From Selaginella moellendorffii (Eukaryota; Plantae; Lycopodiophyta): a stretch of 64,000 bases of DNA. The stretch is taken from NCBI RefSeq assembly GCF_000143415.4, contig NW_003314327.1, positions 149,116-213,115 of the forward strand. The letters are read 5' to 3'. Made by a program: the position numbers and the translations under genes. The first letter of the stretch is position 1. Every line of letters begins with the position of its first letter. Positions 1-64,000 of this stretch are shown here, piece after piece. A model generated the notes under the pieces. The model saw only the letters and a list, made by a program, of their open reading frames with translations. It searched no databases and was not told the origin of the DNA.

Positions 1-784
1 CCATGTTTCTGACTTTTTGGCAATGGACTGACTAGTGCGTAACTCTGGCTGCAGTCTAAATGATCGAAAACCTGTGACGGATGACGACGAGATCATAATG
101 CTGATTGCTCCCGATCATCAAATGCTGGATCAAGTTCAAAAGATTGCGTACTCGCTTCTGGACGATGACGATATGGTAACGTTTTCTTTATTGTTTTCCA
201 GCATTGCAATCTCGGCAAGCCAACAGATCTTTGTTTGATGCCAGCAAGAGAAGCCATTGATAATGTGGAACCCCCAGCTTTTCAGCGGCGACGTTGGTAT
301 TGGCCTAAACGTTCGTAGAGTTCGCAACGAATTCTTAAGGTACAAAAAAAGAAAATGGAGAAAGATATTTTGGAACATCTTTGCAGAACCTTTACAACTG
401 TGTACTCGCTAAAGCCTTTGCCTACTGGCGCCATTTTTAAGAGATACCCCGGGTATGATTTGCTGCCTCTCTCTTCTTTTTCTGTGCTTAAGCTATCAAG
501 CTGGTGTGCAGGCTTTGGAAAATCTTTCTGGACGATAAACAACGACCCGGCCGCTACTTGTTCGCAAGGGAGCAAGCTAGCAAGCCAGACGCTGAAGACC
601 TGGAGGTTTGTAAACTTTTAAAGCTTTTCTACACAGTTCCAGCAAGACTTAAGCGTGTTCTTTGCAGGCCATCCTACTCCAAGGCTCAGCCCCGGGAGAC
701 GAACCGCAAGTACCATCGTTTCTCGCCAACGCAATGGCAACCATGTCATATCTCGGTCGATTCATGAGAGCACTTTCCCAGTGA
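1..784 (+). CDS. DUF1995-domain protein (At5g27560-like, probably plastid), 3' exons only
   Basis: Spliced exons (~55-175, 245-339, 389-451, 511-606, 668-784) read PLIMWNPQLFSGDVGIGLNVRRVRNEFL / TFTTVYSLKPLPTGAIFKRYPG / LWKIFLDDKQRPGRYLFARE...PDAEDLE; TGA at 782-784; 5' part lies outside the window. Confidence 0.8.
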
Positions 785-1016
785 ACAAACAAACATACAT
801 ACATACATCGAGGTAAGTACTTTCTTCTACTCAGTGTCCTTCCCCTACACCTATGAGAGAGGAAAATAAAAGAAAGGTAGGGACTCCAGTGGTGCTGACT
901 CTTGCAGAGTACTGGTAATGGTACAAGGTTTTTTGTTTCTTCCTAGTTAGCTCCATCTTTTTAGCTCTTCCTAAAGTCAATGCCAGAGGAACTAACAGCA
1001 CCAGTGTTATGTTTTG

Positions 1017-1938
1017 TCAAAATCCAGCGTAGCAGCTGCATCGATTTGGCAGGAGGATTTGCTGCTGCGGCTGCTGCTGCTGCTGCTGCTGCTCCGGTTT
1101 GTTCTCGGCATCGCTACCTTGCTGGCGAAGATCCGTGGAGCTGTCGTCACTGTCGAGGAGGCGATGGACGCCGCAGCAAGTGGCCAGGACGAGCGCCGAG
1201 CAGCAGACTACTTCTCGCTCCAGATGCGAGCAGTAGCTCTCGAACATTGTCACTGTTACTTGGAGGCGAAAGTCGAGACGAAAGAGGAACTGGAGCTCCA
1301 GGCGATTCATCTCCAGCGTGCTCACTCCCCCGACTTTGGCGTAGTACGCATTGTTATAGTACCTGAAGCAAGAGCCACAAACTTTTCAGCCAAGAATCCC
1401 AAAAGCATTGATCGAAGAACCAAAAGTTCCAGAAAAGCTCAAGAAACCCGAAAATCACACTAAACTCCTACTAGAGAGGAGGAAAGAGAGCTTACGCATC
1501 ATCGAGGAACTTTGCGGCCACCATGACGCTGGTGATGAGGAGGCGATGGACGTTGAGTGAGGTGATTGGAACATCCGGCTGCTGGTGGATGAATCGATCC
1601 ATGTACGCGTAGGCGACGACGAAGCACGCTGGGCTACAGTTGGCGTACTTGAAAATCCTCTCCAGGTACTTCTCGATGCTGATGGAGGGCGCCCTCAATC
1701 CATGGAAAACCGTGAGCTTGGTCGCCCCCCCGCCCAAATGCCTGTGGTTGCGCGCCACCACTCTCTCGAGCAGCGATGCCAGGACGGAGATCACAGTCGG
1801 GGGCCGATTCTCCATCGCTCGCCCGCTCAGGGAAGAAGGGGAAGAAAAGGAAGAAGAAGTAGAGCCTGACGATAGCAATGTCGTTGTTCTCGTCGTGGGT
1901 CGGCTCCCCAGCTCGCGATCACACACCACATCCACCAT
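1017..1938 (-). CDS. CYCU: Cyclin U / P-type (PHO80-like) cyclin
   Basis: Exon 1 (1938-1496): [70 protein letters not shown]; exon 2 (~1363-1017): [33 protein letters not shown], poly-Q tail. Confidence 0.93.
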
Positions 1939-3099
1939 CTCTCAGCTAGAATCCCTCCTTTGCTTCGCGGCTTCTCTCTCGGACTCAAGCAGAGTGCTCA
2001 CAGCGAGCTCGGGCGAGCTAGAGAAGGCGAGAAATGTGGATGGAGCCCTCGCTCGCGATCGCCCATCACATTGCCACTCCCGGGGAGAGACGAGATGGAG
2101 GAACTCTCGCCCACGCGCTCTCCGCGAGCTCAAGGAGGGCCAAGAAAACCCAGTGAGAGAAGGCCGAAAGAGGAAGAAAGTGACATTGGAACGAGGGGAG
2201 TTTTTAAAAAAGACAGCTCAAGCCTAACTGGTGGCCAGCCACCGACACGTCGGCGTGCGGGGGTCGGTACGAACCGGGTTACGCATCCGTACGAACCACA
2301 AATCTCCTTTTTCCAACTCATTTTCGAATATTTTTTCTTTTTTTTCTCTATAATCTCGTCGTTGTGGAATGCTGGGCTGGATCGTGTGGTTGCTGACTTA
2401 CGGCAGAAATTGGCATCCTTGCAAAATAAATTCATGATTGGTCATGCAGAAGCTTCAGAGCATCTTCACATCTTGTTTTGTCATGGCTTGATGTTCTTCT
2501 TAGAGAAATAAAATACATGAAGATCAAGCTCTTGTGGTGGTTATGTGTCCATGGACAAAACCAGGGAATCTCTGCCAAAACACACTGCTTTTGATAGACA
2601 TTGATGTGTGAGAAAAACCCAATATGCACGTTTTCTCCATTCCATATATTCCCACAATTAATAAATTTAAAGGTAATATGGAAACTAAACACTTACACTA
2701 TTAATAAGTTATATATTATTTTGTGAAATTTTCATTTAGATTTCTGACAGATCCTATTAGAAAAAAATCAAAATATAATAGAAAACTGTATCATTAACAT
2801 AAAAAAATTAATCTGTAATAAAAAATTTGAAATTATGGAGAATATCGGATGGATAATATTTAAGAAATATCTTAATATATTTAATACACTAGGTGTATAT
2901 CAAAAATATTCTTATATATTTTAGAATATTTTTCAGCTTAATTCGTTTGTAATCAATATCTAATGTTAATATCTCTGTTACCAGCAGCAGCCCTAAAGAC
3001 TCATGTCTATAGGGAGTGTTACACACTGGTCCATAGAAGCACCTTGAGATTGAAGATTGCTTATATTTTAGTCTATCATAGAAGAGCTGATGAAATTAT

Positions 3100-5900
3100 G
3101 TAAACTACTATGACTTGATTGAGCAAGGTACTAATGATGGAAGAATTACCCTTCTAAGTTAGAGCATTTTCATGATTCTAGGGTGGAGAAACTAAATGGC
3201 ATCTTTCATTGGGTGTTCATCAATCTTCACTTGCTGGACACTTCTCTTATTTATGCTAAAGTATTGTTAACATAAAGAGCAATATGCACAAAGGAGAATG
3301 GTGTCCTTTTAAAATAAAGATTTGAATTTGTATCTTCAACCACTTCAAAAGTATACTCTATATCTTTTAAATGAAGGATGACCAAGCCTAGAATGCTATA
3401 AGTTATAAGTACTAGAAGTAGTGATCGCAGACTAACTTGTGAAATATCAAGGATATAAAGGTGATTTTGTCATGAGTATATGACAAAAGATGAACATGTA
3501 AAGTAAAAGAGTCCACAAGAATCAAAAGTTGGTAAAATACCCATATCACAATATCAATATGAGTAATAAACAAAAGATAAAGTGATGGAACATGAAAAAT
3601 GCTTTTGACAAAATGAGTCACCTTCTGCTATGTGGCATCAGAGGCAATGATAGAGTAAAATAAGAATTAATAGTTGACAAAGTGCTAATAACATGAGCAT
3701 ATCTGTGTTAAAAATCCTCAATAGAAGACAAAATATAAGAGGATGAATCATCGAGAGTAGCATATGTCTGTTATTGTTGTCCATTAAGACTAGAATGTTG
3801 GAATGACCATAGAAATAAAATGAATCTTGTGTAAAAGAGAATTGATTATTTGAAATATAAGCACCAGTAGAAAGTAAAGTGCTAGAGTAGAAATGTCGAA
3901 GGAAGATACTAAAGAAAATAATAATTCTGGAATTTTAAAAGTACACTATCATAACCATGATAGTAACCACATTAAAATACTCTAAAGGAAGAATAATCAA
4001 AAACTGAAGTAAGTGATCTTTTAGGGTAAAAATCATGCCTATTTATCCTTAAAATGTTTAATATGTCACTCAAGATCAATGCCAAAAATATATTTGAGGG
4101 ATTTAAATTGCTCTTTCAAATAAAGAATCTCTGTATCAATATTCTAACTAAAAGTATCATGAAGATATGACTAAAGAACAGTAGCAGAAGGATGGGATAA
4201 ATCATTAATATAGATATTATTTTGAAGAGTTAACAATAAAGTAGAACAAACATAAATATCTTTCTTGAGCCAGGCCATATACTCATTAATATTAGTAATA
4301 GAAGGTAACCTCAACTTATCAGGAAAGATTTATTTTCCCATATTTAGAAATGCTTTGTACAGAAGTGACCATCATAAGTCACTAAGTCTGTTGGCCATGT
4401 TGACTGTTTACCACACTATCAATATTAAGCATTGACCACACAAACAAAGGCACAATAAAACTCACTCCAACAATAACAACATTGATAAATAAAATAATTA
4501 ATGAATGAGCTTAAAAAAATCAACATTCTAGCAAGAGAGCTCAACAAAACCTATGTTTTAACAAAAGAGCTTAATACAATCAACATTCCAACAAAGATGC
4601 TCAACAAAATTATATATCAATAATCCTTCATATCAAACCACATAAGAGTAGCTAACTAAAGAGCTCAACAAAATTGACATTCTGACAAGGAAGCTCAACA
4701 AAATTGATATTCTAACAAGGAAGTTTAACAAAATCAAAATGTTAACAATCCTTTAAATAAAAAAAAATCATATGTGAGTAGCTGACAAAAGTGTTTAGCA
4801 AAATCAACAACCTGACATTTACTTTAACGATATTGATCAACAAAAAGTTTGACAAATTGACAATCTAACAATCTTTGGCAACATTCTTTTTGATAATCTG
4901 TTTCAACAATCCTTGTCAACAGAACAATAATGCTCTTTGATACCAAACAATACTCAAAATGTGGTATATATGTTCTTAATCATCAAAATTGAGGATAATT
5001 TAGCCCCACTCAAAAGATACATGTTCCAAGATATTCAAATTAGAGATGTGAAAGAATTCAGAAAATTCCCACAACTAATATAGTCATTTGGACCAATAGA
5101 ATGGTTGAAAATAGTATAAACCTATGTACTTCTAAAAATCATAATCATGGCTTTGGGTATAAACTCTTTATCTAAAGACTCTTTATGTTGCTTTGTGACA
5201 GGTTGATTGGATCACTGCTATGATACTATGTTATCTTGATTGAATCCCTAATGCCCAATCCTGGACTTATATATACACATATGTGAGCCAGCAATCCGCT
5301 CCTCATTCTTGTTGACACCAATGTGATCATCCATGAAGTTACATGGCCCAAAAATGTAGGCAAGGATCATTGAGGCTGCTAGAGCTTTTCCTTTTCCTTT
5401 TGTGTGGATGATGACAAAGCTTATTTCTGGACAAACTGTGTTTTATTTGGGAGAGGTTTGTGCTGAAGAACCTTGAGGAGCACGTGTGGAAGCAATAGCA
5501 CGGTTTCCCTATGCTAGATAAACTTGCTTTGCTCTACAATATTCCTCGTCATGATCATAATGCTCACAAAACTCACACTAAGGTGGATAATCATTGTTGG
5601 GATTCACATTGTTAAAAAATGGATGAACAAGAGGTTTTTAGATGAATGTTGAGTTAGCCAAGGGAAAAAGTAAAACTTATTAGACCTGTGCATTTGGTCA
5701 AAATTCACTTCATTCTCCACATCAACCAGACATACTTCTCATAAACATGCCAATAAGACAAAAAGGATTAAGCTCTTTCATCAGCACTGGATTACTTTGA
5801 GTGCTTTGAGCAATATGGTTCTCTCCTCGATGGAGGCAACAAGTGTACATGATCTCAGAATAAGAACCTTTACTTTATTATCATCTACCTTTCTGTAGAA
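3100..5900 (-). mobile_element. Highly decayed L1-like LINE remnant
   Basis: Minus strand shows, in LINE order, an ORF1-type knuckle CEFCEHYDHDEEYC (5536-5577), an APE-like start ISWN..GLN (~5000-5034) and an RT-like HLLSYTHDKITFI (~3460-3500); many stops. Boundaries approximate. Confidence 0.5.
4505..4870. repeat. Degenerate ~30-bp tandem repeat (AAGAGCTCAACAAAATTGACATTCTAACA-like)
   Basis: Roughly ten imperfect units, e.g. gagctcaacaaaattgacattctgacaagg / aagctcaacaaaattgatattctaacaagg. Confidence 0.6.
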
Positions 5901-6240
5901 ATCCTCAAAAAAATTGCAAAAATAATAAGAGTTATATGTAAGACATAAGACAGGAACTTGAACTAATAGTTCATATGAACCTTTATGGTCTTAATATATA
6001 TTTATTAACGATTTAGCAAGTCCCCAGATGTTATTAGTATATACTTATTTTTCGGGTGCATTAAGAAAGCATTATGCATGAGGTTTTGATATTCAGGAAA
6101 GTCCTCAACTTTTGGCAATTTTCTTAAAATTAAATTGATGTAACGATAGAAATGCAAACTTGGTTTGATGAAAATGCACAAGCACCTTTATTGGAATGAA
6201 GTCTCTCTCAATGTTTGAAAAGATTTATTTTATGTTTATC

Positions 6241-7717
6241 TTAATTTAGTGTTGCCATTTCTTTTCTGGCCTCCAATACTTTTCTCGCCTCCAACACTTT
6301 TCCGGCCTGAAACTCCTCTAGCTCTTTTTTTGTCGGCAACTTCGTTCTGGGGCATTTCCCGGGTCTCAGCGGTCTAATCTTCACATGCTTTGCAGCCTTG
6401 GCAAACTCTGTACCAAAGAGAAAAATCGCAAAAGCTTTCAAGAACACGCAACATTGCACAAACCTTCCAGAGGATGATTATCCACATTCCTCTTTCTGGT
6501 GTCTTCCAGGTGATGGGAGAAAACTCCACCAGCATCTGCTCGCAACTTTCGAGAGCCATCATCATATCAGTCTCACCTAAACAACAAGAGCGCTTTCAAA
6601 TTATGAAGGATCTACAGAGAGACGTGACTGACTACAAAACTCACGCTCAAGGTAACTCTTGTAGTTCGATTTCCCCATTTTCTCCAGCACCTCTGCAATG
6701 GGCACGAGCTCCAATTCCCTGCCCTTGCTCGTTGTAACCGCTTCTTGGTATTACCCAAGCTGAGGAGCCACCACAACTCCAACAAGAAATCCAGTAGAAA
6801 GAAAAACAGGAGCTCCCAGCTCAGTGACAGCTGAACACGGCATCATCACCCCCTGGCCAACTACGACGCCCATGATGAGATCCGGCCACACTGAGTAGCT
6901 GCTCACTGTGACCAAATATTTCCAGCTGCAAAGCCATCGCTTCACAGCCATGAAGGTGGCAAAGCTTAGATTGAGGGAGCCATCGACTGGCTCCAGGCAC
7001 GCCACAGAATCATTGTAAGTAGCACTGATCCTGCACTCGAAGCATGGAGCGTCGCCAAACTTGACCATGATGATCATGGTGGCATTGTCGGCTTGGCCGC
7101 CTCTGCTGTTGTTGGACGCTGGCACAACACACCCGAGCGCTGTCCAACAGGTTCCATTCGGCCTGATGAGAGTCGGCTTTCAATCCCCGGCGGCTGAGAC
7201 AATCTGCGAGAGACGAGATGCACCGAGCCGATCATGCTCCCCATCTTTTCTTGCAGAAGAGGTGCGTACGTGACGTTCGGCGGTTTGTTAAACACCAACC
7301 TATAGTCATGTTCCTTATTGTTCTGGTACAAGTCCTCCTTCATGGCGTTACTTCTAGCCACATCCATCCGATGGCGACGATCGAGTTCCTGCTCCCTGGC
7401 TTCCATTCGGGCAAACGCTTTGCCCACTTTCGTTTTGTGGAATGTGTCCGTCTCGCTGCGATGGCGCTTGCCAGTGATGACAAGAGGGGTTTGCTGCGAG
7501 AGGCCGTCGCCCAGCTGTGAGTGATTTGGCTGCAAGGAGAGCAACGAGGTGATCTGATCCAGGGACATGACCGAGTTGCCCTGCGCCAAGTCAGCGGCAC
7601 GGAGCGTGCACGGGTCGCTGCAATGCCATCCAGCATGAGGTGTTTGGATTTGTGCAGAGGGAAGAGCAGCGCCTTCCCGTTCCTGTCCTCCTGCAACCTG
7701 ATCCACGTGGCCTCCAT
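6241..7717 (-). pseudogene. Frameshifted gene: small N-terminal header domain + charged linker + trypsin/V8-fold pseudoprotease + C-terminal exon (copy 1)
   Basis: Overlapping ORFs 7340-7717, 7074-7706, 6751-7125 and 6241-6565 join by frameshifts; motifs TLIRPNGTCWTALGCVV, NDSVACL, TELGAPVFLSTGFLVGVVV; internal TAA at 6751. Confidence 0.5.
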
Positions 7718-8365
7718 GCTTTCAATTTCACCAGTTTCTTTCTTTTTTTTAGTTAAAATTTCGCCATGCGCCCGCGTACAGAAATCATACGAATGTTGCT
7801 GTGAGGTAAGAACTTTCTTCTCTTCTCTCTGGCGTTCTTTGTAGATTCTTATGGTTTTTATTTTAATCTAGAGTTTCTGCACACAATGCTACAGCCAGTG
7901 TGGCCATTTCGACTCTCCCTTGGGATCGCCCAGTGCTGGGGACTGTGCCTCGTGCGTTGGTAATACTTTGCTTGTTTCGCGACACGTTTGTTTCACAAAC
8001 TAGATCTATCTCGTGGTCAGAGCGTCAATGCTAGTTCTACGCTACATTGTTGATTCCGGCTAAACTCCTGTAAGTCCAATTCGGATCTTGTTGCTTAAGC
8101 GGTCAGGATAGTGCTGGGAGCTTTCCAGGCCTCTTCTGGTTTCATTACGAACTCATAAGTGGTGATCAAACAGGTGCAGTGATCAATTTCGAGGCTATCG
8201 GACCTGGTATGATTTTTCTGCCGGCCAGTTGAGCAACCAAGATTCACAAAGCTTCAAGGGGTAAACAAAATAAATACTTAGCTTTATCTTTCTCAAGACA
8301 TCTATAGTGTTCTTATTTCTAAAGCGTACACCAGAAAACTAATTATCTATCTCCACAACAATTTC

Positions 8366-9140
8366 TCATCCATAAACTGTCTTCACCATTTGTTTTCTCA
8401 TTGCCAATACTTTTCTCGCCTCCAACTCTTCTGTCGCCTTCAACTCTTGTCTCGACAGCAACTTCCCTCTAGGAGCTTTCCCAGCTCTCAACGGTCTAGT
8501 CTTTATAGACTTTGCAGCCTCGGCAAACTCTGTACCATATTCAGAAAAAACATTCAAGAACAGGTAAAACGAAGACGCATTGCACAAACCTTCCAGGGGA
8601 TGAGTATCCATCCATTCTTCCTCCGGCAGCTTCCAGGAGACGGGAGCAAACTCCAGCAGCATCTGCTGGTGGCTTTTGAGAGCCATAATCATATCCGTCT
8701 CATCTAAAATACAAGTGCTTGCAAATTACCAAAAGAGCAATAATTACGAACTCACTCTTGTAGTCCGATGTCTGCAGTTCCTCCAGCACTTCTGCAATGG
8801 GCGTGAGCTCCAATTCCCTGCACTTGCTCGTTGTCACCCTTCCTTCTTGGTAGAGCCCAAGCTGAGGAGCCACCACAACTCCACCAAGATATCCAGTTGA
8901 TTTAAAAACAGGAGCTCCCTGCTCGGTGACAGTCGAACACGGCATCATACGACACCCATGATGAGATCCGGCCACACTGAGTAGCTGCTCACTGTGACCA
9001 AATATTTCGAGTCACAACACCATTTCTCCACACACATGCAGGTGGTGAAACTTAGATCGAGGGAGCCATCAACTGGCACGCCACCAAATCGTTGTAAGTA
9101 GCACTGATTCTGCACTCGAACCACGGAGCATCACCACATG
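8366..9140 (-). pseudogene. 5'-truncated paralog of the 6.2-7.7 kb pseudogene (copy 2)
   Basis: Direct repeat of ~6270-7060, with long identical stretches such as gatgagatccggccacactgagtagctgctcactgtgaccaaatattt; encodes TEQGAPVFKSTGYLGGVVVAPQLG and GTEFAEAAK..RPLR.GK.PR. Confidence 0.7.
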
Positions 9141-12091
9141 CACTATATTGCATTTAGGATAGATTCATCACTTAAATATTTTTCTTGTGTCATATTCCAT
9201 TTCCACCAATAAAATATAAACTTCTGTAACGATAACAAAGTGAGCTCTATAAAGGATGAAGTACTTGTGGGAATTATGCAAACAACTAGATGCTTTGCAA
9301 GATGATTTTTGTCCTATGTAGTGTATTTAACTTGCAGGCACAATAACTATTGGCTCTTTTAAATCCTTGATCTTGCCAACATGCTGAATGCATTTGTGGA
9401 AATGACAGAGCTGAGTGAGGGGACAACTTCCAAGAGTATAACCTCCACGAACTCATTCTATCTGCTTTAGTTGTTGTTATTGATATATCAAAGCTTCCAA
9501 TTTACTCACTAGTTGCTACTCATGGCAATTGTCTCTAGAGTAAAGGCAAGCTAAGCATATATGGAAGCCAGCTTTTGGAAGACTTCATCACTGATATATA
9601 AAGAACAACACTTAGGAAAAAACATTTATTATCTTCACTTTTAATATTGTGATCATTTTGGCTTTGACACTTATAAATATTAGTGCTTTGGTATGCCGTG
9701 TTCCCACTTCCATTTTACCCTTACAATGGCACTTGCCCAACACTCCCACTGTCCAGCCAACCTAAACACAATTCCTGTACATAAATTAATGTCATTTTTT
9801 GCTGAGTTGGCCCACTGGATATCTGGTAGGAGAATTTATCTAAGAAGGATTCCTGAAGAGTCCTTGTTCTTGAAGGCCAAAGCAACATCCCCACAAAATA
9901 AGTGGTCCAAAATCTAGACTGAGGTTCAACTCTAATTTCAGTTCTGTTAAATTTGTTTTATAATTACAAATTGTACAAAAACTTATAAAAACGAATTTGT
10001 CATACAATAATTTATCATATGTGTATAATTTGTCTTGGTATAATTTTAGTTAAGGTATCAAATCTAAGTATCAGTGGTTAAAAGTATACATGCATGATTT
10101 TCTAAATAGTAGTGTTATTATTGTTTATTAATTTAGAAGTGTGAAGACCAAGTGTATAGTTATGATGCCATATACTAATATTAACATAGTGGAATTTTGG
10201 TAGCTGTCGGATTGGTTTCAATTTGAACCACTCGCTTCTGTATATGAGCTAGGGTTTTTGGGGTAATTAATATGCACATTTTCTGTATTCCCTTTCTATA
10301 TCACATTAGTGGAGGTCAAGAGTATCTTTAATTGTCCCTAAGGAGTGTTTGGATTTAAGATTTTTGTTTAGATCTAGCTTTTGCATTGTTTGAATCTCCT
10401 TTTCTATTTAACTTTTTTAATTTTTTTCTTTTGCTCTTTCCTTTTCATTCATCTTCATGGCAGAGTAACAATTTCCTCCTCCTTTGACTTTGAAGTAGTA
10501 GTTGGTACAATTGCTTGATGCTATGTGCTTGCAATTGAACAACCAAACTCAATTGATAGTAGTATTCCTTCTGCTTTTGATGCCAATCTTTGCATTCGGT
10601 TGGAGTTCTTTCATGAGAATCCTGGGGATGATGTGTACTATTTATTCAATCACTTTACAGTAATTATTACATATCATTTTTGGGATAATACTCGATGTTT
10701 ATATGAGTTTCCCACGTATTTCCAAGGGACGGCATTGCAATTGTACAATAGTTTGAGTGTAGTTATTCATAGGCATTAAAGTCTTCTCCCGGATGTCTTC
10801 AAATGCGTATTCGAACATATTGACGATTATAATAATGCCTTACAACAATTGCATCATCTTCGTCAAGGGCTATCAGAGTCAATAATGCAATTTGGCATTT
10901 GTTTTTGAAGCCTCTTGCTTCATGCGGAGCCAAATATGTAAGAACGGATCAAATTGAGAATGTTTTGGCCAGCACTTCGTCAAAATGTTGTAGAACTTGT
11001 GTATGCACATGCTTCAACCACTTTGACAATGCCCTTCTCTTGGCACAACATTATGAGATATCTCTTCTTCCACTTTTCGTTACACGTCTTTCAGCTCCAC
11101 TTTTTGTGGGAGATGGTCTTGTTCCAATGGAAGTTGATGCTGCTATTGCTCGAGTTCAAGGACAAAGGCGAGGATATGGTCATGGCCATGATGTTCACTA
11201 TTGGACATATGATGAAGTTGGTCACACCTATCGGCAATGTTGGCATTTTCCGAATTGATGGCCTTTATTTTCTGCGTGGAGATCTTGGTATCAACAACAT
11301 TCTATTGGTGTTGTTGTATGGAAAGTTTGGACACCGAGATGCATTTGGGAAACGAAGAGTCGCACAAGTAATGGAGGGATCTTGCACAAATAAGTCAATG
11401 ACCCTTCCATCTTTATTTCAAGAGTATCATCAAGTGGTTCATTCAGCACCAGTTCATCCAATGTTTACTTTCCAAACTCATTTTTATAATAAGAGATCTT
11501 TTATTATTCTCTCCATATTGGTTGTTACAAGTTCAAGTTTATCTTCTATTCGTGTCATGAGGTGGAGTTAGTTTTCATTACATGCATATGCACGGGATGA
11601 GGTAGACCTAGTTGTGCGTGTGGGCAATCTCAAGCTTGAATTGTACTCATTGTGGGTGATACTAAATTAAGCTTTTGACCTCATCCTTGGTATAAATTAG
11701 TTGTAGCAATAATGCTAAGTGTAACTTTGAGGCTTCTCCCCCTTATCTCATACTCCTTATATTTCATCCATTCCTCTTACTTTCATACTTTTTTGCCCTT
11801 TTGTTTTTACCTTTGCTTTTATTACTTTTGTTTCCCTATTACTTCCTCCTATGTTTCCATCTTGTTTTGCTCTTCCCTTTTCCGATCCTTTCGATGGCTT
11901 TTATGTTGTAGCAGTTGACCAGCTCATGAAAGAGTATGCTGATCTTTTTGAATTTGACTTATCATCTGGGGCCAAAATTGCCATATGTCATCTAATTCTA
12001 ACAAGAGATGCTTGTTTAATCATGGTTCCTGTTCGTCATTGATCACCCAAAGAGATCAAGATTTTACATGTAAATGTCAAAGAGATGTTAG

Positions 12092-12687
12092 TGTAAGCAA
12101 GCAAAGAGAACGATTTGAGACGCGATCCATAAGGGTTCAAATATAGAGGGAAAGGGCCCATGAACAAGAGTGCACCTTCTTTTCCAATCGGTTAAGGGTC
12201 TTAGGATATTTAGGGTTAAGTGTTTTTGGGTTTGAATAGTACTGAGCTGGGTGACCTCCTAGGAAGTCCAAGCTCAGGAGCTTACATTTGGTATTAAAGG
12301 GGTCTCGGGTCCGACTCTGTTGGTTGGCTAGGGGAATCACACCACATGTTGATTGACATTTGGCTGGTCTAGTTTGCTCCCACTAGGCTCGACCCGAGGG
12401 GTAGGGTGTCAAGAGAGCGGGGCTTTCAGGAGAGCTGCAGCTCTCAGCTTCCATTCACAAGAGTGTGAACTTGCAGGGAAGCGTGGTGAATTGTAAGCAA
12501 CCAAAGAGAACAACTCGAAAGGCGATCTATAAGGGTTCAAATATAGAAGGAAAGGGCTTATGAACAAAAGTGCACTTTTTTTTTCCAATTGGTTAAGGGT
12601 CTTAGGATATTTGGGGTTAAATGTTTTTGGGTTTGAATAGTACTGTGCTGGGTGACCTCCCAGGAAGTCCAAACTCAGGAGCTTACA
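12092..12687 (+). mobile_element. Cassandra-type TRIM, full length (596 bp), nested in the Gypsy RT
   Basis: LTRs 12092-12286 and 12492-12687, both TGTAAGC...GCTTACA and ~90% identical by hand count; TSD GTTAG/GTTAA; PBS-like TGGTATTAAAGG after LTR1; purine-rich tract before LTR2; each LTR carries a 5S rRNA-like segment (e.g. 12215-12269). Removing it restores Gypsy KEML|xKGVI. Confidence 0.92.
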
Positions 12688-13069
12688 GTTAAAAAAGGGT
12701 GTTATTTAAAAGTCGCAAAGTCCTTGAGCATGTGAACCTCATCTTGTGACAAAGTTTAGTGAGAGTATTTGTTTCTACATCAACTATCGTCTGTTAAATG
12801 AAGTGACAATCCATGATGTGTACCCTCTTCCTCACACTGTTAATCTCTTGGATCATCTGGGGAGAAGTCATTGGTTAACTAAGCTAGATCTTGCTTCTGG
12901 GTACTAACAAGTATTTATGGCCAAAGAAAATATTCTTAAGACTGTTTTTCATATACCATTTGGTTTGTATGAATTTTTGGTGATGCTGTTTGGTATGACC
13001 AATGCTCCAATGACTTTTTAGTGGATGATAGACAAGGTTTTTTGTAATATACTAGAGGTGACTGCTGAC

Positions 13070-13263
13070 TGTAAGCTCCTGAGTTTGGACTTCCCGGGAG
13101 GTCACCCAACCCAGTACTATTCACACCCAAGGACGTTTAACCCCAAATATCCCAAAACCCTTAACCGATTGGAAAAAGAAGTGCACTCTTATTCATAGGC
13201 CCTTTCCCTCTATATTTGAACCCCATGGACCGTCTCTCGAGTCGTTCTCTTTGGTTGCTTACA
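13070..13263 (-). mobile_element. Cassandra solo LTR (194 bp), inverted, nested in the Gypsy RT
   Basis: TGTAAGC...GCTTACA termini; perfect TSD CTGAC (13065-13069 and 13264-13268); reverse complement matches the LTRs above, including AATAGTACTGGGTTGGGTGACCTCCCGGGAAGTCC. Confidence 0.93.
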
Positions 13264-14760
13264 CTGACTTCATTGATAATGTCTTGATCTGTTCGGAGGG
13301 GACGTGGGAAGAACATATTTGTGATTTTTGTAAGGTATTGGATTAATTACAGAACATTAGTTTAAAGTTAAAGTGGTCAAAATACGTATTTGGATCCAAG
13401 GACACAACTTATGTTAGATACCATATTTTTCGTGAAGGTTTGCAAGTTGATCATGACAAACTTATGGCTGTTCTAGAGTTTCCTACTCTGAAGTGTGTGA
13501 ATAATGTACAGTGCTTTTTGGGCAAAGTGCAGTATCTCGATTGTTTTGTGAATCATCTTTCTGATCACATTGCACTATTGCAAGCATTGCTAAAGCCCTT
13601 AATGTAATCCTTCATTTAGTCTATGGACTGTGAGTGGGAGTTCATAGATTTCAAAGAGCTATTGACGACTCCTCCGGTTTTGGCATATCCTGACTATACT
13701 CGACTTTTCATTTTGTGCATAGATGCTTTTAATATTAGTCTTGGAAGTGTGCTAATGCAAGAGAGCCCGAGTATGCCTCGTCAGTGCCATCCTATTGTAT
13801 ACATCAACCATATATTACAATTAGTAGAGGTGAACTATTTGATGATAAAGGAGTGTTTAGCAGTAATTTGGGGTTTCAAGAAACTTCATGTATATCTACG
13901 TGGTTCTTGGATGTTACTAGAAGGAAATCATGCTGCCATTACTTCATTATTGAAATGAAAAAACTTGATTAGTCATACTACTTGGTGGGCTTTGAAACTT
14001 TAGATATATGATTTTAATGTTTTTCATCGCTCTTAAAGTTTTATAGTTGATGCTGATGCCCTTTCTCGAGCTCCTCTTTCTTCTTCACTGTCTTCTCATG
14101 TTTTTGATAAGCATGTTATTCCAACATTTGTGGATTTCTAGACAAGGATTTTGTGCCATTGGTGGTAGTTGTACTTGACCTTCAGTGTCCACAAGATGTA
14201 GAGCAAGATTTACCTTTTTCTTGATGAGGTTCACAAGGCTCAAAAAATTGAACCATGGATTTGAAGGCTTCAGGATGGGTTTGAGAATCCTGCATCACTT
14301 GTTGATAACTTGCCATTCCGGCATTTACATTCTCAATATCATCTTGAAAACAGCCTTTTTTATTTTGTGGGGATGGATTCTGATGATCATTTGCGGCTGG
14401 TGGTGCCTTCCATCTTTATTCTATAGTTTCTCCATGCCTATCATGATTCTCCTGTTTTAGGCGAGCATATGGGACATCATCATATGACTAAGACATTGCG
14501 CAGGTCTTTCTATTGGCTAAAGATGTAACATGATGTTATCCAGTAGCTGCGTAGCTGCGTTTGGTGTGAAGCTCATAATACTCCCCCTTGTGCTACAGAA
14601 GAATGGTTAGAGTTGATTACAATTTTTCGTCCGTTTGAGTTAGTGGCATTTGACCTTATGGGACCTTTTCCATGATCAATTGCTAGCAATAAGTATGTTA
14701 TTATTGCTTATGATTATTTTATTTATTGAGTGGAAGTACCTATTTATATTAGCCTTAAAT

Positions 14761-14910
14761 AGTTAAATAAAAATAATATACTAAAAAGTTTTTAGGAAAA
14801 TTTATAAATTATAAATGCAAAATTAATCTAAATGAATGACAACCATTAGATGGTAGAATATCCTAAAAATGCAAATATATTCTGAATATATCCACCACCC
14901 TTATAGATTT
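14761..14910. repeat. Dispersed ~150-bp AT-rich repeat (probable DNA-transposon end), copy A
   Basis: Reverse complement matches 57121-57290 (core ggatattctaccatctaat(g/a)gttgt(c/t)attcatttag). Confidence 0.7.
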
Positions 14911-15708
14911 GCTTGAACACTTCTTTAGCTGCAGCTGTACATTGTGGGATAGAATTTGTGTGCGCTGTAGCGGTGTAATCTCATGAGTTCTTGGAATTGA
15001 ATTTCCCTCCGAAAGTAATTGGGTAAAATCTTAGGGCTCGATGGTTTAAGCTTCAGGTCTTTTTTCTTAACTCCTCGGTTGTTACAAGGATGAACTTAAA
15101 AAGTAGCAAATTGGTGCAAAGGAAGAACTTACTGGGTCTGGAGGATGATTGAGAATCTCAAACTCAAAGCTCGCTGGTCTCGGAGGAAATCGAGACAAGG
15201 CAAATAAACTCTTTTCGAATATGCTAATCAGTTTCAGTTTGAGGATCTCTGACGACGATGGAACATCTGGTATTTCTTGAAAGTTTTGTTCACTTTCCAT
15301 AGTTTTCTCGCCTGCTTCGACGTACTGACAGTCATATTGCTATATATTAACCTTAAACGCCCAGTCCGGCTGGCTGGGATGATACATCGTCTCGTTCTCG
15401 GCTACAGAATAATTTATCAGGTATGCCTTATAGATTTTGCAAAAAACAAAAAGAACAGAAATAAAGAGAGGAAAGAGAAAAGAAAAAGAAATATTCCTTG
15501 CTAGCTGGTTTCTGATTTTCATATTGTTTAATTTTAGAGAAGGCATTTGGCGTTGCCTGCGTCTAAACACTTGGTGAAGCATATAGCCGGCACTTGCCTT
15601 ACCCCAGTTGCTATGCCATGGGCAGCCCGCCGGCTGAAACTCTTCGTAAGCGACAAACTCGAGCCAACTAAATCAATACATGGCACTGACGCTGGGATTT
15701 TAACAGGG

Positions 15709-17976
15709 ATGTTCGACGCACCCATCGAGCTTCTGCTTGTCATACTTCTCTGCTTCTGCCCCTCGTGCAAATGTCTCCTCGACATCGGGTTTCCAGGCAA
15801 TCCTGAGATTGCTGTTGACTCGAACTTCAACTGGACGCTCAACGGGGACCTCCATCCGTTTCTCTGCCAGAATTTATCCAAGCGTGCCTTCGCTGCGGGT
15901 TTTACTAGCAGCAAAACAGGTCTCTTCTACTTGGCGGTGTATTACGTAAAAGCAGGCGGTGAAAATCATACCAGCGCAGTGTGGAAAGCAAACAACGGAA
16001 GGCCGGTGCCTCTCGGTGCAAGTTTGAAGCTCCAAGTCGATGGAAACCTGGTACTCTATAATCCTGACGGCACCGAAAGCTGGTCGACTAAAACGTCTGG
16101 ACTTGGTGTGGCAGGCATGCGGCTGAATCAAACTGGAAACCTTGTTCTTTACAGGGAAGATGACCAGGTTGTGTGGCAAAGCTTTGATCATCCTACGGAT
16201 ACTCTTGTACCTCACCAGCTGATAAAAACGGGGATGAAACTAGTTTCCAGTAGTCCCGGTGGAACAGGTGAAGGATACTTTTCATTCGAAGTACAACCTT
16301 ACGCATTGGTCTTGTCCGCTCAGTCGCCTCTGCAGCGCTATGGAGTGTGGAAGTTCGACCAAGAGATTGGTTTTGTTGGCGTCAACTTTTCGAGCTTCAA
16401 TGTCTACAACAGGAAAATGACAGTTATTCAGTCGGTAGCACTGAGCATAGTCTACAGTGTGAGGAGAATACAGCTCTTCTCTACTGGAGAAGTGGTTGCG
16501 GACATCGACTGGGACATCCTCGATCTGACCAAGTTCTTCAATGGCTGGATTGGCTGGGATCTCTCTTATCCGGGGGTCTGCGGAAGATACAGTATGACCA
16601 GGGAAGGCGAGTGCCATTGCATAGGCTTGAAGTCTGACAAAGGCACGCAAACTTACTTGGAGCCAGTGGATTCTTTGGACGGCACGCTTGGTTGCCGTCT
16701 TTCTCATGAAGGGGACTTAGCTATGGAGTACAGGTTGGTGGCAGGGGATAAGTTCTACGACTACTTGCCGCTCAAGTTCATGCAAGGAGCTATCTTGTCA
16801 CAGGCGGACTGCCTGGAGACGTGCTTGACGAATAGTTCGTGCAAGGCAGTTCTTTTCGAGGACAACAATAGGACGTGCTTTCATCTCACGGAAGTTTACA
16901 CACTCAACGTGACAAGAGCTCCAGCGTTCTCGGCATTTATCAAGGTGAAAACCGGGACGTCTAAGTTGGTAGTACGCAACGCCAACCATAGCAAAACCGG
17001 AGTTCTTATAACGGCAGTCCTAGGGATTGCTGCGCTCACAGTGACAGTCATCGTCTCAGCGGTTGCTTATTGGAAGAACAAGGTTGATTTCTACTTCAAA
17101 AGCCGTCGACAGAGCTCGCAGGCTATAGTCTCTGGTGCTGCACAAGCTCCACGTCCTTTCAACTTGAGGGAGCTGGAAATGGCCACGAGAAACTTCAGCA
17201 AGAGGATTGGCAGTGGAGGATTCGGCACAGTTTTCGAAGGATCTCTGTCGGATGGATCCAGGATTGCTGTCAAGCTCCTTGACGATTCAAACCAAGGCGA
17301 GAAGCAGTTCAAGGCGGAGGTGAGAGCCATTTGCAACATCCATCACAGAAACTTGGTCACCCTGAGAGGCTACTGCTCTCAAAAACCACACCACTTCCTG
17401 GTTTACGACTACGTCCACAATGGCTCGCTCGATAGGTGGCTCTTCGACAGCAGCAAAGCGAAGAGCTTGGATTGGAACCGGAGGTTTTCGATAGTTCAGG
17501 ACATAGCCAGGGGCCTTGCATATCTTCACGAAGAATGCAGCAGCACAGTGCTGCACCTCGACATCAAGCCTCAGAACGTACTCCTGGACGAGAGCTTCAC
17601 GGCAAAGATCTCTGACTTTGGACTGTCCAGGATTCTCGGAGGCGATGGTAGAACAGACAATGCGGTGACTGCGATCAAGGGAACTCCAGGATACATGGCT
17701 CCAGAGTGGCTGACACAAACGAAAGTTACAAAGGCACTGGATGTCTACAGCTTTGGGATCGTGGTTTTGGAGATCATCACAGGCCTCAGTGCCGTGGATG
17801 AGAGGATGAGCAGGAAAAATGTATCAAGCACGCTTGAGGTGGTGATAGATCAAGGCATGGATAGGACCAAGAGAAGCAAAATAGAGAGGTTGATCCAAAT
17901 TGGATTGTGGTGCACGAAAGTGGAGCAAAGCCAAAGACCTTCGATGGTGGAAGTTGTTAAGGTGCTAGAAATCTAA
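15709..17976 (+). CDS. G-type lectin S-domain receptor-like kinase (SD-2 type), intronless, non-RD
   Basis: Signal peptide from ATG 15709; bulb lectin (DGNLVL..VWQSFDHPTDTL); PAN/apple CLETCLTNSSC; TM; kinase IGSGGFG, AVK, HLDIKPQN, DFG, GTPGYMAPE. Confidence 0.93.
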   Translation: MFDAPIELLLVILLCFCPSCKCLLDIGFPGNPEIAVDSNFNWTLNGDLHPFLCQNLSKRAFAAGFTSSKTGLFYLAVYYVKAGGENHTSAVWKANNGRPVPLGASLKLQVDGNLVLYNPDGTESWSTKTSGLGVAGMRLNQTGNLVLYREDDQVVWQSFDHPTDTLVPHQLIKTGMKLVSSSPGGTGEGYFSFEVQPYALVLSAQSPLQRYGVWKFDQEIGFVGVNFSSFNVYNRKMTVIQSVALSIVYSVRRIQLFSTGEVVADIDWDILDLTKFFNGWIGWDLSYPGVCGRYSMTREGECHCIGLKSDKGTQTYLEPVDSLDGTLGCRLSHEGDLAMEYRLVAGDKFYDYLPLKFMQGAILSQADCLETCLTNSSCKAVLFEDNNRTCFHLTEVYTLNVTRAPAFSAFIKVKTGTSKLVVRNANHSKTGVLITAVLGIAALTVTVIVSAVAYWKNKVDFYFKSRRQSSQAIVSGAAQAPRPFNLRELEMATRNFSKRIGSGGFGTVFEGSLSDGSRIAVKLLDDSNQGEKQFKAEVRAICNIHHRNLVTLRGYCSQKPHHFLVYDYVHNGSLDRWLFDSSKAKSLDWNRRFSIVQDIARGLAYLHEECSSTVLHLDIKPQNVLLDESFTAKISDFGLSRILGGDGRTDNAVTAIKGTPGYMAPEWLTQTKVTKALDVYSFGIVVLEIITGLSAVDERMSRKNVSSTLEVVIDQGMDRTKRSKIERLIQIGLWCTKVEQSQRPSMVEVVKVLEI

Positions 17977-18031
17977 TGTAGTTCATTAATTATTATCTAT
18001 GTTAATATTAGTTTAGTTTACATTTGCCCTA

Positions 18032-18892
18032 ATGGAGAGGCTCGTGAAAAAATATGAGCAGCGATACAAGAGAGCCAACGAATGTGTGGCGCGATGGAAT
18101 ACCTCGCAAGGTAAGTTGCTGGGTCTCTTCTCCAATGCGGCGGCTGTGATCCAGCGTTTCCCGGTATGGTTTTAGATTTCTTCCTCTCTCTCGGGGGTTG
18201 ATTTTCTCCATAGCTTCTCCTGTCCAGGGATTGTTTTGAGGAATTGGAAGGGAGGGATGACCTCGTCGGGAAACAAGCCGAGTCGCTGGAGAAAATCTTG
18301 TCCATCATGCGTGAAACACTGTAAGTGATTTGCTCTTGTCTGTGTGTCCGATCGATATTTTTGCTGTTTTTTGTCATTCAAGGCTGGATCTGGAGGATGT
18401 TTGCAAAGATTTTGAGAAGCTGTGGCGAGACGCGGCCAATCTTTTGAAGAACGAGAAGCCCAAGCCTACAAGGCAGCAGGTCCAGCAGCGTTTTGGTTCC
18501 CGGCCCAGTCTAGAAGATTGCGTCAGTGGACTCAAAGACTTGTACGCCATGCACAGAGACGAGTAAGCTCCTCAATTTTCAATTTTTCTTCGGTTTTTTT
18601 TTTTTGGCAAGTTTGCCTGGGTTGCCAAAATACTTGTTTTTTTTTCTTCAGGAAATGTTCTAATCGAGTACTTTGCAGATATGCTCTCAAAGCCGATATT
18701 ATTTCCAGTCTGACTTACGACACAAAGGCAAATGATATTGTTGCAATGCAAACTGTTTTGGCGGATCAGCCCAACCTTCCTCCGGACGAAGGTACTTTCT
18801 TTTTTAAAACACAACAAGAAAAAAAAGAGTGATTGTGAATTGCCACAGTCGAAACAATTTTTAATATGGTATTTGCTGGAGGAGGACGCTAA
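18032..18892 (+). CDS. At5g43822 / C1orf109-like conserved protein, 5 exons
   Basis: Spliced peptide MERLVKKYEQRY..LFSNAAAVIQR / KQAESLEKIL / QQRFGSRPSLEDCVSGLKDLYAMHRDE / YALKADII..LADQPNLPPDE / VETIFNMVFAGGGR*; family recognised from memory. Confidence 0.75.
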
Positions 18893-19553
18893 AGAACAAA
18901 AAGAAAGAGGAACAAATCATATACAAAGGTACCCGTTTGAGCTTAAAAAAATTAGATTCCCGAGACGACGAGTTCTATCTAGGACTGATCAAATCTTTTC
19001 AATAGGGAGGTTCCAGTGATCCACTCGGAAAGGGATGGGAGAACCGATAAATTTAATTCCCCGTATTCACTGGAGGGGGCAGAAGAACAACCAAATATAT
19101 GGGATCGGATTCTTCTTGTAGGGGTACTTTGTGAAGTTACAGCGCACCAAAGCTCATTTGGTTTGATCTCTCTCGAGTAGTAAAAGTTTGGTTAAAGTTC
19201 TCCTCAAACGCAGGAACAAACGGGACGATTTACTTGGATCGAGCTTTTGGAGCTTTGTAAGGAAGAAGAAGAGGAAGATCAGAAGACAGACAGGAAAGGG
19301 ATGGCAGAACAAACATGACTGTGTATCAAATTTGTTTCTTCCTGGCTCTTTGCGCTGTTTTATTGTGGTTGACACTATCCCACATGGTCCTCTTTGAAAT
19401 ACAAGGCACGGGACGAACAAAAATTCTAAAAGAGACAGCAAAGCTATCGTTGAACAGTAGAGAAAAAAAAAATGTGCTGATGAGTCCGTAATATCTCAGA
19501 TAAAAATGAAAAAAAAAAATGAAAAAAAAAGGAACGATGGATCAGAAAAAGGA

Positions 19554-19664
19554 GAGTCAATACCCGAACCATTAGCCTTGCCTGGTCTGGAAAAACGGAA
19601 GTTTCTCGATGGAAATATTCTGGCCAGAGGCGAGGAAGGATCGTCTGTGGTGCGCTCTTGACTC
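19554..19664 (-). promoter_or_regulatory. Paired conserved 3'-UTR motifs of HD-Zip IV mRNAs
   Basis: In mRNA sense: GAGTCAAGAGCGCACCA (19664-19648) and TGGTTCGGGTATTGACTC (19571-19554), partially complementary. Confidence 0.85.
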
Positions 19665-19852
19665 TGTCCTTTTTCTTTCCCGTGATGTTTGCTATCTCTC
19701 CCTGTGAGTTCTCTCCTCCTCTGTTTGTCTTGAAAGCTGCGATCTTCTCCATGCCTGTAATGCCTGTACTAGCTCTTTCTCTGTCCAATCCGAAAGCTAT
19801 ATCGAAACCACTGTCGCTCTTTCTCTGTCCAATCCATGCTCGAGACTGAAAC

Positions 19853-22486
19853 TTAGCAGCAGCCGAGAGCGGTCTTGATGCGTTGCACGGTGCTGGAGAT
19901 GAGGCTGTTGACAGTGGCCACGGACTCCAAGTTTAGCTTGGCGGTGGGGACGTTGCTGACTAGTATCTGGAAAGCCACCGTGAGGAGAGCGCCGCTGCTA
20001 GAAGAAGAGCTTGCCTCTGCTAGATCAGCACCACCGCCACCGCCAGCACCGCCACCCTCTTGCGTTGTACGTTGAGATACTGCTCCATCCGGTGAGATGG
20101 CAAATCCTGACGGTAACAGCGCCACGGTGGCTGGATCCCCTCCTTGCATCACCAGATTCATCGCCGGAATATCTACGGGAGCGTAAACTATGAGCGAACC
20201 GGATGCATCGGTACAGCTCTCCTGCAAGATGAGCATGTTGCTCTGCGACGTATTCAATGCCTGCCGTAGTAAAAAGGAGGCCAAAAAAAAAAGGTTAGTA
20301 GTCGTCCAAAGCTGCTGCTTTTAAAGTGTGTGCTTACACCAACGCGGAGGAGCGAGACGACGCAGCCGGGGTCTTGGCCGGTTGCAACTCGTGCTATCTC
20401 CTGGACTGCACCACCGTTTGAAAGGATATCCCACTAGAAACGTAAATGTCATTTGTAATGAGGGACAAGAAGCTGGGCTTACCTCGCTTCGCAGCCTCTC
20501 GTCCCGGAGGAACTCGAACAGGCGCTGCGAGTTTACCGGCACCCACAGGGACGTCGCAGCGCTGAGAACAATGCCGGGAGGTTCACCTGGATTGTTGACG
20601 CTCTTACGAGTCATTACGCGGATGTCCTCTTCGCCGGCGCCAGAGAGCGTGGTCCATGTGTGTACAATCGAGGCACTAACACCCGCGCAGTAGTTACTCG
20701 TCATGCGCTGGGCGAGGAACAGCATGCTCCGCCGACCATTTGCATTTGGAATGACTGCAACCAAAAGAAAGAAAAAGGAAAAGCAACACTTTAAAGCTTT
20801 AGGTGGCAGGACAAATGCATTCAAACATACCACCCAGATCTCTAGCTGATATGTTGTTGGTTAGCATGATTCCCAGCCTCTCGCACTGACGCTGCAAGAT
20901 GGCGAGCCATCTCTTTGCGCCGAAGGCCGCACCACTGCACATCAGCCCATGATATATGTTTTCAGTTTGGCGGTGATCGGCTTCTATGTGTTGCACTGCC
21001 GTCACCTACAGGAAGACCATACGAATGAAACTGTACAGGCTCGAGAATAGCAAGACGAACCTTTGAGTATCCATTTTGCAAGTCTTCGATGAAGAAACCA
21101 GAAGGACGCATCCTGCACCGCAATTGCGGGGCCGGATTATCCCGAAGGCCGTCGATAGAGACATCAACAATCGCCCACACGCGTTCGGAATGCTGCTTGC
21201 AGTACCTGAGAAAGAAGAACTCCCGTGTAGGAACCAAAGGCGAAAGGATTTGCAATTCTGCATACAACTATCAGGCAGTTTTGCTTGATGTTTCCAGCCT
21301 CGAAAAAACAAAATGTAAAAGTCAAGACTTTCTCACCAGTTGCAGCGCGTTGTTCCAATTGCCGCCGACGCCAGTGGTGAGAACTTGCGTAGTAAAAGCT
21401 CTTGACACTATGTTCGAAAACATGTCGACCCATCTGCCCTGCAGAACCTTGGAATGGTTAAAAAACTGCGAAAAAGACACACTCGGAAGTACTCACAACG
21501 TTCATGATGGTATCAATCAGCCCCGCTGCATTCATCATGACCAGACCAGTCTCTCTTGATGCTTCTGTTTCCATTCCCATCAGCCTTGGCCCCAGACCTC
21601 TTGGAAATTGTCTGAAATACTCCTCCTGACTCAAAACTTCTTTTGTTCCATCCACACTACTCCACAGTGCACCGTCTGTTTCAGCTGCAACCAGCAGCAG
21701 CTCTTCCATCGCAACTATTGCAAGCTCTGCGATAACTGGTTTCTCGGATTCCGTCACGCCGCCCGGTCGACTAGCCACTTCTAGAATGGATGGAACCGCG
21801 ACGGAGTCCGACGTTCCAGTTGCAGTGATATCGAAGGGAAAATCTGGGAGAATGTTCAACGGGATGGCCGATCGAGTTATGTACTTCGCTACCAAAGCCG
21901 ACACTCTATTCAGCTGCATCAAAGACACGAAATTCAGCGTTTCGACCAGGCAGGATAACATTGCTCACCTCATCTCTCAGACGAGCATTTTCAATCCGGA
22001 GCTGCTGCTCGGTGAAAGACATCTCTCCTGGCGTAAGCTGCCCTCCACATTTGGGACAGCTCGCGTCCTTCAGGGCCTCTCGCAATGCGATGTTCTCAGT
22101 TCGCAAGTTCTCATTCTCAGCTCTTAAAATGGAATTGTCTGCCCGTTCGTGATGAGCCTGCAATCATGGATCATCTTCTGAACAAGAAAAAAAGCACCTG
22201 ATGGCAAGGCAAACACCTTCATCTGAGTACGTCGATTCTGAAACCAAAACTTGACCTGGCGTGGTTCAAGTCCGAGCTCTCTGCCGAGTTCTTGCCTTTG
22301 TTTCTCATCGGGATGAGGACACTCCTTAAAGAACCTGTGGGAAAAACCCGTAAATGACGAGAATTCAAGCTCATGTACCCACATCTCCAGCTGCCGTGTT
22401 TGCTGGACGGTGTGACGATGGTATCTTTTCTTAGATGCTTGCAGGTCCGACTGATCTTCGAAATCATCACCAGAAGCACCCTCCAT
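19853..22486 (-). CDS. Class IV HD-Zip (HDG/ML1/ANL2-like) transcription factor
   Basis: Homeodomain [47 protein letters not shown]; ZLZ CPKCGG; START ([23 protein letters not shown]); SAD ([30 protein letters not shown]). About ten exons; start codon uncertain and may lie further upstream. Confidence 0.95.
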
Positions 22487-24805
22487 ATCTCTCTCAGGTT
22501 TGGTTTCATTACTCTTCAGCAATGAGCTTCCTGTTCAGCCTGAATTCCTGGAAGCGCTTTTGAGATGCTCACGCACAGCAATTCTCTTGCATTGCCATGG
22601 AATTCTGCACAAAATCCCGTCAATGACATCTTCAAATGGAGTGCATTCGCCATGAATTGCTACCGACACTGACCAGGCCCCGAAAATTTCTAAAGTTTCT
22701 CTCCCTAGTGCCTTGCATCAGTCTTGTTTCATGGATCTGAAATGGAAGAACCTACAAGAAAAACTATCGATATCAGCTGAGATAGCGCACTAAAATCACT
22801 TACAAGTTTTCTGAAGAGCCTTCAACGAGCCGCATAAACTTGAAGCCAACAAAGTGCTTTAAGACAACGGAACCTTCGGCATCTTCTGGCACAAGAAGTA
22901 GCGAGAGAAACGAAGCTCAAGAATGAATAGGGAGGAGTCCAGTAAGAGCAGCGAAGCATAGCTGGATTCTATGTATGAATATGAAATCGAGGTACAGGGG
23001 CCCATTAAGAAGGAACAGTTGTCCAAGAATACAAAAAAAAACAATGCAAATGAAAAGCTAGAAAAAGGCTTGAGATTCAAGTATAAAATGCCAGGAAAGG
23101 ATAGAATCATGTCATGAGCGGCATGTTTTAAGCGTCTGTGGTCAGCAAAGTGAAACATAATCTTGACTTCCAGAGGTACGATTTGTTAAGCTTACCGGGG
23201 ACTTGCTCCCACCCCTTAATAGAGTCGGTCAGAATATGTACCGCAAGTCTTTTGTTAAACCCGTCTAGACTTTCTCTGCAAGAAAGGTACTGGTGAGGAA
23301 AATGTAAAGAAAAGGCAAAGGAGGCAGAACCTGTTGATAATGTGGTGTTGTGGGCCTCTATCTTGACCTTTGTTTTGCCGCATTAAGCTTTTCTTTCCAC
23401 CTTTCTACCCCCGACTGTTCTGGAACGCTGAAAAAATACCGTCGCCATTTTCTTCCTGCCATTTTGTTGCCTCGCATACAAAAGTCAGTAAAACCATCAG
23501 AGGAAAATGTCGCAAACCTGATCGAAAAATTAGTCTTAGTGTCAATCTTTTGCAGCTTTGACACTGCAAGAGCACGTAGACACTGTTCCCTGCCTGCCCT
23601 GCACAGTCTTTCATCTTGCACTGGTCAATTACACAGATAGGAAGCCTCTACCATCTTTTGAGCAGCTTAAACTACTCGCTCGAGCATAGCGTTTTGGCCT
23701 GTGCAAGACTTCTGGAGTCTGCCCGCGTCCTTTTCAGCCAGTGCAAGCTCAACCGACCCCTCTGACTTTATGTTACGTAAAAAGCCATCTTCTGTTCATA
23801 TCTTTTTGTATCGCCATGTAGAGGAAAGGGATGGCCGATCACGTTGTCTTTGGAGGTGTCCACGCGATCTTGTGAACTTTCAAGCCGGTTAATGGACGTG
23901 TCTAGAAAAAAAGAAGAAAAGGAAAGAGCAAAAAATCATAAGAAAGAGAAGACAAAGAAAAAGAAACCTTTGCTTATCGAAACATTGCCACATTGTTTAG
24001 GCTGTAGCTCGCAAGATTCTTCTAAGCCAACTGGATTGATCGATCCTCGCCACTCAGAATATCATAAGGAGAATTGCATGGACAAACCTGGAAGCCAAGC
24101 CGTTGGCGCCACGAAATCCTCGCGGCAAGCGCCAGCGCCATCGCTCGCGGGTCCCCACGCAGCTCGCGAACAAAAACCCCCTTAGGGCAAGACCAGAAAA
24201 TGGCGCCAAATTTCTAATTCGCTAATTGGTCAGAAAAAGCGAAGAGGGGTTCGATACTCGCTCGCTACCGGACAAACGCGAGATGGAAGAAGATTCTTCC
24301 ATTCCCTTGGCAGATGCATGGTTTTAACGTCCTTTCCTTGCCTTCACAGACTGGGATAGAGGAGCTGTCCCAAAGGAAGATCTCGCGAGAAGACGACTGG
24401 AAAACTTTTCTTTCCGGTGTGGGCATTGGAAATCTCGCGATTCTAGCCATCGAGCGATAGCAGTAGCACAGCGCCTATCCAAAACCACACCAATCATAAC
24501 CCTGGCCAAGCAACGCGAAAGCAAAAACCACCACCACGCAAAAAGACGTAAGTCTTAAGCCGAGTGATGCGTCATTCTGGCCTACCTGAGAGAGCATGTA
24601 CCGCGCGGGCCAGGAAATCGAGGATGTGTGTCCAGACGAGTCTCTTTCCTGGCTTTTATTGCCGGTTTCTAAAAGATCTCACAGAGAAAGATCCAGTCCA
24701 GCTTAGTAAGGAAAAAAAGAAGAAAAAATCCAGAGGAACTTACAACGTCAAAATCAATGTATCTTTGGATCACCGGTGGTTGAAGCGCTCCTCGTCTCAC
24801 TTTGA

Positions 24806-27800
24806 TCATGCAGCGGATTCTACAGAATCCGCTGTTTGGACGGATCCCGCCACCGTGAGAAGATAGTCACAGTACTGGCTGCTCTGGTGCTTGGACCGGA
24901 CTTCCGTGACAATTTCCACGACCAAAGCGGGGCGTTTTACTGCGCAAACCTCGACAGCTTTGCAAACCGACTCCTGTGGAGAGAAGTTGCTTAGGCTAAA
25001 TGACTGCAAATTATTGCTTGATAGTACCTTGATTTGCTGGTTCTGGTCGTCCATGTGTAGGACGAGACTGCTTAGACAGCTCTTGAGCTGCAGCGTTCAG
25101 AGGTAAGTATCATGGAACAAAATTCGATTTTATCCCACCTCTGTGCCAGGGTATGCCGGAGGAAGCGTGCTCAGAAAGAGGGACAACGATCTTAATATCC
25201 CAAGACGGACGCCATCATTGCTATCGTCAAGTCGCTTTTGGAGAACTGCTCCGATCTTAACTCGGTAGTCATCTGTAGGAAAGCACGGACGATCGTAAGA
25301 AGCAAGGCCTACATTTGAAAAGCTACCTTTTAAACTGTTTCCGGCAATGCGAATGATGTTCTCCATGACATGACAAGTAACTCGTCGCGTATCAACGTAG
25401 AAATCTTCCTCCAGACAGGATATGACAACAGGCAACGTTTCCCCCGTTTCCAGGATGTCATTCAGATCTTTCTGAAAGACGAATGTAAACATCAAAGTCA
25501 TATGTTAAAGGAAGCACTTACCTGAGTACAAAGACCGCGTCTTAAATACGTCCCAACTGCAACCATAGCCGCATGTCTGACTGCAGCTCCAACCTGTAAC
25601 AAGCGCTTTAATCATCTGAAATCCGTTCCCGAATGTCCAACCTTTCCTGCTTGCCATATGCCGCATGGAATCAAAACACTGACAATGACTTCCTTTGCTA
25701 AGGAGCTCCACCAAGATTCAAGGCCAGAAGTTTCAAATAAGTCGTCCAAAAGCTAAAGCCATGGAAGTATCAGCAAGTTACATACAAACTTCAATACTTA
25801 CATGCAAAAGAGAAAGACGCAGAGAAGGATCTCTTTGGGGTTTTAGACAGCTCGCAATAATTGGAAGTATCTCCGCTAGATATGAGCCGGCCTGCAGACA
25901 GTAAAGTAAGCACAAGTTCGTTCACATGGTTTGATCACAGTACTAAATGGCCAAAATTCTTCAATACGGCTTCAAAAAGATGTCGTCCTGGCGAGTTTCC
26001 TAGCCATTCCTCGTGTCGAAGGATTGCTCGATCAATCAGGTCCCTTGTGTGACAAGCATACAGCTGCTCCAATGACTCGTAGCCAGTGACATGAGCAAAG
26101 GTTTCTATCAAAGAAGCAGCATCCTGACGTAGTCTGGCATCATCTTGAATACATTGAAGCTGCATTAATAATCAAGTCAGCAAAGAACAACATTCTTCAA
26201 ACAAACCTGTAACAATAAAATCAACATCTCTTTCGAAGAGACTCTGGATATCGGGCCCGCTTTTACGACAACATTGGTTAAAACAGCCAAAAGCTACAAG
26301 AACAGCGTAAGAGAGTGAAACCAAGGAAAAAATAATTCGAATCAAGAACCTGTCGTCGTACTGCTAGGCTTTCATCAAAAGACAAATTAGCTTGACATAG
26401 CCCTTGCAAAATCTGCAAAACGGAACGGTTAAGTTGTCCTACACGAGGCAATTGCATAATACCTGAATAACCAGGCCTTCATGAACATTCTCGTTCGGCG
26501 TACCATAAAGCAAGCCAGCGAATACGACTAATCCATTTGCTCTCTGCAGTTTCCAAGCATGCACTCAAGTGTTTCATATAAACAGTAGCCGTACTTGCAA
26601 AGCTGTAGACCGATCGCTGACTATCGAATCCATGATAAGATCCAACCAATGCTCCGGAGCATTGTTAAACCCCAATATTTGCGAGGATTTTACTACGTGT
26701 TGTGCTACTCGAACATCGTCATCTGCAACAGCACTGAATGCAAATACTAGCTTTTCAAAAGTTAAACTCCAAAATAAGAACCTGCAGAGGGAAGGAATGA
26801 GAACATCCAGGTGTCGAGAGGAATGACTTTCTGCGAACACCTGTTAGAAAAGAAACATGGTAAGGAATAATCACAAGAAAAAGAGAAAATCGTTACCAGA
26901 GTAGTTTGCAAAAGTCGAGCAGCACCCAAGCGCGTAGTAACTGCCCAATCACGAAAATCCTTCGAACAGTCGTAAACTATTTGCTTGAGGTGTCGCTAAT
27001 ATACACAGTAAGTTGATGGTAAGAAACAACTTATGACAGCACAAAACTGATAAACCTGTATCATTAAGCGTGAGCCATAGCCAGGCTCTGTTTCGAAAGG
27101 TAGTGGAAGAACATTACAATCATGCCTCCAGGTCTGTAAGTTCAACGTTATTACATGAATGACACAACAAACGTTACCTTCTCTTGCACCGAATCATGAG
27201 CATTCCAGTGCTTGTAAACTTCACCTACACGATAAACCATTGCCAAAGTCGAGGTAGAAATCTCTGGTGAGTCATCTCCAATTCCAAGTAGAAGCAACGG
27301 CAAGAGCAACGGCATATAGGCCGTCTGATTCTTTGTTTCAGTGATTGGGCATGTTTCATCTGGCTCATACCCAAGCCATAGAGCAACATACTCAAAAAAG
27401 ACCTGCGTACAAAGGATCTAAACCTCCGAGAGAGAGAAAAAAATTGGCTTATTTACCTTTCTCACTGTATCGGAATGATCAAATGCAACCGCTTTGACGC
27501 CCGGAGCAACGTGTTGGGCAATCATACCAGCCGGCAAACCGCATGAAACAACGTCATTGAGTGCGGATACAACCGCAGATCGCACCTGTGCAAAACATAT
27601 CAGTTAAACTTTCTTTTGCAGACATCTCTACAAACCCGTGAGTGAGCGTGCAAAATATTCGGAAGTAGCGCGTGCAGTATAACATCTGCATTCTCGCCTA
27701 TAACATCAGGTGCACGACTGCATAGTCTAGACAGCAGCGCACAAGAAGCTTTTTTAATTTCGTGAAAAGAATCCGATAACGTCACGCAGATTACCTGCAA

Positions 27801-28546
27801 ACGCAGCCAATTACAACACAAAAGAGAAAGAACACTAACGCTGACCCTTGTTATGTGCTCAGAGAACTCACGAACGCTCTCCACTGAGCACTGACAAATT
27901 ATAGCATTGAGCAAGTTGATTAAACTTAGACGTATCTCTTCGGAATGTTCAAGCACTGGAAGCTGCCCTGCCACAAAGTTTTCCAGATTAAAAAAAAAGG
28001 GAAAAATCATCACAGGACGTGATTACCAGTCCGCTCAGCTATTGCAGGAACTATCAAAAATGTTGTTTGCTCCACCTGGATCAAAAACTTTAGTACAAAA
28101 GTATTGGAATCTAAGAAACATACGTCTGCTAAAAGCTTCACAACTCTAGAAATCATGTTCACGGCAGCTTCTCGACACCTCTCCACGGGGTCGTGAAGGT
28201 TTCTTACGACCAGCTTCAGTATCGTCTCGTCCCAAACAATCTAAAACATCAACAAAATTTTTTTTGCTTGGGAGATAAAAAGAGGAAAGAAAAAATACCT
28301 GGAGCATAGCTGGAGAACGAGACTCGGTAACAAGAAGCTTGTCAAGGCGCTCCAATGCCTTTCGCCTGGTGTTTCGATCCGGGTCGGAGAGGCAGTTTAA
28401 ATCTCGCTGGATCGTCTGGAAGTATGAAAATCCATTACTGGAGCTCAATTACCATGGCGCGATTCAATGCGATCGCTTACCTGGGCGAAATCCGCGGCAG
28501 CTATGGCTTGATCCACCGCATTCGAGGGAGCGTCATCGGCATCCAT
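24806..28546 (-). CDS. DNAAF5: Dynein axonemal assembly factor 5 (HEATR2), HEAT-repeat protein, many short exons
   Basis: N-terminal IQRDLNCLSDPDRNTRRKALERL; EHSEEIRL; LSDSFHEIKKASC; HAHSRVR; KRLDDSNDGVR; C-terminal VRSKHQSSQYCD, all as I recall for HEATR2 orthologs. Confidence 0.8.
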
Positions 28547-28653
28547 CGCAAAGAGCAAAATCCCTGCTAGGTAGGCTTAGGGCAACGAAAATTTTAGAGG
28601 AAGAATAAAAACAAACAGTAAAAGTATGCTCTTCTAGGTGTTCTTTGTGAGCT

Positions 28654-29756
28654 ATGGAGTCTCCGTTTAACAGCGAGGCGCTCCAGGGCAAGGTAGCGCT
28701 CATCACTGGCGGAGGATCTGGGATAGGGTTTGAGATTGCCACGCATTTTGGCAAGCATGGAGCGAAGATCGCCATCATAGGACGCCGGAAATCGGTGCTC
28801 GATGAGGCTGTGGAGAAGCTATCCTCGCAATCCATCCAGGTAATTTTCAAAGGGATCAATGAGTTTTGAGCTGGATTATCCCAGGCATTGGCAATCGAGG
28901 GGGACGTCCGCAAGGAAGAAGACGCAAAGAGGGCGCTCGATTCGACAGTAGCGAAATTCGGGAAGCTTGATATTCTGGTGAATGGAGCTGCGGGAAATTT
29001 TCTCTGCCTTGCCGAGGATCTCTCTGTCAACGCATTTAGAACAGGTAGACGATTCTTCTTTCTTTTCTTTCTTTTTCTTTTCTTTTGTTTCATCAGTTCT
29101 AACACTGAGAAAAAAAATGCAGTTCTTGAGATTGATACTGTTGGTACGTACAACATGAGCCACCATGCCATGCATTACTTGAAGAGCGGCGCGCCAGGAA
29201 AGAAATCCGGTGAAGGTGGTCTCATAATCAACATAACAGCCACTCTCCAATTCTCCGCGGCGTGGTTCCAGACTCATCTAGTTTCAGCAAAGGTAAGAGC
29301 TCGATCTAATATACCGTCTAAAAGAGTTTGCATTTTCGTTTCTCAATCCAGGCAGCGATTGACAGCATGACAAGAAACTTGGCCCTTGAATGGGGAAAAG
29401 ATTATAACATTCGAGTGAATGCTATTGCTCCAGGACCGATCAAAGACACTCCAGGAATGTCTAAGCTTGCTCCTGACGAGATAAACATTCGAGACAGTCC
29501 TCCTTGGGGAGAGAAATGGGACATTGCCATGACTGCCATTTTCCTAGCGTCAAGTGCTGGTATGTTGGTTTTGCGATGGCATTTGTTAACTCTTTCATTT
29601 TAACCAGGCAAGTATGTAAATGGAGCGATTATTCCTGTGGATGGTGGAGCCTGGTTTCACAGACCTCCACACTTTCCAAAAGAAACCATTCGTTCGTTGT
29701 CGAGAGTGGTGGAGAAGAGATCACGAGTCGGTTCTAATACCAAAAGCAAGCTGTAA
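28654..29756 (+). CDS. Peroxisomal 2,4-dienoyl-CoA reductase (SDRb-like)
   Basis: MESPF..GKVALITGGGSGIG, LVNGAAGNFL, EIDTVGTYNM, LALEWG.DY.IRVN.IAPGPI.DTPG, VDGG; ends in PTS1 -SKL*. Confidence 0.93.
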
Positions 29757-29957
29757 GTATACGATAAACTTGTTTAAAATAACACATTTCTTTCGCAATA
29801 TAACACCATTTTTATTTTTATTTTAACTCGGTTTTTTTTTTCCTGCTGATATATATTTTGCGTGTGAGTTTGAAGTTGACTTGAGCGTGGAAGCATGGAT
29901 TGTGGGAGTAGCCATCGATTAGCCAAGGTACTCTTTGCTAAATACTCCAGTAACATA

Positions 29958-31159
29958 CTAACTTCTTGACTCGCAGGTGAACGAGGCTGTGAAAGAGTTC
30001 GTGCCGAAAGACGAGTTTTTTTGCTTCCTGGTCCCCCAAGAAGGCGTACTGTCCGTAATGAGTGCGTCAATCGACTTCTGAAACCTTGCAAGACTGTTGC
30101 TGTCTTGAAGGCCTACAAGAAATCGCGTTACGGTTTGCATGGTGGGCCTCGCTTCTGGTAGTTCATCGCAGCAGGACATGGCCATCTCCATTACAGAAAG
30201 CATTTGTTCCTGACAGAGCAGTTCCTGCTGCAGCTGTGGATCCAGAACATCAGTCCAGCGACCGCTATCGAGAGCTTCTTTCGTCCAGTCTCGCAAAGTC
30301 AGGCCATCACCGAACTCAGCGCTCGTTGGAGACTTTCTGGTTAGAAGCTGCAGCATCACGATTCCAAAGCTGTAAACATCTGCTTCTGGCGACGGTTTCT
30401 CGCCTAAGAAAACCTCTGCAGCAAAGGTAACAAATGCCGTTTTCGGTACGTAACGCTCTAAAAACTTTACGTTTTACCTGGAGCAGTGTAGCCTGGCGTG
30501 AGCAGGAAACTGGTGATTCTCTTCTTCTGCCGCAACTGCTGCTCGACAGTTTTGGCGAAGCCAAAGTTTCCGATGTGTGCCTCAAACTCGTCATCGAGCA
30601 GAATGTTGCTGGGATTCAAGTCGCAGTGGACGAACTGCTGCTTGCAGTTGTGATGCAAGTAAGTGAGACCTTGCGCAACTCCTACGGCTATCTTGTACCT
30701 CTTGCTCCAGTCGAGACTAATGTAAGTGTGCCTCTGCTGCAGCTTGCTCTGGAGGCTTCCCTTGGGCATAAACTGGACAATGACCGCCATGAAGTCGAGA
30801 TTCGAGAAGTAGCCGAGAACTGGCAAGATGTTCCTGTGCCTGATGCGTCCCAGGACATGCAACTCCGTGAAGAAGCTCTTGTGTCTCACGGGACGTAGCT
30901 CTCGTCTTCCAAGCTCCAGCTTCTTGACAGCCACAACGTTTCCGTCAGGAAAGACGCCCTTGTACACGGTGCTGAAGCTCCCCCTGTCCAGGATGTTGCT
31001 AGTGCTAAAATTCCCGGTAAGCGCCAGGAATTCGCTCTCGCTAAACTTAAGCATCTGTGGCAGCCGGAAGTAAGAAGAGCTATCATCGCCATCGTCGTCG
31101 AAATCGCCGCTGCGCATCGCTGCGTGAGAGATGAAGCTGGGGAAGAACTGTGCAAGCAT
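29958..31159 (-). CDS. Receptor-like cytoplasmic kinase (LRR-XII/XI-like kinase domain, no ectodomain), probable pseudokinase
   Basis: Two exons (31159-~30477, ~30416-29958); LDRGSFSTVYKG, VAVKKL, RHRNI, HCDLNPSN, IGNFG, TPGYTAPE, DVYSFG, RPTM. Confidence 0.85.
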
Positions 31160-31845
31160 CGAGCTTAAGAATCGTCGCCTCTCGTTTGATCCGATCGTTG
31201 CGCTACGAGACGCGTTGAAAGTCCTCGTCAGGCACAGGAACGCTTGGCTTTGTCGTCGGCCTTTACGTATTGTGTAAGTCGTTTGAAGCGATTTTTTCTA
31301 GATTTTCTCGTGTAAAAATGACTTTTCTTCTTCTTCCTTTCAGACCTCGCGAATGTTTCTTTTTTTTTTTTCCCACTCCCAGTCACACGACGCGGTGCCA
31401 AAGTTCTTCACAACAACAAGTGGTTCTTCGCAAGACCCGCATCCCTTTCACAAATTCAAATATTTGAATTGATTCCAATAGAATATGCGCGGCTTGTTTG
31501 TTGTGGGGTCGGATATTCCAGCACTGGAAAAGAAGGGAGGATTGAGAGAGTTCTCTTTCACTCGTCTCCAGGCGCGGCAGATTGGAAGGCGCTTCTCTAG
31601 ATCGTCGCCAAGAGCGTGGCGCCGCGGCGCTCGATCGAATGCCATAGCTCCAGGTAAGCGCTTGCGCCATTCCCTAAGCTTTCTGACCTAAATGCGTTGC
31701 TCCCGATGGATCCATGGCTGGCAATGCTTCGTTGTCTCTTTCCTTTGCTCTAGAAATCACTTGTTCTTGATTGTCCTGCCTTGATTTCCTTGGAGTTCTT
31801 TCTTATGCTTCTCTTGTTTGTAATGCCAGCTCTTTGGAAGAATAA

Positions 31846-33350
31846 ATGGACGTAGCTCCTTTAGCTGGTGTCACTGGAAGGTATGTGGCTGCTGCTTCTT
31901 CTATTTTTTTTACTTTCTCCATCTTTTCTCAAAGTTGGCTTCTCTGGAAGCAACTCACAGGCTTTCTTGCCTCCAAACGAAATGTTGCGAAGCAAGCGTA
32001 AGATCGAAGAGGCAAAAGTTCCAAGTTTGCAATGGGCGATGCATTCCAAAGTCGTGCTCCGTGGTGGCGTTCCCTGCGACACGGCAGAGCTTTCAGCACA
32101 GTCCGGCGTGTAGGTTTCTAGCTCTCTCCGTTCGTCTCACGGAAACGTCCGTGGTGCAAAGCACGTATGTCGAAGAGCCTCCAGAGCGGGAGGATCAAGA
32201 CAACGACTTCGAGCAAATTGACTTTGCACAGAATGGAGCGTCTTCCAGCAGCACTGACATTTCCTCGGTCCCGTCGGATCGCGCCGAGGTACTGCCATCC
32301 TTTTTCTTCTCCTTCCTTCGTCTAACAGGTTTTTTCTTCTCATTCTTAAGTTGCATGCCATAAGAACGAATTACATGAGGCAAAAGCTCTTGAGGAAACT
32401 TAGCGAGGTGAATCAATACAATCGTAGCCTGCAAAGAACGGTGTGCATTTTTCTTCTCACTTTGGTGGATTTATGCTAATGTTTTGACAGGTCCACGAGT
32501 CGAATGATACGCTGCTCAAGTGCAAAGCGGAACTGGCGACGATGGAGCTAGAACTTGGTGTAAGAAAGAAAAAATCCACCATTTCCTTCTTTTTCATCCT
32601 TGATACCTTTGTACATTACAGGTTCTTGTCAACTTGGCCCAAGAGGTTGCAAGGGAGGGAGGAAAGCTTGGATCTCGCAAAATCAATGGCAGATATATCC
32701 AGTCACACCTTGCTCACAGGCTCGAAGGTAAATTCTCGATAACTTTTTCAGAAAAAAAGCGCTTCCCTTTTTTTCTCAGATATGCACAGTCGCTTGACAT
32801 CACAAATCAGAGACGTGGATTCCGTGAGCTTGAGAGACGTTACACTAGAATGGTATGGAGTGGCAGAGGTACTAAAGTACTGCATTGAGGAACTCTAGCC
32901 GAGCGAATCTATCCACTTATCGATTTTTCTCTATTGTCTCAGGACGTGCGAGTGATGGGATCCTTCGATGGCTGGACCGAAGGCGAGAGTCTATCTCCAG
33001 AACACACTGGAACATACGCAAAGTTCTCAGGCCTTCTCAAGTTGAGGCCCGGCCAGTAAGTTTCAGATCTCTCTCTCGATTCTTAGCTAAGGTTTCGTTC
33101 TTTCGAGTGGATTTTTCAAATTTTTTCTAGCTAGGATAGAGGAGTTCTTTTGATTTTGGATTGTTGCAGTTACGAGATTAAATTCGTAGCTAAGGATCAG
33201 ATTTTTCTTAGAAGTTCTTTTGATTTCGATTGGTTTTTTTCTTGCAGTTACCAGATTAAATTCGTGGTCGATGGAGTGTGGCAAGTTTCTCCTCAGCTAG
33301 CCACTATTGGCGAAGGCCTTACTGTGAACAACTTACTTGTCGTGGAGTAA
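31846..33350 (+). CDS. PTST1: PROTEIN TARGETING TO STARCH 1-like (coiled coil + CBM48)
   Basis: Transit-like N-terminus; coiled-coil exons (LLRKLSEVNQYNR, KINGRYIQSHL); CBM48 MGSFDGWTEGESLSPEHTGTYAKFS..LRPG.YQIKFVVDGVWQVSPQ..GEGLTVNNLLVVE*. Confidence 0.85.
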
Positions 33351-33437
33351 AGTTAACTTTTTACTCTAAAAAAAGTAGAGTGTTTAAAGCGATTATACAA
33401 ATTGTTTTGGAGGCATATTCCCGCTCAAGAACCCCAG

Positions 33438-33452
33438 TTAGGGTTAGGGTTT
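33438..33452 (+). promoter_or_regulatory. Telo-box upstream of CCT2
   Basis: ttagggttagggttt about 25 bp before the ATG; telo-boxes are typical of plant protein-synthesis and housekeeping genes. Confidence 0.55.
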
Positions 33453-33475
33453 ACACTCCAGTTCTTGCGACAGCG

Positions 33476-35633
33476 ATGGTGAGCGTTGTGATCATGTATC
33501 GCGTTTCCTGAGCGTTTTTCTGGCAGGCCGATAAGCTCTTCAAGGATGACGCTGTGGAGGAGAAGGGCGAGCGCGCCAGAATGGTACTGTTACTGCGGTT
33601 CTTAGATGTTTACCTGAGATTTCTTTGTGTTTAGGCGTCCTTCATTGGCGCTTTGGCCATTGTGGATCTTCTCAAGACCACATTGGGTCCGAAAGGAATG
33701 GTAAGTGAGAATGCTAGTTTTCAGTAGCTGCGGAGTTTAATGCTTTCGTTTTTTTCCTGAAACTAGGACAAGATCTTGCAATCTACTAGCCGGGGACACT
33801 CTGTGTCTGTGACAAACGATGGTGCGACGATCTTAAAGTCGCTGCACATCGACAATCCAGCTGCCAAAGTCCTTGTTGGTAATGTGAAGAAGAGAGTGAA
33901 GTTTTGTGTTTTTATGTTTTCTCACTTGATCGTTTGTTTGATCCACAGACATTTCCAAAGTCCAAGACGACGAAGTTGGAGATGGAACAACTTCGGTGGT
34001 GGTCTTGTGCGGGGAGCTTCTGCGTGAAGCAGAGAAGCTTGTGAACTTGAAGATTCATCCGATGACAATCATCGATGGTGAGCATCTGTGTGGCTTCCAG
34101 CGGATTGATTGACGGACGGTTTTTGCAGGCTACAGGATGGCCGTTGAATGTGCTCGTAGTGTTTTAGAGAAGAGGACCCGGGACAACAGAGCTGATCCAG
34201 GTCTGTTGGCACTGCTTCAATTTTTAGAGCTCAGTCTTGTGTTTGTCCATTGCAGAAAAGTTTCGACAAGATCTTATCAATATTGCTATGACAACTCTAA
34301 GTTCAAAAATTCTTTCTCAGGAGAAAGAACATTTTGCCAATCTTGCTGTGAATGCCGTGATGCGATTAAAGGTAATTCTTTGTTTAAATGCATCAACTAA
34401 TCAGGCCTCTGATAAAAGGGAAGCGGGAATCTAGAAGCCATTCAGATAATCAAGAAGGCAGGCGGTTCCTTACAAGACTCGTTTTTGGACGAAGGGTAAA
34501 CAAGTGTCTCTGTTGCGTTCTCCTTTCTGACAATTTGTTTCGCTAGATTTATTCTTGACAAGAAGATCGGTGTTGGCCAGCCAAAATCGATACAGAACGC
34601 CAAGATTCTTGTTGCCAACACGGCAATGGACACGGACAAAGTAAAGATATATGGCGCACGCGTCCGAGTCGATGCCATGTCGAAGATCGCGGAGATCGAG
34701 GCTGCTGAAAAGGACAAGATGAAGCAGAAAGTACAAAAGATACTGGCTCATGGAATCAACTGCTTCGTTAACCGGCAGCTGATTTATAATTTCCCGGAGG
34801 AGCTGTTTGCGGATGCTGGCATAATGGCTATCGAACACGCCGACTTTGAGGGAATCGAGAGGTTGGCGCTGGTTACAGGCGGCGAGATTACATCGACATT
34901 TGACAATCCCGAGTCTGTTAAGCTGGGACACTGCGATCTCATTGAAGAAATCATGATCGGAGAAGATCGACTTATTCGTTTCTCCGGCGTAGAAATGGGA
35001 GAAGCGTGCACAATAGTTCTCCGGGGTGCAAGGTATGCATTGCCTCTTTGTTCTTTGTGAATGCTAACTTTTTGGTTTTACTTTTTTGTAGCACTCATGT
35101 CTTGGACGAAGCTGAAAGGTCTTTGCATGATGCACTATGCGTGCTGTGTCAAACCGTTCAAGACAGCAGGGTCGTTTGGGGAGGAGGATGGCCGGAGCTT
35201 TTGATGGCAAAGCATGTTGACGAGCTTGCCAGGAAGACCCCGGGGAAAAAATCACTGGCTGTAGAATCTTTTGCTGCTGCTCTCCGAGCAATCCCGGCCA
35301 TCATCGCGGACAACGCTGGACTAGACAGTGCCGACTTGGTTTCACGCTTGAGAGCGGAACACTCCAAAGAGGATTGCATGTCCGGCATTGACGTGCTAAC
35401 TGGAGGGGTAAGTGTTTTCTTACTAGAATTGAGTTTGTTCTGTAGCTAGAGTTGAGGGGGGTTGTTGACAAGCGCTGGCCATGCAGGTTGGTGACATGGA
35501 GCAGCTTGGAATTTACGAAGCTTTTAAGGTGAAACAGGCGGTGATATTATCCGCAACCGAGGCTGCCGAGATGATCTTGCGTGTTGACGAGATTATAAAG
35601 TGCGCGCCTCGGAAACGCGAGGAAAGGATGTAA
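33476..35633 (+). CDS. CCT2: T-complex protein 1 subunit beta
   Basis: [83 protein letters not shown]; first coding exon is ATG only. Confidence 0.97.
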
Positions 35634-35702
35634 TAGCTTTCTCTTTTTTGTCTTGGTTTCTTTAATCCATTTTTGTTGCGCAATTGATATGAGAGCGTTG
35701 AG

Positions 35703-36826
35703 ATGTTTCGAGTCCGCAGCAGCGAGATGGTTATCATTCCAGTGCTGGTAACTTTGCTCATCCTGTGGAAACTAATGTGCTCGTCACTGCGCAGCAAGAG
35801 GTCCAGGTTCTTGAAAAGCTTAGATCCAATCCAACAGGCCTACACTCTGTACGCGCTCACTGCCTTCGTGGAATTTCCATTTCTAACCAACAACGCTCTC
35901 GAGTTCGCGATCTTTCGTACGGTATGTGATCCCTTCCATCTCCAGCATTCTCGTTCGCACAGGACAGCTTACTGGTGCCACTGCCAAGCGAGCGGAGGAG
36001 ACGGGCATAGTGTTCCAGGAACTGATTCTCCATGTCGACAGTCACCGTGGATCTTATGCCATTGGAAGGGTGAACTTCGTGTATGGTCGCTACAGGCCGT
36101 CTTTACGCTCTCGCCCTCTTCGTTCTACAGCCTGCTAAGTGGGCCTCCAGGTGAGAGTTCTCTTCCTTGTTGCTTTTTCCTCTTTTTGGAAGTTTCTTTT
36201 TTGTCTTCAATCTTTTCCTCTTCGGCAAAACCCATGCTCACGTTCTTCGTTTTTAGATTTTGCTTTAGAGACTGGACTGACGCCGAGAAGCTCGCAACTT
36301 ACACATTATGGCACGATATTGGCACCGGCATGAGGATCAAAGGCATCCCCAGCACACTGCAGGAGCTCTCCGACTTCAAGGGCGATTACGAGCGTAAAAA
36401 CATGGTCTTTGCAAAAACCAACAGGGAAATTGTGCCACGGTAGAACTGGTATTGTCTACTTTTCCATCCGTTCTAAAACCTCTGGGAAGAAGGGTTTCTT
36501 GGACGACCGGCTCCAAGAAGCTTTTGGCTATCGGAAGCAAAACTTCGTCATCACACTGGTCGTCTCAAGTTGGTGTTCCGGAGCTCAATATCGATGCTCA
36601 TGCCTCCGAGACAACTCTCCTTCTCGACTGCCAAGATAGTTCCAGATTCAAGTGAGAATCCAGGAATGGACGACCCGGACAGTCTCCTGCCACTAAAGTA
36701 TCACAGTTACAAGCCTGCTTCTTTCCAAACGGCTACCGCCTCAGCGAAGTTGGCTTGACACCCGGAAGAATCTCCACGCCAACTTTTCCCGGACCACTCT
36801 TATGTCCACTTCGAAAGGCGACGTAA
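35703..36826 (+). pseudogene. DUF2236 / MpaB-like (Lcp-fold) oxygenase, frameshifted
   Basis: EFPFL..ALEFAIFRT|Y.IPSISSILVRTGQL..KRAEET; AIGRVNFVYGRY; EKLA.Y.LW.DIG..M.IK.IP; LDDRLQEAFGY; FPNGYRLSEVG. Frameshifts near 35921 and 36720 and apparent internal deletions. Confidence 0.75.
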
Positions 36827-36910
36827 GTTGGCGGTGTCGTCTTCTGCCAGCCAAGTAACATCAGCACACTAGAGAAGCAGCAGATAGGCAATATACTTTT
36901 AGTTTCCGCC

Positions 36911-38498
36911 ATGGCCACCGATTCTTCCAGCTCCAGCTCGGGTTCTTCCGTCGTGGTAGTAGTTCCATTGCCGGCTCAGGGACACACTCCAGCGCTTATT
37001 CACCTCTCCAGGAAACTAGCCGCAGAAGGATTCTCCATCGTGATCGTCAACGTCGAGAGCGTCCACAGGAAGATCGCTGCGAGATGGAAATGCTCGCCGC
37101 AGCTCGACATCCGGCTCGAGTCCATTCCGTTCACATCGTCCATTCCGACCAGGCTCGACGCTCAAGCTTTGAGCCAACGACAAGAGCTGCAGAAGGCTTT
37201 GTTTGAGCTCCGAGTTCCCTTGGAAGAGCTGCTGGTGTCCAGACTTATAGGCGAGCAGGGGCTGGAGATCAAATGTATCATCTCCGACTTTCATGCGGTC
37301 TGGACGACTCCGGTGGCACAAAAGCTGGGAGTTCCTCAGGTGTGCTTCTGGTCTGGATCTGCAGCTTGGGCTTTGATCGATCGTCACGTACCACTGCTTG
37401 TTGACTTGGAATACATTCCAGTACCAGGTATGAGTTTTTCTTTTCTTACTCGCAGTAACCAATCTTTCGTAGAAGCAAGTTCATCGCCTTGTGTGGACGA
37501 CGATTCTACTACACAAGGTAAGAAACTAGAAACTTTTCTAGCCAGCGTTTTCTTACCAGATTTCTTTCAAAGGTTGCAGCTTGAGAGGTGAAAAGATGAT
37601 TTCTTTTATTCCGGGGATGGATCCCTTTCCAGCCTTGGATCTTCCATACTACCTTCAGGAATTCTCCAAAGTGCCAGTGTGGAGCCTGGTCGCAAAGTCT
37701 CAACGTTTCAACAACGACAAGTGGTTCATCGCCAACACTTTCGAGGCACTGGAGCCGAGAGAAACACAGGCCATGAAGCAGCTACTGGGAGAGCAAAACT
37801 TCCTGGCGATCGGGCCTCTCTTGCCGCTGGATCAAGAGGGGCTGGAACAGGTGGTGAGCCTGGAGGAGGAGGAGCTGGGCTGCCTCGAGTGGCTAGACTC
37901 CCGGCCGGAAGGATCGGTCCTCTACATCTCTTTTGGAAGCCTGGCGGTCCTCACGCAAGAGCAGTTCATGGAGCTGGCACTGGGAGTAGAGAGCAGCGGC
38001 ATTTCATTCCTCTGGGTGATCCGACCAGCGTTCTTACCGCAGGGAGATCTTCCGACCATGGAGTTTTTCCAGGGATTTAGGGACAGGATGGTGGCGGAGA
38101 AGAGGTCGATCATCGTCCCGTGGACGCCTCAGAAGAGGGTGCTCTCGCACGCGTCCATAGGAGCGTTCTTGACGCACTGCGGCTGGAACTCGATCGTGGA
38201 GAGCGTGTGGAGTGGAGTGCCGATGCTCGGGTGGCCCTGCCACTCGGATCAAAACTTGAATTTGCGGCTGCCAGTGGAAAGTAAAGGGATTGGAGCTCGC
38301 GTTGCTTGTAGCTCCAGGAGGATGGAGGTGGTGCACAGGGAGAGAGTGAGGGCGGTGGTGAGGAAGGCGATAGAGGATGGAGGAGAGATGAGAGGGGCTG
38401 TCCGTGAACTCCGGGATCTCGCGGTAGCGGCAGTGGTAGAGGGTGGAAGCTCGAATAGAGACATGGCCACCTTTGTCGAGAGATTGAGATCATTGTGA
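36911..38498 (+). CDS. Family-1 UDP-glycosyltransferase
   Basis: VPLPAQGH; CIISD; one intron (~37428-37577); PSPG box WTPQKRVLSHASIGAFLTHCGWNSIVESVWSGVPMLGWPCHSDQ; GGSS. Confidence 0.95.
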
Positions 38499-38871
38499 TA
38501 GTATACAAAGTTGTTCCTTTTTTCCTTGGATCAAACAAATACAATTTTTCTAGGTTCAAATCATTGTGATAGTTTCATTGTCTCGTAAAAAGTATACAAA
38601 GGTCCTCCTTTTTGAAAGAACTATAATCTAGTGGCACGAAAAATCGTGTATTCATCTTCGTCTTGGTCGTGGCTCGCAACACACTAAACACCAAAAAGCT
38701 TCATTCATCCCCCATGTCTCGTTCGTCAAGTACCAACGAAGCCGAAAATGGTTCTTTTTTGTGCTGGATGCTACAGGACGATGAGGACGATTGGCTGCAA
38801 GGAAGATCAAAATCCTCATAGCACCAAGGAAGAGAAAGAAAGAGCTTACCTCAAGCGCTTCTATCATCACC

Positions 38872-40334
38872 ATGTCGAGTGTTCTAGATGCAGTGCCTTG
38901 CAGGAAATCTCACGAGCACCAAGTCGAGATCTCCGACACGGAGTTTGAGGACTGCTGCAGCTCGTTGAATCTGGATCAAAGCTCGCCGCTCCACTGGACA
39001 CAGATCACAGAAAGTCCTGAGCATTATGGTGTTATCTCAACACAGGAGATGATCCTTACCAAGAAAGTCCGCAAGCAGTTCTACCATGGTGGCGATGATA
39101 ATCAAGGAGCTTTACGTTCTTTCTCCGCCATGCCTGTGCCTGTGGAAGGGAATCAATCACTCCCAGCCAAAGAAGACGAAGATGAAGAGCGCTTACCTTG
39201 TGCCTTTCCACCGTTCTCGTTCAAAGACAGCACAACTTTTGCTGGCTTTGTGAGGAGTCTAACTGTTCCAGGTAAGCTCCGTCTCCCGACAAATCATCCA
39301 GTGCTAGATCCACTTTGCCTTTCTCGCCAGACGACGGGATCCATGATCACCAAGACGAAGAACTGGAAGGAGCTGACGATTTATCGCCAACCACGGTTCT
39401 CGAGACAGCAGCAAGTTCTTCCTCCGCATCCACACCATCTGCGTCTAAAGCTACAGATTTCAACGAACTCGCTCCATTTCCAGCGTCGTTCCCTTCTGCT
39501 ATGACGTCCATGGATGCTCTCCTCACTGCCAGCAACGAATTCAGCTTTTCAATGTCGCAAGCAGTCCCTGCCTCACCTCCAGAGAAGACTCTCTACGATC
39601 TTCTGGAGCTGAAGTTTGATGGTTTCGGTTGCGAGCACCAATTGCCCGGTCGGCTTGACGTCCATGACAATCGCGACGAAAAGCTGCAGTCGAGAGGTTT
39701 CCAGAGGTTGAGCAATAGCCTGGCCAAGAGCTTTTCTTATGCGCCTCATTTGTTCCTGCCGCAAAATACCACCCAGCATGTTAGAAGCCAGTCCCTGGCA
39801 TACACCAGCAAACCTGAGAAGCAGTTCAACTTCGGTGGCTTCTTTAGCAGCTCCAACAACGAGATTTCCAGCAGAAGCAGCAGCAAAAATAGTCGCACCA
39901 GCAGCGAGTTCAGTATAGAACTGGGAAACAGGTCCGGCAGATACCTCGACTTGGACTTCACGAAGGACGCTGAAGAGCAACAGGATCCCCAAGACTCTAA
40001 CTTTCAATCTGATGCCAGGAGCAACGTGGAGGAGGTCGTCTGCAACAAGGATGACTCCAAGTTCACGTCTTCACCTGTATCGTCCGCATTCTTGTTTGTT
40101 AAGTCTGACACCAGTTGCTCTGACGACTATATCAACTTCCAGCCTAAACCATCTCCCACCAGCCACGGAGAGGAGAGTAACGTCGTGCAAAGATTTTTTC
40201 GAAGCGGAAGCCAGTGCCGGGAAATCTCAGATAGCGGAAAGCCGAAGGTAAGTTCTGTTCGCTGTTGCTTGCTGGATCTCTTAGAATTGTGGTTCTCGCA
40301 GGGAAGTTGGTTCATCTGCTGCTGGAGAAGTTGA
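38872..40334 (+). CDS. Hypothetical Ser/acid-rich, probably disordered protein
   Basis: ORFs 38791-39504 and 39315-40334 join in frame through a GT-AG intron at 39272-39330; probable second intron ~40247-40300; ends GSWFICCWRS*. No family recognised. Confidence 0.6.
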
Positions 40335-40367
40335 AGAACCTATCACAGGTTTCTGACTATTCCCCCC

Positions 40368-43408
<3,041 letters not shown>

Positions 43409-44781
43409 GAACAGGAGAAACGCTCAAATAAACAACGAGGAGGAGACTCCAAAAAGAAGCACGAATTCCATGAGACCATCCGAGGATAAAGACGCCACTG
43501 ACAGTTAGGGCTAGGACGGGAGCCCCTGGAAAAATCACACCGGATGGGTCCATACGAGCAATCATTCCTAGTGCGCGCGATGATGCATCCGCGAAAAGAG
43601 GATCTCACCTTTGGCGCCAAGGCGAGTAAGAACCCTAAATAAACCACATTTTAGGGTTCTTGGCAACTTGGGCAATTTGGCACGGCGTCGCCGCTGCTGG
43701 ATCATCTCCCGCTGATGATAGGACGATGCGAGGAGAGCTCCCGCGACGCCGATCTCAGCGGTATGTGAGCTGCATTGCCGTGATTCCTTTCCCCTGGTTG
43801 AAAAACCGCTGGAAATTCTAGCTCGCCCTGAAAAGAGCTGTGTTCGTCTTTTCTTTCCAGGGATTGGCTTTGACTGAGAGCAAGTTGCGCTACGGTTTCT
43901 CCTTCTGGTGTCGACACTTTTGATTCGCCCGAGAAAGAAGAAAAATGGCACTGCGCTGTGGCGATAGAAACAACACAACACGTATCTCTGGTTCTGTGCT
44001 TCATGCAGACCAACGTACGCTAACTTTGATTTCTTTCTTCTTTTTGGCGAGCGAGGGTGGACGACACTTACACCACACATGTGCCTGCGCTGATTATGAT
44101 ACTCTTTCGCTGGAGCTGGGCGATTCTTCCGGTTTGATCTTGCTTCTTTTCCTTCGTCCGTTTAGTTCTTTGCCTAACGCTCTTGTTTATAAGGAGAAAA
44201 CATCTCTCGAGCTACACTCACGCACTAGAGAACTGGAAGATCATATTAAAATCAGGTTTGTTCCTCTGCTTCTTTTTTTCTTCTTTGGATGTGATTTCAT
44301 CTTTGTTTTCTTCCAGATCCTACGTGTTGAGCTGAGGCCGGCTACACCTGGTACTTCCCTTATCTTGCTGGAGGGGTGGGGATCTCTGTTGTTGTTGTTT
44401 TAGATGACGACAAGCAATCAGGAGAAAGCATAAAGAAGGCGCAAGTAGCCGTTGTTTGAAGCCGATTGCTGTAGCAGTCGCTGTAAGAGGTCTCTTTCCC
44501 TCACAGTGGTAAGTGGCTCGCCAGTGTAAGTTCCTCCAGAGCTTTCCGATTTCCCGTTGTCTGTTTTAGCTTTGCTTGCGAGCGTCTGCTTACGTTTTCT
44601 CGCCCGAGATCCCCGTTCGCAAGGTCCTTTCCTCATTCTATCTCGTGCAAATATCATATATAAAGCAGCGGCTTGTTTGGGTCCACTGCCTCTTACTTCT
44701 TGTTGTTCATATCGATTGATCGATCTTCTTCTGTCATTTCAAGTTCCCCTGGTACCACCAAAGGGAAAGGAGTGGCGAGCA

Positions 44782-45405
44782 ATGCCTGAGGTACATGAAT
44801 CTTGTCGACTTATATTCACAGCTCTCCATTCTGATCCTCGGCATTTTATCCACAGCCACAGACAGTCGTTATCAAGGTCCGTATGCACTGCGAAGGATGC
44901 CGTAAGAAGGTGAAGAAGGCGCTCTCAAAAATCCCTGGTAAGTTTCTTCTTTCTTTTTCCCTCCTCCTGGTTTTTCTTCCTCACGGTTTGGAGCCCTTTT
45001 TCAGGCATTCAAGAGCTCAAGGTGGACCTTAAGGAACAGAAGGTGACAATCAAAGGCGACGTGGATATCAAAAAAGTGCTGCTCAAGCTAGCAAGAACCG
45101 GGAAAATGAACGAGGTGCTACAACCGGCCAGCGCTCCAGCCGAACCAAACAAGCCAAAAGAATCATCGCCGCCAGCGGCAGCAGCAGCCGCGGGAGAAAC
45201 AGCAGCACAAACTCCAGCTCCAGCTCCAGCTCCAGCTCCAGCTCCATCTCCAGCTCGATCGAACTCAGCTCCAACTTCGCTGGCCACTTCCGAGGCCGCG
45301 ACCAAAGAGGCTATCCTGAGGGACATCCAGATGAAGCCGTTGGTGTGGATCGACGCTCCAGACTTTCTGAGCGACGAGAACCCGAACGCGTGCTCGGTGA
45401 TGTGA
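44782..45405 (+). CDS. Heavy-metal-associated isoprenylated plant protein (HIPP)
   Basis: MPE / TVVIKVRMHCEGCRKKVKKAL / VDLKEQKVTIKG; (PA)n linker; C-terminal FLSDENPNACSVM with CaaX. Confidence 0.92.
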
Positions 45406-47815
45406 GGTAATAGCTAGCGGACAGGGGAGTTTTCTTTTTGTTTTGTTTGTATGTTCCTGCTCTTTAAATGACAATCGTGTTTGTGTGATAGTATCATCAC
45501 AGATCACCATTGGCTTGCCTCACTGGTTCACAGCAAAGAAAAACTCGTAGTTTCCCCCTTATAGTCTTACAACTTTTTTTTGCTGGTCATGAAAATCCAC
45601 AAGTTGAATCCAAATGCAACAAACTATTAAATAAAGATGTGTGTGACATTGCCAAATATAGGAGGGTGCTCTTTGTTCTCTATTTTGGAACCCTACAAAA
45701 GATGTGTATACTTAATCTTGAACGTTGACTCTTGCTCTCCAAAAAAGTTTGACCTTTGACCAGTTGCTCTTACAATGTTCTTCCTGGCCAAAGCCCATAA
45801 TTTGAGAGGAGCATTTGCCTCACCTCATATGACAAACTATTAAAAATATATATGTACGTTCTTGCAAGATACAAATCCTCTATTCTGGTGTACCTGATGC
45901 TAGAATCCAAACGTTTGACTTTTGGTTGACTCTTCCTTCCTAACAAAATCCATGCCAAAACCAAGTTTTGACCTTTGATCGGTTGACCCTACTGGAGCTG
46001 CTCTGCTGGTGCTGTGCTCTTGTTCTTGCTGGTGTTAGAAAGCGAGCAGACAAGACATGGCAGGTTGTGTTGTGGGGACGATATGGAGCAAAATTGGCTT
46101 GTATTGTTGACATTCAATGGAAGAAAAGCAGGAGATAGGAGGCCCTACACGTTTTCTCCCACATATATTTTGGGTCCACATTCCTGAAGAGTCCACTTCT
46201 GGACATTCGAGTCCAAGTCCAGTCCATGCTTGAGTGGATTATCAACAAAAGCAGAAGTAGCAGCAGCTGTGCTTGCGGCAGCAGATTCAGTAGCTCACAG
46301 GCAGATTTTTTCTGTTTCTAGGCAGCAATATAGATATCATCTCAATCCTCTACGTGTGGATGGGGCGTGTACCTGCATGGGAGATGAGAGAGATAGAGCA
46401 GCCTTTAGAAGCCCAGCAAGGCATTCGTGAGGCAAATGCAAACGCCATTCCGCCTTCACGTGTGCTTGCTTGTTTGTGAGGTTGCGAGATGATCCCATTT
46501 TAAAGCTGCCTGTCGAGCCGAATCCAGGCACAACCCACCACCTTTTCTTTCATGCACATGTAATTAAAAAAAAATGCGCAGGAATCTGAATCGACGCAAC
46601 TCAACAAACCAGGCCGACTTCGAGCCACAAGCTCGGCTTAAACCAGTTATAAAGGGGCAAAATCTTGTCTTCTTTGTTTTTTGTTTGCGCGCATGCTCGG
46701 GTTGATGCAAATTGAAGTATGCAGCTGCTTTTTGGAGCGATAGCAAGCTAACAGTTTTAATTCCTCTCGCTTCAGAACTGCTTTCCCGTTCCGAAGTTGG
46801 CTGCACGCTCGCAACAACATTTGAATAAGGAAAGGGAGAATGCGATAACTATTTGAGATAGATGAATCCTGATCCATCCAAATCTAACATGAACACGTGA
46901 ACACCAACCGAGCCGGTCCGGCTGGTGGGGCTCGTCTCATCAAAGTGAGATAGATGCCCCTGCAAAAACAAAAACAAAAAAATAGGAAAAAAAGGAGTAC
47001 GCCTGAAAAACCTACAGGATTGACATGAAGTTGAATCAGAATTCATCCCCATCGCTCCCCCCCCCCCCCCTGCTCCTGCTTCTGCACTTTGAAGGTGGTG
47101 GTGTCCACTTCTACTTCATTCCCCCGTCTGCCGTTGCTGCAGTTGATTTTTTTTCTTTTTCATCTTTGTTTGCCGTCATCTGATTTCAAAAAAAATGTTT
47201 TACTTTCTACAGTGTTAGATTCTTGTAACCCAATTTTTAGTTGTAATCTTTTTGTTCTTTGAGATGAGGGCCTTTGATGGAATGGTGCAGAGCTATAGCA
47301 GCCGCAGCAGCTGCATCTGCATCTTGCACCTGCACCTGCACCTGCACCTGCATGCAGCTCCTCAACCTGTCATGGCCTCGTGAAAGACTATCCCTGGCCT
47401 TGTTTTTTGCCAGGAACTCAAGTTAGACGTAGATATCTCACACATGTAGATCTGCAAGGCAAACCCCGCCCCCCTTCCTTGACATCAGTCCAGGCTTTGT
47501 TTCTAGTGCATTTTGAGGATCTTTCTTGGGTATTTATAATGCATGCAAGCTTCGGCTTCTTTGTGTTCCGGAATTATTCCCGGGAGACTTTGTTTATATA
47601 TATGTGGTTCAGAGAGCTGGAAGAGCTTCTGTAACTCTGGCTCGGCTTTGCAGCTGCACTCTCTCCTACAAGAAACAACAAAACTCCAGTTATTATAAAC
47701 ACTTGGCAAGTTGCAGAGGTGAAGTTAGAGAAGGGGGTGTAAGACCAACCGCCGCTATAGCAGAGGCGGGCAGTGGCATGGCATGGCCCTGTTGTTAAGA
47801 AGTCATTCACGTAGG

Positions 47816-47851
47816 GGAGAGAGAGAGAGAGCGAGAGAGAGAGAGAGAGAG
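47816..47851. repeat. (GA)n microsatellite
   Basis: Interrupted GA run seen directly. Confidence 0.9.
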
Positions 47852-48565
47852 CTTTTTTTCTTGGTTTGGATATGAAATGTTAAACTTTGTAAAGTCGGTG
47901 GCCTACAAAAAAAACAAAAAAGAAACAGAACAAGAGAAAGAGACTTCTAGCTCTCCTGCCAGATTCTTCCTTGGATAGCTGGGACTTGAAGAACACTAGA
48001 CAAATAACCTTTAAGCCGGCCCTCACTCTCTCCCGCTTCATCGCTGATTAGTTACTTAAGCCAGCGTACTTAGCCCAGTCGGATTGACAAGTTTATACAA
48101 AACGAAGCGACAAAGGACAGACAACTGGATACATTAAGATTAGAATAAATTATAGGCGAGAAGCGAAGTACATAGCTGGGAAGGAACAACAAGCAACTGA
48201 AAGAACTAACAACAACAAGCACAAATCCAAAGCACAACAAGAAAAAAAAAGAAAAAAAAAAAAGAAAAATTCCGAAAGTCGCAGGAGTTCAGCCTCTCTT
48301 CTCACTCTTCTTCCTTTGTTTGGTTTTAGTGTTGTGTCTGTGTGTGATGATCCTGTGTGATGATCCTACTCTGCAAAATTGGCCTCAGGGTTTCCGTTTC
48401 CTCGGGTCCTGCTGCTGCTGCCCCTGAATCTCTCGCTTTGTGCCTCTTCGAAAGATCTCAGAACCCGAAAGCCAGACTGGAATGTCAAACTCGGAGACGA
48501 AAGCGCAGCCCGTAGCAGAGAACTGAAGAAGAGCCCGTAAAAACTTGAAAGAAAAACTCTTACTT

Positions 48566-48660
48566 GGTAGCAGTAGTAGTGATAGTAGCGGTAGTGGTAG
48601 TAGTAGAGCGGTAAAGTAGTAGTGGTAGTAGTGGTAGCGATAAGAGTAGTAGTCATAGTT
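48566..48660. repeat. Degenerate (GTA/GTG)n trinucleotide tract in the CYP78A 3' UTR
   Basis: ggtagcagtagtagtgatagtagcggtagtggtagtagtag... seen directly. Confidence 0.8.
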
Positions 48661-48677
48661 GCCAAAGTTACCACCAC

Positions 48678-51163
48678 TTAGTGAGTAGCAGCAGGCCTCC
48701 TCGAAACTGGCCTGGCTTTCAGAGGATTGACCATCTCGCATGAGAGCTTGAGCACCTCCGACAGGTCCACGGGGCTGTCCTCGCAAGGCATCCACGAGAA
48801 CTCCTGGACAAGCCTGGCGATCCACAGCTTCACGGTCGCGAGTCCCAGTGCCCGGCCGGGACATACCCGCCGCCCGGCTCCAAACGGCGCCAGCCTCAAG
48901 TCGATGCCCCGGACGTCGAAGCTCTTGTTCTCCACGAACCGCTCCGGGTCGAAAGCCTCCGGGTTGGGCCAGATGCTGGGGTCGTGCGTGATCGCCCACA
49001 TGTTGACCATGGCGCTGGTGCCCGCCGGGACGTGGTAGCCCGAGATCTCCACGTCATGCGTCGCCAGACGGGCCCAGGAGAGCAGCGGACCCGGCGGGTG
49101 GAGGCGGAGAGTCTCGTTGATCACGGCCTGGAGGTAAGGCATGCGCTCGGTGTCCGAGTCGCGGACCGGCTGGCCGGCCGGGCACACCGAGTCGATCTCC
49201 GACTGGAGCTTGCGCTGCACGTCCGGGTTGAGAACCAGCTCCGCCAGAGCCCACTCTGTGAGGATCGCAGTGGTGTCAGTGCCTCGGAAAATCATCTCCT
49301 GCGTACACAAACAAAAGAAGCTCCTGTCAGTCAGTGACTTGAATATAACTGCGTTGGGTGGCGATTGATGAAAACAAACAGCACTGGACAACAGCCGCTT
49401 AGTCAGTCAAGCAAAGCAGATTTGCTCACTAAACAATGTGCGTAAAAGACTACAGCCAGCAAGGACCGGCTCAAACACAAAACATGAAGCACACATGGAA
49501 TGCAAGCTTCAACAGTGCAGGCGAAGGCCAGGATGGAGAAAGAGAAAAAAAAAATCGGGAGAGAGCGAAGAAAAGCCTGAGTTTTGATGTAAGGAGAGGA
49601 CTGGTTGGTCAAAACAAAGTGGCTCCAAGGACGAAACGACAAACAAGCTTTGTACGCAGAAATTCATCGACCACCGTCCACACGCAGGACGAAGCCGAAT
49701 CGGTGCTGGCTGTTGAGAGCAAAGCCAACGCCCAATTTACAAGGCGAGATGGATGGCTATGGCCCCGCCCAGCGTGACCATTACGGCCCTTGGCTTCTTT
49801 AGAGCAAGCGAGCCACAAAGAAACGACCAGCAAACAGCGCCGTATACACACCCGCAAACAAAAGCGAACCGAAAGTAAAAAAAACGTTTAAAAAACACTC
49901 TGGGATGTCCTGGGTTGCGGTACATCAATTTGGTTCACCAGCTAAAGAGCGTTGCTCAACCCACAATCAAACAAAGGAAGTGAAACGAGAAAAAACTTTA
50001 AAGCCAAGCTCGGGAACGAGTAAGCACAGACGCATGAAGGAAAGAACGCGAAAGCCATGAAGACAAGCGAGAAAAGATCCAACAAATGCAATGCTAGAAA
50101 AAAAACCAGAGAAGAAGTTACGTACCCAGAGCACCGCGATCATGTCCGACTCCTCGAGCTTGTCCTCGCCTTGGAGCGAGAGCAAGACGTGGACGAAGTC
50201 CTCTCCACCTCCGGCAGCTTTGGAGCTGGAAGAATTCTCCTCCTCCGCCGCCGCCATCTCTGCCCGGCGCTCCTGGATAATCTTCCTTACAAAAGCGTTC
50301 ACGCGAGGAACCAGCTGCTGGCAGCGCTTCACCACGCCCTGGGGATCCCACTGCCTCAAGAATGGGAGATGGTCGGACCAATTGAAAGCGCCCAGAAGCT
50401 CAAACCCTTCGCGGACCATCGCCTGGACCTCCTCCTCACCATCGCCGATGCGTCGCCCAAACACCGACCTCATGACACTGTTGAGCGAGGCGCGCTGGAC
50501 GAATCCACGCACGGCGATACCGCCGCCATTGGAGCGGGCGGCGCTGCCGGAGATATCGGCCACCATGGCGGCGGTCTCGGCCTGGCGGAGCGGCTCCTGG
50601 GCGGCGATCCGGCGGGGGGAGAAGAGGCAGCCCGATGCAATTCGTCGCAGCCGGCGCCAGTAATCGCCGTAAGGAGCGAATCCCATGGCGCGCCCAAAGA
50701 GAAGCTCCTGCGCGGATTGCTTGAGCGGGCGGTCCGCGAAGCAGGGGCTGGCGAGGATCTGGCGCGCCACATCCGGCAAAGACGACACCACCATGCGCGT
50801 GGATCCAACGCTCACCGCCATAAGCCTCTCCGCCGAGTGTGATCGCGCCAGGGCCGCCAGGCGGCGGTGCGCCAGCGCTCCCATGTCGAGGAGGCTCCCC
50901 AGGACGGGGAATCCTCGCGGTCCCGGGATTGCAGCGGCGTTCTTCATCTTCTTGCTAAAGATCAGCGATCTTCCCCACGCCGGGCCGCCGGGGAAGCACC
51001 AGAAGAGGATTGCCGAGGCGGCAAAGACGCAAAGAAGCGCCAGCGCCAGAGGGATCCAGGACGGCGACGCCGCCGCCGACGATGAATCCAGCCACGGCTT
51101 GGCGATGAGCGGCAGCAAGTAGACCAGAGAGCTCCTCCCAGCGGCGCCGCTGCTGGAATCCAT
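48678..51163 (-). CDS. CYP78A: Cytochrome P450 CYP78A (KLUH-like)
   Basis: [50 protein letters not shown]|[30 protein letters not shown], heme [10 protein letters not shown]; single intron ~49299-50124. Confidence 0.96.
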
Positions 51164-52888
51164 AGCCACGGATCGTTTCTTGGACACTGGATCACGAGAC
51201 GAGAATATTTCGCCAATGCAACAGTAGCGCCGAGCGATCCACCAAGAACGCGCCAATTCGCGGGAGGCGAGCAATGCGCTAGAGTGAGGATCGAGATCGA
51301 GAGAGGGGATTGAGAGAAAGATCGAGAGGAGAGAAGATTTTTGCTTCGTCGCTCGCGCTTTGACGCTGGCCTTGGTCTTCTTCCTAGGCTTTGAGAGAAA
51401 ATGGGCCCGTGAAGGAACTATTTCTAGCCCCCTACTAAGTAAATCCCGCGCGTTCCCACTCACACGCTGTTTAGTTTGGCAAGCCCGCCAAATTCTTCGC
51501 GCTTATTCTGGAAATATTCTTCAACAATTCCACGGAGAATCTGACGGTCGTGACGGGCCCGAGAATGACATGTCAGCATACCGCCCGTCCTGTAGAACCC
51601 TACCTATATTTACTATAACGGCGCCGGCGCTGCAATCACTCCGTACGGCCTCGATTTGTGGCCATATGGCCAGCCGCCGCGCCGCGCACGTATAATTTTC
51701 CCAGGCGAGTGTGGGGATTCTACCGCATGGGAGAAAGTAACTATGACATTTCCCGTGGGGAATTTGTGCTACGTGGCGGGAGGAGATGAGAGCCTGAAAG
51801 CGATGTTAAAGTAGTGTGGCCTATTTATTAGGGCATGGGCCGCCACCTTTGTTGCTTACACGAGGATGCATGCATGCATGAGTGTGGCAGACATCGGTTT
51901 CGAATGTATAACCTCCTCCGCCAACCTTTTCTTGCTGCGCGTGTCGACAGGGCTGTGTAACAATACTTCGGGTTCGGATTAGGGCTGCCGCCGCAAAGGC
52001 GTCAATGGGAGGACACCAAGTAGAGCGCCACAGAAAGCAACACGAGCGCACAAGGCTCAAAGGAATCTACCGCTCCAGGTGCACAGCCACCCACGGAATC
52101 TTCCAGAGTTACCTCTTTTACTTTTCCAGAGTTACGCCTTTTTTTAACCTTGTCGTGAAGTCTCGAAAGGAAAATGCATGAATTTCTGGACCGCCAGCTT
52201 ACCATGGCCTGGCCGCAATCAAAAGCAAAAGATTGGCGGTAAAATCAACACCATACTAAACAAAGAGAGGAAACCAGGGTAAAAAGTTGGCGGGGAGAAA
52301 GATTCTCGAGAATCTTTGTCGTTGGGTCTGTGGATGTCAACGTTGATCTTGACGGGCCAATGCGATTGCTTTGCGTCGGATCGAAGGAAACGAGCGCTTT
52401 CATCCTCCAAATCCTCGAAAATCCACTCCGGCCCGACAGGTTACATTGCACCGTAGCGCGAGCTTCCTGGAATTCCTTCGTTTTTAGTAGTATAGAGAAA
52501 AGAACACAATGGAAAGTTGAGGAGACCCTCGGCCCCCAAGGAAGGAAGAAAGAAGGAACAGCTTTCACAACATTCTCAAAAAGCTGGAGGGAAGAGTGAG
52601 AGTACCTTAAGAGCTGTGCGTCCCCTAGAAGTTGACACGGTTCCCTCATCTACAAGCCTCCATGGCCCCTCCTGGATGGGAATGCTTCACCAATTTCGCA
52701 GCGTTTCAAGTCTTCCTGGATTTCAAAGAGAAAAAATCCAAAGAAAATTAGTATACATCGTCATGTGATGCAGCACCAGCGATATAAAACCAAAGAGTCA
52801 AACAAATCCAACCTGCTTTTTGTGTCACTCCAGCGGAAGTCACCGACAAGGAGAAGCTTCTCGCTGTTGAATCGAAGTTGGCTTCGAT

Positions 52889-55800
52889 TCATGCGCTTGC
52901 CGGTGCCTGTGCTTGGCTGGAAAGAAGCTTCGTACGGTAGTCCGTCAGTTCGGCTGCCACGCCGCCCTTCTTGTAGCAGCGTGCCTGGAGAGAGGAGATG
53001 TACTATTGTTTTCCCTCTAGACAACATAGAAAAAAGAATTCTTTCACGAAACTTCTCACCTGATGAATGAGTTGCTCCAGAAAACTGGCCTTGTCGACCG
53101 GGATGTCTGGCGTTGACAGTAGCTCGAACAACTGCTAGTGAGAATGGCGGTTAGTCGCAAATTCCGTATCGAAGAAACGAAAAAAAGAGAAAAAATCAAA
53201 CCTTGTGCGTATTGTTTGTCTTCGCATGTCTTAACGTCCGCAGAGCTGCCAAAACAAAGTCGCTCGCGTCTCCCAAGAGCTTTCTGCGTTTCTCGGACTG
53301 TGCAGCCGACTCTTCGTGGTTGCCACCTTCGGGATTCCTGTGAGGCACAGAAAGGATTGCAGCTTCCGGTGACGACGAGCCTGCCTCGTCAGGGTCATCT
53401 CGAACGTCGGACAGTTCCTTTGGACTCTTGGCGGGCGAGTTCACCTCGCCACCGCTTGCATCACTGCTGCATTCTCCCGACGAGGCAGACGAAGTGGAAG
53501 CTGATCCCGACAGGCCCGGTGACTCGGGGCGCCGACGCCGCTTTCGTCCTCGTAGCTGAGCTCCGCCGCTTCCTTCAAACCATGCTTCGTCTGCGGCGTC
53601 GTGTTTCTCCTGACGATACGGGTTTCCAAAGAGCGATCGTTGTTGCTTGGTTCGCTCTTGTTCGTCAGCCTGATAATGAGAATTTTTCAAGTTAGAAAAA
53701 CGGGAAAAGAAAATACATGATGACTTACAAAAGGATTTCGCGGAGGCTGTTGCTTCCACAGAGCGTCACTAAAGTCACCCATCTGTATGTTCAAGGATCA
53801 AACGCTTGAGCGACAAAAACGAACAAAAAAAAGCTCATCACCTTTTCGATAGGTAGCGAGTGACGTGCTTCTTCTTCTTCCATGGCCACCATACGAGCTG
53901 CCAAATTGCCCAAGGCTGAGTGGCTTCCAGTATTCCCAGGGGCTTTCTCGTTTTTACTTCGAGCGTCCATGGCAAGCGCTACACGCATTGGCAAATACTT
54001 GAGCTGGCTGGAAAAAGAGGGGGAAAAAAAAAAACAATCAGCAACAATCTATCTCACCCACGGCTCGAAGAGAATTGACTACCTGAAGAGCTCGTTACGA
54101 GGCACATCAAACGCATTTTTAAACACCGCAGCATCCTTCCACGAACCAATTCCCAAGTGGTTGGCAATTTCATTGCCAGCTTTTGGAACTTCGGCAGTAG
54201 ACGCTTGAGTTGTAAACCTCGCATTTTGATTTGGTTTTGAAGGTCCAGACGGAATGCAGACCTCGAACGTCCTCTGGCTGAGAACTGAGTCGACGCTGGT
54301 TGTCGACGACGAAGAAAAGCGGACAGAAAATGCAGTAGTAGTGAACGTGTGCGTTCCAGGAGCATCGATGGAACCGGATTTTGAAGACGGAAAGACTCTT
54401 TCATGTGGCTTGGGGGCGTAAGAACTTGAGTTTATCAGCTTCTCCGTCTGTAAAATATTGTCTAAGATTTGCAAGAGAACGAGAAAATCTAAAACATTAC
54501 CATACTCTCCAGCTCCGTCTTTGCCTGAGCTTTCAACCGTTTGAGCTGGTTTCCAACAAAACCAGCAAAAATTGTTTTCTCGAGAGCATCCGGCACAACA
54601 TGCAGGTTCAATCCCCACTGCCGAAGTGCAGCTCTCAAGGGCGGGCCATAGTACGCCGGAATACTGTTGCAATATCGTTCCATTTCTTGTCGCCACTGTA
54701 TTGTGTTTGTAGCCTTTGGATTTTTGCTAGCGTGCTCCAATAGATGAAACAGTACCTGATAAAAAAGACTACGTCAAGTTCAAGCAGATAAACATATTTA
54801 CTTACTGGATAATTGTATGGTAGCACGAAAAGTGTGAGATTTGACCCAATAAGCTTGAGATACCTGTTGTAAGAACCATAGAAACTAACTTAACCAAAAA
54901 TCACTTCTTCATACCCAAATGGATCTCCATAGCCAAAGTTTGGCCCCTTACTATTACGTATGAAGACTTGCCAGCATGCATTAGCCGCTGCTTTCGTCAA
55001 AAAGTTCACAATCGGGTTGGACTCGATCTGCAAAGAAGCTCTGGAAAGTTAGGCCTTACAAGTCCCTCAACTCAAGCGCTTACGTCGTACTTATCGTAGA
55101 TAAACTGCGCGGGAATCGATGGATCCGAGTCGATAGCTTTGTAGACAATAACAGGATGAGGCTCTCGAGGAGGAAGAGATTGCTGTGACGAGTCAGGCCA
55201 AAAGGTCTCCGGTATTGGCCAATGCCCCTGGTGAGGCTGATTGGCCCTGATAAGCAAGAGCTTTCGTTGGCAGGCAGCATGAACCTAGCAGAAAGAAAAA
55301 AAAACATAAAAGTTGTAAAGAAACATCAAGATATAGTACAAACCTGAGGCGGCGGAGCAGTGGTTCCGGGAATTGGCATATTTTCGAAAGACACCACCAC
55401 GCAAGTTGAGAGCCGAGATGTGACTTCAATGTGCTGCATTAAGATTTTTAAACTTGTTGCCACATAACATTTTCCCCTACGTGAAGATAAACTCTATGAG
55501 CCAACGGAAGAACCAAGACAAGGAAATAAGAAAAGATACAATATATCAAGCACGTACCCAGTCGACTCGCAAAACGCAGAGATGTCATTGTCCATTGCCA
55601 GAGCCGTTTTAGAACCCGAGATAGGAGCATTCTGCGGAAGAGGTCCACTCCGTTCTAATACTTGCTGACTGACCGATGGCATCCTGCATACGAAAAGTCA
55701 TGTAAACCACAGCAGAAACCAGATAGCTCACCTGAGAACAATCGCAAAGACTCTTTGATCCCAGCGGTAAGGCTTTGCAGCTAGCTCGCCACCTGCAGGA

Positions 55801-56559
55801 GCCGGACCATTTGGTACAATGGTCTTGAGAACACCTGCCTAAGATACGCACAGAGAATATAAAAACGAGACTTCAAATCGAGACTAGAAATACTTTAGAA
55901 GTGAGTTCTGTTCCATCCGTCAACAGAATAATCGTCGTTGGTTCTATATGTATAGGATTTCGCCCCTGACCTGGAACAAAACGCTGTAAGAGACACAAGG
56001 CAAAAGAACGAGTAAGAAACATACCATACTTTTCAGTATCGTTTACAAGCCGATGAAGGTGAAGGTAGTCAAGAACTAGCTGTAACGACGTACCAATTTC
56101 CGTGAGATCGTGAGCTTCAATGCTCTTCAGTGCTCGCGTGAAGTTAACAAACGGATATTTGTCGACCACCTAGAAACAGAAAAACACAGAAGAAAAAAAA
56201 CACAAAGAACTTGAGTTCCATAAGTGATAAAACAACTAGGCCAGATCGAAAGAAAAGATCACCTTGATCGCATTTACTCCCTCTTCGCAAGTCACAAGGA
56301 GATATCTGGGATAGAAATGCGGTAAACAAATGCTAGAGCTACTAAATTCTCACGCACCTGTCCGATTTGTGCCAAGTGATGTCTCGCAGCCGCAACTGGA
56401 GCAAGAGAAAGGGCAATGTAAAGAGATTTGGATGGAGCTCCAGCGGCTTACCTTGACGAAATGCTCCACGGCACTCTTGGCGCAATCCAGCAGCGACAGG
56501 CCATTCGAGCAGCGCTGGTTCATCGACGCGCTAGTATCGATCACAAAAACCACGGTCAT
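52889..56559 (-). CDS. INTS6: Integrator complex subunit 6 (INTS6/DDX26-like)
   Basis: N-terminal VWA VVFVIDTSASMNQR..GLSLLDCAKSAVEHFVK; YG.GRNP..IEP..IILLTDG; EPLRWDQRVF; GHWPIPE.FWPD; PFGY; VLPYNYP; IPAYYGPPLR.AL; C-terminal FLEQLIHQARCYKK. Confidence 0.88.
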
Positions 56560-56688
56560 CTCTACGGGCACTAAAAACCTAGCTCCAAGGGGATAAATAT
56601 ATTAGGGCTCCTCGAAATATGTTAAATATGGCTTCTACGACCTTATCAGGTTTTTTGGTATTTTTGGTATTTTTAGGGTGAACTGATC

Positions 56689-56943
56689 ATGAAGATTAAG
56701 TATTTTGTGAACCGGACCAAGCGCTTCTGGAAAATGGTTGATGGTCTGTATAAGAAAGCCCTGAAGCTTCATGATGTGTGTGGGGCTTTGGTGAGCCTGG
56801 ATGTTTCATATACGAGGAGGTACCGAAGGTCAATACGGACAGATGGGGTTGTGAAAAGGAGGACAATCAGAGCATACAAGCAACAACACATGGATGTAAC
56901 CAGTGATTTAGATACTGATCTCGATGCTATCGATGACTTGTGA
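56689..56943 (+). CDS. Small divergent type I MADS-box-like ORF (84 aa), possibly a pseudogene
   Basis: MKIKYFVNRTKR---FWKMVDGLYKKALKLHDVCGALVSLDV aligns to the MADS consensus IKxIENxTxRQVTFSKRRxGLxKKAxELSxLCxAxVALIV; intronless with an acidic tail. Confidence 0.6.
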   Translation: MKIKYFVNRTKRFWKMVDGLYKKALKLHDVCGALVSLDVSYTRRYRRSIRTDGVVKRRTIRAYKQQHMDVTSDLDTDLDAIDDL

Positions 56944-57120
56944 TATAGTCATCACTAATTAGGGTTGACTCTGATGTTGATGATTCAGATTTAATTAAGG
57001 CCCTCCTCCAGGCACACTTATCTAGTGACAAACTTTTTGCTGGATTTCCCTTAGGGTTCTCTCATTGGTGGGTACTTTTTTATCTCTTTGATTGTCTTGA
57101 GAGTTTGTATGCAATAGGGC

Positions 57121-57370
57121 CAAACCTATAGGGGGATGGTAGTGGATATACCTAGAATATGCTTGGATATTCTAGGATATTCTACCATCTAATAGTTGTT
57201 ATTCATTTAGTTAATCTTGTATTTATAATTTATAAACATGTTTATAATTTATAAACTTTCTTAAACCTTTTCTAGTATATTCTTTTTTATTCTACCATCT
57301 AATGGTTGATATGCAATAAAATTAATCTTGTATATATAAATTACAAACATGCTTATAATTATAAACTTTA
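57121..57370. repeat. Dispersed AT-rich repeat copy B, with internal partial duplication
   Basis: Inverted homolog of 14761-14910; ttctaccatctaat..ttaatcttgtat..ttataatttataaac occurs twice. Confidence 0.7.
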
Positions 57371-57399
57371 TTTGATCAATTGGATTAATAAGTAATAAT

Positions 57400-60300
57400 A
57401 ACACTAGTATTAAGCAAACCAAACGTTGCTACATGCAACGCGTAGCAATTTTTTTCTATATATGATCTATATTTCCTTTTAAATGATCTCAATTCATCCT
57501 TTTCGTTAATTGGGTTAACAAAATAACTACTAAGAAATTGTGTTAATTACTCCCCACGAATTTAAAGATATAACTCAATTATCATCTTTAATAATTTCAT
57601 CATTGACTTGTATCATTCTCTTCTGGGTTTAACAAAATATTTCTTATTTACAAAGTTTTAAACCTCATCAAGTTTGTTTCTTAATGCCTTTTTAAGCTTT
57701 TAAGACCTTGAACCAGTTCTAAAGAGAAACCCAATACAAAAAGGAAAACACCAGAACTTATACCTTTGATTTCCTTTTGTTACTAGACTCCTTTATCCTT
57801 TCAAAATAAAAAAAGATCTAAGAAAACAAGAAAAAAAAACCTATTGTAAGACATAATAGTTAGCCTGCTATGATGTGATGGAAAACCAGATAGCCTAAAA
57901 GATCCAGCCAACTCTGTAAGGATGTCAATTGCCTTATTATGGTGCAATAGAAAAGGATGTTAGCTAGCTTGCTATGGTATGATGGAAGACTAATTGGGAG
58001 CCCAAAGGATTTAGCTATTTATCATTGCTGCTACAAGGGCTTTTTGGCACTTAACTCTGTAATATAATTGGATGAAAGAAATTTAAATAGATTTTAAATA
58101 GGGTTTTTATTAAAGAAAATTAATAGTAAACAGTTAGATTAAGGATTATCATAAATATACTTAAATATTCTAACTATATCCAGATGTTCTATTCCATATT
58201 TTTTCGTTTGCTTTAGAAAGCCTCGCATTGCTCTATCAAAATATTGATTGACTTTATTCTAATAAATTCAAGTATATTCTTATATCTAGATTAAACTTTT
58301 CTTTAATTCACAGTTTAATGTTAACATTATTAATTACTTTTAAATTTCCAAAACTTCATTAATTAGCTTACATAAGTATTTAGTTTGTATAAAAGTATAA
58401 AGCAATTGATAAGCAAGTCTTTAGAAGGGACAAAAGAATAACCAACCTGTGGTAAGTGTCGTGACATGTAAAAGTGACTAAAACTGAAAGACTCAAAGTA
58501 AAATAATGTTAGAACCATCTTGATCACCAAGAAACCAAATGTCTAAATTGACAGATATATCTAAAGCTAAATATATCTAGGGCCAGAGTGTCAAATATAT
58601 TTAAAGCTGAATGTATCTAAAGTGTGGTGAAAGCCTAAAGTGATTTCCTTCTAAACCTTAGGGAATTCAATAAGTCCTTGCAAGATAGTGGGGAGGAGGA
58701 TGTCCCCATTTATATTGTCATCCATCACCCATTTGATGGATGGATCGATCAATATAAAATAGAACTAATGCTGCTAAATAAGGTTATACTCATGTGGTGG
58801 GTGATAATATAAATATTAAAGAGTCCAAAATTAAACTAAACATGGATGGATAAATGGGCTAATGTGATAAAATGTTCAAGAATTGGCTCTATCTCCTTCG
58901 AAAGATGAAATAGTTAATACTCCCAATCTAAGTATGAATGGCTTTATCTACTTAGATACTTTATAGTTTCAATTTGTTACCCCTAAGCGACTGCACATGT
59001 GACTCATTGGAAACTCACTCTAGCCATATTATTAGGGCATTTTGGTGGTTGAAGGTGGTGGGAGTACCTATAAGGTTTATGTTGAGCTATAATATTTCGA
59101 AATGTTATCCTAAAGTTTTAATTGTGGAAAGAAAGAAGAGTGATTTTCTTACTTAGTAGCTAAGGTTATAATCACGTGGTGAAGAGGTTTTAAAAATCAA
59201 GGATGGGCCTTTGGGCCCTAACTCAATGGCCATATTAGTGAATATTGTCGTAAATAGAGAGTAAATAATGTATATTCCTACCTTTAAATTTAAAATTATA
59301 TATATTGAGCATCCATATATACATCCTTCCTTTTGTGGAGCATTCATGAACAAAAATATTCACCATGAAAGTGTTGTATAGGTGGATGATTAGTTGCTTC
59401 ACATGGAATAATTGATCTACACAATGGAAGGATTAATAGATTCATTATAAAAAATAAAAGTGTAAATTCCCTTTAGCTCAGTAGATGTTATTATTACTTT
59501 AGAAGATAAATAGGGATAAAATAGCCATTAAAGGCTTTCTCATTAAGCAATGACCTTCTTTCCAATTAGTTTATAGGGGAGAGATAAGTGTACTTCAAAA
59601 GAATATTAAAGGTTTAGATCTTGAGTTATCCTATGGATGTTAAAAAGTAGTAATAAAGTAACCACTTATATATAATTTTGTATTGGAGAGACAAGTTTAC
59701 GATACAAAAGGTGACCTAGTGAGAATTTGCATGACTTTAATATAAAAGGTTGATATGTTAAAAGTACATAAAAATGCAAAGTTAATGTAGTTTTGAAGCC
59801 ACTTTTAGGCTCTTGGTAAGTATCTTAATTTGAAATAAAAAAGTTGTGAGTAAGACTCTTCCAAGTCAAAGATGTGATTAAGGTAACTAAAATAAAATAG
59901 AAAATTTAATCATTTACAACTTAGTATCAAAAAATTTCTTTAGTTTAATTTTTATTAGTGGTAAAATATATCAAAAACTTCATAATGACATTTTTAGGTC
60001 CTAGGATTAGAATTAAACTTGAGGAATAGGATATTATGAAAGTGTCACTCTTCACTTTAATTCTTCTGTGAACAAGAAAAAAAACATGGTGGATAGAAAG
60101 AGGGTCAATAAAGGAATGATTTTAGAATTTAGAAGGTTTTCCTTATAGTTATTTATATAAGGGTATAATTTAATAAAATTAGTTTTAATATAGTTGTGGT
60201 AAATAACTATAGTTGAGATCATTTAAAGAAAAGGAATTATTAAGTAACAAAGAAGTCATAGAATTGCCTTTATATAATTGAGGATGATGTTTATAAATGT

Positions 60301-63300
60301 GAAATTGGAATTGATGAATGTGGGCGGTCAATATATGATTGAGAATATATATTCTAAAGATGGTAATTTTAGCTACCTTTTATAAATATTAAAACAACTC
60401 AAAAACTTAAGAGTGTAAAGGACAAGTTGGCTTTTTCATATTATGTAAAAGGGCAATACAACTCAAACAAAAATGAATATTTAGGTATTAAAATATAAAT
60501 TATTTTATTCAAGTGAGGTAGCACTTCAAGAGTACCCATAAAACTATGACTTTATAGGTCGTAGAACTAATAAATTTAAATGTTAAATTAATATCAAATG
60601 TATAAAGGAAGTAAATTTAAATGAAGGTGATTATAATGATCTTGAGATTTAATTATATAAACAGAAGATATATCATTAATGACTAAAAGTGTTATACTAT
60701 AAAAGAGAAAAAGTTTTATGGAGGAAAGTAACTTTTATGAAGATTTATATTTTTATACAATAGTGAAACCAAGCCAATATAAATTATTTGTACATAAGAA
60801 ATTAGTTATTGTAAAAGACATAGATACAAAGTCATAAGAATTGATTGATAAAGCAAATAGTATAAAAATACTAACTATCTCATTAGAAAACATATTGAAA
60901 AGGTCAAAATGGTTAGTTTAGGAATTTTTGCTAGGGAAATCTTGAAAGAAATAGGATTGGTATAACCTAAGTTGAAAAATATAGAAATAAAATGTTTTGA
61001 TGAAATGTGGAAGTTGAAAAAATATAATAATTATGAGGTAACTAAGTACAAGTTTGATATAATTATCTAAAAAAGTGAAAGCTAACTTCTCAAGATTTTT
61101 GTTAGCCCTTCTTAAATCATTAAGTTTATCCCTAATAATACATACTAAGGTGAAAATAGTAAATAAAAAGTTCGCGTACAAAAGAAGAAGTGAAAAAAAC
61201 ATATAGAGCCAAAAACAAGTAATAAAAAGATAAACCTAAACTATAAAAATAAAGGACATAATAAATGATCATTATGTAAATTAAGAAATGTAGTAGAAAA
61301 GTGGTTTTAAGGTTTGTTGTAAAGTGAGGCTATTAAGATTAGGGAAGTAATTCTTACATGTTTAAAAGAGTTGTTTTGAAAAAGAAAGTATCATTTAAAT
61401 AAATTTATTTAAATGATTTAAAAGAAAGAAGCTATAATATGAATCTTTGATGATTGTTAGATTTTATAAAATAAATTACCAAACATAGTTGAACTTTACT
61501 ATGGTTTCATATACTAATTTTTTAAAAAACTTTATCTATGCTATAAAAATAAGGCTATAAAATTAATATCTCTCTTAAAATAATGGAATTCTGTGATTTA
61601 TCCTTTTTTATTTTTGAAAGTATTCAACTATTTTATAATTTTAATTTTTAAATATCGGTATAAATCAAAAGTAATAAGCTTATTTTTAACCAAAAGTATA
61701 TAAAGGGGAAAAAAAAATTTTATTTTACATGTGTTCTTGATAAACAGTAATAGTAACTTATTATTAAATAAACTAAAGAACTAAAGATTTTTTTTCTTTT
61801 CTTTTTTAGTGATAGACTCTAATCCTAAAAATAGTATAGTGATTTCCAAAATAATGTATGTGAATAAATTCAATGATAAAATAATAAATATTTAATTTAA
61901 TTTTATATATTTCATATGCTTTCTTGAATTGTAAGTCTTTCCAAAGAATGAACATTAGAAAGATAAAAACAATAGAATAATAAATCCAATTTATATTAGA
62001 TAATATGTCAATTTTTCTGTTGCATTGAAATAAATTTTTTCTTTTATAATATTTTTATTTTCTCTCTTTCTTTATATTTAAAGAAAATAACTGTTTCANN
62101 NNNNNNNNNNNNNNNNNNNNNNNNNNNNNNNNNNNNNNNNNNNNNNNNNNNNNNNNNNNNNNNNNNNNNNNNNNNNNNNNNNNNNNNNNNNNNNNNNNGT
62201 CATTCATGACGGCGATGTGGCGTCATCATATCTTGTAAGATTTCTATCTCATTCACCATAACATTTAATGTAAAGTGTTTTTATCCTAAATACTTAATTA
62301 TTACTTTATTATAATTTCCATTATTGCACCTTAACATCACTCTTCCTTCACTGTGACACCCCAACATTCTCCTGAAATTGTGTTTTTCAATACTTTGATT
62401 GAAAAAGGATGATTAGGATGACACACTCCTAATCAAATTAAATAGTGCATTAATCAAAATATAAATTGGCTAAACATTGTTGTTAGAGAAGAAAACACTT
62501 TTAAATACCTTTTTAAAGTAAAAGTAAGATGGAGTAATAATACTATACACTAAATAGAGAATAGGAGCAAAAACAATTACTTGATAAGAATAAGTTTAAA
62601 ATAATGTTTGAAGAGTGAATACATAGGAAAAGTTAACAAAAAAAATTTAAATGGTAGTTTTTTATTGATATAGTTTGAAATTACTCTAGAGTAAGAAGTA
62701 AAGTGGAGATAGAGAAAATATCTTCTAGGGATTTAGTAGGATTTAAAACGCAAAGAAATGGAATTTAGGGGCTAAGCCCAAGAGTTAGAGGATATACTTT
62801 CATTAAATAATGTGCAAAGTATAATATACATTCAATATTAAACTATTGATGAATAGTGTTTTTGTGACAAAAATAAAATGGTAATCCTTGATAAAATTGC
62901 TTTAGAAAATAAATTAATAGTTAATAAGGATATTGGAGTTGTAAAACACAAGCCTTAAGTCCCAATATGGAGCCAAAAATTTACCATATAGCAGTAGCAA
63001 AACATGAATATAACATGTTTAGACCAAAACCTTTGACTTAAAAATTCAAAAGTGGGAGTGGAATTCTCTAAAAAGCACTCATAAAACAATCATCGATAGG
63101 GAAGGATTTTAAAGAAATTAGTGTGACAAAGGAAAGTTATACCTATATAATAAGTGATAATATAAACATTGGGGAGTTTGAGGTTAAATTAAACATGAAT
63201 GAACAAATGGAGTGATTTAGTGAAGTATTCAAGAGCTGGCTCTATCTCTTTCAAACAGATTAGATAGTTAATACTATTAATCCATGTATAAATAACATTA

Positions 63301-63700
63301 CATATTTAAATACATTATATGGCTAATCAAAACTTCATTTTAGCCACATGGTTAGGTATATTGATGGCTGAAAGCATCTATAATACTTGTGTTAAGCCAT
63401 AATATTTTGAAGTGTCATCCTGAAGTCATTGATTCTTAAAAGAAACAAAAGTGATCTTTTTGCTTAGTAACTAAGGGTATAATCACATATTGAAGTTTCA
63501 AAAGTTAATGGGACTTAATGGACAGGCTTTTAAGCTCATTCAGTAGCTATATCGTGAATAGAAGGGATTTAGTGAGGATTAAATAAAAGATATTAAAGGA
63601 TAATATTTTATAAATCTTGATGCATTCTAAGGATGTTAAAAAATGGTCATAGGGTGATCACTCATAAAATAGATGGTTTTGTTTGGTTTGTGGTATATAT
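57400..63700. mobile_element. Very AT-rich decayed repeat block, unclassified
   Basis: No intact ORFs; contains two diverged direct copies (~58780-59270 and ~63135-63570). Confidence 0.45.
62099..62198. other. Assembly gap (100 N)
   Basis: Run of N seen directly. Confidence 0.99.
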
Positions 63701-63888
63701 GGTCTTTCCTTACTGCCATGACAGCAAGAGGTCAGTATTGCTAGTTCCCTTTATCAACCCCTTTTGTCCAAGTGTTAGTAAACTGGATTTAGCATCTGTA
63801 CTTGGCCGGATGAGCATAAGGAATGAGTGCCTGTAAAGACTAGCCAACAAGTAACTTTCGATACCCGAAATCACATTCGTTACAATCT

Positions 63889-64000
63889 GCCAAATGTTAA
63901 TCAACATGTGGTGTAATTCCCCTAAACCCAACTAACAAAGTCAGACCCAAGACCGCTTTGATACCAAATTATAAATGACTAAAATAAAATGAAAAATTTA
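63889..64000 (-). mobile_element. LTR-retroelement 5' junction: tRNA-iMet PBS plus leader homologous to the Cassandra internal region
   Basis: Minus strand TGGTATCAAAGC (63966-63955), followed by sequence matching 12287-12364; the putative LTR runs off the window end. Confidence 0.75.

Follow-up and report, generated by a model that had tools for sequence, protein, structure and literature searches.

The analysed window is a stretch of 64,000 nucleotides from contig NW_003314327.1 of the lycophyte Selaginella moellendorffii. Ordinary plant genes are located at positions 15547-17976, 28533-31159, 37581-38498, 41587-43050, 49967-51463, and about 52000-56571. They include genes for a B-lectin/PAN S-domain receptor kinase, a second kinase, a UDP-glycosyltransferase, a glutamate-receptor-like protein, and a cytochrome P450. 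The last gene of the window, positioned on the minus strand, encodes a homolog of Integrator subunit 6 (INTS6, XP_002985247.2). Two direct repeats of about 700 nt, at 6315-6991 and 8437-9077, are 77-88% identical and 2.1 kb apart. They are possible LTRs of an old, small element, and the open reading frames between them have no Pfam match. The 287-base segment 63682-63968 near the end of the window, referred to below as the island, is read on the minus strand and contains at its 5' end a fragment related to the Cassandra retroelement.

A complete Cassandra-type TRIM is present on the plus strand at 12092-12687. It is composed of LTRs at 12092-12286 and 12493-12687 and a 206-nt interior at 12287-12492, and has the TSD GTTAG/GTTAA. 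The Cassandra-defining search motif was that of Kalendar et al. 2020 (PMC7215508). An inverted solo LTR at 13070-13263, located 380 nt from the complete element, has a perfect TSD (CTGAC/CTGAC). The three LTR copies give 5S_rRNA matches below the threshold, with E-values of 0.003-0.04, and box C with one mismatch is present in two of the three. The two LTRs of the complete element are 89.3% identical, and each of them is 87-88% identical to the solo LTR. Both the TRIM and the solo LTR are nested in a single decayed Ty3/gypsy element, in its reverse-transcriptase/RNase H region, where reverse-transcriptase motifs are readable at 12800-13060 and an RT_RNaseH_2 match covers 13623-13958 (E 6e-20).

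The minus-strand segment 63889-63968 resembles the PBS of the Cassandra TRIM 12092-12687 together with the 66 interior bases that follow it. The shared module consists of a TT spacer, the PBS, and a 66-nt post-PBS leader. Its global alignment to Cassandra positions 12287-12364 has 86.2% identity (69 of 78), with nine mismatches, of which eight are transitions and one is a transversion, and one 2-nt gap. A blastn comparison within the window aligns 81 columns at 86.4% identity with an E-value of 1e-20. The sequence-only reading of this DNA had reported the same alignment, with about nine substitutions, nearly all of them transitions, and a single 2-nt gap; its coordinates and base counts are correct. 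When the 64 kb were scanned with two degenerate sub-patterns of the module, only these two sites matched, where none are expected by chance, and a 24-base leader pattern has no match in the viral and metagenome collections. The tRNA-iMet PBS of Cassandra TRIMs is recognizable in the fragment, where the PBS TGGTATCAAAGC at 63955-63966 of the minus strand differs by one mismatch from the tRNA-iMet PBS TGGTATCAGAGC. In the Cassandra copy of the window, the PBS at 12289-12300, TGGTATTAAAGG, has three mismatches.

Two CpG sites of Cassandra, within CTCGGG and TCCGAC, are TpG in the fragment. Because these changes are on the side of the fragment, its module would have been nearly identical to that of Cassandra at the time of its arrival, and the fragment copy appears to have decayed from a Cassandra-like state. 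The identity of 86.2% compares with 87-89% among the Cassandra LTR copies of the window. Therefore, the divergence of the leader by itself is no mark of a separate family. Two hairpins are predicted in the leaders of both the fragment and Cassandra, and five out of five in-stem changes keep the pairing. However, two sequences cannot provide covariation, and the folding energies are no better than those of shuffled sequences (z-scores of -0.17 and +0.38), so we claim no conserved folding of the leader, to which the sequence-only reading had looked for support.

The homology to Cassandra starts at the LTR/PBS border. In front of the TGG of the PBS, just 'A TT' is common to both sequences, and the 32 nt positioned 5' of the fragment PBS do not resemble the end of the Cassandra LTR. 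At the 3' end of the module, the homology stops abruptly at base 80, at ..CATTTGGC. Both sharp boundaries, with DNA unlike Cassandra on either side, had already been described from the sequence. The approximately 200 nt past the module are no more similar to the remaining Cassandra interior and LTR than shuffled controls, as determined in local, global, and purine/pyrimidine-collapsed alignments. Homology along the whole length of the interior is therefore absent: bases 1-80 align, and bases 81-287 do not. This distal part of the island, 207 nt at minus-strand positions 63682-63888, has alignment scores within the range of shuffles, and no second copy or template of it is present in the about 90 kb examined. 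A weak likeness between positions 63826-63878 and the 5S core of the Cassandra LTR is not significant, as 25 of 200 shuffles score as high. At minus-strand positions 63758-63769, a purine run, GGACAAAAGGGG, with T TG after it, is a weak candidate for a polypurine tract. Its distance of about 200 nt from the PBS resembles the 206-nt interior of Cassandra, and the 75 nt past the run do not match the start of the Cassandra LTR.

The sequence beyond position 64000 was reached through the annotated S. moellendorffii INTS6 homolog protein, in the interval GL377631.1:192004-215674 of assembly GCA_000143415.2. This interval, reversed into the orientation of the fragment, is called L001. Its positions 2560-4361 are 100% identical to window positions 64000-62199, and a window coordinate equals 66560 minus the L001 coordinate. 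L001 1-2559 provides 2,559 bases beyond the window. The homeologous locus on scaffold GL377578.1, called L002, aligns only from the equivalent of L001 3844 onwards, which leaves about 1 kb between its end and the site. In this intergenic region, identity between the two homeologous scaffolds is only 81-92%, and an extra 3.2 kb is present in L002 at its positions 956-4147.

No part of L001 1-2591 recurs as a direct repeat downstream as far as INTS6, which is positioned 7.4 kb past the PBS, indicating that there is no LTR pair. The sequence-only reading had proposed a second retroelement with its own LTR past position 64000 and had made the proposal dependent on that LTR; the 2,559 bases past 64000 form none, an outcome that this reading had itself named as counting against the proposal. 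A 3' LTR matching the 32-nt flank of the PBS was not found within 760 nt. A match of 23-33 nt at 59886-59918 was considered as an LTR end and rejected, because it belongs to an old paralogous repeat. The two direct LTRs and 5-bp TSD of a Cassandra TRIM are absent, and no TSD is definable at the fragment. A long non-coding interior within LTRs, as in a LARD, is likewise excluded, since no LTR pair is present. As for the old repeat pair A/B, described below, it lies on both sides of the island and is not a pair placed around it. Part of the internal region is common with Cassandra, as in the 5S-less Cassandra-like TRIMs; however, the non-5S LTR pair of such elements is missing at the locus, where the purine run is suggestive at most.

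The 5S-derived LTR sequence that the motif of Kalendar et al. 2020 places 5-200 nt upstream of the PBS is present in the reference element 12092-12687 but not in the fragment. Neither L001 1-3200 nor window positions 62500-64000 contain a 5S_rRNA match at E<=1, and the 200 nt upstream of the fragment PBS do not contain box C with up to two mismatches. The fragment had been described as devoid of a 5S LTR, and the absence of both 5S and box C extends over the 2.6 kb upstream. A tRNA gene was not found upstream of the fragment in L001. On the strand of the fragment, the DNA from the PBS to INTS6 contains no open reading frame longer than 100 amino acids and no Pfam match, and thus no gag-pol of an autonomous element, in agreement with the earlier statement that none is readable downstream in the window. 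Open reading frames near the locus had no exact counterpart on record, and a 73-aa frame over the island gave no match in a protein word search, a blank that carries no information.

The flanks of the island belong to an old AT-rich repeat. The left part of copy B of this repeat forms the 5' flank, at 63976-64000 and on to about 64051 (L001 2509-2584), and is not an LTR of the fragment; the right part forms the 3' flank at 63106-63681 (L001 2879-3454). The paralogous copy A, at 58752-59960, is without the island. The right flank is 61-70% identical to window positions 58752-59685 (L001 6875-7808) and to L002 6990-7890. The left flank, L001 approximately 2509-2584, aligns collinearly to paralogs A1 (L001 6600-6676) and A2 (L002 6757-6789), in a match that is positioned about 200 nt before the right-flank anchor and has a 33-nt core with 85-88% identity. 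Three of 1000 shuffles and about one in 100 decoy windows score as high (p about 0.003-0.01), for a paralogy that rests on about 75 AT-rich bases with a second similar AT-rich motif nearby. The interval between the two anchors measures 296 nt in copy B, island included, and is taken up by 200 unrelated nt in the paralogs, so there is no clean empty site. The alignments indicate that the DNA touching the PBS belongs to the old repeat and does not represent an LTR of the element from which the fragment came.

The AT-rich repeat unit is ancient and at least 1.2 kb long. Its two copies are 4 kb apart upstream of INTS6, with 61-70% identity, and GL377578.1, the homeologous scaffold, also carries one of them. 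A small palindrome, TGACTAAA ... TTTAGTCA, is positioned immediately 5' of the PBS at 63969-63997 of the minus strand (L001 2563-2591). The palindrome motif is also found in the paralogous copies, with non-compensatory changes.

Upstream of the fragment, L001 1-2112 (64448-66559 in window coordinates, beyond the window end) contains a heavily decayed Ty1-copia-like relic on the opposite strand. A GAG-pre-integrase match (gag_pre-integrs, E 0.007) is followed by integrase motifs in canonical order, which were identified by eye from the six-frame translation. Most other pieces of the relic have no Pfam match, and a protein word search with a 110-aa piece of it was blank, which is uninformative. 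An iMet-like PBS, TAGTATCAAAGC, is located on the reverse strand at L001 2110-2099, about 300 nt before the copia-like gag.

The island (L001 2592-2878, window positions 63968-63682) has a GC content of 0.41 and CpG o/e of 0.42. Its distal 207 nt have the same composition as the shared module, with a GC content of 0.41 and CpG o/e of 0.46. The corresponding values of the Cassandra copy 12092-12687 are 0.46 and 0.41. The 479 nt to the left of the island have a GC content of 0.28, contain no CpG (o/e 0.0), and end with ..TTTATAA and not with ..CA. The right flank has a GC content of 0.30 and CpG o/e of 0.13, and the copia-like relic, which is nearly devoid of CpG, has values of 0.35 and 0.06. 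Compared to the decayed flanks, the composition of the island indicates that it is younger than, and foreign to, both sides.

The reading that we favour, with a probability of about 0.7, is that minus-strand positions 63682-63968 constitute one inert relic, about 290 bases long, of a Cassandra-related, protein-less LTR retroelement within an older repeat. This reading is drawn from a single copy of the island. The relic has no terminal repeats at either side and no genes. It is a younger, less decayed patch in a CpG-exhausted AT-rich repeat, beside an opposite-facing dead copia-like element. The identity of the leader, its two CpG to TpG changes, the distal 207 nt unlike the Cassandra interior, and the spacing of the purine run fit a source in a TRIM-sized sister lineage or in a subfamily of Cassandra that had another distal interior.

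The patch may have originated from a product of reverse transcription or from an element copy stripped of its repeats. In the replication scheme of LTR elements, the minus-strand DNA ends at the U5/PBS border before the second strand transfer (PMC10886601). As the breakpoint of the relic is exactly at this border, the most economical route would be that a chromosome break captured a cDNA still unfinished, and this is the one we prefer from the position of the breakpoint, with neither junction microhomology nor a second example behind it. Alternatively, a complete insertion may have eroded. In yeast, Moore and Haber and also Teng et al., both in 1996, reportedly observed the capture of Ty1 cDNA at chromosomal double-strand breaks. 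The fragment is similar to such captures in being an LTR-less piece at a non-integrase junction, one end of which coincides with the end of a replication intermediate; it differs in that its capture would be deduced only from its starting point. Judging from the known leaders of retroelements, the shared 80 bases may constitute the cis module for priming by tRNA and, probably, for recognition by helper proteins, which Cassandra and its relatives would require for their copying in trans.

The island could also be a patchwork, in which 80 bases came from the cDNA or a copy of an ordinary Cassandra and the next 207 are unrelated DNA pasted in by repair, either in the same event or in a later one. 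Such an origin would agree with the leader identity, which equals the divergence within the Cassandra family, with the sharp stop of homology at base 80, and with the absence of retroelement architecture at the site. However, GC content and CpG o/e are uniform over both halves of the island and unlike those of the flanks, which favours one source and one event, and the 90 kb examined yielded no other template from which the 207 nt could derive. We therefore consider patchwork filler unlikely.

It is less probable still that the locus preserves the 5' part of a second family of LTR elements, whose own non-5S LTR would lie past 64000 and which would be the helper, progenitor, or sister of Cassandra. 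The PBS of the fragment is better preserved than that of the Cassandra copy, and the distal 207 nt differ from Cassandra but resemble the leader in age and composition, as if both came from one foreign lineage; a precedent has been published in Asteraceae (PMC10853983). These properties have to be weighed against the 2.6 kb of upstream DNA that pairs with nothing downstream, and against a flank that is CpG-free, ends with ..TTTATAA instead of ..CA, and aligns to older paralogous repeats. Since gag-pol is absent in the orientation of the fragment, the helper option in particular is unsupported at the locus. The sequence-only reading had named the locus a candidate helper; we reject this role, because there is no LTR pair past 64000 or elsewhere at the locus, no gag-pol on the fragment strand, a flank made of old repeat, and a sole coding relic that is on the opposite strand.

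The least probable explanation, for which we see very little room, is that the opposite-strand copia-like element was inserted a few bases upstream of the PBS of a once complete element, the 5' LTR of which would now lie on the far side of the copia-like DNA, at more than 2.6 kb from the window end: L001 2113-2584 could be the 5' LTR of the copia-like element abutting the fragment, because of the iMet-like PBS about 300 nt before gag, but the copia-like relic and this block, with CpG o/e of 0.06 and 0.0, are more decayed than the island at 0.42 and thus look older than it, which makes splitting less likely, part of the block is common to paralogs A1 and A2, the seven bases before the spacer (TTTATAA) are unlike the Cassandra LTR end, and no 3' LTR follows the island.

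The relic, as we favour reading it, can be compared to several known groups of elements. It shares with the Cassandra TRIM (Kalendar et al. 2008, 2020, PMC7215508) the tRNA-iMet PBS, the first 66 interior bases, and the non-coding character. However, it has neither a 5S-derived nor any other LTR, its interior is dissimilar after base 80, and it has no definable TSD. Maiwald et al. 2024 (PMC10853983) described complete Cassandra-like TRIMs from Carduoideae that lack the 5S promoter and have part of the interior in common with Cassandra, and put them forward as progenitors or intermediates. The fragment resembles these TRIMs in that part of the Cassandra interior is kept and the 5S LTR is absent, and the idea proposed from the sequence of the window was the same. 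In contrast to the fragment, which is single, LTR-less, and from a lycophyte, the TRIMs of Maiwald et al. are complete, have their own LTRs and TATA boxes, and are present in many angiosperm copies. A model case for a TRIM and its presumed helper that have interior sequence but not LTRs in common is provided by the pairs Helenus LTR-1_PTrit / Copia-9_PGr and SMART / FRetro64 (Kojima 2024, PMC10886601). The partner in these pairs encodes gag-pol, whereas no coding partner with the module is present at the fragment locus.

Kojima 2024 (PMC10886601) found 'no indication' of an autonomous family behind Cassandra. Therefore, a coding element with the post-PBS leader of Cassandra would be valuable. 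The fragment locus does not supply such an element and cannot show who copies Cassandra. The relic is an example of a breakpoint positioned exactly at the PBS, and its only use is that the 207-base distal part is a specific probe for a sister lineage with the same leader in Selaginella. A bolder proposal, which we put forward tentatively and consider possible rather than probable, is that the island is the last trace in a lycophyte of a non-5S lineage that was sister or progenitor to Cassandra, with the same 80-base module and a different interior and LTRs. If this were true, the helper would recognise the 80-base module and not the 5S LTR, and intact members of the lineage, possibly also the helper, would be reached through copies of the 207-base distal part elsewhere in the genome.
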